A stretch of 53,617 nt of DNA from Pseudomonadota bacterium. Its GTDB lineage: Bacteria > Pseudomonadota > Alphaproteobacteria > Rhizobiales > Hyphomicrobiaceae. Location of the stretch: the NCBI GenBank assembly GCA_039183375.1, contig JBCDBQ010000001.1, positions 1 through 53,617 on the forward strand. Reading direction: 5' to 3'. This document shows positions 1-53,617 of the stretch, piece after piece. Within the stretch, counting starts at the first letter, position 1. Every line of letters begins with the position of its first letter. Below the pieces are notes generated by a model that was given only the letters and a program-made list of their open reading frames with translations, made no database searches and had not been told where the DNA came from. The position numbers were made by a program, and so were the translations under genes.

Positions 1-344
1 GGGCCATTTTCGGACCTGAGCAAGTGCAGCACGATCCTAGCTTGCCACAAATAGTCCGCCGCAAAAGCGGACATCGTGTGGAAGTCTGCCGCTGCATCGC
101 ATCAACGACGCGTTGTTCGCATAGAAGACCTTAGTCCTTGCCAGGAATAGTGCGCAGTACCTTTGCGCCCCGATGGCCGATGTTGATTAAATAGCGTTCC
201 CGATGAGCTCGCATCCGGCATTCCAAATTTTTTCGCGAGTCTGACCAAACAGTGTTTGATCAATGCGGGCTTCACTTCTAGTGTCCAGCCTCCAGACTTT
301 TAACTTCCACCCAGTTACACAAACTTTATGAGTAACTCGCGCTA

Positions 345-1262
345 TCAGTAAATCTTGTTTGCACGACGCCATGACGTCGGGGGCATCCCAAAGTGGCTTG
401 CAAATGCACGAGCAAAACTCGAAGGGTTATCATAACCAATCATCGCAGCGATTTCGGTAACTCCAACTTCCTGCGAGCTCAATTGCATAATCTGAGCGGC
501 AAACAGCAATTTCTTCCTAGTCAGGTATCGATGTGGCGGCTCACCCGTTTTCGCGGCAAATCTACGGGAAAAATGAAACCTGCTGACGCCAATAATACTC
601 GCAAGTTCATCAGTTGTTACCTTGCGCGACATATGCGCGTCGATGAAATCATCAATCTCCTGGATCTGGCGCTTAGTGAGCGGATGGATCTTGTTTGCGC
701 CACGCTCGATCTGGAGATACGCGTCGTCGCCTCTCCGCTGAAACAAACGGTGCAAGATCAAACCGGTTCCGTGAGCGCCCAGCATTCCGTCTAGGTCTTC
801 CGGCGCACGTATCATCTCAACAAGAATCTGTTCCACTAGTGGATCACGAAACAGTACAGCTGCCCTCCCGGAAATCTCCTCTCGCGAAGGCGGCGCTTTC
901 CCGACCGCGGCGAAGTAACCATCGATGACATCAGGACTTATGCCGAGGATCGCAAATTCCATTGCCGGCCATCTCCCTTCACCGTCAGATTTCGGCGTGA
1001 TGCCCATGACTCCGGGTTGCGCTCGTCCGCGCACGCGCGCTGAAGTATAGTCAGCGGCGATCTCACCATGGCCGGTAAGGCACAGATTCAAAAAAACATG
1101 ATTGAGATCGCGAACCATACCCTCCCATGCGCCGCGCTTTCCCTTCAGCAGCACAAGTTGCGCATCCTCAGCGTGGGCCATGAGACTTATGTCCATTTCG
1201 AAACGAGCTGCTTTGCTTCGGCCCACTGCCTGCAGCTCACGCGGCGATCGTGTGTTGCTCAT
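345..1262 (-). CDS. AraC/XylS-family transcriptional regulator
   Basis: 305-aa ORF. The C-terminal ~100 aa carry the double HTH typical of AraC (ELASIIGVSRFHFSRRFAAKTGEPPHRYLTRKKL ... VTEIAAMIGYDNPSSFARAFASHFGMPPTSWRR). It is divergent from the TonB-dependent receptor, as with RhrA/PchR-type siderophore regulators. Confidence 0.85.
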   Translation of the reverse strand: MSNTRSPRELQAVGRSKAARFEMDISLMAHAEDAQLVLLKGKRGAWEGMVRDLNHVFLNLCLTGHGEIAADYTSARVRGRAQPGVMGITPKSDGEGRWPAMEFAILGISPDVIDGYFAAVGKAPPSREEISGRAAVLFRDPLVEQILVEMIRAPEDLDGMLGAHGTGLILHRLFQRRGDDAYLQIERGANKIHPLTKRQIQEIDDFIDAHMSRKVTTDELASIIGVSRFHFSRRFAAKTGEPPHRYLTRKKLLFAAQIMQLSSQEVGVTEIAAMIGYDNPSSFARAFASHFGMPPTSWRRANKIY

Positions 1263-1423
1263 TTTCTACATCCATTTCAAAACTAGAACTATTAGATCAA
1301 CAATCGCACAAACTGCATGATCAGCGCAATTCCAGTTGGGCGGAAACGTCTCGGCAGGTGGTATAGCCACAACGACCTCGGCTTGGTCACCAAAAAAACA
1401 GTAGCAGACAGAGAGTAGAATTA

Positions 1424-3529
1424 ATGTTCCGCCTCCAGCACAAAGACAAAACCGGCGCATCCTTGTCAATCGCCGTCCTCCTGGCACTTGTCGTGCTGGG
1501 GCCGCTACAGCTCAAAGCTCAGGAGGTGGTGCTCCCGGGAATAGTGATTGTCGGTGACAAGACCGGCAGAACGATCAATGAGGCCAGCCCAAGTACGACA
1601 GTTATTAGCGGCGAGGAAGCGGTGCGCCCCAGCAACATCGACATTGACAGTGCGGTGGCAACGCAGCCGAACATCCTAGCAAACGAGGGCTTCAATCTGC
1701 CCTCGATCCGAGGCGTCGACTCATTGAGCGGTGGACGACCAAGTATTACAGCTGGATCGCAGCCGAGGACTCCTCTGCTCGTTGATGGGGTGGCTTATCC
1801 TTCAAACGAGGCATCGGCGATTTCCGCACTGTCGCTCTGGGATGTTAGTACGATTGAAGTTGCTCGGGGTCCGCAGCCCACCAGCACTGGACGCAACGCA
1901 TTCGGTGGCGCGATCCGCGTTTTCACAAACGATCCAACTTTCAAGACAGAAGTTGCGACGCGTGTTGGCTACATCTCTGAGCAAGGAACAGTCAGCGGCG
2001 CCTTTATGTTCAACGCACCTGTTGTGTCGGATCAGATTGCTGTGCGTCTTGTCGGTGAAGGTAGCTTTGGCAAAAGTTATGTAGACATTGCCCCATCACT
2101 ACCCGCCGGCTTTGATCCCGAAGACGAGCGCTATGGCCGACTAAGAGGCAAGGTGCTTATCAAACCATCGACCATCGCCGGGTTGAGCGTCGTATTGTCT
2201 GTCGACCATTCCCTCCGCGAAAACCCAACTGAGGGGTTGGTGGCAGACGTCGAAAACGTGAGGATCGGTCCAAACGATGTATTTGCGTTGAGCTCCGCCT
2301 ATGAGGACCTCCGGCAGACTGTTTACCAGGCGAAATCAACTTATGAAATAAGCCGTAACTTCACGCTTGTTAGCCGGCTGGCCCATTTGGATAATGACCT
2401 TACTTTTCGCGATTCAGGCGAGCTACCGAATGCATTTGTTCCGTTTGCATTGGGCACAACGGAATTTAACAAATCTCAGATTGAAGGCGAAACATATCTC
2501 CAGTTCCGCAATATTGGTATGGTGCATCGCGGCGTCGTCGGAGTCACTCATAACACCGAGGATGAATTTGGTACAAATGATGGAACTCTGAACTTCTCAG
2601 CCGATGGTGAGATCCGCAATACGGGGGTATACGGTGAGATTGAACTGAGCGCCGATGGTACTGCACGTGGCCTATCTTTCTTGGCAGGTGGACGTCTGGA
2701 AATCGACAAGAGAGAACGATCCATCCAGGCACCAATTGGTAATCCTCTGGGCGGCTCTGATTTGAGCGAAACGGTATTTCTTCCTAAGATAGGACTTCGG
2801 TACTACGCCAGTCCGAATGCCTCATTTGGCTATACGTACTCGCAGGGCTTCCGAGCGGGTGGAACCGACTTTGATTTCACTGGACCTATTTTTGGATTTC
2901 CCCTAGTTACATCAGACTTTGACAGCGAGACCATAGACCAGCATGAGATCTTCGCTCGCGGGAGTATCCTTGGCGGTACGCTGGATCTCACAGCCACGGC
3001 TTTCTACTATACTTGGAAAGACGCCCAGGTGGCGGGTGCCGGACCTGCTGGTCTTATTGGCAACGTTCCGGTGGCGATTGGATACGGCGGTGAACTTGCT
3101 GCAGCTTACAAAATTATGCGGGATCTTTCCGTAAAAGGCGCCGTTGGTTTCACGAAGACAAAGATTACTGATGCCGGTGTCAACCTTGCATCGTTTGAGG
3201 GCAACGCCTTGCCGCGCGCACCGGAAGTCACATTGTCTGGCGGCATAGCCTGGTCGCCGTTCGAAGGTTTTACGGCGGGTATCGATGCACGCTATGTCGA
3301 CGATACAGTTTCCGGACTTGGGCAGCCAAAACTCAGCTCATATACGATTGTCGACATCTCTGCTGGTTACAAATTTGAAGCGAGCGGTTTGAATTTCAAA
3401 CTCGATGGCTTCATAAAGAATGTGTTCGATGAACGTTACCGCACATTCGCTGAACAGAGCCCTGGCTTTCTGCTGCAGAAATCTGGTCGGCCACGCACCT
3501 TTGGTTTCGCTCTTACAACACGCTACTGA
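1424..3529 (+). CDS. TonB-dependent outer-membrane receptor (siderophore type)
   Basis: 701-aa ORF with an N-terminal signal peptide (LGPLQLKAQE) and plug-domain motifs (LPSIRGVDS, IEVARGPQPTSTGRNAFGGAIRVFT). The long beta-barrel ends in ...RPRTFGFALTTRY, with the aromatic terminal residue typical of TBDRs. Confidence 0.9.
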   Translation: MFRLQHKDKTGASLSIAVLLALVVLGPLQLKAQEVVLPGIVIVGDKTGRTINEASPSTTVISGEEAVRPSNIDIDSAVATQPNILANEGFNLPSIRGVDSLSGGRPSITAGSQPRTPLLVDGVAYPSNEASAISALSLWDVSTIEVARGPQPTSTGRNAFGGAIRVFTNDPTFKTEVATRVGYISEQGTVSGAFMFNAPVVSDQIAVRLVGEGSFGKSYVDIAPSLPAGFDPEDERYGRLRGKVLIKPSTIAGLSVVLSVDHSLRENPTEGLVADVENVRIGPNDVFALSSAYEDLRQTVYQAKSTYEISRNFTLVSRLAHLDNDLTFRDSGELPNAFVPFALGTTEFNKSQIEGETYLQFRNIGMVHRGVVGVTHNTEDEFGTNDGTLNFSADGEIRNTGVYGEIELSADGTARGLSFLAGGRLEIDKRERSIQAPIGNPLGGSDLSETVFLPKIGLRYYASPNASFGYTYSQGFRAGGTDFDFTGPIFGFPLVTSDFDSETIDQHEIFARGSILGGTLDLTATAFYYTWKDAQVAGAGPAGLIGNVPVAIGYGGELAAAYKIMRDLSVKGAVGFTKTKITDAGVNLASFEGNALPRAPEVTLSGGIAWSPFEGFTAGIDARYVDDTVSGLGQPKLSSYTIVDISAGYKFEASGLNFKLDGFIKNVFDERYRTFAEQSPGFLLQKSGRPRTFGFALTTRY

Positions 3530-3625
3530 TGCGACGGCACTCGACTTGGGAGTGTCTTCCCCCAATTTACGACAATTGCTTACTGAAGACGGTCTTGAGT
3601 TGACAGTTAGAGGCTGAAACCGAAT

Positions 3626-5881
3626 ATGCGATGGCGCGTGCTATGTATTGTCGGAGTGCTCTATGCAGTCCAATTCATCCCATTGTTCTTTGCACTCATG
3701 GCGTTGCCGATTGTGCTTCGCCAAGAGGGACATTCTGCAACAGTCATCGGTCTGGTCCAGCTTGCGGCTCTACCTTATATTTTCAAGTTCTTGTGGGCAC
3801 CGCTGATCGACAAATACAAACTTGGCAAAGATCGATACAAATCCTGGATTGTCTTGTTGTCTGCGCTTCACGTCAGTGGATTAATTTCGCTGTCGTTTGC
3901 CGAACCGAGCGGTGATCTGACGCTGCTCGTCGTGACGCTCGCACTAGCGATTACAGCCGTTAGCACGCAAGACGTCGCCGTTGATGCATTTGTTATCTCG
4001 CTACTGCGACCAAGCGAGCGGACAATGGGCGCTACTTTCCAGAACTTCGGCGCATATGCTGGCGCGGTGGTGGGTGGTTTCGGATTTCTATACCTATACG
4101 GCACTTTGGGTTGGCGGGCGGCGCTATTGATTCAGTCAATCATCTTCGTGCTGCCGCTCTTCACGCTGTTGCTCATTTCTGAACCGAAACGCCTCCGTGG
4201 CGCACCAGCAGTGACATTCAGAAATGCACCAAAGTTCTTTACCCAACCGCGCATCGGACCATGGCTAGCAGTGCTTGCTACCATGCGCCTGCCACTCATA
4301 GGCATTATGCTGCCTATGCGCCTGATGATGGTCGATCAGGGCATGACGACCGAGGAGATTGCGGTTTGGTTTGGCCTCTTTGCGATGAGTGCTGCTGGTG
4401 GCGCAACGGCGCTGTTCGGGCCGCTTTTGCGCAATCTCCCGCGTGTCAGAGCAATCTATATTGTCGGCCTATTCAACATCCCGGTCTTGATCGGTGTAGC
4501 GTTTGTTGCGGCAGAAATGCCGACATCAATCCGGTATGCAATTATCGTTGCATGGGTTGCTATCGCCATGACAGACATTGTCATGTTTCGCGGCGCAATG
4601 GATAAAGTTCGCCCGGAAATGCCGGGGTTCGACTTTTCCGCGCAAATTGCAATTTACATGTTGCTACCTGGGTTCTCTGACCCCATTGCGGGCCTAGTCA
4701 TGGATACCTACGGAGTGATGCCAGTATATTTCACTGCAATACCGTTGGCACTCGTTCCGTTGACAATCGTTTATTTCGGCATTGCCTCTTTTAAACAGTC
4801 GGCAACAGGCTTGGACGGCGACGCGGTCGTTTCGACGGGCACACTGCAATCCGCATCGCCGGCACGCGTCCTCGATGAGTGCCAGGTAGAATTTACAGAT
4901 CACGGCTTGACCTGCGAGAGACCTGAGCCGCATCACCTGAAAATCGAAGAGATGGGTTGCCGGGTCGATCTGCGGGCTAAAGAGCAGGCGGTCGACGTTC
5001 GGATAGAAACGCCAAACGACAACTTTATGACATTAATACGCGACGAGGTAATCGAGCATCTTGGCGAGATTGAACCAGAGACTATTTCGAGAATGAGATG
5101 GAGCGGTGGATTTCGGCCGGGCGAAATGCCTTCAAACTTCCGAATTCTACGTGCTAAGCGTCGCGTAGAGCTTTTCCCTGGCATGATCAGAGTTACGCTC
5201 GAAGGTGTGGATGTGCAAGCGTTCGCTAGAGACGGTATTCACATCAAACTAATGATGCCGCTTGAACGTGGCCGGAAACCTGTGTGGCCAGTGATTGCAG
5301 AGAATGGCAGCGTAGCGTGGCCACAGGGTGATGACCGGCTACACGCTCGAAATGTCACGATCCGTGATGTCCGACTCGATGCGCGCGAGATCGATATTGA
5401 TATCGCGCATCATGCTGGTGGCTTGATTTCAGACTGGGCTGCCCTGGACGGTGACGAGCAGGAAGTTGGTGTCATGGGTCCCGGTGGTGACCCCTATCTT
5501 CCTCAAACCAAGAACGTGGTTCTAGCAGCCGATTACACGGGGTTACCAGCTGTCGCGCGTCTGATAGAAAGCGTAAACGGGCGTGTAACCGGTCACTTGT
5601 TTGCAGCCGCTCCATCGCAAACAGCATTAGACGAGTATCTGCCTGACTCGCGCTTAATAGTTTCTGCGATCAAACCCGACGCGTTCGCCGAACAAATCAC
5701 GGAGCTTGTAAGGTCCTGTAAAGATAAGCCGGTCTCTTATGGTTGGTTCGCAGGAGAATTTGTGGCAGCCCAATCCGTGAGGAACATCTTCAGGAAGGAC
5801 TTCGGCCTGACGAAAAAAACCCAACTAAGCGTCGCCTATTGGAAAGATGGTAGCCCGGGCCACAGTTCCAGAGCAGTCTAG
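3626..5881 (+). CDS. Fusion protein: AmpG/RhtX/FptX-like MFS permease (N-terminal ~400 aa) + linker domain + siderophore-interacting (ViuB/SIP-type) FAD reductase (C-terminal ~250 aa)
   Basis: 751-aa single ORF. The N-terminus has AmpG/RhtX-like motifs (LPIVLRQEGHSATVIGLVQLAALPYIFKFLWAPLIDKY) and ~12 hydrophobic segments. The C-terminus has the SIP FAD-binding and NAD-binding pattern (MIRVTLEGVDVQAFARDGIHIKLMMP ... VSYGWFAGEFVAAQSVRNIFRKDFGLTKKTQLSVAYWKDG). Confidence 0.8.
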   Translation: MRWRVLCIVGVLYAVQFIPLFFALMALPIVLRQEGHSATVIGLVQLAALPYIFKFLWAPLIDKYKLGKDRYKSWIVLLSALHVSGLISLSFAEPSGDLTLLVVTLALAITAVSTQDVAVDAFVISLLRPSERTMGATFQNFGAYAGAVVGGFGFLYLYGTLGWRAALLIQSIIFVLPLFTLLLISEPKRLRGAPAVTFRNAPKFFTQPRIGPWLAVLATMRLPLIGIMLPMRLMMVDQGMTTEEIAVWFGLFAMSAAGGATALFGPLLRNLPRVRAIYIVGLFNIPVLIGVAFVAAEMPTSIRYAIIVAWVAIAMTDIVMFRGAMDKVRPEMPGFDFSAQIAIYMLLPGFSDPIAGLVMDTYGVMPVYFTAIPLALVPLTIVYFGIASFKQSATGLDGDAVVSTGTLQSASPARVLDECQVEFTDHGLTCERPEPHHLKIEEMGCRVDLRAKEQAVDVRIETPNDNFMTLIRDEVIEHLGEIEPETISRMRWSGGFRPGEMPSNFRILRAKRRVELFPGMIRVTLEGVDVQAFARDGIHIKLMMPLERGRKPVWPVIAENGSVAWPQGDDRLHARNVTIRDVRLDAREIDIDIAHHAGGLISDWAALDGDEQEVGVMGPGGDPYLPQTKNVVLAADYTGLPAVARLIESVNGRVTGHLFAAAPSQTALDEYLPDSRLIVSAIKPDAFAEQITELVRSCKDKPVSYGWFAGEFVAAQSVRNIFRKDFGLTKKTQLSVAYWKDGSPGHSSRAV

Positions 5882-6601
5882 TCGCCGAACGACAAGCAGG
5901 ATTCTCCGAATTTTGACTTGTACTAAAGGTCTTAACACCGACGTTTGGACGAGGCCGAAAGTGGCGCTTCTGTTTCAAAATGAAACTAAGCACATTGCTT
6001 CCGCTTTTGAAGGCGTTGCGATATTCCGTTGGTCAGTTGATGTTACATTTCAATTACGATCTCAAATTACTCTAATTTGATTATCGCGTCAGTCACGGCA
6101 GTTGACGATGCTGCGCTTGCTCAGGTCCGCTTTTGGGAGCGCGTCTTGTTGTTGCGATGCGAGACCGCAAATTCCCGGAGTTCCGAGTCGGGTCATAACC
6201 GGCTAAACCCTGTCCGAGTAAATCGGGTCCGCTATTACCCTTCCAAGCAGACATGACTGCGACGTGGATTTTCGAGCAGGAGAGAAAATGTTGACGCCAC
6301 TTCGATACTCTTTTGCGTCGTACGATGGAAACTACATACAGCCCTCTCATCGTAGGGCATTTGGATTAGCTAGCCTTCGACACTGATACAATATTACCGG
6401 TATGTGGGTAGGACTGATCCGTCAGATTGCGCGGTACGCTGCTGTTCGTGAGATGCTTAGCAATTAAGCTATCAAGTCCGGCGAGCCGGCAACCGACCTG
6501 CATTCGCGCGATCAAGCAAAAAAATTCAGAGCGGTGTGGACATGGTGCGGACATAGATAAGTCAGCCCGCCGTCTGAAACCACTTAACTCATTGAAATAT
6601 A

Positions 6602-6646
6602 TGGTGCCGCAAGAGGGACTCGAACCCCCAACCCCCTGATTACAAA
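6602..6646 (-). pseudogene. 3' half of a tRNA (anticodon loop UUUGUAA = UGU, Thr-like) lacking the 5' half; probable att-site remnant
   Basis: The minus strand reads TTTGTAA-TCAGG-GGGTT-GGGGG-TTCGAGT-CCCTC-TTGCGGC-A-CCA. That is anticodon loop, 3' anticodon stem, variable loop, a well-formed T-arm, the 3' acceptor strand, discriminator and CCA. No complementary 5' acceptor strand (GCCGCAA-like) or D-arm lies upstream, so the gene is truncated at the anticodon stem. Confidence 0.6.
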
Positions 6647-6839
6647 TCCGTGTGCTGCCGCCATTTCAAGTTATTGTCTTGACTCGTGTTCTTGAGTGAA
6701 ACCCAGGAAAGATAATAGGTTCAGAGTATTATATGTCACTACTTGTTGTCCATACTGTCCATTCAAGCCATACTGTCTCGTCGATTTATACCGGCAAAAA
6801 TACCGGCAAGAATGCTGGGTCACTTCTGAGGGACGCATT

Positions 6840-8171
6840 GTGCAGCCGCTGCCAGCCAAAGATAAGTCAATCGCCGCCGCGAAGTTCCTCGGGCGCGGCA
6901 AGGAAACCGAGTACCGGATCGAAGGTAATCCTGGTCTGATTCTTGTTTGCCAGAGGCCCAGAGCAGATGGCACGGTCAACAAGGTCTGGCGCTGCTACTA
7001 CTCGGTAACAAAGGACGGAAGGCAGCGACTGCGTAAGAAGCGTCTCGGCAGGTACCCATACCTGTCGCTCACGAAAGCGCGCCTGCTTTGTGCGGAGGTG
7101 CGGCAGGCCGTTGACCAGGGCATTGACGTTGTCGAGCAGGGTCGGAGATTGAAGGTTGCTGAAGAGCAGGCAAGTCTTACTTTCAAAGAGCTCGTCGACG
7201 ACTACATCGCCATTCGGCGCGCCGTCGCACAACCCATACGGACACTCGATGAAATTGAGCGTGCTCTGCGTGCGTCAGCGGTGCCCATGCTGGGGCATCT
7301 GAATCCTATAGACATCTCTGCCGAGGATGTAGAGGCGTGCATCGATGTTCTGAAAGACAAGAACCACTTGGGCATGGCGCGTCATCTGCTCAGCTATATT
7401 GGGACCTTATTCAACTATGCAATTAGATCTACGGAACTGGCGGATAAATACGGGCTCAAGGTCAATCCAGCGACACATGTTGGGCGGGCGCTTACGCGCG
7501 GCGAGAGAGGCAAATACGGAAAAAGTGAACCTGGAGAGCGTGCGCTCACGGACGCAGAGATAGTCGAACTCTGGTCAGCTTTCGGCAGGTCACTCGCCGA
7601 ACAGAGAACGAAACTGATGATTTGGATCTTGCTACTGACTGGACAGAGGCCGTCTCAGGTCCGAAAGATGACAATCGATGAGCTAGATTTGGGAGCTGCT
7701 TCTGGCGCTGAGTGGAGCCTTGCAGGTAGTAGAACAAAGAACAAGAAGCCACATGTCGTGCCGCTTGTTCCCCGCGTTGTTGAGTTGCTTAAAGCGCAGA
7801 TTGGAGATCGAGAATCAGGACCTGTCTTTCCTGATGAGACAGGACAATTTTTGCATAAGGACTCAATACGCGGCGCGCTAGATAGGATGTTTGATCATGG
7901 TAATCTGACTTGCCCGGAATTCACACCCAGAGATCTTCGTCGGACAGTTGCGTCGGGAATGGCTCGTCTTCGAGTCATTAAAGAGATCCGTGATCGCGTC
8001 TTGCACCACACAGATTCTTCGGTTGGTGCAACGCACTATAACCGTCACGACTATCTGAGTGAGAAGCGTGAGGCGCTCGAGACGTGGACCACGCACGTTT
8101 ATTCACTACTGGAAAAACAAGCTTATGCAACGCGGACCCAGTCAGGCCAGGATATCTGGAGCTCACATTAG
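6840..8171 (+). CDS. int: Tyrosine recombinase / phage-type integrase (P4-like, N-terminal DUF4102-type arm-binding domain)
   Basis: The arm-domain pattern (LPAKDKSIAAAKF..EYRIEGNPGLILVCQRP..KVWRCYYSV...LGRYPYLSLTKARLLCAEVRQAVDQGID) is followed by catalytic-domain motifs (LLLTGQRPSQV; TPRDLRRTVASGMA; VLHHTDSSVGATHYNR). The ORF is open from GTG 6696, but GTG 6840 is preceded by GAGGGA at 6 nt spacing and fits the family N-terminus. The start is uncertain. Confidence 0.9.
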   Translation: MQPLPAKDKSIAAAKFLGRGKETEYRIEGNPGLILVCQRPRADGTVNKVWRCYYSVTKDGRQRLRKKRLGRYPYLSLTKARLLCAEVRQAVDQGIDVVEQGRRLKVAEEQASLTFKELVDDYIAIRRAVAQPIRTLDEIERALRASAVPMLGHLNPIDISAEDVEACIDVLKDKNHLGMARHLLSYIGTLFNYAIRSTELADKYGLKVNPATHVGRALTRGERGKYGKSEPGERALTDAEIVELWSAFGRSLAEQRTKLMIWILLLTGQRPSQVRKMTIDELDLGAASGAEWSLAGSRTKNKKPHVVPLVPRVVELLKAQIGDRESGPVFPDETGQFLHKDSIRGALDRMFDHGNLTCPEFTPRDLRRTVASGMARLRVIKEIRDRVLHHTDSSVGATHYNRHDYLSEKREALETWTTHVYSLLEKQAYATRTQSGQDIWSSH

Positions 8172-8278
8172 TGATTGGCAATTGAAATGCTCTGGCAAAA
8201 CATTGATTTGTCGGAGAAGAGTTTTCAGTCCAGACGAATCTGACTAACTGAAAAAAAATTGGGATCTGTTGCTATCCT

Positions 8279-8378
8279 CTGACTGACCTCGAGCCGGAGC
8301 TGACTGACCTCGAGCCGGAGCTGACTGACCTCGAGCCGGAGCTGACTGACCTCGAGCCGGAGCTGACTGACCTCGAGC
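8279..8378. repeat. Perfect tandem repeat, 21-bp unit CTGACTGACCTCGAGCCGGAG x 4.8
   Basis: Units at 8279-8299, 8300-8320, 8321-8341 and 8342-8362, plus a 16-nt partial unit at 8363-8378, are all identical. Each unit contains the CTCGAG palindrome. No start codon or >=60-aa ORF covers the array. Confidence 0.95.
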
Positions 8379-8867
8379 AGAAAGCCTAGCTGGTCGTCTG
8401 GATGTATGCTCCAACCATATCACTGTTGGCTTGGATGACGATATGTTGGTCCATGATCCCTGATCGCCATGCTAGACGGTTTGCTGATGAACCAATGAAC
8501 TAGGATGGAAGGGTTGTTCCTTCTACTTGAGGACATTCTTCATCGTGACCTTTGCGTTGACGGCTAAGACGGTGTGCCCGTTAAATACAATCTATGTGCC
8601 GAAGCCGCGAAACACAAAGTGAGCTTATCGCGTCTGCTTTTAGCGGTGCATAGCAAACGTCGAGCGCGAAAGTGGCGCGTAACAGCTTTTGACCTCGTCA
8701 AAGCCTTTGATTGGAGCAGCTGTTTCAAGGGCATAGGTGATGATGGTGCCTTCTGTCAGTGCTAGCGACATAGGCGCGGTGCTGACAAGGCAATATAATT
8801 TTGACTAGTCTGTAATGTAGACCATCAGGATTGGGTGAGGCGGAACAGGGTCCATAAGAGGAAATTG

Positions 8868-9311
8868 ATGAGCACAGTAAAGAGAGTTCTGGCCCAGAAG
8901 AGTGGCGCCCTGATCCATGTTCGTTCCGGCGACATGCTAATCGAAGCCTTGCGCCAGATGCGCGATAACCGGATCCGGGCGGTGCTGGTAATCGATGATG
9001 GCCTGCTGGTCGGTATCGTGACCCTGGGTGATTGCGCCATCAAAGTGTTGCTGCCCGGGCTCGATGCGAAGCAGACGCCCGTGGACCAAGTCATGACTGG
9101 CGACCCGATGACGGTTAAGCCCGACGATCCGCTGGACGGCTGCATGGCACTAATGGCAGAGCGCGGTTATCGCCACCTTCCAGTGGTGGACGCGGACAAG
9201 GTTGTGGGCGTGATCTCGATTGGAGAAGTCGTCAAGAACATGATCCGCGATTTGGAGCTAAACGTGAGCGACCTGATGGGCCACATCATGGCGGACGGTC
9301 CTGGGGGCTGA
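8868..9311 (+). CDS. CBS-domain pair protein
   Basis: Two CBS motifs are present (IRAVLVIDDGLLVGIVTLGDCAIK ... YRHLPVVDADKVVGVISIGEVVKNM). ATG 8868 is preceded by AAGAGGA. The track ORF starts at an upstream GTG (8835). Confidence 0.8.
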   Translation: MSTVKRVLAQKSGALIHVRSGDMLIEALRQMRDNRIRAVLVIDDGLLVGIVTLGDCAIKVLLPGLDAKQTPVDQVMTGDPMTVKPDDPLDGCMALMAERGYRHLPVVDADKVVGVISIGEVVKNMIRDLELNVSDLMGHIMADGPGG

Positions 9312-10056
9312 CAGACAATCGGTTATGTTGTTCCCGCTTGTCGGTGATCGTTTGGCTGTCAGTAAAGAGTGCGGCGGATGCCGAGACCTCTGACTCACCG
9401 CTATCGGACGCCGCCGTCTTGCTGAGTGATTTCTTGTGTGATTACTGCTGGTGGCACTTTGGTCCTCTCCATGTCTTTGATCGCCTGAACCAAGGCACAT
9501 TGCGCGCTAGGAGATTATTTATGAAGAAGTTGCGGCTCTACAAGCGTTTCAGTTCCGGGTTTAAGGATGAAGCCTAGAAGGATCGACTTTGCATGTGACG
9601 TAAATACCGCGCCCGCGGGTCTACGCACTCGTTTCGCGGCGCGGACGACCCATAAACCAGATGGTGACAGGCGGATTGCATTCCGAAATTTCTGTGGGTG
9701 CCAAGAAAGCGCCGTTCAGCCCAATAATTACCCATAGCACTGGAGGGAAGGCCGTGCTCCGAGCCTATGCGCGTGGCAGAGAGCTTCAGATCGTCTTAAG
9801 TTCAAGCATTGATCTGTCTTGCCAATCAGCTGCTTCCGGTTGTGCCTTCGATTGTTGGATCTAATGCGTTTCATCCGATAACGGGAAGACCTGGACGACT
9901 GGGCCGTCGTCGGTGGACAATACAAGGATTGTCTCATTGTTCTAACACGCCAGCGCGAGGTCAGCGCTACGAGGCGAGTGAAGGTTCGCAATAGAGGATT
10001 AAACAAGTACCTTCCTGTCTCTCAGTCGATACATTGGAAATAGCGATCAGCAATCG

Positions 10057-10086
10057 AAAAAATGCCCGTCACGAGCGTGACGGGCA
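10057..10086 (-). terminator. Rho-independent terminator (minus strand) with no annotated gene upstream
   Basis: The minus strand reads TGCCCGTCAC-GCTC-GTGACGGGCA followed by TTTTTT (10062..10057). A second hairpin, GTTTGCT-N10-AGCAAAC, lies at 10101-10124. Confidence 0.6.
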
Positions 10087-10179
10087 ATCAGGATGTCGAG
10101 GTTTGCTACCTGGGGAGAGCAAACTCAATGACAAGATACCGTCGTGATTCGAATTGTCCATTTTGATTGATTAAACGAG

Positions 10180-10197
10180 TGTACAAAAATATGTACA
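10180..10197. promoter_or_regulatory. PpsR/CrtJ-type operator (TGT-N12-ACA)
   Basis: TGTACAAAAATATGTACA is an exact TGT-N12-ACA in an AT-rich context, 181 nt upstream of tspO. Confidence 0.55.
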
Positions 10198-10377
10198 TGA
10201 TTTCTTTTCGAGGAATCTGAGCCAGCACGTGTTTCATGCTTCGACGAACCTGTAACTCCGCATATGGCATTGTCGGCGTGGGCCTCGCAGGTTAGAGGTA
10301 GGCTGTTGGCTTCTTGATATTATTCAGCATCGCTTAGACTAAACTCTCTGCTGATACGAAAAGGGATATGGCTAACG

Positions 10378-10845
10378 ATGGAAGCTTACCTAAGCCTATT
10401 TCCGTTTCTAGTAGCTGTATTTGGTGCAGCTCTAACTGGAGCCTTCTTCATGCCTGGTGAGTGGTACAAATCGCTCAAAAAGCCAGGCTGGACCCCACCC
10501 GACTGGTTGTTCGCGCCTGCGTGGAGCGTGCTCTATATCGCGATTGCAGTTGCGGGATGGCTCGTCTGGCAGAACGAAGGGTGGGGCACTGCACTCATCG
10601 TTTGGAGCGCCAATATGGTCTTCAATGCAGCCTGGTCCTGGCTCATGTTCGGCCGACGACAGATTGGCATCGCTCTGTTTGATGCGCTGGCAATGCTTCT
10701 AACGATCATCGCATTTGTGGCTCTCACTCGAAGTACGACGCCGGTCGCCGCGATGCTCTTCTTGCCATACCTTGCTTGGGTTGCTTTTGCGTCAGTGCTC
10801 AATTACTCGATTTTTACAATGAACCACGGCCGGTCTAGCAATTGA
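10378..10845 (+). CDS. tspO: Tryptophan-rich sensory protein TspO (CrtK/MBR family)
   Basis: 155 aa with 5 TM segments and family motifs (WYKSLKKPGWTPPDWLFAPAWSVLYIAIAVAGWLVW; Trp-rich AAWSWLMF). tspO is a classical PGC member. Confidence 0.92.
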   Translation: MEAYLSLFPFLVAVFGAALTGAFFMPGEWYKSLKKPGWTPPDWLFAPAWSVLYIAIAVAGWLVWQNEGWGTALIVWSANMVFNAAWSWLMFGRRQIGIALFDALAMLLTIIAFVALTRSTTPVAAMLFLPYLAWVAFASVLNYSIFTMNHGRSSN

Positions 10846-11027
10846 CCCAGCAATAGAGCTTCTAGAGTAATGACTGTTCCGCTGCAGATCCAGACCGGGT
10901 GCCTGATAGGCGATCTTATGCAGGTTCGAGTTCCTGTTCTTCTGCGACCAGGACTTTTGCGAAAGCAGTTTCGGTCTCAGTATGACGCCCTAAACTCTGA
11001 CAAGTGTGAAGCGCAGCTTTGCCAGAG

Positions 11028-13211
11028 ATGACAAGCGTGTCTGACAGCCTGGTTCAGTATATTTGGCGGTTTAGATTTCTAACGCTGGGTTTTGCTGCAG
11101 TTCTTTTCTGCCTCGGCGGCATGGGAATCCAGCGGGTTATTTATGATCCGCACGTCCTCACGTACTTCGACCGAACATCTCCAGAGTTTCTAGAGTTCGA
11201 GAAGACGGAACAGCTGTTCGGACGCTCTAACGAGATTGTCTTTCTCGTTAAGGCCAAACAAGGCACGGTCTTCGATCCTCAAGTGTTCTCGGCGCTGCCG
11301 GTTCTCGTTCGGCGGGCGGCTGAGATCCCTGGAGTTGAAGTAGTAAGCTCAATCCTCGATGTCGCCAACGTGGAAGGACAAAGCAGTCGCGCTGTCGAGC
11401 GCGTCATTGCAAAAAGCAGCGAGACGTTTCGCGACTTCCTGTCAAAGGATGCGCAAGTCACTGCCATTGCGGCATTCGTTCCGCGCAAAATCGCAGGCGA
11501 TGCCAATGTCAGCGTTTCGGCTCGGGCGGCGCGCAACATTGCGACCAGCGTTCGGAACACATTTCCTGGCGTCGATATTCTACTAACCGGCCGGATAATA
11601 ATCGAAGACGCTTTTCAGTCGGAAGGCCAGAACGACATAATTGGACCACCAGGCATTTCGCTTCTAGTGACTACAGGCTTGTTATTGATAGCACTGAGTT
11701 CCTGGACTGCCACGGCTGCGCTCTTAACGGTGATTTTTGTTTCAACAACAGCCACCTTGGGAGCCGTTGGGTGGATTGGGATGTCGCTAAACGGGATATC
11801 GAGTTCTGCCCCCTCTGTATTAGTGGGTCTGGCTGTTGCGACTGGCGTCCATATCGTCCTAGCCTGGCAGGATTCGTTGCGTCGTGGAGCCACGCGCGAA
11901 GAGGCTGTTGCGCGGGCCGTTGCCTCAAATGCGTGGCCAGTGGTCTTGTCAGTGGCGACAACAATTGCCTCGTTTTTGTGTTTGAACTTGGCAACATCCC
12001 CACCGTTTCGCCAACTCGGAAATGTCGTGGCCTTCGGCCTCACCATAACGCTTTTACTCTGCTTCACACTTCTACCACTGCTACTGCTCATTTTGCCCAA
12101 GAGCCTGGCCACACGGCGGCGCTTCTTCGAGGTCATCATGGCGCGCCTCGGTGGCTTTGTTGCCGGCCACAAGGTCTTCTGGGCGGCGACCTGCGCTGCA
12201 ACCACGGCAGTGGCCATCTTTGGGATCAGCCAGATTACATACGATGATACCTTCAGCCATTATTTTGATGAGCGTTATGAGGTGCGTCGGGCAACTGATC
12301 TGTTCGAGGACAAGCTGACCGGAACGACAATCATATCGGCTACAGTTGCAGCTTCAGCACCAGGCTCAGCCAACTCGGAGGTTCATCGGGCGGAGGTGGC
12401 CGCGTTGGCGCAGTGGCTGATGGCACAGCCCAAGGTCGTCAAGGTCGCCACGCCCTTTTCCGGCCGGCCATCAAACCCTGGAATGGGGATGCTTGATCGT
12501 ACGACAAGCCACTCGCGGATAGAGGTCGTCTTGCGCGGTGCCAGCGCTGCGGAAACATTGGCTTTGGCTGCTAGGACTAGATCTTATGCGTCGCAGGTGG
12601 TGGATCGCCAAGTTGTTGTTACCGGCATGCCAATCCTATCGGCAAAGCTGTCGCTAGATAGTGCGCGCAGTATGATGATTGCAACAACCTTGGCGCTGTT
12701 AGTAATTTCACTCATTCTCGTGATCGCTTTGCGTAGCGTCAGCCTGGGACTGGTGAGCCTGGTCCCGAACCTCTTACCATTGCTGATGGCATTTGGCATC
12801 TGGGGTATGTTTATTGGCGAAGTGTCGTTTGCAGCAACGGTCGTTGCCGCTCTCACGTTTGGAATTGTCGTTGACGATACCGTTCATATCGTCGTCAAAT
12901 ATCAAGCGCTACGGAAATGTGGCCAAGAGCCCAACCGCGCGCTTGTTTCGAGTTTTCGCAGTGTTGGTGTTGCAGTATTCACTACAACTTTTGCCATTGG
13001 CACAGGCTTCGCAACGTTTGCGTTGTCGGGCTTCCTAGTTAATCAGCACTTTGGCCTGTTGTCGGCGCTGACACTGAGTGCGGCGCTGCTGGCAGATCTG
13101 CTATTCCTACCCCCGCTGCTGCTTTGGGTCGACAAACTCAGTCAATCCAATCCGAAACAAACCCGCTCGCCAACGGGTTCGATCGGGCATGATGACGCCG
13201 AGACACCATAG
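11028..13211 (+). CDS. MMPL/RND-superfamily exporter (COG1033-like, two 6-TM bundles with periplasmic loops)
   Basis: ~727 aa with duplicated architecture: TM1, a large loop and 5 TMs, twice. It has an SSD/MMPL-like motif (ALTFGIVVDDTVHIVVKY). The track ORF starts at TTG 11019; ATG 11028 is used here. Confidence 0.75.
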   Translation: MTSVSDSLVQYIWRFRFLTLGFAAVLFCLGGMGIQRVIYDPHVLTYFDRTSPEFLEFEKTEQLFGRSNEIVFLVKAKQGTVFDPQVFSALPVLVRRAAEIPGVEVVSSILDVANVEGQSSRAVERVIAKSSETFRDFLSKDAQVTAIAAFVPRKIAGDANVSVSARAARNIATSVRNTFPGVDILLTGRIIIEDAFQSEGQNDIIGPPGISLLVTTGLLLIALSSWTATAALLTVIFVSTTATLGAVGWIGMSLNGISSSAPSVLVGLAVATGVHIVLAWQDSLRRGATREEAVARAVASNAWPVVLSVATTIASFLCLNLATSPPFRQLGNVVAFGLTITLLLCFTLLPLLLLILPKSLATRRRFFEVIMARLGGFVAGHKVFWAATCAATTAVAIFGISQITYDDTFSHYFDERYEVRRATDLFEDKLTGTTIISATVAASAPGSANSEVHRAEVAALAQWLMAQPKVVKVATPFSGRPSNPGMGMLDRTTSHSRIEVVLRGASAAETLALAARTRSYASQVVDRQVVVTGMPILSAKLSLDSARSMMIATTLALLVISLILVIALRSVSLGLVSLVPNLLPLLMAFGIWGMFIGEVSFAATVVAALTFGIVVDDTVHIVVKYQALRKCGQEPNRALVSSFRSVGVAVFTTTFAIGTGFATFALSGFLVNQHFGLLSALTLSAALLADLLFLPPLLLWVDKLSQSNPKQTRSPTGSIGHDDAETP

Positions 13212-13238
13212 CTGCCCTGATATCAATCGCAATCATGC

Positions 13239-13412
13239 TTACACCATCAGGGTCCAAATAAGAACCGCGGTTCCCAGCACTCCAACGACCAGCCAGATTA
13301 TGATCTCTCTTAGAAAGCGCTTCTTGAGGGTTTGCGCGAGCTCTCCACTGCTTTGATTTGAGCTCTTCGGCTTAGCACTTTTCAACTTGCGGACAATGCC
13401 AGGCTTGGACAC
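13239..13412 (-). CDS. Candidate small tail-anchored membrane protein (57 aa), immediately downstream of GT2
   Basis: It is below the 60-aa track cutoff. A GTG start is preceded by GAAGGA. The sequence MSKPGIVRKLKSAKPKSSNQSSGELAQTLKKRFLREIIIWLVVGVLGTAVLIWTLMV has a basic N-terminus and a C-terminal TM helix. No homology was recognised. Confidence 0.3.
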   Translation of the reverse strand: MSKPGIVRKLKSAKPKSSNQSSGELAQTLKKRFLREIIIWLVVGVLGTAVLIWTLMV

Positions 13413-13423
13413 AATGAGATCCT

Positions 13424-14137
13424 TCAGTTGCTTGACTGGCTATTGCCGGCCATTGCTTTTCCATAGTAGAGACGGTAGAGCCACCAGGCAGGGCAGCCCA
13501 AAAGAAAAGCAACAAGTAGCAGTCCGTTGATTAGCTGTGTTCTCAGGACCCCGTGCGTTTGATATCGTCTCGCTGAAGTTTTTACCGTAGTCTTGAGCTT
13601 GATAAATCGCCCCACTGAACGAAGCCGTTTTCGGAGCGCGACATCCTCAAAGAGTGGGAGCTGAGGCATGCCGCCGACTGCCTCAAGGGCGTCACGTCTC
13701 GCGAACATGGCTTGATCACCGAACGTTGTTAGTACGCTGTCGAACTGGCTGAACCAGGCGTATGCACGCAAGGCAATGCTCGGCTGGTCGAATGCAAGCG
13801 TGAAGCATCCCCCGACAACGCCACACTCGGACATAGCTTGCCGAATAGAGTCGCCTGCGTCCGTTGGAAGATCGCTGTCAGCATGGATGATTGCAATGAT
13901 TGGTTTTGTGCTTGCTGCAATACCGCTGGCCAACTGCTGCCCGCGTCCACGTTGAGAAAGTATGAAAGTGACATCCTTGAACGATGTCGCAATGTCCCTG
14001 GTGTCATCTGAGCTTCCACCATCGCAAACGATGATCTCGTCAAAACCTGCATGCCGCACATTGTCGATTGCGGATTCCAGACGACGTCCCTCGTTGAGTG
14101 TCGGAATGACAGCAGTGACAAGTAGGTGGCTGTCCAT
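13424..14137 (-). CDS. Family-2 glycosyltransferase (TIGR04283-like small GT2)
   Basis: The N-terminal GT-A pattern is VIPTLNEGRRLESAIDNV....EIIVCDGGSSDDTRDIA ... GRGQQLASGIAAS...IIAIIHADSDLP, and there is a C-terminal hydrophobic helix. Confidence 0.8.
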   Translation of the reverse strand: MDSHLLVTAVIPTLNEGRRLESAIDNVRHAGFDEIIVCDGGSSDDTRDIATSFKDVTFILSQRGRGQQLASGIAASTKPIIAIIHADSDLPTDAGDSIRQAMSECGVVGGCFTLAFDQPSIALRAYAWFSQFDSVLTTFGDQAMFARRDALEAVGGMPQLPLFEDVALRKRLRSVGRFIKLKTTVKTSARRYQTHGVLRTQLINGLLLVAFLLGCPAWWLYRLYYGKAMAGNSQSSN

Positions 14138-14140
14138 CAA

Positions 14141-14314
14141 TCAGCGGCGCGGCTTGCGGCGCACGCGCCAGAGCTCGACTGCACACCAGAGTATTACCAC
14201 CCCAAAAAGAAGGAGAAGCTTGGCTGTGCCTAGTTCCATTTTGCCCCTTTGCCCAAACAGCAGGTTGATTGCCACGAAGACATCCGTATTGACTGCTACA
14301 GTTACGAGGTTCAT
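14141..14314 (-). CDS. Candidate small membrane protein (57 aa; or 32 aa from the internal Met) abutting the GT2 start
   Basis: Its TGA stop lies directly before the TTG-ATG start of the GT2 gene. The internal start MELGTAKLLLLFGVVILWCAVELWRVRRKPRR is preceded by AGGGG. There is a single TM helix. The call is speculative. Confidence 0.25.
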   Translation of the reverse strand: MNLVTVAVNTDVFVAINLLFGQRGKMELGTAKLLLLFGVVILWCAVELWRVRRKPRR

Positions 14315-14394
14315 CGCAGTTGGATCAGTTGCTTAGGGCTGTTGGCCCCTCAAAGGCCAAGCTCTCGCCAGCGATCATAGCTCTCAAAGTGATA

Positions 14395-14407
14395 CAATAT
14401 AATATTG
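14395..14407. promoter_or_regulatory. 13-nt perfect palindrome CAATATAATATTG in the GT2/SRPBCC divergent region
   Basis: Seen directly, 63 nt upstream of the 14470 start. It is not a TGT-N12-ACA site. It could be an operator or just AT-rich promoter DNA. Confidence 0.25.
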
Positions 14408-14469
14408 CCTCTGGGGACTGATTGGCAGACCGACCCCTTATCCAGCCTTCAACAGTGTAGTGCCCAGAA

Positions 14470-14943
14470 ATGACCAGCTTGATCTCAATTCGCGCGACAT
14501 ATGCAAGCGATCCAGATCGAACATTCGCTGATGCCCGCAGCTTTGAGAGGTTGCGGGACGTCATGCGCGGACTTGCGGCATATGACGGCCTGCCGTGCAC
14601 CGGCCAATTGGTTGAGGGCAAAACGTACTGCACAGATATTTGGTTTTGGGGGCTGTTTCCGGTTCGAAACCATACAATCCATGTCGTCAAAGTCGACGTT
14701 GCCAAAAGACATTTGATTACCTCCGAAAGGCATGCCGGGATCCGGACATGGACGCACAGTTTGACGGTTGAGAGCGCCGATGGCGAAACTGTCTGGCTTG
14801 ATCAGATATGGATCGATGCTGGGTTTCAGACCGCTCTGGTGGCAAGGTACGCTCAGTATGTGTACGTCCGAAAACATCGCAGACAGGGTGCATTAACCGC
14901 GACAAGCATGATCAAGAGGCAAATCGCAGCGAATTTGTACTAA
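14470..14943 (+). CDS. SRPBCC (START/polyketide-cyclase-like) family protein, function unknown
   Basis: 157 aa with a beta-rich pattern and a C-terminal helix (..IRTWTHSLTVESADGETVWLDQIWIDAGFQTALVARYAQYVYVRKHRR) resembling SRPBCC ligand-binding proteins. It was preferred over the overlapping minus-strand ORFs, which have low-complexity Arg/Pro/Ser composition. Confidence 0.5.
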   Translation: MTSLISIRATYASDPDRTFADARSFERLRDVMRGLAAYDGLPCTGQLVEGKTYCTDIWFWGLFPVRNHTIHVVKVDVAKRHLITSERHAGIRTWTHSLTVESADGETVWLDQIWIDAGFQTALVARYAQYVYVRKHRRQGALTATSMIKRQIAANLY

Positions 14944-15143
14944 CAAACTAAGTCATTGATATATATATTTTTTTATTTCCAGTTCCTAAGCAAACACTCG
15001 CGCAAGACACAACGAGGCTTGCTATTGTACCGGTGCCATTTGTAGGCAGTATAGTTATCGCGCTAAACTGGTGCGGTGGGATATGGAGTCGACGTCATAT
15101 TAGAAGGATCTGATACCGACGCGCAATCTAACGGAGAAGTGGA

Positions 15144-15311
15144 ATGCAGCAGCTGCATCAGAATTTGCCAGTAACGAAACCGCGACTAATAATGAGGTCG
15201 AGAAACACTTCCATTGCGAGCTGGGAAGTGCTCAGCGAATTTCAAACACGTTGGAATTGCGTCACATTGTGCTTACTGATCTTGATCGCCGTAATAGCGG
15301 TTGCGACATAG
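15144..15311 (+). CDS. Candidate small tail-anchored membrane protein (55 aa)
   Basis: ATG is preceded by GGAGAAG. MQQLHQNLPVTKPRLIMRSRNTSIASWEVLSEFQTRWNCVTLCLLILIAVIAVAT has a C-terminal TM helix. It is below the track cutoff and no homology was recognised. Confidence 0.25.
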   Translation: MQQLHQNLPVTKPRLIMRSRNTSIASWEVLSEFQTRWNCVTLCLLILIAVIAVAT

Positions 15312-15642
15312 TAAATTTCTCTGATCCACAATTCAAATCAGCTGCTTAGTCCGTGCCTTTGCACCGTCGAGCTTGGTCCAGGCGATCGTATTCGCGTTAC
15401 CGCTAACCTTGGTTTTCCTCGCAAGCAGGATTGACCGCGTCCGTCTTGGGATCAAGATACGCGTCTATCCGTTATTAGTGATCTGAGATTTCCACCGTCA
15501 CGTAGTTGTAATGCGCGATGTGGACGAACCGCCCTTGCAGTTCCACTTCCGCCAGTGAAACTGCTGAAACAAGTGCGCTAACGTCTAGACGAGTGCAATT
15601 ACAGAAACGCCGACCGAGCTCCAGGGAATATAGGGTATCCGC

Positions 15643-16131
15643 ATGAACATTTGGAAATTCGCCGCCGCAATTGGAATATCAACACTGATGTTATTCTCAA
15701 CGTCTGTGGGGTCGATTGCTGGTGAGACCCACGTGGTCGAAATGCTGAACAAGCACCCAACAGATAAGAAAAAGCGGATGGTCTATCTTCCCGCAGTCGT
15801 TTACGCGAAGCCGGGAGATACCATTAAGTTTGTGTCTAAATCGAAGGGGCACAACGTAGAGAGCATGAAAGGCATGCTGCCAGATGGGGCCGAAAAGTGG
15901 AAAAGCAGGCTCAGCAAAGACTTCGAACTAACACTCTCCAAGCCTGGCGTTTATGGATACCGCTGCACACCGCACTACGGTGCAGGCATGGTCGGGCTGA
16001 TCGTCGTCGAAGGTGATGGCGTGAAAGAAACGCTGGAGACTGCCAAAAAGGTACGCACAGTTGGACGAGCAAAGCGTGTGTTCAAGGAATTGTTCGCTGA
16101 GGTTGAGGCTAAGCTAGCGAGCGGTTCTTAG
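15643..16131 (+). CDS. Pseudoazurin (type-1 blue copper protein), periplasmic
   Basis: It has a signal peptide (..STSVGSIAG/ETH). The cupredoxin core closely matches known pseudoazurins (HVVEMLNK...PGDTIKFVSKSKGHNVESMKGMLPDGAEKWKSRL...PGVYGYRCTPHYGAGMVGLIVVEG). The Cu ligands are H (GHNVE) and C-x2-H-x4-M (CTPHYGAGM). Confidence 0.92.
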   Translation: MNIWKFAAAIGISTLMLFSTSVGSIAGETHVVEMLNKHPTDKKKRMVYLPAVVYAKPGDTIKFVSKSKGHNVESMKGMLPDGAEKWKSRLSKDFELTLSKPGVYGYRCTPHYGAGMVGLIVVEGDGVKETLETAKKVRTVGRAKRVFKELFAEVEAKLASGS

Positions 16132-16258
16132 GACAGACCGAACTGGACGAGCTCCCCACGTGTGGGCTCACAGTCCGCATTGCACAGCTGCCCTCGCTAT
16201 TGGTTGTCGCACGACAGAAACTTGGGTCGCTTATTGAGCAAATAATAGAGGCCTGCTT

Positions 16259-16291
16259 CTACCAAAACTGCCGTGGCATTCGCCACGGCAG
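16259..16291 (-). terminator. Rho-independent terminator embedded in the last codons of crtC; possibly bidirectional (convergent with pseudoazurin)
   Basis: The minus strand reads CTGCCGTGGC-GAAT-GCCACGGCAG-TTTTGGTAG: a perfect 10-bp stem and a 4-nt loop, with a T-run that runs into the crtC stop codon. Confidence 0.55.
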
Positions 16292-17332
16292 CAGACTTTT
16301 CACGGTCGGAGATCGCAACCGGTTAAGCGCTAGGCTCTCATGCATTGCTTCAGTCTCTGCACCTAGTAGATTGGTTCTAATCTTGGACCGCGCGTAGAAA
16401 GGCGTGTCCTCAAGCGTTGTGATCGGCACAGCTTTACCGTCGCTACGTGTGCGTCTTCGCATTTGCCAGATTGACGTCGAACTCATTCGGCGAGCGACAG
16501 GCGGATCGAATACGCCTATCTGGCCTGTACCATCCATCCGTAATGCAAGCGCAGCATGTCTGCCGCCGCGACGAACAATATCATAGAGGATGACCGCCTC
16601 GTTACCGACATTCGCGCGCGACCAATGCCAATTCTCGAAACCTTCTTCCAAAGGCTCCGTGCCGTAGTTCTCATCCAAGTAACCACTGCCAGTCCACGAT
16701 ACTGATGGGTTGCTCATAGCAACCGAGATCTCTGTCCGCGGCGCAATAGGTCGCCACAGATGACGTCGGCTGGCATCAAGCGCAAACTCGCGATCGCAAA
16801 TATGATGCGGGTAGACTTCGACACGTCCGCGCACACGTCCAGGGATTGGAAACGAATGCTCGTCAATATCAACTATAAGTCGATCTCTGTCCCAGCGCGC
16901 GCTACTCGGTCCAATCGAGATCCACTGCTTTGACCTTGCCAATTGACCACGTGGACGCTCAGTCATCGCCCATCGATTGCCGCGCACATCAGCTGCGCTG
17001 CGCGGCTTGTAAACAGCGACATTAATGGCGCAGTGGTTCTCTGGCTCGCCTCGTCCACTCATCGCATAGTACGGGGAAAAGACACTCCCGATGAATACGA
17101 TAATTGTGATCCCTAGCTGCCCGTCATGACTGAGGCCGTCGACATACCACCAATGGTAGCCGCCGGCACCAACTGCATTGTCGAACGATAGTCCCGGATC
17201 ACGGAGGCGGCGGCTAAGCGGCCTGACAATGCTGCCATCGGAATTCCCGGGCCTGGATGGACGCTGCCGCCCGCGAGGTAGAGGTTGCTGTGGCCGGATC
17301 TGCTGCTGCGACGACGGAACGACGACCTCCAT
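16259..17332 (-). CDS. crtC: Hydroxyneurosporene synthase (acyclic carotenoid 1,2-hydratase) CrtC
   Basis: CrtC-family motifs are present (FDNAVGAGGYHWWYVDGLSHDGQLGITIIVFIGSVFSPYYA ... WHWSRAN ...). Only ATG 17479 or ATG 17332 are available as starts. No ATG/GTG/TTG lies in frame between 17332 and the conserved motif, so the gene overlaps crtD. Confidence 0.85.
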   Translation of the reverse strand: MEVVVPSSQQQIRPQQPLPRGRQRPSRPGNSDGSIVRPLSRRLRDPGLSFDNAVGAGGYHWWYVDGLSHDGQLGITIIVFIGSVFSPYYAMSGRGEPENHCAINVAVYKPRSAADVRGNRWAMTERPRGQLARSKQWISIGPSSARWDRDRLIVDIDEHSFPIPGRVRGRVEVYPHHICDREFALDASRRHLWRPIAPRTEISVAMSNPSVSWTGSGYLDENYGTEPLEEGFENWHWSRANVGNEAVILYDIVRRGGRHAALALRMDGTGQIGVFDPPVARRMSSTSIWQMRRRTRSDGKAVPITTLEDTPFYARSKIRTNLLGAETEAMHESLALNRLRSPTVKSLLPWRMPRQFW

Positions 17333-18675
17333 CCGTGTGGCGCGAGGCCGTATAGGGCTCCCCCCGTGCCCGGAAACAGATCCGCAAAATCGTTCGGTGT
17401 TGTCCAGACCATCCGCTCCCGAGAAAAACGGAGGTTCAGCCCACAATTCATCATCGTGGCCTTTGCTCTTTGCTCGCATTTCTTGAGCTCCTTCTCGCTG
17501 TAGATGTGGCGGTCACCGTTCGCAGGGGCATTCACAAGTAAGAATAGTCGTTCACTTCCTGGCATCACCGCGGATGCGTCGGCCGGCCTGTCTGGCGCAT
17601 GGATGTAGACCGTCGGCTTTTCAGGCAAGCGGTCACGGCGGAAAACATCATCGAATTCCGACTTGTAGTCGTTGCCAAAGAAGACGGTGTGCGGGGCCAA
17701 GTCGACGCCATCCGCCTCTGCTACACATGAAATGGTGACCGCCGATTGTGAGCGCCGTTCCCGCGGAACTGGCTTGATACTTTGAGAAGCCTTTGCACCT
17801 AGGGCGCCTGCGCCAAGAGCGGATGCGTCGCCGTTAAACACGATGGCGTCGCAGGCTATTTCTTCACCGCTTTCCAACTGTACCGCACATGCACGCCCAT
17901 CGCTCGCAAGAATTCTGGCGACGCGTGAGTGACATCTGATCTGCGCACCAAAACCCGACGCAAGTTCGGCCATCGCGGCGACGAGCTTGATCATGCCGCC
18001 TTCAATCAGCCAAACACCCTGCTGCTCTGCATGCGCTATCAGCATCAGGGTTCCGGGAGAAAGGAAGGGTGAGCCACCGCAATAGGTCGCGTAGCGACCG
18101 AATAGTTGACGCAAGCGTGGATCGCAGAAATGGCGACCAAGTTCCTGCCAAAGCGTGCGGAAGGGATGAATAGCCGTGAGGCCAGCAGGATTGTCTAACG
18201 CAATCCGCATTACCAGCTGTAAAACATTAGGCCTGCTGCCGCGCATGAATGTATGATCGAGCGTTTCGAATGTGCGGCGGGCAACCTGGCCGAATTCGCG
18301 GTATCTTCTACCCTCTGACGGGCTGCTGAACTCACTGATCGCCGCGATAGTTTGTTCTTCATCAGCAAACAGATCCAACTCGGCTCCACCAGCCCATCGA
18401 TGGCGGGCCAGAACACTGAGTGGTCGCAGAGAAACACGATCTTCTAGCGATGCCCCACAGTGATCAAACAGCTCGTCGAACACTTGACGCATCGTAAAAA
18501 CGGTTGGACCTGAATCAATTGCGAGACCTGAACCTACGGGCAATTGACGGACCTTGCCGCCAACTGTCGGCTGCGCCTCGAGCACGCAAACATCGAAGCC
18601 CTCACACGCCAGTTCCATTGCCGCAGCAAGGCCGCCTACTCCAGCACCAACAACAATGACCCGTGGTGAACGCAT
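17113..18675 (-). CDS. crtD: Phytoene-desaturase-family enzyme, hydroxyneurosporene/methoxyneurosporene desaturase CrtD
   Basis: N-terminal FAD fold (RVIVVGAGVGGLAAAMELACEGFDVCVLEAQPTVGGK) and CrtI-family C-terminus (NLYLAGGSVHPGPGIPMAALSGRLAA). It is called CrtD rather than CrtI from the crtD-crtC / crtF context. Confidence 0.85.
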   Translation of the reverse strand: MRSPRVIVVGAGVGGLAAAMELACEGFDVCVLEAQPTVGGKVRQLPVGSGLAIDSGPTVFTMRQVFDELFDHCGASLEDRVSLRPLSVLARHRWAGGAELDLFADEEQTIAAISEFSSPSEGRRYREFGQVARRTFETLDHTFMRGSRPNVLQLVMRIALDNPAGLTAIHPFRTLWQELGRHFCDPRLRQLFGRYATYCGGSPFLSPGTLMLIAHAEQQGVWLIEGGMIKLVAAMAELASGFGAQIRCHSRVARILASDGRACAVQLESGEEIACDAIVFNGDASALGAGALGAKASQSIKPVPRERRSQSAVTISCVAEADGVDLAPHTVFFGNDYKSEFDDVFRRDRLPEKPTVYIHAPDRPADASAVMPGSERLFLLVNAPANGDRHIYSEKELKKCEQRAKATMMNCGLNLRFSRERMVWTTPNDFADLFPGTGGALYGLAPHGWRSSFRRRSSRSGHSNLYLAGGSVHPGPGIPMAALSGRLAAASVIRDYRSTMQLVPAATIGGMSTASVMTGS

Positions 18676-18755
18676 GCTAGCGTGACCTTAAATGAGCCAT
18701 GCCCGCCCTGACAGGCAAGGCCATCAATTCGAACTACATTATGGACAATCATAAC

Positions 18756-18773
18756 TGTAAATTTATATTGACA
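18756..18773. promoter_or_regulatory. PpsR/CrtJ operator (TGT-N12-ACA) in the crtD/crtF divergent region
   Basis: TGTAAATTTATATTGACA matches the consensus exactly. It lies 81 nt from the crtD start and 89 nt from the crtF start. Confidence 0.75.
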
Positions 18774-18861
18774 CAATCTGATATTCGACTTGCCATCCAG
18801 GCGCCGCGCCTCAGGCCGTGGAAAATCAGTATCATGTACCGTGGTTGCAAAGGACATTCGA

Positions 18862-19983
18862 ATGTTGGGAGCGCTGCAAGAATATCTCTGGCGCCAGCGG
18901 GATGCATTGCTGGCCAATCCTGACGCCCAAGACTGGAGCGTCAATCTCCCGATTGTCAGGTCGATCGCCAACAATCGCGCGCGCGATCTATTTTCCTTAT
19001 GTACCGGCTTCATTCACACCCAGATCGTAACCGCATGCGTGGAACTGGATGTGCTCGAAGCTTTAGCTTCCGGGCCGATCTCGGCAGAGGATGTGGCAGC
19101 CAAGATAAACTTAGAAGCCGCAAGCGCTGAACGCCTCCTTGACGCCGCGGTCGCCCTGCGCCTCGTTCGCAGATCACGGAGCGGCCACTATCGACTAGAT
19201 GAGCTTGGAGCAGCTCTGCGTGGTGCGCCTGGCGTTATGGAGATGATCAGGCACAACCAAACCTTCTATCGCGACGCGCGAGACCCGGTGGCGATTCTCA
19301 AGCGTGCGCAACGAACAACAGAGCTTGCCGAATACTGGCCCTACGCCGAGGGCGACGAGAAGGTTAAGGCCCTTCAAGATTCTGATACTAATCGCTATTC
19401 CAAGCTGATGGCTGCAACCCAACCGCAGATTTCAAGCGATGTTATTGCCGCCTACTCGTTCCGCAAGCACTCAAGCCTGCTCGACATCGGTGGCGGCAAC
19501 GGCGCGTTTGTCACCGCGGTAGCAACAAGTGCGCCGAAACTCAGAGTGAGCGTCCTCGATCTACCACCTGTTGCTGAGCAGGCCAGGCTTCACTTCAAGC
19601 AAATGGGTCTGGAAAATCGCGCATCTGCGATTGGCGGAGATTTCCACCGCGACCCTCTGCCGAATTCTGCCGATATCATAAGTCTGGTGCGCATACTTCT
19701 TGACCACGATGATGACAAGGTTCGACATCTCCTGGCCGCCGTGCACAAAGCACTTCCGCCGGGCGGGCGCATCCTGATTGCCGAACCAATGTCGCGTGCG
19801 CCAGGCGCCGAACTACTCAGCGATGCTTATTTTGGACTGTACCTGATGGCCATGGGGCGCGGACGCACGCGCACAGCCGACCATATTCGCGAGCTACTGG
19901 GTAATTCTGGATTCACTAATCAAAAGCTTCTACGAACTAGGCGCCCACTCATGACGCAAGTCATAATCGCTAACAAGGATTGA
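18862..19983 (+). CDS. crtF: Demethylspheroidene / hydroxyneurosporene O-methyltransferase CrtF
   Basis: SAM-dependent O-MTase fold (LLDIGGGNGAFVTAVA..VSVLDLPPV...GDFHRDPLP.ADIISLVRILLDHDD) with an N-terminal dimerisation domain. ATG 18862 (MLGALQEYLWRQRDALLANP) fits the family N-terminus. The track ORF starts at TTG 18790. Confidence 0.88.
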   Translation: MLGALQEYLWRQRDALLANPDAQDWSVNLPIVRSIANNRARDLFSLCTGFIHTQIVTACVELDVLEALASGPISAEDVAAKINLEAASAERLLDAAVALRLVRRSRSGHYRLDELGAALRGAPGVMEMIRHNQTFYRDARDPVAILKRAQRTTELAEYWPYAEGDEKVKALQDSDTNRYSKLMAATQPQISSDVIAAYSFRKHSSLLDIGGGNGAFVTAVATSAPKLRVSVLDLPPVAEQARLHFKQMGLENRASAIGGDFHRDPLPNSADIISLVRILLDHDDDKVRHLLAAVHKALPPGGRILIAEPMSRAPGAELLSDAYFGLYLMAMGRGRTRTADHIRELLGNSGFTNQKLLRTRRPLMTQVIIANKD

Positions 19984-19991
19984 CACCTATG

Positions 19992-20009
19992 TGTAATTAT
20001 TAATTGACA
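19992..20009. promoter_or_regulatory. PpsR/CrtJ operator 1 upstream of bchC
   Basis: TGTAATTATTAATTGACA is an exact TGT-N12-ACA. Confidence 0.75.
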
Positions 20010-20017
20010 CTACAAGG

Positions 20018-20035
20018 TGTCTGATTGATGATACA
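20018..20035. promoter_or_regulatory. PpsR/CrtJ operator 2 upstream of bchC (8 bp from operator 1)
   Basis: TGTCTGATTGATGATACA is an exact TGT-N12-ACA. The tandem arrangement with an 8-bp spacer matches the classical bchC promoter architecture. Confidence 0.75.
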
Positions 20036-20077
20036 CTTGCGCGACCACGTTTCTATAGCGCGGATGGGGCAAGGCGA

Positions 20078-21019
20078 ATGGACACGACAGCGGTGATATT
20101 TGAACAAGGCAGCCAGCTGACGCTTGATTCACTCACGCTGAATGACCCGGGCCGCAGCGATGTTGTCGTTGATACACTCTGGAGCGGAGTGAGTGCAGGA
20201 ACGGAACGTCTTCTCTGGACAGGCGAAATGCCTTGGTTTCCTGGTCTCAGTTATCCTCTTGTGCCGGGCTATGAGGCGGTTGGGGAGGTTGTAGAGGCGG
20301 GACCAGAGTCGGATCGCAAAATCGGCGATCGCGTGTTCGTCCCAGGAGCAACTTGCTACCGTGATGCATGCGGCCTTTTCGGTGCGGCAGCTTCGCGCGT
20401 CGTCGTATCAGGACATCGCACTGTTCCCGTTAATGAGGCTCTTAAAGAGCAAGCCATCCTTCTATCGCTCGCCGCTACGGCACATCATGCCTTGGCTGAC
20501 TCTCAAGACGTTGGCCCGTTACTAATTGTCGGGCACGGCACCTTGGGACGACTGATTGCAAGAATAGCGATCGCTACGGGCCGCCAACTGCCTACTGTTT
20601 GGGAGAATCAGATCGAGAGAACGGGAGGGGCTGTAGGTTATCAGGTCGAAAACGGCGAGGCGGATGCGGAAACACGATTTGCTACGATAATAGACGCAAG
20701 TGGCGATCCTGACATCCTTGACCTTCTGATAAGCCGTTTGGATCACGGTGGTGAAGTGGTGATGGCCGGCTTCTACTCCAAGCCGCTCTCATTCGCATTC
20801 CCCCCGGCATTTATGCGAGAGGCAAGATTGCGCGTGGCGGCAGAATGGCAGCCCGAGGACTTGCAGACGGTCAAGCTGCTCATCGAAGAGGGACACCTCG
20901 ACCTCAACGGACTCATCTCGCACCGATCACAATTCGAGAAGGCAGAAGAAGCTTACCGCATCGCTTTCTCAGAACCCGCATGCAGTAAAATGGTTCTCGA
21001 TTGGAGACAAAGCGTATGA
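20078..21019 (+). CDS. bchC: Bacteriochlorophyllide a dehydrogenase (3-hydroxyethyl bacteriochlorophyllide a dehydrogenase) BchC
   Basis: 313-aa MDR/zinc-ADH-like protein (VVDTLWSGVSAGTERLLWTGEMPWFPGLSYPLVPGYEAVGEV) directly upstream of bchXYZ. Confidence 0.92.
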   Translation: MDTTAVIFEQGSQLTLDSLTLNDPGRSDVVVDTLWSGVSAGTERLLWTGEMPWFPGLSYPLVPGYEAVGEVVEAGPESDRKIGDRVFVPGATCYRDACGLFGAAASRVVVSGHRTVPVNEALKEQAILLSLAATAHHALADSQDVGPLLIVGHGTLGRLIARIAIATGRQLPTVWENQIERTGGAVGYQVENGEADAETRFATIIDASGDPDILDLLISRLDHGGEVVMAGFYSKPLSFAFPPAFMREARLRVAAEWQPEDLQTVKLLIEEGHLDLNGLISHRSQFEKAEEAYRIAFSEPACSKMVLDWRQSV

Positions 21020-22029
21020 CAGCTCCTGACGGCGCAACAATGGACGCCATCCGCACCGTAGATGACTTCTTACGACAAGAGGCAGCTGAAGAACCTAGTC
21101 CCGTTGTGACGGAGCCACCTACCAAGACAACCGAGATCATTGCGATTTACGGGAAGGGCGGCATCGGCAAAAGCTTCACTTTGTCAAACTTGTCTTACAT
21201 GATGGCGCAGCAGGGCAAGAAGACACTGCTCATCGGCTGTGATCCTAAAAGCGATACAACTTCATTGCTGTTCGGTGGCCGCGCTTGTCCGACCATTATC
21301 GAAACATCGTCACAAAAGAAACTCGCCGGCGACGACGTCACAATCGGTGACGTCTGCTTCAAGCGAGACGGTGTTTTCGCGATGGAACTTGGTGGTCCAG
21401 AAGTTGGCCGCGGCTGCGGCGGACGAGGGATTATTCACGGCTTCGAGATCCTCGAAAAACTAGGTTTTCACGATTGGGATTTCGACTATGTCCTGCTGGA
21501 TTTCTTAGGTGACGTTGTATGCGGCGGCTTCGGACTGCCTATTGCTCGAGACATGTGCCAGAAGGTTATTGTCGTCGGCTCAAACGATTTACAATCTCTT
21601 TACGTGGCCAACAACGTCTGCTCGGCGGTGCAGTATTTCCGCAAATTAGGCGGCAATGTTGGTGTCGCCGGCATGGTCATTAACAAGGATGACGGTACGG
21701 GCGAGGCGCACGCATTTGCGGAAGCCGTTGGCATCCCGGTTCTCGCTGCAATTCCGGCAAATGACGACATTCGTCGCAAGAGCGCGAACTACGAGATTGT
21801 CGCCAGACCCGAGGAAACCTGGGGTGATCTTTTTGCAGAGTTATCCGCCAACGTATCCGCCGCGCCGCCTGTCCATCCAACTCCCCTCGATCAAGATGGT
21901 CTATTAGGCCTTTTCGACTCTAAGACCGTCGGTGGTGATTTCAAGCTGGAACCGGCGACGATCGAAGACATGTGTGCGCCAGAGCGTCTCCAAAAACCAT
22001 CACTCGAAGTGATTTACGATACGGTTTAG
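21016..22029 (+). CDS. bchX: Chlorophyllide a reductase iron protein subunit BchX
   Basis: NifH/BchL-like ([42 protein letters not shown]; CGGFG). ATG 21016 overlaps the bchC stop (ATGA). Confidence 0.95.
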   Translation: MTAPDGATMDAIRTVDDFLRQEAAEEPSPVVTEPPTKTTEIIAIYGKGGIGKSFTLSNLSYMMAQQGKKTLLIGCDPKSDTTSLLFGGRACPTIIETSSQKKLAGDDVTIGDVCFKRDGVFAMELGGPEVGRGCGGRGIIHGFEILEKLGFHDWDFDYVLLDFLGDVVCGGFGLPIARDMCQKVIVVGSNDLQSLYVANNVCSAVQYFRKLGGNVGVAGMVINKDDGTGEAHAFAEAVGIPVLAAIPANDDIRRKSANYEIVARPEETWGDLFAELSANVSAAPPVHPTPLDQDGLLGLFDSKTVGGDFKLEPATIEDMCAPERLQKPSLEVIYDTV

Positions 22030-22033
22030 CGTC

Positions 22034-23596
22034 ATGGCATCACAATATGACATGGACGAAAGAGAGGCCGCCAACGTCACGCTGGCCGAAGAAAGCGCGT
22101 GCGCGAATAAGGCCAGCGACGAGAGCGTCGGTTGTCATGCTGGCGCTGCTCAACTGCAAGCGGCGGCGCGGTCGGCGGGTAACAGTGAATTGCTGGAACA
22201 GTTCGCCAAGGACTACCCTGTCGGTCCGCACGATAAACCGCAAAGTATGTGTCCTGCATTCGGCTCGTTACGTGTTGGCCTTAGAATGCGCAGGACGGCA
22301 TCGGTTCTATGCGGCTCCGCCTGCTGCGTTTACGGCTTAACCTTTACCTCGCACTTCTACGGTGCGAGACGCACGGTCGGTTATGTCCCGTTCAATTCGG
22401 AGACACTGGTTACCGGCAAGCTGTTTGAAGATCTGCGGGATGCGGTTCATGAGCTTGCTGATCCCGAGCATTACGACGCCATCGTCGTCACCAACCTCTG
22501 TGTTCCCACAGCGTCAGGTGTGCCGCTACAGCTTCTGCCAAAAGAGATCAATGGTGTCCGAGTCGTTGGTATCGATGTGCCAGGATTTGGTGTGCCAACC
22601 CATGCCGAAGCCAAGGACGTACTGGCTGGCGCAATGCTCAACTATGCGCGTCAGGAAGCCGAAGCTGGGCCGGTGCTCAGTCCATTGGGTCGGCAAGAGC
22701 GCAAGCGCCCGACAATTACTCTGCTCGGCGAGATCTTTCCTGCTGATCCGGTAGCAATCGGCCAACTCCTCGATCCATTGGATCTCGACGTCGGACCCGT
22801 CGTTCCAACGCGGGAATGGCGTGAGCTCTACGCCGCTTTGGATTGCGCAGCTGTAGCTGCCGTACATCCGTTCTACACAAGCGCAGTTCGCGAGTTCGAG
22901 GCGGCCGGTCGGCCAATCCTTGGATCCGCTCCGGTCGGACTTGATGGTACCGCCGCATGGCTTGAGCGGGTTGCGGAAACCGTGGGTGCACCGGCATCAA
23001 AGGTTGCCACAGCCAAGCAGGGAGTGCTGCCAGCCATCCAAGCCGCACTTGAGGCAAACCCCATTAAAGCTCGCGTGACGATATCCGGTTACGAAGGCTC
23101 GGAACTCATCGTTGCGAGACTTCTGACTGAGGCTGGTGCTGACGTGCGTTACGTCGGAACGGCCTGCGCGCAGACCGTTTGGTCCTCTCACGATCGAGAA
23201 TGGCTGGAGGCCCGTGGTACGCACGTCCAGTACCGTGCATCACTTGAACAAGACACGGCGGCAATGGAGGCCTTCGAGCCCGATATTGCGATCGGCACGA
23301 CGCCTGTTGTTCAGAAAGCAAAACAGCTCGCAATCCCGTCGCTGTACTTTACGAACCTCATATCAGCCCGGCCGTTGTTTGGAATACCCGGTGCAGCTTC
23401 CCTCGCCCACGTTATCAACGGGGCCATGGGATCCAAGAGCCGCTTCCTGCGGATGAAGGAGTTTTTCGGCGACGTTGGCCAACAGGACAATGCTGGCATT
23501 TGGGAGGGTGCACCCAAGGTGCAGCCGCAACGTCGTAAAAAGACGATCATTTCATCCGGCGGAGCGACTGTTGATGGAGGCCCTGTGGGATGCTGA
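22034..23596 (+). CDS. bchY: Chlorophyllide a reductase subunit BchY
   Basis: 520-aa NifD/BchN-like protein ([32 protein letters not shown]) positioned between bchX and bchZ. Confidence 0.93.
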
Positions 23597-25044
23597 TCCT
23601 CGACCTCGATCGAGCCGGTGGTTACTGGGGCTCTGTTTACGCTTTTACGGCGATCAAGGGCCTGCAGGTCATCATTGACGGTCCGGTCGGTTGCGAGAAT
23701 CTACCAGTAACATCGGTACTTCACTACACCGATGGTCTGCCGCCCCACGAGCTGCCAATCGTCGTGACCGGCTTGGCGGAGGATGAGCTTGGCCAGCATG
23801 GCACAGAGGGTGCTTTACGGCAGGCGCACAGTACGCTTGATCCAGACACGCCAGCTGTTGTTGTTACCGGCAGTATCGCGGAGATGATCGGTGGCGGGGT
23901 CACACCGGAAGGAACGAACATTCGGAGGTTCCTGCCGCGAACCATTGATGAAGATCAGTGGCAGAGCGCCGATCGTGCTCTCAAGTGGCTCTGGACCGAG
24001 TTCGGTATGAAAGGCTCGAAACGGCCCAAGCCACGCAAGAAAAAAGAGGGCGATAAGCCAAAAGTCAACATCATCGGACCCATGTACGGCGTATTCAACA
24101 TGCCGTCAGATCTCGCGGAAATGCGCCGACTGATTGAAGGCGTCGGCGCCGAGGTCAATATGGTCTTCCCGCTCGCCAGCCACATCTCTGATGTCGCGCG
24201 CTTGGTAGACGCTGACGTTAATGTCTGCATGTACCGGGAGTTTGGCCGTCAACTCTGTGAAGCAATGGAGCTACCGTACCTACAGGCGCCAATAGGATTG
24301 GAGTCGACGTCATTGTTCCTGCGTAAACTCGGCGAACTAACGGGACTTGATCCCGAGTCGTTTATTGCCCGTGAAAAGCACACGACCATCAAACCAATCT
24401 GGGATCTTTGGCGATCAGTCACGCAAGACTTCTTCGCTACGGCAAGCTTCGCAATTGTTGCCAATGAAACGTATGTTCGCGGCATCAGAAATTATCTCGA
24501 GAACGATCTCGGTTTCGGTTGTACATTTTCGGTCTGCCGTGTCGCCGGCGGCAAAACCGATAACGGTGCGATCCGCGATAACGTGCATAGCAAGACGCCG
24601 CTCGTCATGTTCGGCAGCTACAATGAGCGGATGTATTTGGCCGAGATTGGCTCGAAGGCAGTCTACATACCCGCCTCGTTTCCAGGCACCGCCATTCGTC
24701 GGCACACAGGCACGCCATTCATGGGATATGCGGGAGCGACTTACTTGTTGCAGGAGTTCTGCAATTCGCTCTTCGACGCTCTGTTCGAGATTCTGCCGAT
24801 CGGCTCGGAACTTGATAAAACACCCTCGACCCTTTCACGGATACGCAGTGAAATTCGCTGGGAAGGTGACGCCCAAGCCGCGCTTGAAAATGCGGTCAGT
24901 AAGTTCCCAATTCTCACACGAATATCAGCCACAAAAAAACTAAGAGATGACATTGAGCAATACGCACGAGAATTTGAATCCAGTGCGGTGACACTCGAGA
25001 TATTCGACAAGGCATGTCAGGCCAACAGGGAGGTTATTAAATGA
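23590..25044 (+). CDS. bchZ: Chlorophyllide a reductase subunit BchZ
   Basis: 484 aa ([38 protein letters not shown]). It overlaps bchY by 7 nt. Confidence 0.93.
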
Positions 25045-25316
25045 TGAGCATCACACAGATACATCAGAGAATTGAACCGCTTTCGAAGGTAAGATTTGAG
25101 CAGCGCATCTCGTCTAAGAAAAACTCAAGTGAAAAACGCGAGTATCAGCTCATGTTTGGGTTTATGTTCATTTATTTTGTTTTGCTCGGCTTGTTGACGG
25201 TTTTACTACCCAACAAGATGCGACCATTCAATGGAAGCGCCACAAATAGATTTTCAATTCTGAGTAATGCGCGCCGCGCGGCTCATGAGATCACTCCCTT
25301 CATGTTCATGCGCTGA
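25041..25316 (+). CDS. pufQ: PufQ-like protein
   Basis: It sits between bchZ and pufB, and its ATG overlaps the bchZ stop. There is a single TM helix ([18 protein letters not shown]). The C-terminal motif [14 protein letters not shown] resembles the Rhodobacter PufQ C-terminus (..EAGEITPEIFRP), recalled from memory. Confidence 0.7.
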
Positions 25317-25352
25317 GCCGCGTCGCGAATGTTCTTTTGAAGGAATAAAGAT

Positions 25353-25377
25353 ATGTCGGAAAACTGCTAGCCGACAT
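25353..25377 (+). promoter_or_regulatory. Hairpin in the pufQ-pufB intercistronic region
   Basis: ATGTCGG-N11-CCGACAT forms a 7-bp stem 63 nt upstream of pufB. It may be a 5' mRNA-stability or processing element. Confidence 0.35.
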
Positions 25378-25439
25378 GTGCCCAGCGCGAGGGCGGGTCG
25401 CGTAACCAGGTCAAAATTCCAGAAACTAGGAGATGTCCT

Positions 25440-25601
25440 ATGGATGTACAGGACCACCCACTCTACGGGGCTTCAGGACTGACGGATGAGCAGGCGAAAG
25501 AGGTACATGGCTACTTCATGACGTTGACGATTGTGTACGTCGCTATCGCTTTGGTCGCTCATTACCTGATGTGGATCTGGCGCCCCTGGCTCGGTGGTTA
25601 G
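25440..25601 (+). CDS. pufB: Light-harvesting 1 (B870) beta polypeptide PufB
   Basis: 53-aa ORF, below the track cutoff: MDVQDHPLYGASGLTDEQAKEVHGYFMTLTIVYVAIALVAHYLMWIWRPWLGG. It has the LH-beta signature (SGLT.E.AKE.H, the His in ..AH.L.W.WRPW). AGGAG lies 7 nt upstream. Confidence 0.92.
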   Translation: MDVQDHPLYGASGLTDEQAKEVHGYFMTLTIVYVAIALVAHYLMWIWRPWLGG

Positions 25602-25664
25602 ACATCGGCGTCTTTGAGACACCGAGGCTGACCCACGATATGTGGCTCGGGAAAGGAAAACTAA

Positions 25665-25850
25665 ATGTTTCGCATTTGGCAAATGATCCACCCAATGCGA
25701 GCTCTAACGCTACTCTATATCTTCTTGGCGTTACTCGCATTTACGATCCACTTCATCCTTTTGAGCACTGAGCGCTACAATTGGTTGAAGGACTCTGCGG
25801 CGGTCAAATCTTCGCAGATAACAATCGAAAGAGTCATCGACTACGGTTGA
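25665..25850 (+). CDS. pufA: Light-harvesting 1 (B870) alpha polypeptide PufA
   Basis: 61 aa: MFRIWQMIHPMRALTLLYIFLALLAFTIHFILLSTERYNWL.., with the LH-alpha signature (IW...P.R, the His in ..IH.ILLST..NWL). Confidence 0.92.
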   Translation: MFRIWQMIHPMRALTLLYIFLALLAFTIHFILLSTERYNWLKDSAAVKSSQITIERVIDYG

Positions 25851-25860
25851 CGGCTGCAGC

Positions 25861-25900
25861 GGGTAACGGTTTGAAGTCTTCGATATTCTCACCGTTACCC
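25861..25900 (+). promoter_or_regulatory. pufA-pufL intercistronic stem-loop (mRNA-stabilising / partial terminator type)
   Basis: GGGTAACGGT-N20-ACCGTTACCC is a perfect 10-bp stem starting 10 nt after the pufA stop. The position is the same as the hairpins that protect the pufBA segment in Rhodobacter. Confidence 0.6.
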
Positions 25901-25951
25901 TCTCAAAAAAAGAACCTACGCAGCAAGGGCGCCCTACCGGAGGAATGAGTA

Positions 25952-26812
25952 ATGGCGATGCTGAATTTCGAGAAGAAGTACCGCGTTAAAGGCGGCACTC
26001 TCGTAGGCGGTGACTTGTTCGATTTCTGGATTGGTCCCTTCTATGTCGGCTTCTTTGGCGTAACGACAATCTTCTTCACGCTCATGGGCACAAGCCTGAT
26101 CATGTACGGTGCGGCTCAAGGGCCGACCTGGAACCCTTGGCTGATCAGCATCAACCCACCAAGTGTGGATCTCGGCCTAGCTATGGCACCGCTGAATGAA
26201 GGTGGCCTATGGCAGTTTGTGACGGTTTGCGCAATCGGAGCTTTCGTTTCGTGGGCTCTGCGCGAGGTCGAAATTTGCCGCAAGCTAGGCATGGGATACC
26301 ACGTTCCCATTGCCTTTAGCTTTGCGATCTTCGCTTATGTTAGCCTGGTTGTTATCCGACCAGTTATGATGGGTGCCTGGGGACATGGCTTTCCATACGG
26401 CATCTTCACCCATCTGAATTGGGTGTCGCATGTTGGCTATACCTACGGGAACTTCCACTACAATCCGGCCCACATGATCGCGATTACGTTCTTCTTTACG
26501 GTCACGCTGGCGCTGGCCCTGCACGGAGGGCTTATCCTATCAGCCGTCAATCCCCAACCGGGATTGAAGGTCCGCACACCGGACCATGAGAATACATTCT
26601 TTCGCGATACCATCGGCTATTCAATCGGAACGCTTGGCGTTCACCGGTTGGGGCTGATCCTTGCCCTTAACGCCGGTTTCTGGAGCGCCGTCTGCATTGT
26701 GATCAGCGGGACGTACTGGACTGATAGCTGGATCACTTGGTGGGAACAGCTCTCGACGCCACCGGAAAACTACTACCAAGCCGCTGATTACTTCGTTGGC
26801 GGAGGAAACTAA
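25952..26812 (+). CDS. pufL: Photosynthetic reaction centre L subunit
   Basis: [42 protein letters not shown]... is the canonical RC-L sequence pattern, with 5 TM helices and GGAGG upstream. Confidence 0.97.
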
Positions 26813-26814
26813 CA

Positions 26815-27762
26815 ATGGCAGAGTATCAGAACATCTTCACCAGGGTTCAGGTTCACGCAGAGCCGGAAATGGGTGTGCCGATTGACGAAAAGGTTTGGCC
26901 GCGCGAAGGCAAGCCTGGCTTCAATTACTGGTTTGGGAAATTCGGCGATGCGCAAGTTGGTCCAATCTACATCGGTGGACTAGGCCTCGGAGCCTTCATT
27001 TTCGGCGCTGTTGCGATCATCATCATGGGCCTCAACATGATGGCTCAGGTGAATTGGAACCCCTACGACTTCGTTGTAAGGTTGCCGTGGCTGTCGCTAA
27101 ATCCACCTCCACCAGAGTATGGACTTCAAATCATCCCTCCGCTCGACAAGGGTGGCTGGTGGCTAATCGCCGGCTTCTTCCTGACAGTCTCAATTATTCT
27201 CTGGTGGTTGCGGATCTACGTTAATGCGGTTCGGCTCGGAATGGGTACACATGTCGCTTGGGCGTTTGCGTCAGCGATATGGCTCTATTTGGTGCTTGGC
27301 TTCATCCGGCCGATTGCCATGGGACATTGGAGCGAAGCGGTTCCGTTTGGTTTCCTGGCACACCTCGACTGGACCAACTACTTCTCCATTACGTACGGTA
27401 ACCTCTTCTACAATCCGTTCCATGCGCTCTCGATTGTGTTCCTGTATGGATCGGCACTTCTGTTCGCGATGCATGGCGCAACGATTCTCGCCGTAAGCCG
27501 ATACGGTGGTGAGCGCGAGATTGAGCAAATTACTGATCGTGGTACGGCTTCGGAACGGGCGGCCCTCTTCTGGCGCTGGACCATGGGCTTCAATGCCAGC
27601 ATGGAATCGATCCATCGATGGGCATGGTGGTTTGCGGTTCTATGTACGCTCACCGGTGGGATTGGTATTCTGTTGACCGGTACGGTCGTCTCGGATTGGA
27701 GCGTGTGGGCTGAAAAACACGGCTACTTTGCAACCGATGTCCATTACATCCCGGGCAACTAA
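26815..27762 (+). CDS. pufM: Photosynthetic reaction centre M subunit
   Basis: [13 protein letters not shown]...[10 protein letters not shown]...[44 protein letters not shown] is the canonical RC-M pattern. Confidence 0.97.
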
Positions 27763-27907
27763 GGGGCTAGGTGATAGGAGTCCAAACAAGTTGCAATATT
27801 ACTCGACAAAAAAATTGATAGGCGCGGCTTTATTGTTGCTGCGCCTGCGGCGAACGAGGGTAGATGAAACAGAGTCTTCGCTCTTGAGCGAGGACTAGAA
27901 TGCGGCG

Positions 27908-28705
27908 GTGGCAAAAAAGATGCTGCTATTCGACATACTTATAATCGCCCACATAGCAACCGGCACCGTCGGCCTCATTAGTCTTTGGGGACCGGTTGTT
28001 ACTCGAAAAGGCAATTGGCTTCACAAGCTGTGGGGACGTATCTTCGTCTATTCCATGCTCACTACTGGCACTTTCGCCGTCGGAATGAGCCTGTGCTCGC
28101 TGGCCGCCCCGTTGGAGACACATGCCTTCTCAAACGATGCGCCTTTGATCCGCGGTCTATTCGGATGGATGATGCTATATCTTGGCGTGCTTACCATAGC
28201 GCTCGCCTGGCATAGCTTTGTCACTGTTCGCAATAAACGAAATCACCAGGCCAACAAGACAGTTGCAAACTACGCCCTACAAAGCCTGATGGGCTTAACG
28301 GCTCTCTACTGCGCTCTACGTGGGATTCAACTGCACCAATCTATTATGGTCGGCGTTGCTATTCCAGGTCTCGCAGCCGCGATACTTAACATCAACTTCC
28401 TTAGTCAGCGCGAGCCAATCCCTGATGAATGGCTAGTTCAGCACTTCCGTGCAGGTATCGGTGCAGGCATATCTGTCTATACCGCATTCCTAGCCTTCGG
28501 GGCCGTCAATTGGTTTCCAGCACTGGCCTTCAATTCCGTTCTATGGACGATCCCAACCGTGTTCGGTGTCGCCTATATGATCTATCATCAATGGAGAGTT
28601 TTCAAGCAACGTCATCGCGGCGGTCGCGACTCAGAAACTCTATCGGGACAGATTCTAGGGCCGTTGTTGACGACAGCACCACAGCGCAAGAATCACTCTT
28701 CATAA
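27908..28705 (+). CDS. Polytopic membrane protein of unknown function (DUF2306-like pattern)
   Basis: 265 aa with ~7 hydrophobic segments. The N-terminal pattern IIAHIATGTVGLISLWGPVV.RKG.WLHKLWGRIFVYSML is reminiscent of DUF2306, recalled from memory and unverified. The start is GTG 27908 or ATG 27920. Confidence 0.55.
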   Translation: MAKKMLLFDILIIAHIATGTVGLISLWGPVVTRKGNWLHKLWGRIFVYSMLTTGTFAVGMSLCSLAAPLETHAFSNDAPLIRGLFGWMMLYLGVLTIALAWHSFVTVRNKRNHQANKTVANYALQSLMGLTALYCALRGIQLHQSIMVGVAIPGLAAAILNINFLSQREPIPDEWLVQHFRAGIGAGISVYTAFLAFGAVNWFPALAFNSVLWTIPTVFGVAYMIYHQWRVFKQRHRGGRDSETLSGQILGPLLTTAPQRKNHSS

Positions 28706-28964
28706 GTAAGAAGATGTTCGACATTAGGTTGTGCGGCGAGCACGTTTTGTTCCCGGCACCTTGATCACATTGCGCAAGGTCCCCAATCCTGCGGATGCGC
28801 TATCAACCAGACAGATTGATTGGTAGGACGCACCGCAGTCCTTACCAAGTTTGACTGCACCAATGCAGGTTTCTAGTTGAAATAGCCGGGTCAAAGCGGA
28901 CGACAGTCACCGCTGATAGCGGGACTGATGCCCGCCAACCAATAAGACAGACTTGCTTCTTAAC

Positions 28965-30200
28965 TTATTCAGCCGCAATTCGCACATAGCGTCCGCTGCC
29001 AACAGGACAGGCCGTCCACAACGTACTGAGCGCATCGCACAGATGGTCAATATGAGAATCGCTGTGCAGTGGTGTCGGTGTCAGACGGATCCGCTCTGTA
29101 CCGCGCGGGACAGTCGGATAGTTGATCGGCTGAACGTAGATGTTGTGATTGTCGAGTAATGCATCGGTAACGGCTTTGCAGTGGACGGGATCACCCACCG
29201 CGACCGGGACGATGTGGCTCGGATTGTTCATGACCGGTAGGCCGCACTCCTTAAGCCTAGCTTTTACTGTTGCGGCACGTTCTTGATGGCGCTCACGCTC
29301 CGAACTGCTGAACTTAAGGTGTCGAATGCTGGTCAGCGCACCCGCAGCCACGGCCGGCGTGAGCGATGTTGTAAATATAAAACCGGGTGCGTAGGAACGA
29401 ATAGCGTCACAACAATCTCGGGACGCAGCGATGTAGCCTCCCATGACACCAAACCCTTTGGCCAGGGTCCCATTGATGATGTCAATACGATCTGCCACGC
29501 CTTCGCGAGCCGCCACGCCGGCACCTCGTGGGCCATACATGCCAACGGCATGGACCTCGTCCAGGTAGGTCATCGCTCCGAATTCTTTGGCGAGATCGCA
29601 AATCTCGGAAATCGGGGCGATATGGCCGTCCATGGAATAGACGCTTTCAAAGGCGATGATCTTTGGCGTCGACTTTGGATACTGCGCGAGCTGCTCTCTT
29701 AAGTCGCTGACGTCGTTGTGCCGCCAGATCCGCTTTTCGCCTTTGCCATGGCGTATACCCGCGATCATCGAGGCATGGTTCTTTTCATCGGAAAAGATCA
29801 CGGTTCCGGGTATAAGATCGACCAAGGTTGACAGCGTAGCATCGTTGGCAACAAAGGCCGAAGTAAACAGCAGAGCAGCTTCTTTGCCATGCAGATCCGC
29901 GAGCTCTTCCTCTAGTTCAACGTGGTAGTGCGTGGTGCCCGAAATATTGCGGGTGCCACCCGAGCCGGCACCAACTGTGTCGAGCGCCTCATGCATAGCC
30001 GCTAACACTTTTGGGTTTTGGCTCATGCCGAGGTAGTCGTTTGAACACCATACAGCCACTTCACGATGACCGCCATGGCGGAAACAGTCGGCTACGGGAT
30101 AATTTCCGCGCTGACGCTTGAGATCAGCAAAGATGCGGTATCGTCCTTCATCATGAAGAGCGGTCACGCGTTCTTTGAATTGTCGCTGATAGTCTATCAT
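28965..30200 (-). CDS. hemA: 5-aminolevulinate synthase
   Basis: [75 protein letters not shown] is the ALAS/alpha-oxoamine synthase family pattern. ATG 30200 is preceded by AAGGAAG. The track ORF extends upstream into puhE. Confidence 0.93.
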
Positions 30201-30216
30201 AACGGCTTCCTTGCAA

Positions 30217-31101
30217 TTAGCTACTCGACGCAGCCAGTGTTCCTTTTGTTTGGGTTGGCGTATGAGGGAAGGCAAGCTTGTCGCGGCGTTCCGTCCCCGC
30301 CTCGCCATCATCCTTTGGAGTTGTGATGCTGGCGTGTCGCGATTTTTCGTGCGATGCTAGTCCCCATGACCACAGTGCGTTAACCGGTATCGGCAGTACC
30401 AAGAACCAATGTTCGATAACAGCTAGGGCAACCAGCACTGCCAGCAATCCATAAGTCGCCTCCTCAAATGATCCGGTAGGGGCCGCAATCGCTGCGTTGA
30501 AAAGGAAGCCTGCTAAAACGGTGGAAACAGTTACCGAGAACGGAAACAGGAGATTCATTGGCTGCTTGGTGAAGTACGTCTGAAGATAAGAAATGTTATC
30601 CGGCAGGAACTCCGTCGCATGATTTGGAACGCCGAGATAAACATTCATCTTTGCGCTTAACCGCATCCACCAGAGCACCAGGTAGGTGTACAGTCCAACT
30701 TGATTCTCAGCTTGCCAGGTGATGGCCCATATCATCAATCCCATGAGAAGAATAGCCAACTCATGATAGATGATGGCCTGAACCGCATGACTCAGCCGTT
30801 GCCAACCGCGACTTTGTCTGTCGGCCGCCTCGGTTCTCGGTCCTGTGATCACTCCGAGATACAGCGTCATTTCCTGCCAGCCCCAGCACAGGATGGCAAA
30901 GCTGAACGCAGCGTACGCCGCGAGTGGTGTCGTGATGGAAGCGGTCAAAGCCAGTCCGATCATAGCGGCGATTGACAGCACAGTTATCGCGAGCAGTGAC
31001 CAGGCATGCGTCGTCTTTGGCAGTCCGTCCAGATAGAGAATAATCCCCGTACTGAACCACCAGACAAACACCGCGAACACGCCTGCGATGAGCAACTCCA
31101 T
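30217..31101 (-). CDS. puhE: Photosynthetic complex assembly protein PuhE
   Basis: 294-aa polytopic membrane protein ([17 protein letters not shown]...[21 protein letters not shown]) in the conserved acsF-puhE-hemA context. Confidence 0.85.
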
Positions 31102-31126
31102 CTAAACTGCGTCCTTTATCGGGAGC

Positions 31127-32194
31127 CTACCAGGCCGGTTGCAGACGGCTCGTTTCGGGAAGCTCATTGTTCTGCGCCGGCAGGAAGTAAAGACGCATGA
31201 ACGTCGTGCCCGCGACAGCCGCGAGCCCTATGCGCTTCAGTGTGCCGATAACGCCGGCCTGTTGCTTTGCGCGATCGAGTGCATTGCTGGTCTTTCGGAG
31301 CGATTCAAGGCCTTCAAAGAACTTCGGATTGTCGATGTCCAACGTCAAAGGAAAGACCTGTTTGGAGATTTCCGAGGTGACACGGAAAACTTGCTTGCCA
31401 TACTCTGTTGGATCGATCCCAAGGGCTTTATGGAATGCAGGCCGCGCGTGGTCACGAACATACATCGTCGCGAAGACAGCAAGTAAAAAGAAACGCACCC
31501 AGTGCTTGTTCATCCCTTTGAGGAGGTGCGGGTTTGCACGCATTAGTAAAGCAAAGGCTTCGCCGTGCCTGAACTCATCATTGCACCACTTCTCAAACCA
31601 CTTGAAAATGGGGTGGATCCGCTTGTCAGGATTGCGTTGCAGATGGCGGTAGATTGTAATGTAGCGCGCATATCCAATTTTCTCCGACAGGTATGTCGCG
31701 TAGAAAATGAACTTCGGCTTGAAGAACGTGTATTTCTTCTTGCGCGTCAGGTATCCGAGATCAATCCCAAGGCCAAAGTCCTTCAAGCTGTCATTTATAA
31801 AGCCAGCATGCCGAGCCTCATCACGTGCCATCAAGCGAAACAGCTGGCAAATGTCCGGGTTCTTGCCGCGTCGCTTCATCTCGGCGTACAGCACACAACC
31901 TGAGAATTCGGCCGTGAGTGAGCTAACAAGAAAGTCGACGAATTCCTTGCGCAGGTCTTCCGGTAGCGCATCGAGATCAAAGTCGTCCCAAGCATCTCCA
32001 CGTTTGAAATGCCCTTTGTTGGGATCACTCTCCATTTCCGCGATCAGCTCATCCCATTCGGCCCGCACCGGACTAACGTCAATGGAGTCGAGTTCATCAA
32101 AGTCGGTTGTATAGAAGCGTGGCGACAGAATTGTATTCTGCTCAGCCCAAGCTCTGGTATCTTTCTTTGTGATTGAAAGGTGTTCGATTGTCAT
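31127..32194 (-). CDS. acsF: Mg-protoporphyrin IX monomethyl ester aerobic oxidative cyclase AcsF
   Basis: Di-iron cyclase motifs are present ([15 protein letters not shown]...[14 protein letters not shown]...DEARHAGF...[10 protein letters not shown]). Confidence 0.95.
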
Positions 32195-32532
32195 AGCTTC
32201 TTCTCCGCGCTGAAGCTGAACTCACACAGTTCCATGAATTCCAGATCACCTGTCAGCCGTGTCCAAGTACGCTCAATCAAACCGGCCCTTCGCACGCTGG
32301 CACGCCGGCGAATCTCCAAATCTTCACCGTAGGGCACAACAATAGGAGCCCCGTGCACGCGAACCTCATCCCCGGGTTCAAGTGTGATCCCGTCATCTAA
32401 TTCGACATGCGCCTCGAGGCTATCGAACGTATTGATAACTCGAACGGTGCACTGCGTTTCCAGAGCTCTTCTTTTCATCATCGCAAGCTCTCCTTGAGAT
32501 AGCGTTGGACTGCTGGCAGACCCGGCAGTCAC
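32191..32532 (-). CDS. Conserved PGC hypothetical protein (soluble, 113 aa) between puhB and acsF
   Basis: Its GTG start overlaps the puhB stop (GTGA) and its stop overlaps the acsF start. It has no TM segment. The position matches the hyp gene of the puhABC-hyp-acsF-puhE-hemA arrangement. Confidence 0.6.
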
Positions 32533-33251
32533 ATATGGCCCGGATTCATTACCGGATTGGCTCCGTCGCCCGCCGTGACTGGAATGTAACGGTCACGTGT
32601 GCGTACAACTTTGGGGCGAGCAGGTTCAAACACAGTCTCGTTCGCCGCTGCCGCTTCCTCCGCCTTGGCATGCGCCAACAAGGCATCACTGAGTGTCTTG
32701 GCTACTTTGGTACCGTCCGGCACTAGGCGCATAGCGGGTGCTGCACCTTGCCAACACCACGGTCGGTTATGCGGCCAGATTGCGAAGATCGACAGCCGGT
32801 TCCCATCGAGCAGTGAAACCGAAATGTCCCCAGCTCCTGAGCCGTGGATCTTCGCATCAGCACGCGCAATCTTTGTGAAGGGAACATTGACCGCCATCGG
32901 CATCGTGACGCCGTGACGAATGATGAAGCGCTTGTTCGTCAACGTGTAGATTGTATTGGTCGCAACCAACCAACCCATAACCATCAGGAAGCCCACGACT
33001 AGGCCACCAAGGAACAACAAGGTCACAACCGTCATCGCGACCCGCCCGGCGTCGGCCCCATGATTAAAGCCGGAGAATATGGACGAGATCGCGAGCACGA
33101 CAAAGAATGCAGCAATCCAACGCGTATGGAATGCGCGATGGCCCAATGTCCAAGGATCCGGTGAACCTGACCATAGAATTTTCTCGTCGTCAGGTAGATC
33201 AGACGGGAGCCCCGGCACCGGCTCGAAAGCAAAATCGTCGCCCGCGCTCAT
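32529..33251 (-). CDS. puhB: Photosynthetic complex assembly protein PuhB
   Basis: The N-terminus DDFAFEPVPGLPSDLPDDEKILWSGSPDPW is the PuhB signature. It has two or three TM helices plus a bPH-like domain (YTLTNKRFIIRHG). It overlaps puhA with ATGA. Confidence 0.85.
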   Translation of the reverse strand: MSAGDDFAFEPVPGLPSDLPDDEKILWSGSPDPWTLGHRAFHTRWIAAFFVVLAISSIFSGFNHGADAGRVAMTVVTLLFLGGLVVGFLMVMGWLVATNTIYTLTNKRFIIRHGVTMPMAVNVPFTKIARADAKIHGSGAGDISVSLLDGNRLSIFAIWPHNRPWCWQGAAPAMRLVPDGTKVAKTLSDALLAHAKAEEAAAANETVFEPARPKVVRTRDRYIPVTAGDGANPVMNPGHM

Positions 33252-34108
33252 ATGATCGGCTCCTGTCGATCTGGCGTCGCATAGAGGTAGCCGCCACCGA
33301 AGTAGCCCTGGATCTTATCTTCTTCCAGCATTGTCACCCGGTCGGGGTTAGCGATGGCAGGGATATCGGCGAACTGAGAGGACAACAGCGCCGCCGTATG
33401 GATTTCGGCGTTAGGTTTACCCTTCTTGGCACGTATAAAGTCCATGAGCAGGTCGCGATCAGTTCGGATCTGGGCAACATTGAAAGGCATCAGGACTCGA
33501 CGCCCGGGCACTGTGATTGTCTGCCCGTCCTCGCCCGAGGACTGTGTCGTCCCAGGTAGTTCGACTTCAAGGTAACGGATGAGGTAGTCAGATTTGTCGA
33601 CCCAAATGTCAGCGACAGTACCTGCGGCATTACTGTCCGCGCCGTATACAGTCAGCCCTTGCGGGTCAATATCCTGCTCTGCAACCGAGAAATCAGCTGC
33701 CACACGCATTGGTACGATGCGGGGTTCACCTTCGAACGTGAGATCAGCAATGTCGGGTCGTTCTGTATATGATGCAGGCCCTATGGCATCCTTCATGGGA
33801 TCACCCAACGGAACGAGTGGCGATCCGGGTCCACCAATTGCAAACTCCGCGTTCACTGCGCGCGTATCCGCCATGGCAGGGTCTGGAGCCTGACGCGTGC
33901 GACCATCATTGGTGATGAATGTCTTGGGTTTTGGCATCCATAAACTTTGATCCCACGTCTTGCCGTCGGGATCTGAAACAAGCGGAAAGCCTTCGCGACG
34001 TCCTTCCTGCTGCAGATACAGCACCAACCAAAAAAAGAACGCCCAGAACAGATAGAGTGCAATCAGCGCAATATCGATGTGTCCAGTAATTTGACCGAAT
34101 GCCAGCAT
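33248..34108 (-). CDS. puhA: Photosynthetic reaction centre H subunit
   Basis: MLAFGQITGHIDIALIALYLFWAFFFWLVLYLQQEGRREGFPL... is followed by a PRC-barrel C-terminus. ATG 34108 is preceded by GGGAGGA. The track ORF extends 35 codons upstream. Confidence 0.93.
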   Translation of the reverse strand: MLAFGQITGHIDIALIALYLFWAFFFWLVLYLQQEGRREGFPLVSDPDGKTWDQSLWMPKPKTFITNDGRTRQAPDPAMADTRAVNAEFAIGGPGSPLVPLGDPMKDAIGPASYTERPDIADLTFEGEPRIVPMRVAADFSVAEQDIDPQGLTVYGADSNAAGTVADIWVDKSDYLIRYLEVELPGTTQSSGEDGQTITVPGRRVLMPFNVAQIRTDRDLLMDFIRAKKGKPNAEIHTAALLSSQFADIPAIANPDRVTMLEEDKIQGYFGGGYLYATPDRQEPII

Positions 34109-34133
34109 TGCCGGTCCTCCCTTTGCAAAAGTA

Positions 34134-35567
34134 TCAGCCAGGTGTCTCTGTGATACCGAACCGTTGAATGACTTTCCGTTGCGCTTCGAGTTGGTGGCGG
34201 GCCAACGGCCCAATCACTGCAATCGCAGCGAACAGCAAGATGATCTCGAGGTGATAGACGGACGCGTAACCGATCGACGTGCCTTCGAATCCGTTGCCCA
34301 ACCCGCTGGAATTGACAAACCAACTCACGCCGTCGCGCAGCGCGCCACCGACCGCCATCGCGATACCGATTGCGGTCACCTGGACGGCTCCCCAAGCACC
34401 AAGCGCAAGACCGGCGCTTTCTTCCGAAGCCTGTGCCATGGCCGCAGTTAGCGTGCCGACCGCAAACAAACCACCACCGACGCCGATCAAGGTCGTTCCG
34501 ATCTGAAATACCACCACAGCACTGAGCGGCCCGGATAGTAAGACGGCACCAAATCCAACGACCCCGAAGACTGCTCCGAGCGCCGCAATCCTGCAGGCAT
34601 CGATCCCTCTCCCGAGAAAACGTGCTGCGAGGGCAAATCCGACAAGACTACCGGCTGCCATGAAAGCTGTTAGGGCAGTTGTCGCGCTGACGCTGAGCTT
34701 GAGGATCTCGCCACCATAGGGCTCCAGCAGAACGTCCTGCATGCCGAAAGCAGCCGACCCTAGTGCGACAGCGATCAGCAGTCGAAGTGTCTGAGGGTGT
34801 TGCCGATACTCGGTCCAGGCTTCGGCAAATGATGGCCGCGGTCGGTTGGGAGCAGTCAGTTCCAAATTCCGTGGCTCTTGCTTCCACAGCGCAATATGGT
34901 TCAAAGCGACAACAGCAAGGGCACAACCTTGAATGATTTGGATTAGCGACTGTGGCGTAACGTCTGTAAGTAAACGTCCGAGCAGAAGTGCAGATACGAG
35001 CATGCCGACAAGCAGCATAACGTAGAGTAGCGCGACGACTCGCGGGCGGGTCTGATCATTTGAGAGATCACTAGCAAGCGCAAGTCCTGCGGTCTGGTTC
35101 ATGTGAAGGCCGAAGCCGGCCAAGAGAAAAGCCAGACACGCTGCAATCTGACCGACAATCGGATGAGCCTGCGTCTCAGGTGTCAGGTTGATCAATGCGA
35201 ATGGCATGATCGAAAGTCCACCAAACGTGAGCAGGGCGCCAAACCACATGTACGGCACACGGCGCCAGCCGAGAAAGGACTTATGGGTGTCTGAGCGGAA
35301 GCCGATCAGTGCACGCATTGGTGCAAGCAACATCGGCAAGGATATCATCAAGGCGACCAACGTCGCCGACACGCCAAGCTCAACGATCATCACCCTGTTG
35401 AGCGTGCCTGTGAGAAGTACCAGCGTCATACCAACCGAGACTTGGAATAACGACAATCTGAGAAGACGCGATAGCGGCAGCTTGTCTGTCGCAGCATCAG
35501 CAAACGGTATCAGCTGCAAGAACAGATGCGCCGACTGATATCGATTTATCTTCGGCAGGAACTTCAT
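34134..35567 (-). CDS. lhaA: LhaA (PucC/BCD-family MFS protein, LH1 assembly)
   Basis: 477 aa from ATG 35567 (ATGA overlap with the bchM stop). PucC-family motifs are present (LLRLSLFQVSVGMTLVLLTGTLNRVMIVELGV). It sits between bchM and puhA. Confidence 0.9.
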   Translation of the reverse strand: MKFLPKINRYQSAHLFLQLIPFADAATDKLPLSRLLRLSLFQVSVGMTLVLLTGTLNRVMIVELGVSATLVALMISLPMLLAPMRALIGFRSDTHKSFLGWRRVPYMWFGALLTFGGLSIMPFALINLTPETQAHPIVGQIAACLAFLLAGFGLHMNQTAGLALASDLSNDQTRPRVVALLYVMLLVGMLVSALLLGRLLTDVTPQSLIQIIQGCALAVVALNHIALWKQEPRNLELTAPNRPRPSFAEAWTEYRQHPQTLRLLIAVALGSAAFGMQDVLLEPYGGEILKLSVSATTALTAFMAAGSLVGFALAARFLGRGIDACRIAALGAVFGVVGFGAVLLSGPLSAVVVFQIGTTLIGVGGGLFAVGTLTAAMAQASEESAGLALGAWGAVQVTAIGIAMAVGGALRDGVSWFVNSSGLGNGFEGTSIGYASVYHLEIILLFAAIAVIGPLARHQLEAQRKVIQRFGITETPG

Positions 35568-36262
35568 TCGCAGCTGAGCTCCTGTCCATGTGAAATGTAG
35601 AAGCCTGCTTTGATGCGGCCGCCACGCGCAAGTTTCCAACCCGACAAACACGGATGGGAATTGATCTCACGCTTCAGCCTCGGTGGGCTGATTGGCACGA
35701 TTGCCGGCGCTCGGTCTGAGCGTGGAAAGGCACGCCCGGCGGCATGCATGATCCGCAGCGCGAGTGTCGCTGGCGCATATGTAAATACCATGGATTGTCT
35801 TGTGCGTTGAGCAAGCTCCGCCAACGCGGTCGAGATCTGCTCGGGCTCGTAGTGAATGAGACTGTCCATTGCAACAACGTGATCGAACGTGCCAAGCTCA
35901 GGCGAGAGCATATCACCGACAACATAGTCGATGCGACAAGCAAGCTCCGACGGCGTTCGTTCCTGAGCCACATCAACAAGCGAACCCGCAACGTCAACAG
36001 CGACAACATCCGCGCCGCGCCGCGCGAGTTCCATCGAGAACGCACCCGTCCCACAGCCGGCATCGAGTATACGCCGCCCGACAAGATTGGCCGGCAGCCA
36101 CGATTGCAACTGAGCGCGCATGCTTTCTCGGCCCGCGCGCACCGTTTGCCGAATACGGCTTACCGGTGCATCCGTCGTCAAACGCAACCATGCTTCGGCC
36201 GCAGTCCGGTCGAAGTAGGTCTCAAGCTGGTCGCGCCGAGCATTGTAGGCAGTTTCGCTCAT
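35564..36262 (-). CDS. bchM: Mg-protoporphyrin IX O-methyltransferase BchM
   Basis: YFDRTAAEAWLRLTTDAPVSRIRQTVRAGR plus the SAM motif ILDAGCGTGAFSMELARRGADVVAVD. Confidence 0.93.
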   Translation of the reverse strand: MSETAYNARRDQLETYFDRTAAEAWLRLTTDAPVSRIRQTVRAGRESMRAQLQSWLPANLVGRRILDAGCGTGAFSMELARRGADVVAVDVAGSLVDVAQERTPSELACRIDYVVGDMLSPELGTFDHVVAMDSLIHYEPEQISTALAELAQRTRQSMVFTYAPATLALRIMHAAGRAFPRSDRAPAIVPISPPRLKREINSHPCLSGWKLARGGRIKAGFYISHGQELSCE

Positions 36263-36280
36263 AACTTTGGCAACCCTTGA

Positions 36281-40909
<4,629 letters not shown>

Positions 40910-40935
<26 letters not shown>

Positions 40936-42508
40936 CGTAGAGTGTCTCCAGCGTAATGCAGGCAATTCCGTTGTCTTTCGCGAACGTCTCCGTATTCCGC
41001 CGGGCCTTGCCGCGCACGAAGAATGGTATTCGCTTGAGTTCTTGTTCAGCGTCTGCAGCCCAGCTTATGCTGTTTGCAGGCTGCGTGATTTTGGGAGCAT
41101 CAGCGCAAGGCGCTGGCGAAGCTGCTACCGTGAGATCGTCAGGCCGGGATACGTTGGGCTGATGGGCAGCGAGATGTGATGGGATAGTTTCATTGTTGAA
41201 CTCGAAGTCTTCGCGGAACATTTGGAGCAGATGCTCCTCAAGTCCCATCATCAACGGATGCACCCAGGAATCGAAGATAACATTAGCGCCTTCAAACCCC
41301 ATCTGTGGAGCGTAGCGCGCTGGGAAGTCTTGAACATGGACAGGTGAGGAGATCACAGCACAGCCGATACCATGTCGTTTGGCAATGTGGCGCTCCATCT
41401 GCGATCCCAGCACCAACTCCGGCTGCAAATCTTTGATGCAATCTTCCACTTCGAGATAGTCATCGGTGATCAAAGCTTCGACATTGTACTTGCGCGCCGC
41501 CTCGCGCACTTCCCGTGCAGTCTCTCGCGTATAGGTGCCTAGCCCGGCGATAGTGAAGCCCATTTCTTCGTGGGCGACGCGGGCGGCTGCAACGACATGC
41601 GAGCCATCACCAAAGATGAATACACGTTTGCCGTTGAGATATGTGCTGTCGACTGATCGCGCATACCACGGCAACCGCAAATCGCGCTCGAGCTCAATCA
41701 GGTTGACTTCGATGCCCGCTAGGCTAGCGACTTCATGGATGAAATCACGGGTCGCCCCGACACCGATCGGGATTACTTTCGTAAACGGCTGCTGGAAAGT
41801 CCGTTCCAACCAGGCTGCAGTGGTATGGGCAATCTCCGGATAGAGAACGACGTTGAAGTCGGCCTCGGGAATGCGAGCAATGTCAGCTGGCGATGCACCG
41901 AGCGGGGCAACTACGTTAATCTCACCGCCCAGCCGTCTAAGCAGTCGCGATACTTCTTCGACGTCATCGCGGTGACGGAAACCAAGAGCCGTTGCACCCA
42001 ATATGTTGCACGAGAACTTGCTCTCGGGCCTTTCGGTGTGGCCGGCAATGTGACGGCCATTGTCATTTGCTTGACTGAGCGTACGAACCACACGGTAGAA
42101 GGTTTCAGAGGCGCCCCAGTTTTCCTTTTTTTGATAGGACGGTAGCTCCAGAGGCACGACTGGCACGGGAAGGTTCAAGGCTTCTGTCAATCCGCCAGGG
42201 TCGTCTTGAATAAGCTCAGCAGTACACGAGGCTCCGACCAGCATCAGTTGCGGATCGAAACGCTCATAGGCGTCCCGTGCGGCCTGCTGAAAAAGCTCTG
42301 CAGTGTCACTGCCAAGATCGCGCGCCTGGAACGTTGTGTACGTGACAGGCGGACGATGGTCACGGCGCTCAATCATTGTGAAGAGAAGATCTGCGTACGT
42401 GTCTCCTTGCGGCGCATGCAGAACGTAATGGACGTCCTTCATTGCTGTCGCGATGCGCATTGCACCGACGTGGGGAGGGCCCTCATATGTCCAGACCGCC
42501 AGCTTCAA
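40910..42508 (-). CDS. bchB: Light-independent protochlorophyllide reductase subunit B
   Basis: [48 protein letters not shown] is the canonical BchB/ChlB N-terminus. Confidence 0.96.
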
Positions 42509-42512
42509 AGGG

Positions 42513-44341
<1,829 letters not shown>

Positions 44342-44457
44342 CGGAGATCCCCTTGCAGAGCGTTGCTTTAAGAAGTTTTTTTGGCGCTGATGGTGGAAAC
44401 AGCAGCACGCTAAATTCCCAAGCTCTCAACGGCAGTTTATGCGTCGCTCAATAAGAG

Positions 44458-44475
44458 TGTCAATTATATTTGACA
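44458..44475. promoter_or_regulatory. PpsR/CrtJ operator in the bchF/ppaA divergent region
   Basis: TGTCAATTATATTTGACA is an exact TGT-N12-ACA with extended symmetry (TGTCAA..TTGACA). Confidence 0.75.
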
Positions 44476-44482
44476 TATTTTT

Positions 44483-44500
44483 CGTCTTAAATATTTTACA
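44483..44500. promoter_or_regulatory. Degenerate second PpsR-type site (CGT-N12-ACA), 7 bp from the first
   Basis: CGTCTTAAATATTTTACA has one half-site mismatch. The tandem spacing resembles the bchC pair. Confidence 0.35.
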
Positions 44501-44725
44501 AGTGATCCAATCGAAATCCTATTTCGTTTAATGTCGGTTGGGAAAGTCGTGCGACAATTTGGTTTGCGCGCACCTCTGTGACATGGTTGTGTACGGACAA
44601 CCTCATAAAAATGGTCGGTTAGCGATCAGCGGTAGGTGGGACATGGAAACGCTAAGTGACGGCAATGCACGTCTGGCTTTGACTGCCAATCGCCCGGTCA
44701 ACTTTTACAGACGGGCAGCTGCATA

Positions 44726-45625
44726 ATGGATGATCCAAAAAGCAATAGCTCGCTCACATTAGCAACACGCGAGGGACGTCGGGCTTTATGCGATGACGAT
44801 TTGCGCATTACTGACGAGGCCGGCCTTGAACGCGAGGAAAGCGTTCCATCACGCCTTACAACCGTTATTAACGGTGAGATCATTCCGCGTTTGTTTGTAC
44901 TTAACAATCAGCAAGTCGTGGCCGACCAGTCAGTCCACGAGGCGGGCCTGCGCCTGGAAGATTACATCGTTGAATATGCCCGAATCATCTTAGAGGATGA
45001 GAGCAATCGTGCGTTTACGTTTGTGGAGCAGCTGCACGCCGATGGCCACCAACTGGATCGGATTATGATGGATCTGTTGGCGCCGACAGCGCGCCAACTC
45101 GGCGTTTGGTGGGAGGAAGACCGAATTGATTTCGTTGACGTGACAATTGGTACTTCGCGTCTAAAGCAGGTTCTTCATCATTTTAGGCCATCCAGACAGG
45201 CTCGGGTCTACGCTGAACCCAACCCGAAGCGCATTCTGTTGCTGCCGACACCCCAGGAAACGCATACCTTCGGGCTGCTTGTCATTGCTGAGATATTTCG
45301 CAAATCGGGCTGGGAAGTAGGTGGCGGTCACGTCATGGCAGATGACGAAATGAACAAACTTTTGTCAGAGGAACCCTGGGATATTGTCGGGTTCTCCCTT
45401 GCAAACGCAAGGTTAATGGACAAATTGGCTAACGCTATTGCAAGTGCGCGCTGGCAGTCTAAGAATAAGTCAGTCAAGATCTTGGTCGGTGGGCGTGCAT
45501 TTAGTAAAGACCTTAAGCTGGATGAGAAGTTGGGGGCTGACTTTGTCGTTTCGGACCCCGCCCAGGCTGTGAAGCTGGGCGAGGCTTTGCTTTCTGATCA
45601 ACGTGGAAGATCTCTGGTGCAGTGA
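44726..45625 (+). CDS. ppaA: Cobalamin-binding antirepressor PpaA/AerR
   Basis: C-terminal B12-binding domain pattern (ILLLPTPQETHTFGLLVIAEIFRKSGWEVGGG...DIVGFSLAN...KILVGG). It lies immediately upstream of ppsR. Confidence 0.85.
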   Translation: MDDPKSNSSLTLATREGRRALCDDDLRITDEAGLEREESVPSRLTTVINGEIIPRLFVLNNQQVVADQSVHEAGLRLEDYIVEYARIILEDESNRAFTFVEQLHADGHQLDRIMMDLLAPTARQLGVWWEEDRIDFVDVTIGTSRLKQVLHHFRPSRQARVYAEPNPKRILLLPTPQETHTFGLLVIAEIFRKSGWEVGGGHVMADDEMNKLLSEEPWDIVGFSLANARLMDKLANAIASARWQSKNKSVKILVGGRAFSKDLKLDEKLGADFVVSDPAQAVKLGEALLSDQRGRSLVQ

Positions 45626-45703
45626 TACAGTACTCTGTGAAATGGCAGCTGAGTTCAGTTTCCAAAACTTCATCCCCTTGAGCCGTGAGAGGCTAGTACA
45701 GCC

Positions 45704-47119
45704 GTGAAGCCCTTTAAATCCCCTAAGCGCACGCTCGGTGATCTCGATGCTAAGATCGCGGCACGTCTGATAACAGCTAGTTCTGATGTTGCTCTAGTGA
45801 TCGATGCAAACGGGAAGATTCGCGACCTAGCATTCAGTAGCGAGCAGTTTGCAAACATCGATGCGACCGGCTGGCCCGGCAAGCAACTAGCAGATGTGGT
45901 TACATCTGAATGCATTCCGAAGATTGAAGCGATGCTGGATGGTATCGAGGACGACCCTGCAAGAGAATTCCAGGTCAATCATCCTACAAGTGGACCGCAG
46001 GATCTGCCGGTTCGTTACCAGACGCTGCGACTGGGATCCGAAGGTCCAATAATCGCTGTCGGCAGGGAACTTAGTCTCACTTCCAACTTGCAGCAAAAAC
46101 TGATCTCGGCACAGTCACAGCTGGATCGTGATTACGCCCGCCAAATACAGATCGAGACACGTTACCAAGCGCTCTTTCGCTTCTCTGGCGAAGCCACTCT
46201 CATTGCCAATGCGCACAACAAGAGCATCGTTGAAGCAAATCAGGCCATGGTGCAGGTTTTTGCTAACGGTTCTAGTGGCATCACCGGCAAGAAATTGGAT
46301 GACTTGTTCGCGCCACAAAGCCTGCCGGAGCTAGATGCACTCCTCGCACATGTGAGAAATTCGCCAAGGTCTCGCAGCATCTCGGTGCGGCTGGCGAATA
46401 AAGGTAGTGACCACAACCTGACGGCGTCTGTGTTCCGCGATCAAGCTGAGCTTTACTATCTTGTCCGATTGGAGAGCTCCCAGGGCCAGTCAGACGGCCT
46501 TTATGAACAACTACAAGCCCTGCGTCTACATTCGGTCCTTGCAGAGCTTCCGGATGGCTTCGTCGTTTTGGATGAAGATCTAAAGCTGCTGCTGGCTAAT
46601 CGCGCCTTCCTGGATCTCGCCCAGTTAGCTACTGAGGATCAAGCGAAGGAGCAGCCTATCTCTCGCTGGCTAGGCAGGGTAGATGTTGATGCCGAGGTAC
46701 TCCTGACAAGTATTAGAAATCACGGCTCTTTAACGCGGCACACTATGGTACTGCGCGGTGAGTATGATGCCGCCCAAGACGTAGAGGTCACCGGTGTTTT
46801 CGTTACGTCGTTGGATCGACCCGTCTATGGCTTGATGATCCGGCGGACCGTGAGTGAGTTAGCGAGCGCCACGGGTGAGGTTATAGCCGCCGGTGCTGAG
46901 GGCGTCGATAAGCTTAAGGGCCTTGTAGGTCACACACCTCTTCGCGATGTAGTCCGCCAGACAACCGACATTGTTGAGCGAATGTGCATCGAAGCAGCTC
47001 TTGAGCTCACAGGCGACAATCGTGCCTCCGCAGCCGAGATGTTGGGCGTGAGCCGGCAATCACTGTACATGAAATTGCGACGCCACCAACTCGGCGGTCT
47101 CAGCGAAGATGACAGCTGA
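45704..47119 (+). CDS. ppsR: Photosynthesis gene repressor PpsR/CrtJ
   Basis: 471 aa with multiple PAS-like segments and a C-terminal Fis-type HTH (CIEAALELTGDNRASAAEMLGVSRQSLYMKLRRHQL). It has a GTG start. Confidence 0.92.
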   Translation: MKPFKSPKRTLGDLDAKIAARLITASSDVALVIDANGKIRDLAFSSEQFANIDATGWPGKQLADVVTSECIPKIEAMLDGIEDDPAREFQVNHPTSGPQDLPVRYQTLRLGSEGPIIAVGRELSLTSNLQQKLISAQSQLDRDYARQIQIETRYQALFRFSGEATLIANAHNKSIVEANQAMVQVFANGSSGITGKKLDDLFAPQSLPELDALLAHVRNSPRSRSISVRLANKGSDHNLTASVFRDQAELYYLVRLESSQGQSDGLYEQLQALRLHSVLAELPDGFVVLDEDLKLLLANRAFLDLAQLATEDQAKEQPISRWLGRVDVDAEVLLTSIRNHGSLTRHTMVLRGEYDAAQDVEVTGVFVTSLDRPVYGLMIRRTVSELASATGEVIAAGAEGVDKLKGLVGHTPLRDVVRQTTDIVERMCIEAALELTGDNRASAAEMLGVSRQSLYMKLRRHQLGGLSEDDS

Positions 47120-47277
47120 CGAACTTTCAATCGTATAGCTTCCAGCACATTATTTGTGACAAGAGTGTTCAATGCGCGAGCGGGTTAGCTCGGGCACAAT
47201 GGCCGCCCCTGAGTATTCATGGCAAAGGTACGCCCGCTTGCGCGGCAACCTGGGGAGGCCAAAAAAACTAGAAGCGG

Positions 47278-47295
47278 TGTAAACTTATATTGACA
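47278..47295. promoter_or_regulatory. PpsR/CrtJ operator upstream of bchG
   Basis: TGTAAACTTATATTGACA is an exact TGT-N12-ACA. It overlaps a second inverted repeat, TGACA-N8-TGTCA (47291-47308). Confidence 0.7.
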
Positions 47296-47352
47296 GTTTG
47301 ATATGTCAAAAATACGCTTGTCTGAACACTTGTATGTTTGGGGCAATCGTCG

Positions 47353-48264
47353 ATGGCTCGTCAGGCCTTCAAATCGTTCGCTAAACCAGCCGTTCAACTG
47401 TCGGCAATGGTCGAATTGCTCAAACCGATCACGTGGTTCGCGCCAATGTGGGCGTTTGCCTGCGGGATAATCTCATCCGGTGTTGCAGTCTCTGACCGCT
47501 TGGTTGAAGTAACACTGGGGCTGTTGCTTGCAGGGCCGCTGGTTTGCGGGACAAGTCAAGCTGTCAATGACTGGTTTGACCGTCACGTCGATGCAATCAA
47601 CGAGCCGCACCGACCAATACCTTCCGGCCGCTTGCCCGGCGACTTGGGCCTCACCATCGCGATGGTCTGGACAGTCCTGTCAGCTGTTGTCGCGTTTTCA
47701 CTTGGATGGTGGATATTCGTAGCCGCATTGGCTGGGCTGGCTCTGGCTTGGGCCTACAGCGCGCCGCCTTTCAGACTCAAGCTGAACGGTTGGTACGGAA
47801 ACCTGGCGGTCGCAGGATGCTACGAGGGGCTGCCGTGGTTCACTGGTGCCGCCATCATGGTTGGTGCGTTGCCAGACTGGCGCACAATCCTGATAGCGCT
47901 GCTCTACAGCGTCGGAGCTCACGGCATCATGACATTGAATGATTTCAAGGCTGTCCATGGCGATCGCCAGATGGGTGTGCGCTCATTGCCGGTCCAACTC
48001 GGCGTAAAGTCAGCTGCTCGGCTGGCATGCATTGTTATGGCAGCGCCGCAACTTGTCGCGTGCATGCTTCTTTGGTCGTGGGGACTAACTGCGCACGCTG
48101 CAGTTGTGCTGGCTTTGCTTATCATCCAGTTATTCCTGATGCGCCGTTTCTTGCGTCAGCCTAAAGACCTCGCGCCTTGGTACAACGCCACCGGCACATT
48201 GCTTTACGTGCTGGGCATGCTCGCAGCGGCATTCGGCCTTGCTCAACTCTCGGGAACGGTATGA
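47353..48264 (+). CDS. bchG: Bacteriochlorophyll a synthase BchG (UbiA prenyltransferase family)
   Basis: LELLKPITWFAPMWAFACGIISSG...NDWFDRHVDAINEPHRPIPSGR. ATG 47353 was chosen; the track ORF starts at TTG 47338. Confidence 0.93.
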   Translation: MARQAFKSFAKPAVQLSAMVELLKPITWFAPMWAFACGIISSGVAVSDRLVEVTLGLLLAGPLVCGTSQAVNDWFDRHVDAINEPHRPIPSGRLPGDLGLTIAMVWTVLSAVVAFSLGWWIFVAALAGLALAWAYSAPPFRLKLNGWYGNLAVAGCYEGLPWFTGAAIMVGALPDWRTILIALLYSVGAHGIMTLNDFKAVHGDRQMGVRSLPVQLGVKSAARLACIVMAAPQLVACMLLWSWGLTAHAAVVLALLIIQLFLMRRFLRQPKDLAPWYNATGTLLYVLGMLAAAFGLAQLSGTV

Positions 48265-49646
48265 TGAACGCGAATGGATTGAGCTGGATCAGTATCGTAC
48301 GACTTGGGTTAGTCCAAACAGCGCTCGGAGCAATTGTGGTCTTGACTACCTCAACATTGAACCGAGTGATGGTTGTGGAACTGGCTCTTCCTGCCATATT
48401 GCCCGGCGCCTTGGTGGGCTTCCACTATGCGGTTCAGATCTTGCGGCCTCGTTGGGGTTATGGATCAGATGTCGGCGGTAACCGCACAGCATGGATTATC
48501 GGCGGCATGGCAGTCCTGTGTCTCGGTGGTGCGCTGGCGGCGGTTGCTACAGCCGTCATGGCAAGCACGATTATCGGCGGCACAGCACTCGCTGCACTTG
48601 CCTTTCTCATGATTGGGATAGGAGTTGGCGCAGCCGGGACATCGCTTTTAGCCTTGCTTGCGAGCCATGCCGCGCCCGACCGTCGTGCCGCAGCAGCAAC
48701 CATCGTCTGGATCATGATGATCCTTGGCTTCATCATAACCGCCGGCCTAGCAGGTCACTTTCTTGATCCTTTCTCTACGACGCGCTTGGTCGTCGTTGCC
48801 AGCACTGTCTCAGTTTTGGCGTTTGGTGTTGCCCTTTTGGCGGTTGTGGGTGTTGAGCAGCGCACCAAAACGGTTGCCCAAACAGCAACATCAAATGCGC
48901 AAGCAGGGTCAGAGGTGTCGAACTTCCGCATCGCTTTTCAGGAAGTTTGGGCTGAGCCCGATGCGCGCCATTTCACGATTTTCGTATTTGTCTCAATGCT
49001 TGCCTATAGTGCACAGGATCTCATTCTGGAGCCGTTTGCAGGCATTGCCTTTGGCATGACGCCTGGCCAATCAACACAACTTGCTGGTCTGCAGAACTCC
49101 GGTGTCTTGAGCGGCATGTTATTGGTGGCGCTGCTGGCATCAGGCATTGGCGGTCGTTGGCTTGGCTCACTCAAAATGTGGACGGTGCTTGGATGTCTTG
49201 CGTCCGCCTGCGCATTGTTTTCGCTGTCCATCGCCGGGATGTTTGCACCCCATTGGCCACTGAAGCTATCCGTGATCGCGCTGGGTTTCTCTAACGGCGT
49301 ATTTGCGGTTGCGGCCATCGGTTCCATGATGGCCCTGGCCGGGCGCGGGCGCGAGAAACGTGTCGGTACCCGCATGGGTATCTGGGGCGCAGCCCAGGCG
49401 GTCGCATTTGGCTCAGGCGGCCTGGTCGGCGCGGCCGGCGTGGACGCAGTGAAGCTGCTCACTGGAACACCGGTTGGCGCATACATGACCGTATTCGCAA
49501 TCGAAGCTTGCATTTTCTTCGCTGCAGCTTGGCTGGGGCTCGGTGTTCGCGAGACCGGCGGTAGCAGGAGCGCATCTGAAACGCCTAACTTCGATCCATT
49601 GTCCGTCGGTGCTTCTATGCTGCCGGCGCAGGAGGGTAAGCACTAA
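48261..49646 (+). CDS. PucC/LhaA-family BCD MFS protein (the bchG-orf-bchP member)
   Basis: ATG 48261 overlaps the bchG stop (ATGA). Family motifs are present (IVRLGLVQTALGAIVVLTTSTLNRVMVVELALPA...YAVQILRPRWGYGSD). Confidence 0.88.
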   Translation: MMNANGLSWISIVRLGLVQTALGAIVVLTTSTLNRVMVVELALPAILPGALVGFHYAVQILRPRWGYGSDVGGNRTAWIIGGMAVLCLGGALAAVATAVMASTIIGGTALAALAFLMIGIGVGAAGTSLLALLASHAAPDRRAAAATIVWIMMILGFIITAGLAGHFLDPFSTTRLVVVASTVSVLAFGVALLAVVGVEQRTKTVAQTATSNAQAGSEVSNFRIAFQEVWAEPDARHFTIFVFVSMLAYSAQDLILEPFAGIAFGMTPGQSTQLAGLQNSGVLSGMLLVALLASGIGGRWLGSLKMWTVLGCLASACALFSLSIAGMFAPHWPLKLSVIALGFSNGVFAVAAIGSMMALAGRGREKRVGTRMGIWGAAQAVAFGSGGLVGAAGVDAVKLLTGTPVGAYMTVFAIEACIFFAAAWLGLGVRETGGSRSASETPNFDPLSVGASMLPAQEGKH

Positions 49647-50845
49647 TGGCAATGTCCGACTTGCGATATGTCGACGTAGTCGTCGTTGGCGGTGGCCCGG
49701 CCGGAGCAACAGCTGCCTCAACGTTAGCAGCTGATGGTTGGAGCGTACTTCTCCTCGACAAGGAAGGAAGAGTGAAACCTTGTGGTGGAGCAGTGCCACC
49801 AAGACTCATTCGTGACTACAGCATCCCTGATGAATTGATTGTTGCGAGGGCCAAGTCGGCGCGGATGACATCGCCGTCCAACGTACAGGTTCATATGCCA
49901 ATTGAGGGCGGCTACGTCGGAATGGTCGACCGCAAAGACTTCGACGAGTGGCTGCGCTGCCGTGCTGTGGAGGACGGAGCACTACGACGGCGCGGCACGT
50001 TCATTGGGCTTGAGCGATCGAATGATGGCTCACCAATCGTGGTCTACGATCCCGGCACGGGTGAAGACAGCATCCGCGTTGTGACATCGGCTGTTGTTGG
50101 CGCTGATGGTGCGAATTCACGCGTCGCGCGCGCAGCCTTGCCGCATGAGAATAAACCGCCCTTCGTCTTCGCCTATCACGAGATTATCGAGACGCCGGCG
50201 GCCGCGAGCGAGAATTTTTCAGTCGAGCGCTGCGAAATCTATTACCAGGGCCAACTGTCGCCAGATTTTTACGCTTGGGTCTTCCCACATGGAAGGACGA
50301 CTAGCGTGGGCGTTGGCAGCGCGATCAAGGGCTTTTCGCTGCGCCAAGCAACGGCCCAGACCCGTCAGGTGGCTGGTCTGCAGAGCCAACCTACCGTGCG
50401 TTGCGAAGGCGCTCCCATTCCAATGCGGCCGATGCGCCGTTGGGACAATGGCAAAGACACGCTTGTGATTGGCGATGCGGCGGGGGTCGTGGCACCAGCA
50501 TCTGGTGAGGGCATCTACTACGCTATGCTCAGTGGCGAACTTGGTGCTTACGCGATCTCAGAGTTTCTCCACACCAAAGATGCCCGAGCGCTCGCTGACG
50601 CGCGCAAGCGTTTTATGAAGTTGCACGGACACGTATTCTGGGTGCTGGGTCTACTACAGCACTTTTGGTACCGTAGCGACCGCCGACGCGAGAGCTTTGT
50701 CAAAATGTGCCGTGATGAAGATGTCCAGCGTTTGACCTGGCAAGCTTACATGAACAAGGAACTTGTGCGCCGCGATCCCCTCGCGCATTTGCGTGTGCTC
50801 TCAAAAGATATTGCTCACCTTGTCGGCTTCGCATCACCGCGCTAG
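49646..50845 (+). CDS. bchP: Geranylgeranyl diphosphate/bacteriochlorophyll reductase BchP
   Basis: FAD fold VDVVVVGGGPAGATAASTLAADGWSVLLLDKEGRVKPCGGAVPPRLI with the family C-terminus. It has a TAATG overlap with the upstream gene. Confidence 0.93.
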   Translation: MAMSDLRYVDVVVVGGGPAGATAASTLAADGWSVLLLDKEGRVKPCGGAVPPRLIRDYSIPDELIVARAKSARMTSPSNVQVHMPIEGGYVGMVDRKDFDEWLRCRAVEDGALRRRGTFIGLERSNDGSPIVVYDPGTGEDSIRVVTSAVVGADGANSRVARAALPHENKPPFVFAYHEIIETPAAASENFSVERCEIYYQGQLSPDFYAWVFPHGRTTSVGVGSAIKGFSLRQATAQTRQVAGLQSQPTVRCEGAPIPMRPMRRWDNGKDTLVIGDAAGVVAPASGEGIYYAMLSGELGAYAISEFLHTKDARALADARKRFMKLHGHVFWVLGLLQHFWYRSDRRRESFVKMCRDEDVQRLTWQAYMNKELVRRDPLAHLRVLSKDIAHLVGFASPR

Positions 50846-50950
50846 CGTTGGATGGTCGAGACGGCTGTACCCAGGGCTCCCAGGTTCGGTTATGTCTTGG
50901 CAAGCTCGTGGATTACTGCCCAATAGTGCGTGCTGGCTTTGGTTCTCAAC

Positions 50951-51220
50951 ATGCAGCAACTCATTGAATCCGGACGAATAGCCGATATAATCCTCGCGCT
51001 CATTGCATTGGAGATTGTTTGCTTCGCTTTGCTTCGACGCCTCGCTTGGCGAGCGCCGAAGCTGGTTGACCTTTTAGGGACATTGCTGTCGGGGCTGTTC
51101 TTGATAGCTGCCTTGCGAAGTGGTCTGGCCGGTGCGGATTGGACCGTGACCGCAAGCTTTTTGATGGCGGCACTACTGTCACATCTCTTCGATCTTTGGC
51201 GCCGCTGGCCGAGCAGCTAG
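50951..51220 (+). CDS. Small membrane protein (89 aa, ~3 TM), unknown function
   Basis: Hydrophobic segments (IADIILALIALEIVCFALL; LLGTLLSGLFLIAAL; TVTASFLMAALLSHLF). No homology was recognised. The track start is GTG 50930. Confidence 0.4.
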   Translation: MQQLIESGRIADIILALIALEIVCFALLRRLAWRAPKLVDLLGTLLSGLFLIAALRSGLAGADWTVTASFLMAALLSHLFDLWRRWPSS

Positions 51221-51248
51221 AACGACCCCGACCAGAGCCAGTAACCCA

Positions 51249-53210
51249 CTACCAAACTGCCTCAGCTCGATGAACTTGCGGATAGTCGCGCGCGGCTCGA
51301 GGTCCGATCTCAGCGAGCGACTGGCGGACACGCACAGCAATGGTGCTTGCATCCAGGCCGGCCGTATGCGCTTGCCCCTCTTGGCTATCGTGGTGAATAA
51401 AACAGTCCGGCAAATTCAGGGTCATCAAGCGGGACAGTGACTTGCTCATTCTCTGCCTGAGCAAGCTATCGGTCACCAGTGTTGCAAAGCCACCCAAAGA
51501 GCCTTCTTCCACCGTCAGCAACAGGCGGTGGTGTCGCGCTAATTGCGCGACCAGCTCATCATCGACAGGCTTGGCGAAACGAGCATCAGCGACCGTCGTG
51601 CGGATCCCAATAGCATCGAGCTCGTCCGCTGCTGCCAAGGCGCGATGCAGCGTAGCCCCATAGCAAAGGATTGCTGCGTCGCTGCCAGACCTCACGATCC
51701 GGCCCTGCCCAACCTCCAGCGGCCTTACCTGTTCGGGCAGCTCGACACCAATCGCTGTTCCACGTGGAAACCGAAATGCAGATGGACGATCGTCTATCGC
51801 CGCAGCCGTGGCGACCATCTTCTCCAGTTCTGCTTCATCGCTTGGCGCCATCAGCACAAAGTGGGGTAGGCAACCGAGATACGCAATGTCATACGTGCCT
51901 TGATGCGTCACGCCATCCGCACCGACTAGACCAGCGCGATCAATGGCAAAGCGGACAGGCAACTTCTGTATGGCAACATCATGGACAATCTGATCATAAC
52001 CGCGCTGCAGAAACGTCGAATAAATGGCGGCAAAGGGCTTGTATCCTTCGCAAGCCATTCCGGCACAAAAGGTGACAGCGTGCTGCTCTGCTATGCCGAC
52101 GTCAAAATAGCGATCAGGATGGACCTTCGCGAATTTGTCCAGGCCAGTACCCGATGGCATCGCAGCTGTGACGGCTATGATACTCTTGTCTTGCTCGGCC
52201 TGACTTATCAGCGCGTCTGCAAAAACGTTTGTATAGCTCGGGGCAGACGCCTTTGACTTTTCTTGCCGACCAGTGGCTGGATCAAACTTACCGACCGCGT
52301 GGCCTTTATCAGGTGCGGACGCTGCGGGTTCATAGCCGCAGCCCTTTTCGGTTCTGATGTGAATAACCACAGGCCCATTTTCGTGAGCGACCGCCAGCCG
52401 GAGAGCTGCAACGAGTTCATCGACGTCGTGACCATCATACGGTCCGGCATACGTGGCAGAGAGCTGCTCGAACAACGTCGGCTCAGGTGCAAACGACATG
52501 AGCTCGCCCGCAGCGAGCGATGCTCTGCGAGCAGGCTCATCAGGCATGCATTCCCTCAACATCGTCAAGTGATCGCGTAGTGCGCCTGACGGTGGACCAA
52601 TAGACATGTCGTTGTCATTGACGATGACGATTAGCTTGCGTGCCTGAGTGCCGGCATTGTTGAGCGCCTCAAAGGCCATGCCACCTGACAATGCACCGTC
52701 ACCTACCACGGACACGACATTGTACGTCTCGCCACTCAAATCACGCGCTGTTGCAAAGCCCAGTCCTGCAGATATTGCGGTTGAACTGTGTGCGGCACCA
52801 AACGGGTCGAATTCGCTCTCCGACCGACACGTGAACCCAGACGGACCACCTGCCTGACGAACAGAGCGCAGCCATTGGCGGCGGCCAGTAAGAATCTTGT
52901 GGGGATAGCATTGATGGCTCACATCCCAGATCAGCTTGTCACGAGGAGTATCGAGCACGTAATGCAGGGCAATTGTTAACTCTATCACACCCAACCCGGC
53001 ACCAAAGTGCCCGCCCGTTTGGGATACGCTATCAATCAAGTCCGCACGCAGCTCGTCTGCCAGTCGTCTGAGCTCTGTTGTCGGCAACTTGCGCAAATCA
53101 GCAGGTGAATCTATCCCATCCAACAGCAGGTTCTGATTGTGCGCCTGACCGTTCGCCGTTGGCTCCAGGTCTATTCGCACTTGTGGAGAGTCTGCGATGT
53201 AATCCTGCAT
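51249..53210 (-). CDS. dxs: 1-deoxy-D-xylulose-5-phosphate synthase
   Basis: [14 protein letters not shown]...[36 protein letters not shown]...[18 protein letters not shown] is the Dxs/transketolase-like pattern. The start is ATG 53210 or GTG 53237. Confidence 0.95.
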
Positions 53211-53286
53211 AGCCGTCGCCTCTAGATAAAGTGCCACTCAAGTCCGAGAGTGCGCTCATGGCAATTAGAGAACGATCCAGCTAGAA

Positions 53287-53320
53287 TGTAAATAATATTT
53301 TACGTCTAATAATTTTGACA
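53287..53320. promoter_or_regulatory. Two overlapping degenerate PpsR-like half-matches in the dxs/bchI divergent region
   Basis: TGTAAATAATATTTTACG (TGT-N12-ACG) overlaps CGTCTAATAATTTTGACA (CGT-N12-ACA). Together they read TGT-N28-ACA and are AT-rich like the other sites. Confidence 0.3.
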
Positions 53321-53378
53321 CTATGCTTTACTGAGCACGTTCTTGAGCCGATAGAGATTCCGATCGAGGTTGCAGGTT

Positions 53379-53617
53379 ATGAACCACGTTGCGAACACTT
53401 TCCAAAAATCGGCTGCGATGCGACATCCGACGTCGGCACCTGAGACTGACCATCGGAGACCGACAACCTTCCCTTTCTCGGCAATCGTTGGCCAGGAGGA
53501 GATGAAACACGGTATCCTGCTAACGGCAGTCGATCCATCAATTGGCGGCGTGCTCGTTCTCGGCGATCGCGGCACGGGCAAATCAACGGCCGTGCGCGGA
53601 CTGGCGGACTTGTTACC
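53379..53617 (+). CDS. bchI: Magnesium chelatase ATPase subunit I, BchI (5' part, open at window end)
   Basis: It is not in the ORF track because it has no stop in the window. The translation ..[49 protein letters not shown] is the canonical BchI/ChlI N-terminus including Walker A. The start is ATG 53379 (GAGG upstream) or ATG 53418. Confidence 0.9.

Follow-up and report, generated by a model that had tools for sequence, protein, structure and literature searches.

A tRNA-Thr(UGU) attachment junction and P4-like integrase beside the photosynthesis gene cluster of a Hyphomicrobiaceae-like bacterium

Does an integrase beside half a tRNA gene mean that the photosynthesis gene cluster next to it is the cargo of an integrative island? 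The question is raised by the left end of such a cluster in a marine Hyphomicrobiaceae-like bacterium, where the first-pass annotation placed the start of the cluster about 2 kb from an integrase and a truncated tRNA. The stretch of DNA that was analysed, 53,617 nucleotides in all, is referred to here as the window. As described below, the junction is a genuine one, and the truncated end of an island probably abuts a resident cluster rather than being the vehicle that carries it.

The features of the junction, with the evidence on which each is based, are the following.

6585..6601, minus strand: native 3' trailer of the tRNA-Thr gene, the chromosomal side of the junction (similarity to the trailers of intact genes)
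6602..6648, minus strand: 3' fragment of tRNA-Thr(UGU), positions 30-76, an attR-type core (47/47 identity)
6649..6839, plus strand: element arm from the core to the integrase, with short tandem motifs (Tandem Repeats Finder)
6840..8171, plus strand: intact P4-like (DUF4102-type) tyrosine integrase of 443 aa (Pfam architecture, family alignment)
8172..8651, no strand: window-specific non-coding DNA after the integrase, ending at a homology breakpoint (repeat search; homology with L008 and L010 from 8652)
8652..10012, plus strand: CBS-gene block, i.e., the CBS gene at 8835-9311 and a conserved spacer (common to the integrase-less relatives L008-L013, absent from L007)
10013..10845, plus strand: left edge of the block common to all close relatives, with a palindrome and tspO (homology with L007 begins at 10013)

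The tRNA-Thr(UGU) fragment and its integrase

A tRNA 3' half that lacks its 5' half had been reported at 6602-6646, and the fragment proves to extend to 6648. Alignment and blastn show that 6648-6602 is identical at all 47 positions to positions 30-76 of tRNA-Thr(UGU), that is, from G30 to A76 or from the anticodon stem and loop to the CCA; the identity with the intact gene breaks off at 6649. ARAGORN finds no intact tRNA in the whole window, which holds no tRNA 5' half either. The same 47 nt, on the minus strand, are the final 47 nt of the intact tRNA-Thr(UGU) in four Hyphomicrobiaceae genomes (L001-L004). When the 45-nt stretch from 6602 was searched against 596 Gb of genomes, exact matches were found at four places, all of them intact tRNA-Thr(UGU) genes of Filomicrobium or Hyphomicrobiaceae MAGs and none of them in the source genome. 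The search gave one match per genome in these relatives, and so the gene looks single-copy. An Rfam scan of 5800-10500 (E <= 1) returned a spurious miRNA match only, the tRNA model being silent on the half gene.

The P4-type tyrosine integrase announced at 6840-8171, beside the truncated tRNA end, is indeed there, full-length and with its Pfam architecture and catalytic residues kept. It is encoded on the plus strand and points away from the truncated end. Three Pfam domains are recognised, Arm-DNA-bind_3 (PF13356) and Phage_int_M (PF22022), both above their cut-offs, and the catalytic domain Phage_integrase (PF00589, E = 1.4e-16); the match to NCBIfam PRK09692 is weak. All columns that are invariant in the family alignment are kept, including R270, K300, R367, H390 and Y400, and the position of the HxxR histidine is Arg in the window and H or K in the relatives. 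The GTG start at 6840 lines up with the start of the homologues. Among 5.8 billion proteins the closest match has 49% identity, and collections of phages and plasmids contain distant matches only, at 31% identity or less.

The arm upstream of the gene contains two tandem motifs located by Tandem Repeats Finder, TGTCCATAC in 3.4 copies at 6747-6777 and ATACCGGCAAAA in 2.2 copies at 6788-6813. An 11-12-bp tandem RYRCCGGSRA motif is present at -54 to -27 of the integrase start both in the window and in four homologues (L102, L006, L005 and L098). The arm motifs are probably arm-type or operator sites, to which a protein would bind.

The same four homologues (40-48% identity) repeat the layout of the window: a fragment on the minus strand, about 200 bp, and an integrase on the plus strand. 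Their tRNA targets are Thr-UGU (L102 and L006), Lys-CUU (L005) and Pro-CGG (L098). Eleven more distant elements are complete and consist of a fragment, an integrase, 8-11 kb of DNA and an intact tRNA, with exact repeats of 32-53 nt; the sizes are bounded by the search, which covered flanks of 10 kb only. The element genes that follow the integrase in the relatives include AlpA and Terminase_4 (L098) and ParA-like and VapE-like genes (L102). In L005, L006, L098 and L102, no intact tRNA occurs 3' of the integrase within the 6-10 kb of available DNA, and so large elements may exist in this integrase subfamily. The polarity proposed for the partial copy, in which the element lies to the integrase side of the fragment, is borne out by the family members that have kept both ends, which have the same layout. 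With its fragment at 6602-6648 and its integrase, the junction is truly of the attR type and belongs to a P4-like integrase that targets tRNA genes.

From the integrase to the photosynthesis cluster

The elements that had been listed to the right of the integrase, namely a perfect tandem repeat, a CBS gene, a PpsR box at 10180 and tspO at 10378, are all present at or near these positions. The repeat (8279-8378, Tandem Repeats Finder) has 4.8 copies of a 21-nt unit that are 100% identical, and the unit is absent from IMG/VR. The perfect repeat, the pristine integrase reading frame, the 47-nt core and the arm motifs suggest that the element is recent, or even still active, and not an old scar. 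The CBS gene (Pfam) is at 8835-9311, a TGT-N12-ACA palindrome of the PpsR type can be read at 10180-10197 and tspO occupies 10378-10845. About 1 kb in this region had been considered to have no convincing gene. It is true that 9312-10377 has no Pfam-recognisable ORF, but its nucleotides are about 74% conserved in the relatives and an 86-aa gene is called there, and therefore it is not junk. No ORF in 8059-10006 has a Pfam match that would indicate element-type genes after the integrase, and tblastx detects no remnants of the genes of related elements anywhere in the window.

The relatives that have the CBS-tspO-cluster block (84-91% nucleotide identity) part from the window at three points. 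Homology starts at 8652 in L008 and L010, at about 8737 in L011 and L012, and at 10013 in L007, and to the left of its breakpoint each group has different, integrase-free DNA, which makes three other left contexts. The left border of the photosynthesis cluster is thus a variable junction among close relatives of this lineage, and the window's integrase is at none of the relatives' cluster junctions. The stretch 8172-8651 has no similarity to any of the fetched loci, and the DNA specific to the window is confined to 6649-8651, about 2 kb.

Except for L007, the contigs of the relatives extend leftwards by no more than 715 nt, and so from context alone an integrase might lie further left in them. 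The MMPL and dxs proteins of the relatives are 89-96% identical, in the same protein collection in which the best integrase has 49% identity; this collection, which includes the relatives' cluster genes, contains no integrase ortholog above that value. The cluster of a more distant relative adjoins ordinary genes and neither a tRNA nor an integrase. No photosynthesis cluster accompanies the more distant MMPL homologues L014, L015 and L183.

Origin of the junction

How might such a junction have come about? We favor, as the probable explanation, a truncated island end that abuts a resident cluster. On this reading an integrative element would have contributed the feature as its distal (attR-type) end, after its P4-like integrase had recombined the chromosomal tRNA-Thr(UGU) gene with a copy of the 3' 47 nt borne on the element. 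At one end of the element this recombination would have rebuilt the tRNA in full; at the other, the displaced native 3' half would have stayed beside the integrase. Of the element, the source genome would retain just the 2 kb with the integrase (6649-8651), and a subsequent deletion or rearrangement, breaking near 8651/8652, would have removed or displaced the remainder and its link to the intact tRNA. On the far side of the breakpoint, the CBS-tspO-photosynthesis block would then be resident DNA of the lineage that merely adjoins the scar. The truncation or rearrangement is something that we infer rather than see, because the window shows no right-hand boundary (a tRNA, a repeat or a degenerate copy) at which a short island would end. 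A short island that merely abuts the cluster had been offered as an alternative in the first-pass annotation. The abutting scar is indeed the most likely explanation, with window-specific DNA at 6649-8651 only, but a version in which a second repeat copy between 8.2 and 10.3 kb closes the island is rejected, as that interval has no such copy.

A rather unlikely alternative is that the element brought the fragment with it, perhaps as its own attP copy, and that the integrase-fragment module, possibly together with the siderophore-uptake genes to the left, came in another island, a plasmid or a recombined segment, which would make the junction uninformative about the chromosomal tRNA-Thr locus. 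The left flank carries AraC, TonB-receptor and MFS-SIP genes, the last of which has no exact match in the protein collection. What could be said for this alternative is that the flanks of the four intact loci (L001-L004) have no genes in common with the window and show no synteny with the junction on either side; the window could also be extrachromosomal. tRNA-Thr(UGU) is also a busy hotspot, and L001 and L003 have unrelated integrases 3' of their intact copies, which makes mosaic arrays plausible. However, the 17 nt past the CCA (6585-6601) match the trailer of the intact tRNA-Thr of L004 and, in part, that of L003. Since the repeats of complete elements run only 0-4 nt past the tRNA end, this match points to orthologous chromosome and not to element DNA, which favors a true chromosomal attR. 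Furthermore, no replication, partition or conjugation genes are present among the window ORFs, and the composition of the left flank is the same as that of the rest of the window.

An island that includes the whole cluster (at least 53 kb, tspO to hemF) is unlikely. Such an island would run from 6649 through the cluster, including bchIDO-crtE-crtY-hemF, up to a distant intact tRNA-Thr(UGU) beyond the window, and the P4-like integrase could excise and transfer these 57 kb or more. The polarity fits, for in this family, as a rule, the stretch beyond the integrase ends at an intact tRNA; neither the integrase nor the att arm is damaged; and because tRNA-Thr(UGU) looks single-copy in the relatives, an intact copy must be somewhere. 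No further copy of the repeat intervenes in the 47 kb to the right of the fragment, and the window contains no repeat of at least 12 nt or degenerate copy of the fragment. A left junction that varies among relatives would likewise be expected for a mosaic island. The cluster does run past the end of the window, which stops inside bchI, and a 91%-identical relative extends it by 9.6 kb (bchIDO-crtE-crtY-hemF). However, this syntenic extension contains no tRNA. A metagenome scan with the relative's hemF gave 80 loci, none of them with cluster genes.

Other observations also count against the large island. Excisionase, replication and transfer genes are absent from 8.2-53.6 kb, and the 47 kb beyond the integrase have neither a second copy of the repeat nor a tRNA 5' half nor any element gene. 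At the junction, relatives that share the cluster carry different DNA, they have no integrase ortholog above 49% identity, no empty site was recovered, and the ordinary genes around the cluster of the more distant relative point the same way. A compositional difference between cluster and flank, proposed as a sign of an island, does not appear: tetranucleotide correlations of the left flank with cluster segments (r = 0.76-0.83) are like those among cluster segments (0.75-0.86), GC3 is uniform, and the one low stretch, by roughly 2 SD, is at about 5.5-10 kb. The claim that the cluster is island cargo is therefore not supported, as integrase-less relatives share the sequence from 8652 onward, element genes are missing and there is no compositional step.

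Finally, chance resemblance or a decayed tRNA pseudogene with no tie to integration can be dismissed, because, although MAFFT loosely aligns the 30 nt upstream of the fragment, with gaps, to the tRNA 5' half, 47 identities in 47 followed by an abrupt break are not uniform decay, none of 100 shuffles gives a match and a fragment of this kind lies equally far from four homologous integrases.

Known systems and significance

P4-like (DUF4102 / Arm-DNA-bind_3) integrase islands insert in the 3' part of tRNA genes, at the anticodon-loop sublocation; the classification of tRNA integration sublocations behind this placement is said to be that of Williams in 2002. The integrase of the window has the same domain architecture and adjoins att, and its repeat, like theirs, extends from the anticodon stem-loop to the CCA (47 nt in the window, 32-53 nt in the complete relatives). 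The AlpA, VapE and small-terminase genes carried by relatives of the integrase are a likeness to satellites. Unlike P4-like islands, the window has one att end and an integrase, without a partner repeat or accessory element genes. Another difference concerns the position of the integrase, which adjoins the intact tRNA in E. coli P4 and CP4-57, whereas in this family it adjoins the displaced fragment.

Photosynthesis clusters borne on plasmids or chromids of Rhodobacteraceae were reportedly described by Liu et al. in 2019. They too have been proposed as a route for the horizontal transfer of whole clusters. In contrast to them, the window has no replication or partition genes, and the plasmid and phage matches of its integrase do not exceed 31%.

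A tRNA-bounded photosynthesis cluster is already known from Bradyrhizobium cosmicum, in which a tRNA and its partial copy flank the chromosomal cluster, an arrangement read as a genomic-island hallmark (PMC7656271) and the precedent for the large island considered above. Both cases have an alphaproteobacterial photosynthesis cluster beside a partial tRNA copy. The window differs in showing the partial copy only, and the comparison with relatives argues for a cluster older than the integrase module.

If, against our preferred explanation of a truncated end beside a resident cluster, the cluster were cargo, an integrase-driven route would move phototrophy between chromosomes. An identified recombinase would be added to the Bradyrhizobium observation, and the horizontal spread of bacteriochlorophyll phototrophy in marine bacteria would have a concrete integrase-and-att mechanism. 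As the evidence stands, a tRNA-Thr(UGU)-specific P4-like integrase subfamily is documented, with a consistent layout in which the integrase lies beside the displaced fragment. One is also cautioned that an integrase and a tRNA scar near a gene cluster do not prove that the cluster is mobile.

Gene map and tRNA fragment

The window is arranged as follows.

345-1262, minus strand: AraC-type regulator
1424-3529: TonB-dependent receptor
3626-5881: MFS transporter and siderophore-interacting reductase, one fused gene
about 720 bp between this fusion and the tRNA piece: gene-free stretch
6602-6648, minus strand: tRNA piece
190 bp from tRNA piece to integrase: spacer
6840-8171, plus strand: integrase
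8279-8378: perfect tandem repeat, 21 nt x 4.8
8835-9311: CBS-pair gene
about 1 kb from CBS-pair gene to palindrome/tspO: spacer
10180-10197: TGT-N12-ACA palindrome
10378-10845: tspO
11019-14140: MMPL/HpnN-like RND transporter and GT2 glycosyltransferase, between tspO and crtC
thereafter, photosynthesis genes: crtC/D/F, bchCXYZ, pufBALM, hemA, puhE, acsF, puhCBA, lhaA, bchMLHBNF, ppaA, ppsR, bchG, pucC-like, bchP, dxs

When 596 Gb of reference genomes were searched with the 45 nt beginning at 6602, exactly four matches came back, all of them inside an intact tRNA-Thr(UGU) of Filomicrobium or a Hyphomicrobiaceae MAG. The fragment is identical to the intact gene at 47 of 47 positions (tRNA positions 30-76), this identity ends abruptly at 6649, and ARAGORN finds no tRNA in the entire window; these results uphold the first-pass description of a tRNA 3' half lacking its 5' half. 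The fragment is genuine. Past its CCA end, a further 17 bases agree with the trailer of the intact tRNA gene in one of the four loci (L004) and largely also in another (L003), so the DNA left of the fragment resembles the gene's original downstream flank. As host, a Hyphomicrobiaceae relative is probable. The junction is a classic example of integration into a tRNA gene at the anticodon loop.

Of the four Hyphomicrobiaceae genomes, two (L001, 5707-7240; L003, 1246-2471) also have tyrosine integrases directly 3' of the intact tRNA-Thr(UGU). They are unrelated to the window's integrase; one begins with DUF6538 at its N-terminus, and one overlaps the end of the tRNA. Several integrase families use this tRNA gene as an integration hotspot.

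The single 751-aa ORF at 3626-5881 joins an RhtX/FptX-type MFS siderophore transporter to an FAD-binding reductase (FAD_binding_9 + SIP), and adjoins the TonB-dependent receptor and AraC regulator.

The integrase and its family

The integrase is full-length, with a P4-like architecture (Arm-DNA-bind_3, Phage_int_M, Phage_integrase) and all residues that are invariant in the family. In place of the HxxR histidine it has Arg, where relatives have H or K. Identity to its nearest relatives is no higher than 40-49%, and in all four homologue contexts that could be read the integrase start is preceded, 150-200 bp upstream and on the opposite strand, by a tRNA 3' fragment. The fragment is Thr-UGU in L102, whose contig begins within it, and in L006, Lys-CUU in L005 and Pro-CGG in L098-L101; no intact tRNA occurs within 6-10 kb downstream of the integrase in the DNA available for these loci. 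L098-L101, from three independent assemblies (contigs of 23.80-23.87 kb; a Hyphomicrobium aestuarii-like element), all stop at nearly the same place, about 13 kb past the integrase, which would fit a repeat, for example an att/tRNA copy, breaking the assembly.

In the wider family (25-31% identity), IMG/VR loci include eleven elements with both ends. They have exact 32-53-nt direct repeats corresponding to a tRNA 3' part, sizes of 8.0-11.1 kb, the upper range being set by the 10-kb flank examined, and the order fragment (-), integrase (+), element, intact tRNA (-). This layout indicates that the first-pass polarity argument, with element DNA on the integrase side of the fragment, was correct.

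Five family members share a tandem RYRCCGGSRA motif (11-12 bp, 2-3 copies) located from -54 to -27 relative to the integrase start (window, 6788-6813; L102, 170-205; L006, ~9960-9985; L005, ~9962-9985; L098, ~9938-9962); the homologues among them are 40-48% identical. An ACTGTC-containing repeat lies farther upstream. Both are candidate arm-type or operator sites, and for the RYRCCGGSRA motif such a role is probable.

The photosynthesis cluster as proposed cargo

The first-pass annotation proposed a candidate island carrying the cluster. The tRNA-targeted junction and its polarity stand, but relatives, gene content and composition speak against the cluster as cargo. The most likely reading, with moderate confidence, is that the integrase region is what truncation or rearrangement has left of one end of a P4-like element specific for tRNA-Thr, and that this 2-kb remnant (6649-8651) lies against a resident photosynthesis cluster. 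It is unlikely that the integrase module came in as part of another mosaic segment or replicon. Least probable of the three is a large integrative island with the cluster between att sites. The integrase end looks pristine, and the window shows no right-hand edge to a short island. The genome must also carry its single-copy tRNA-Thr(UGU) somewhere and, formally, all DNA from 6649 rightward to that gene could lie between the att sites, but the following results argue against it.

The marine metagenome contigs L008-L013 match the window up to at least 14686 at about 84% nucleotide identity, starting at 8652 (L008, L010) or ~8737 (L011, L012), and further left they carry one or other of two unrelated sequences. 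In the MAG contig L007 homology starts only at 10013, preceded by ilvD/edd-family, GntR and FMN-dehydrogenase genes. The CBS-pair gene is present in L008-L012 and absent in L007; the integrase, the 21-nt repeat and any tRNA are absent from all of L007-L013, which argues against the cluster as cargo. The three homology breaks fall just upstream of CBS or tspO, and the cluster's left border is a variable junction in the lineage. There are at least three alternative left contexts among close relatives, and several metagenome contigs end less than 1 kb from the homology break. Nor is the integrase co-inherited with the cluster, since its best match is 49% identical in a protein collection that holds the relatives' MMPL (89%) and dxs (96%).

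Genuine elements of the subfamily have element genes (AlpA, a Terminase_4 protein, ParA-like, VapE-like) after the integrase, whereas none follows it here and no remnant of such genes occurs anywhere in the window. Nor does any part of the fragment longer than 11 nt recur in the window, and a tRNA 5' half and a degenerate copy are likewise absent. Two right-edge relatives, L016 and L017 (91% identical over 41267-53617), place the window end (53238-53617) inside bchI and extend the cluster (L016, 1-9832) through bchI, bchD, bchO, DUF3422, crtE, a fatty-acid-desaturase-family gene, crtY, a 92-aa ORF and hemF. This 9.6-kb continuation contains no tRNA either. An island that included the cluster would need to span at least 57 kb. 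A metagenome scan with a relative's hemF returned only loci unlinked to a photosynthesis cluster. Neither crtI nor crtB is seen in the window or the continuation.

Composition shows no step: tetranucleotide correlations are 0.76-0.83 between left flank and cluster segments versus 0.75-0.86 among cluster segments, and GC3 is uniform. Only ~5.5-10 kb, a stretch rich in non-coding DNA, is roughly 2 SD low (2-kb windows). The CBS-pair gene has a GC3 of 0.74, versus 0.53-0.65 in all other genes measured.

A photosynthesis cluster bounded by a tRNA and a partial tRNA duplicate has already been reported in Bradyrhizobium cosmicum (PMC7656271). Even a large island, if real, would be one more member or variant of a kind already known.

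The position of the MMPL/HpnN-like and GT2 genes is kept in close relatives. The MMPL homologues of more distant genomes are not part of a photosynthesis cluster, and one sits beside an amine-oxidase (crtI/D-like) gene (L014). Three PpsR-box-like palindromes of the TGTAA-N8-TGACA type, detected as a direct-repeat family, lie in the crtD/crtF (18756-18773), crtF/bchC (19992-20009) and ppsR/bchG (47278-47295) intergenic regions.
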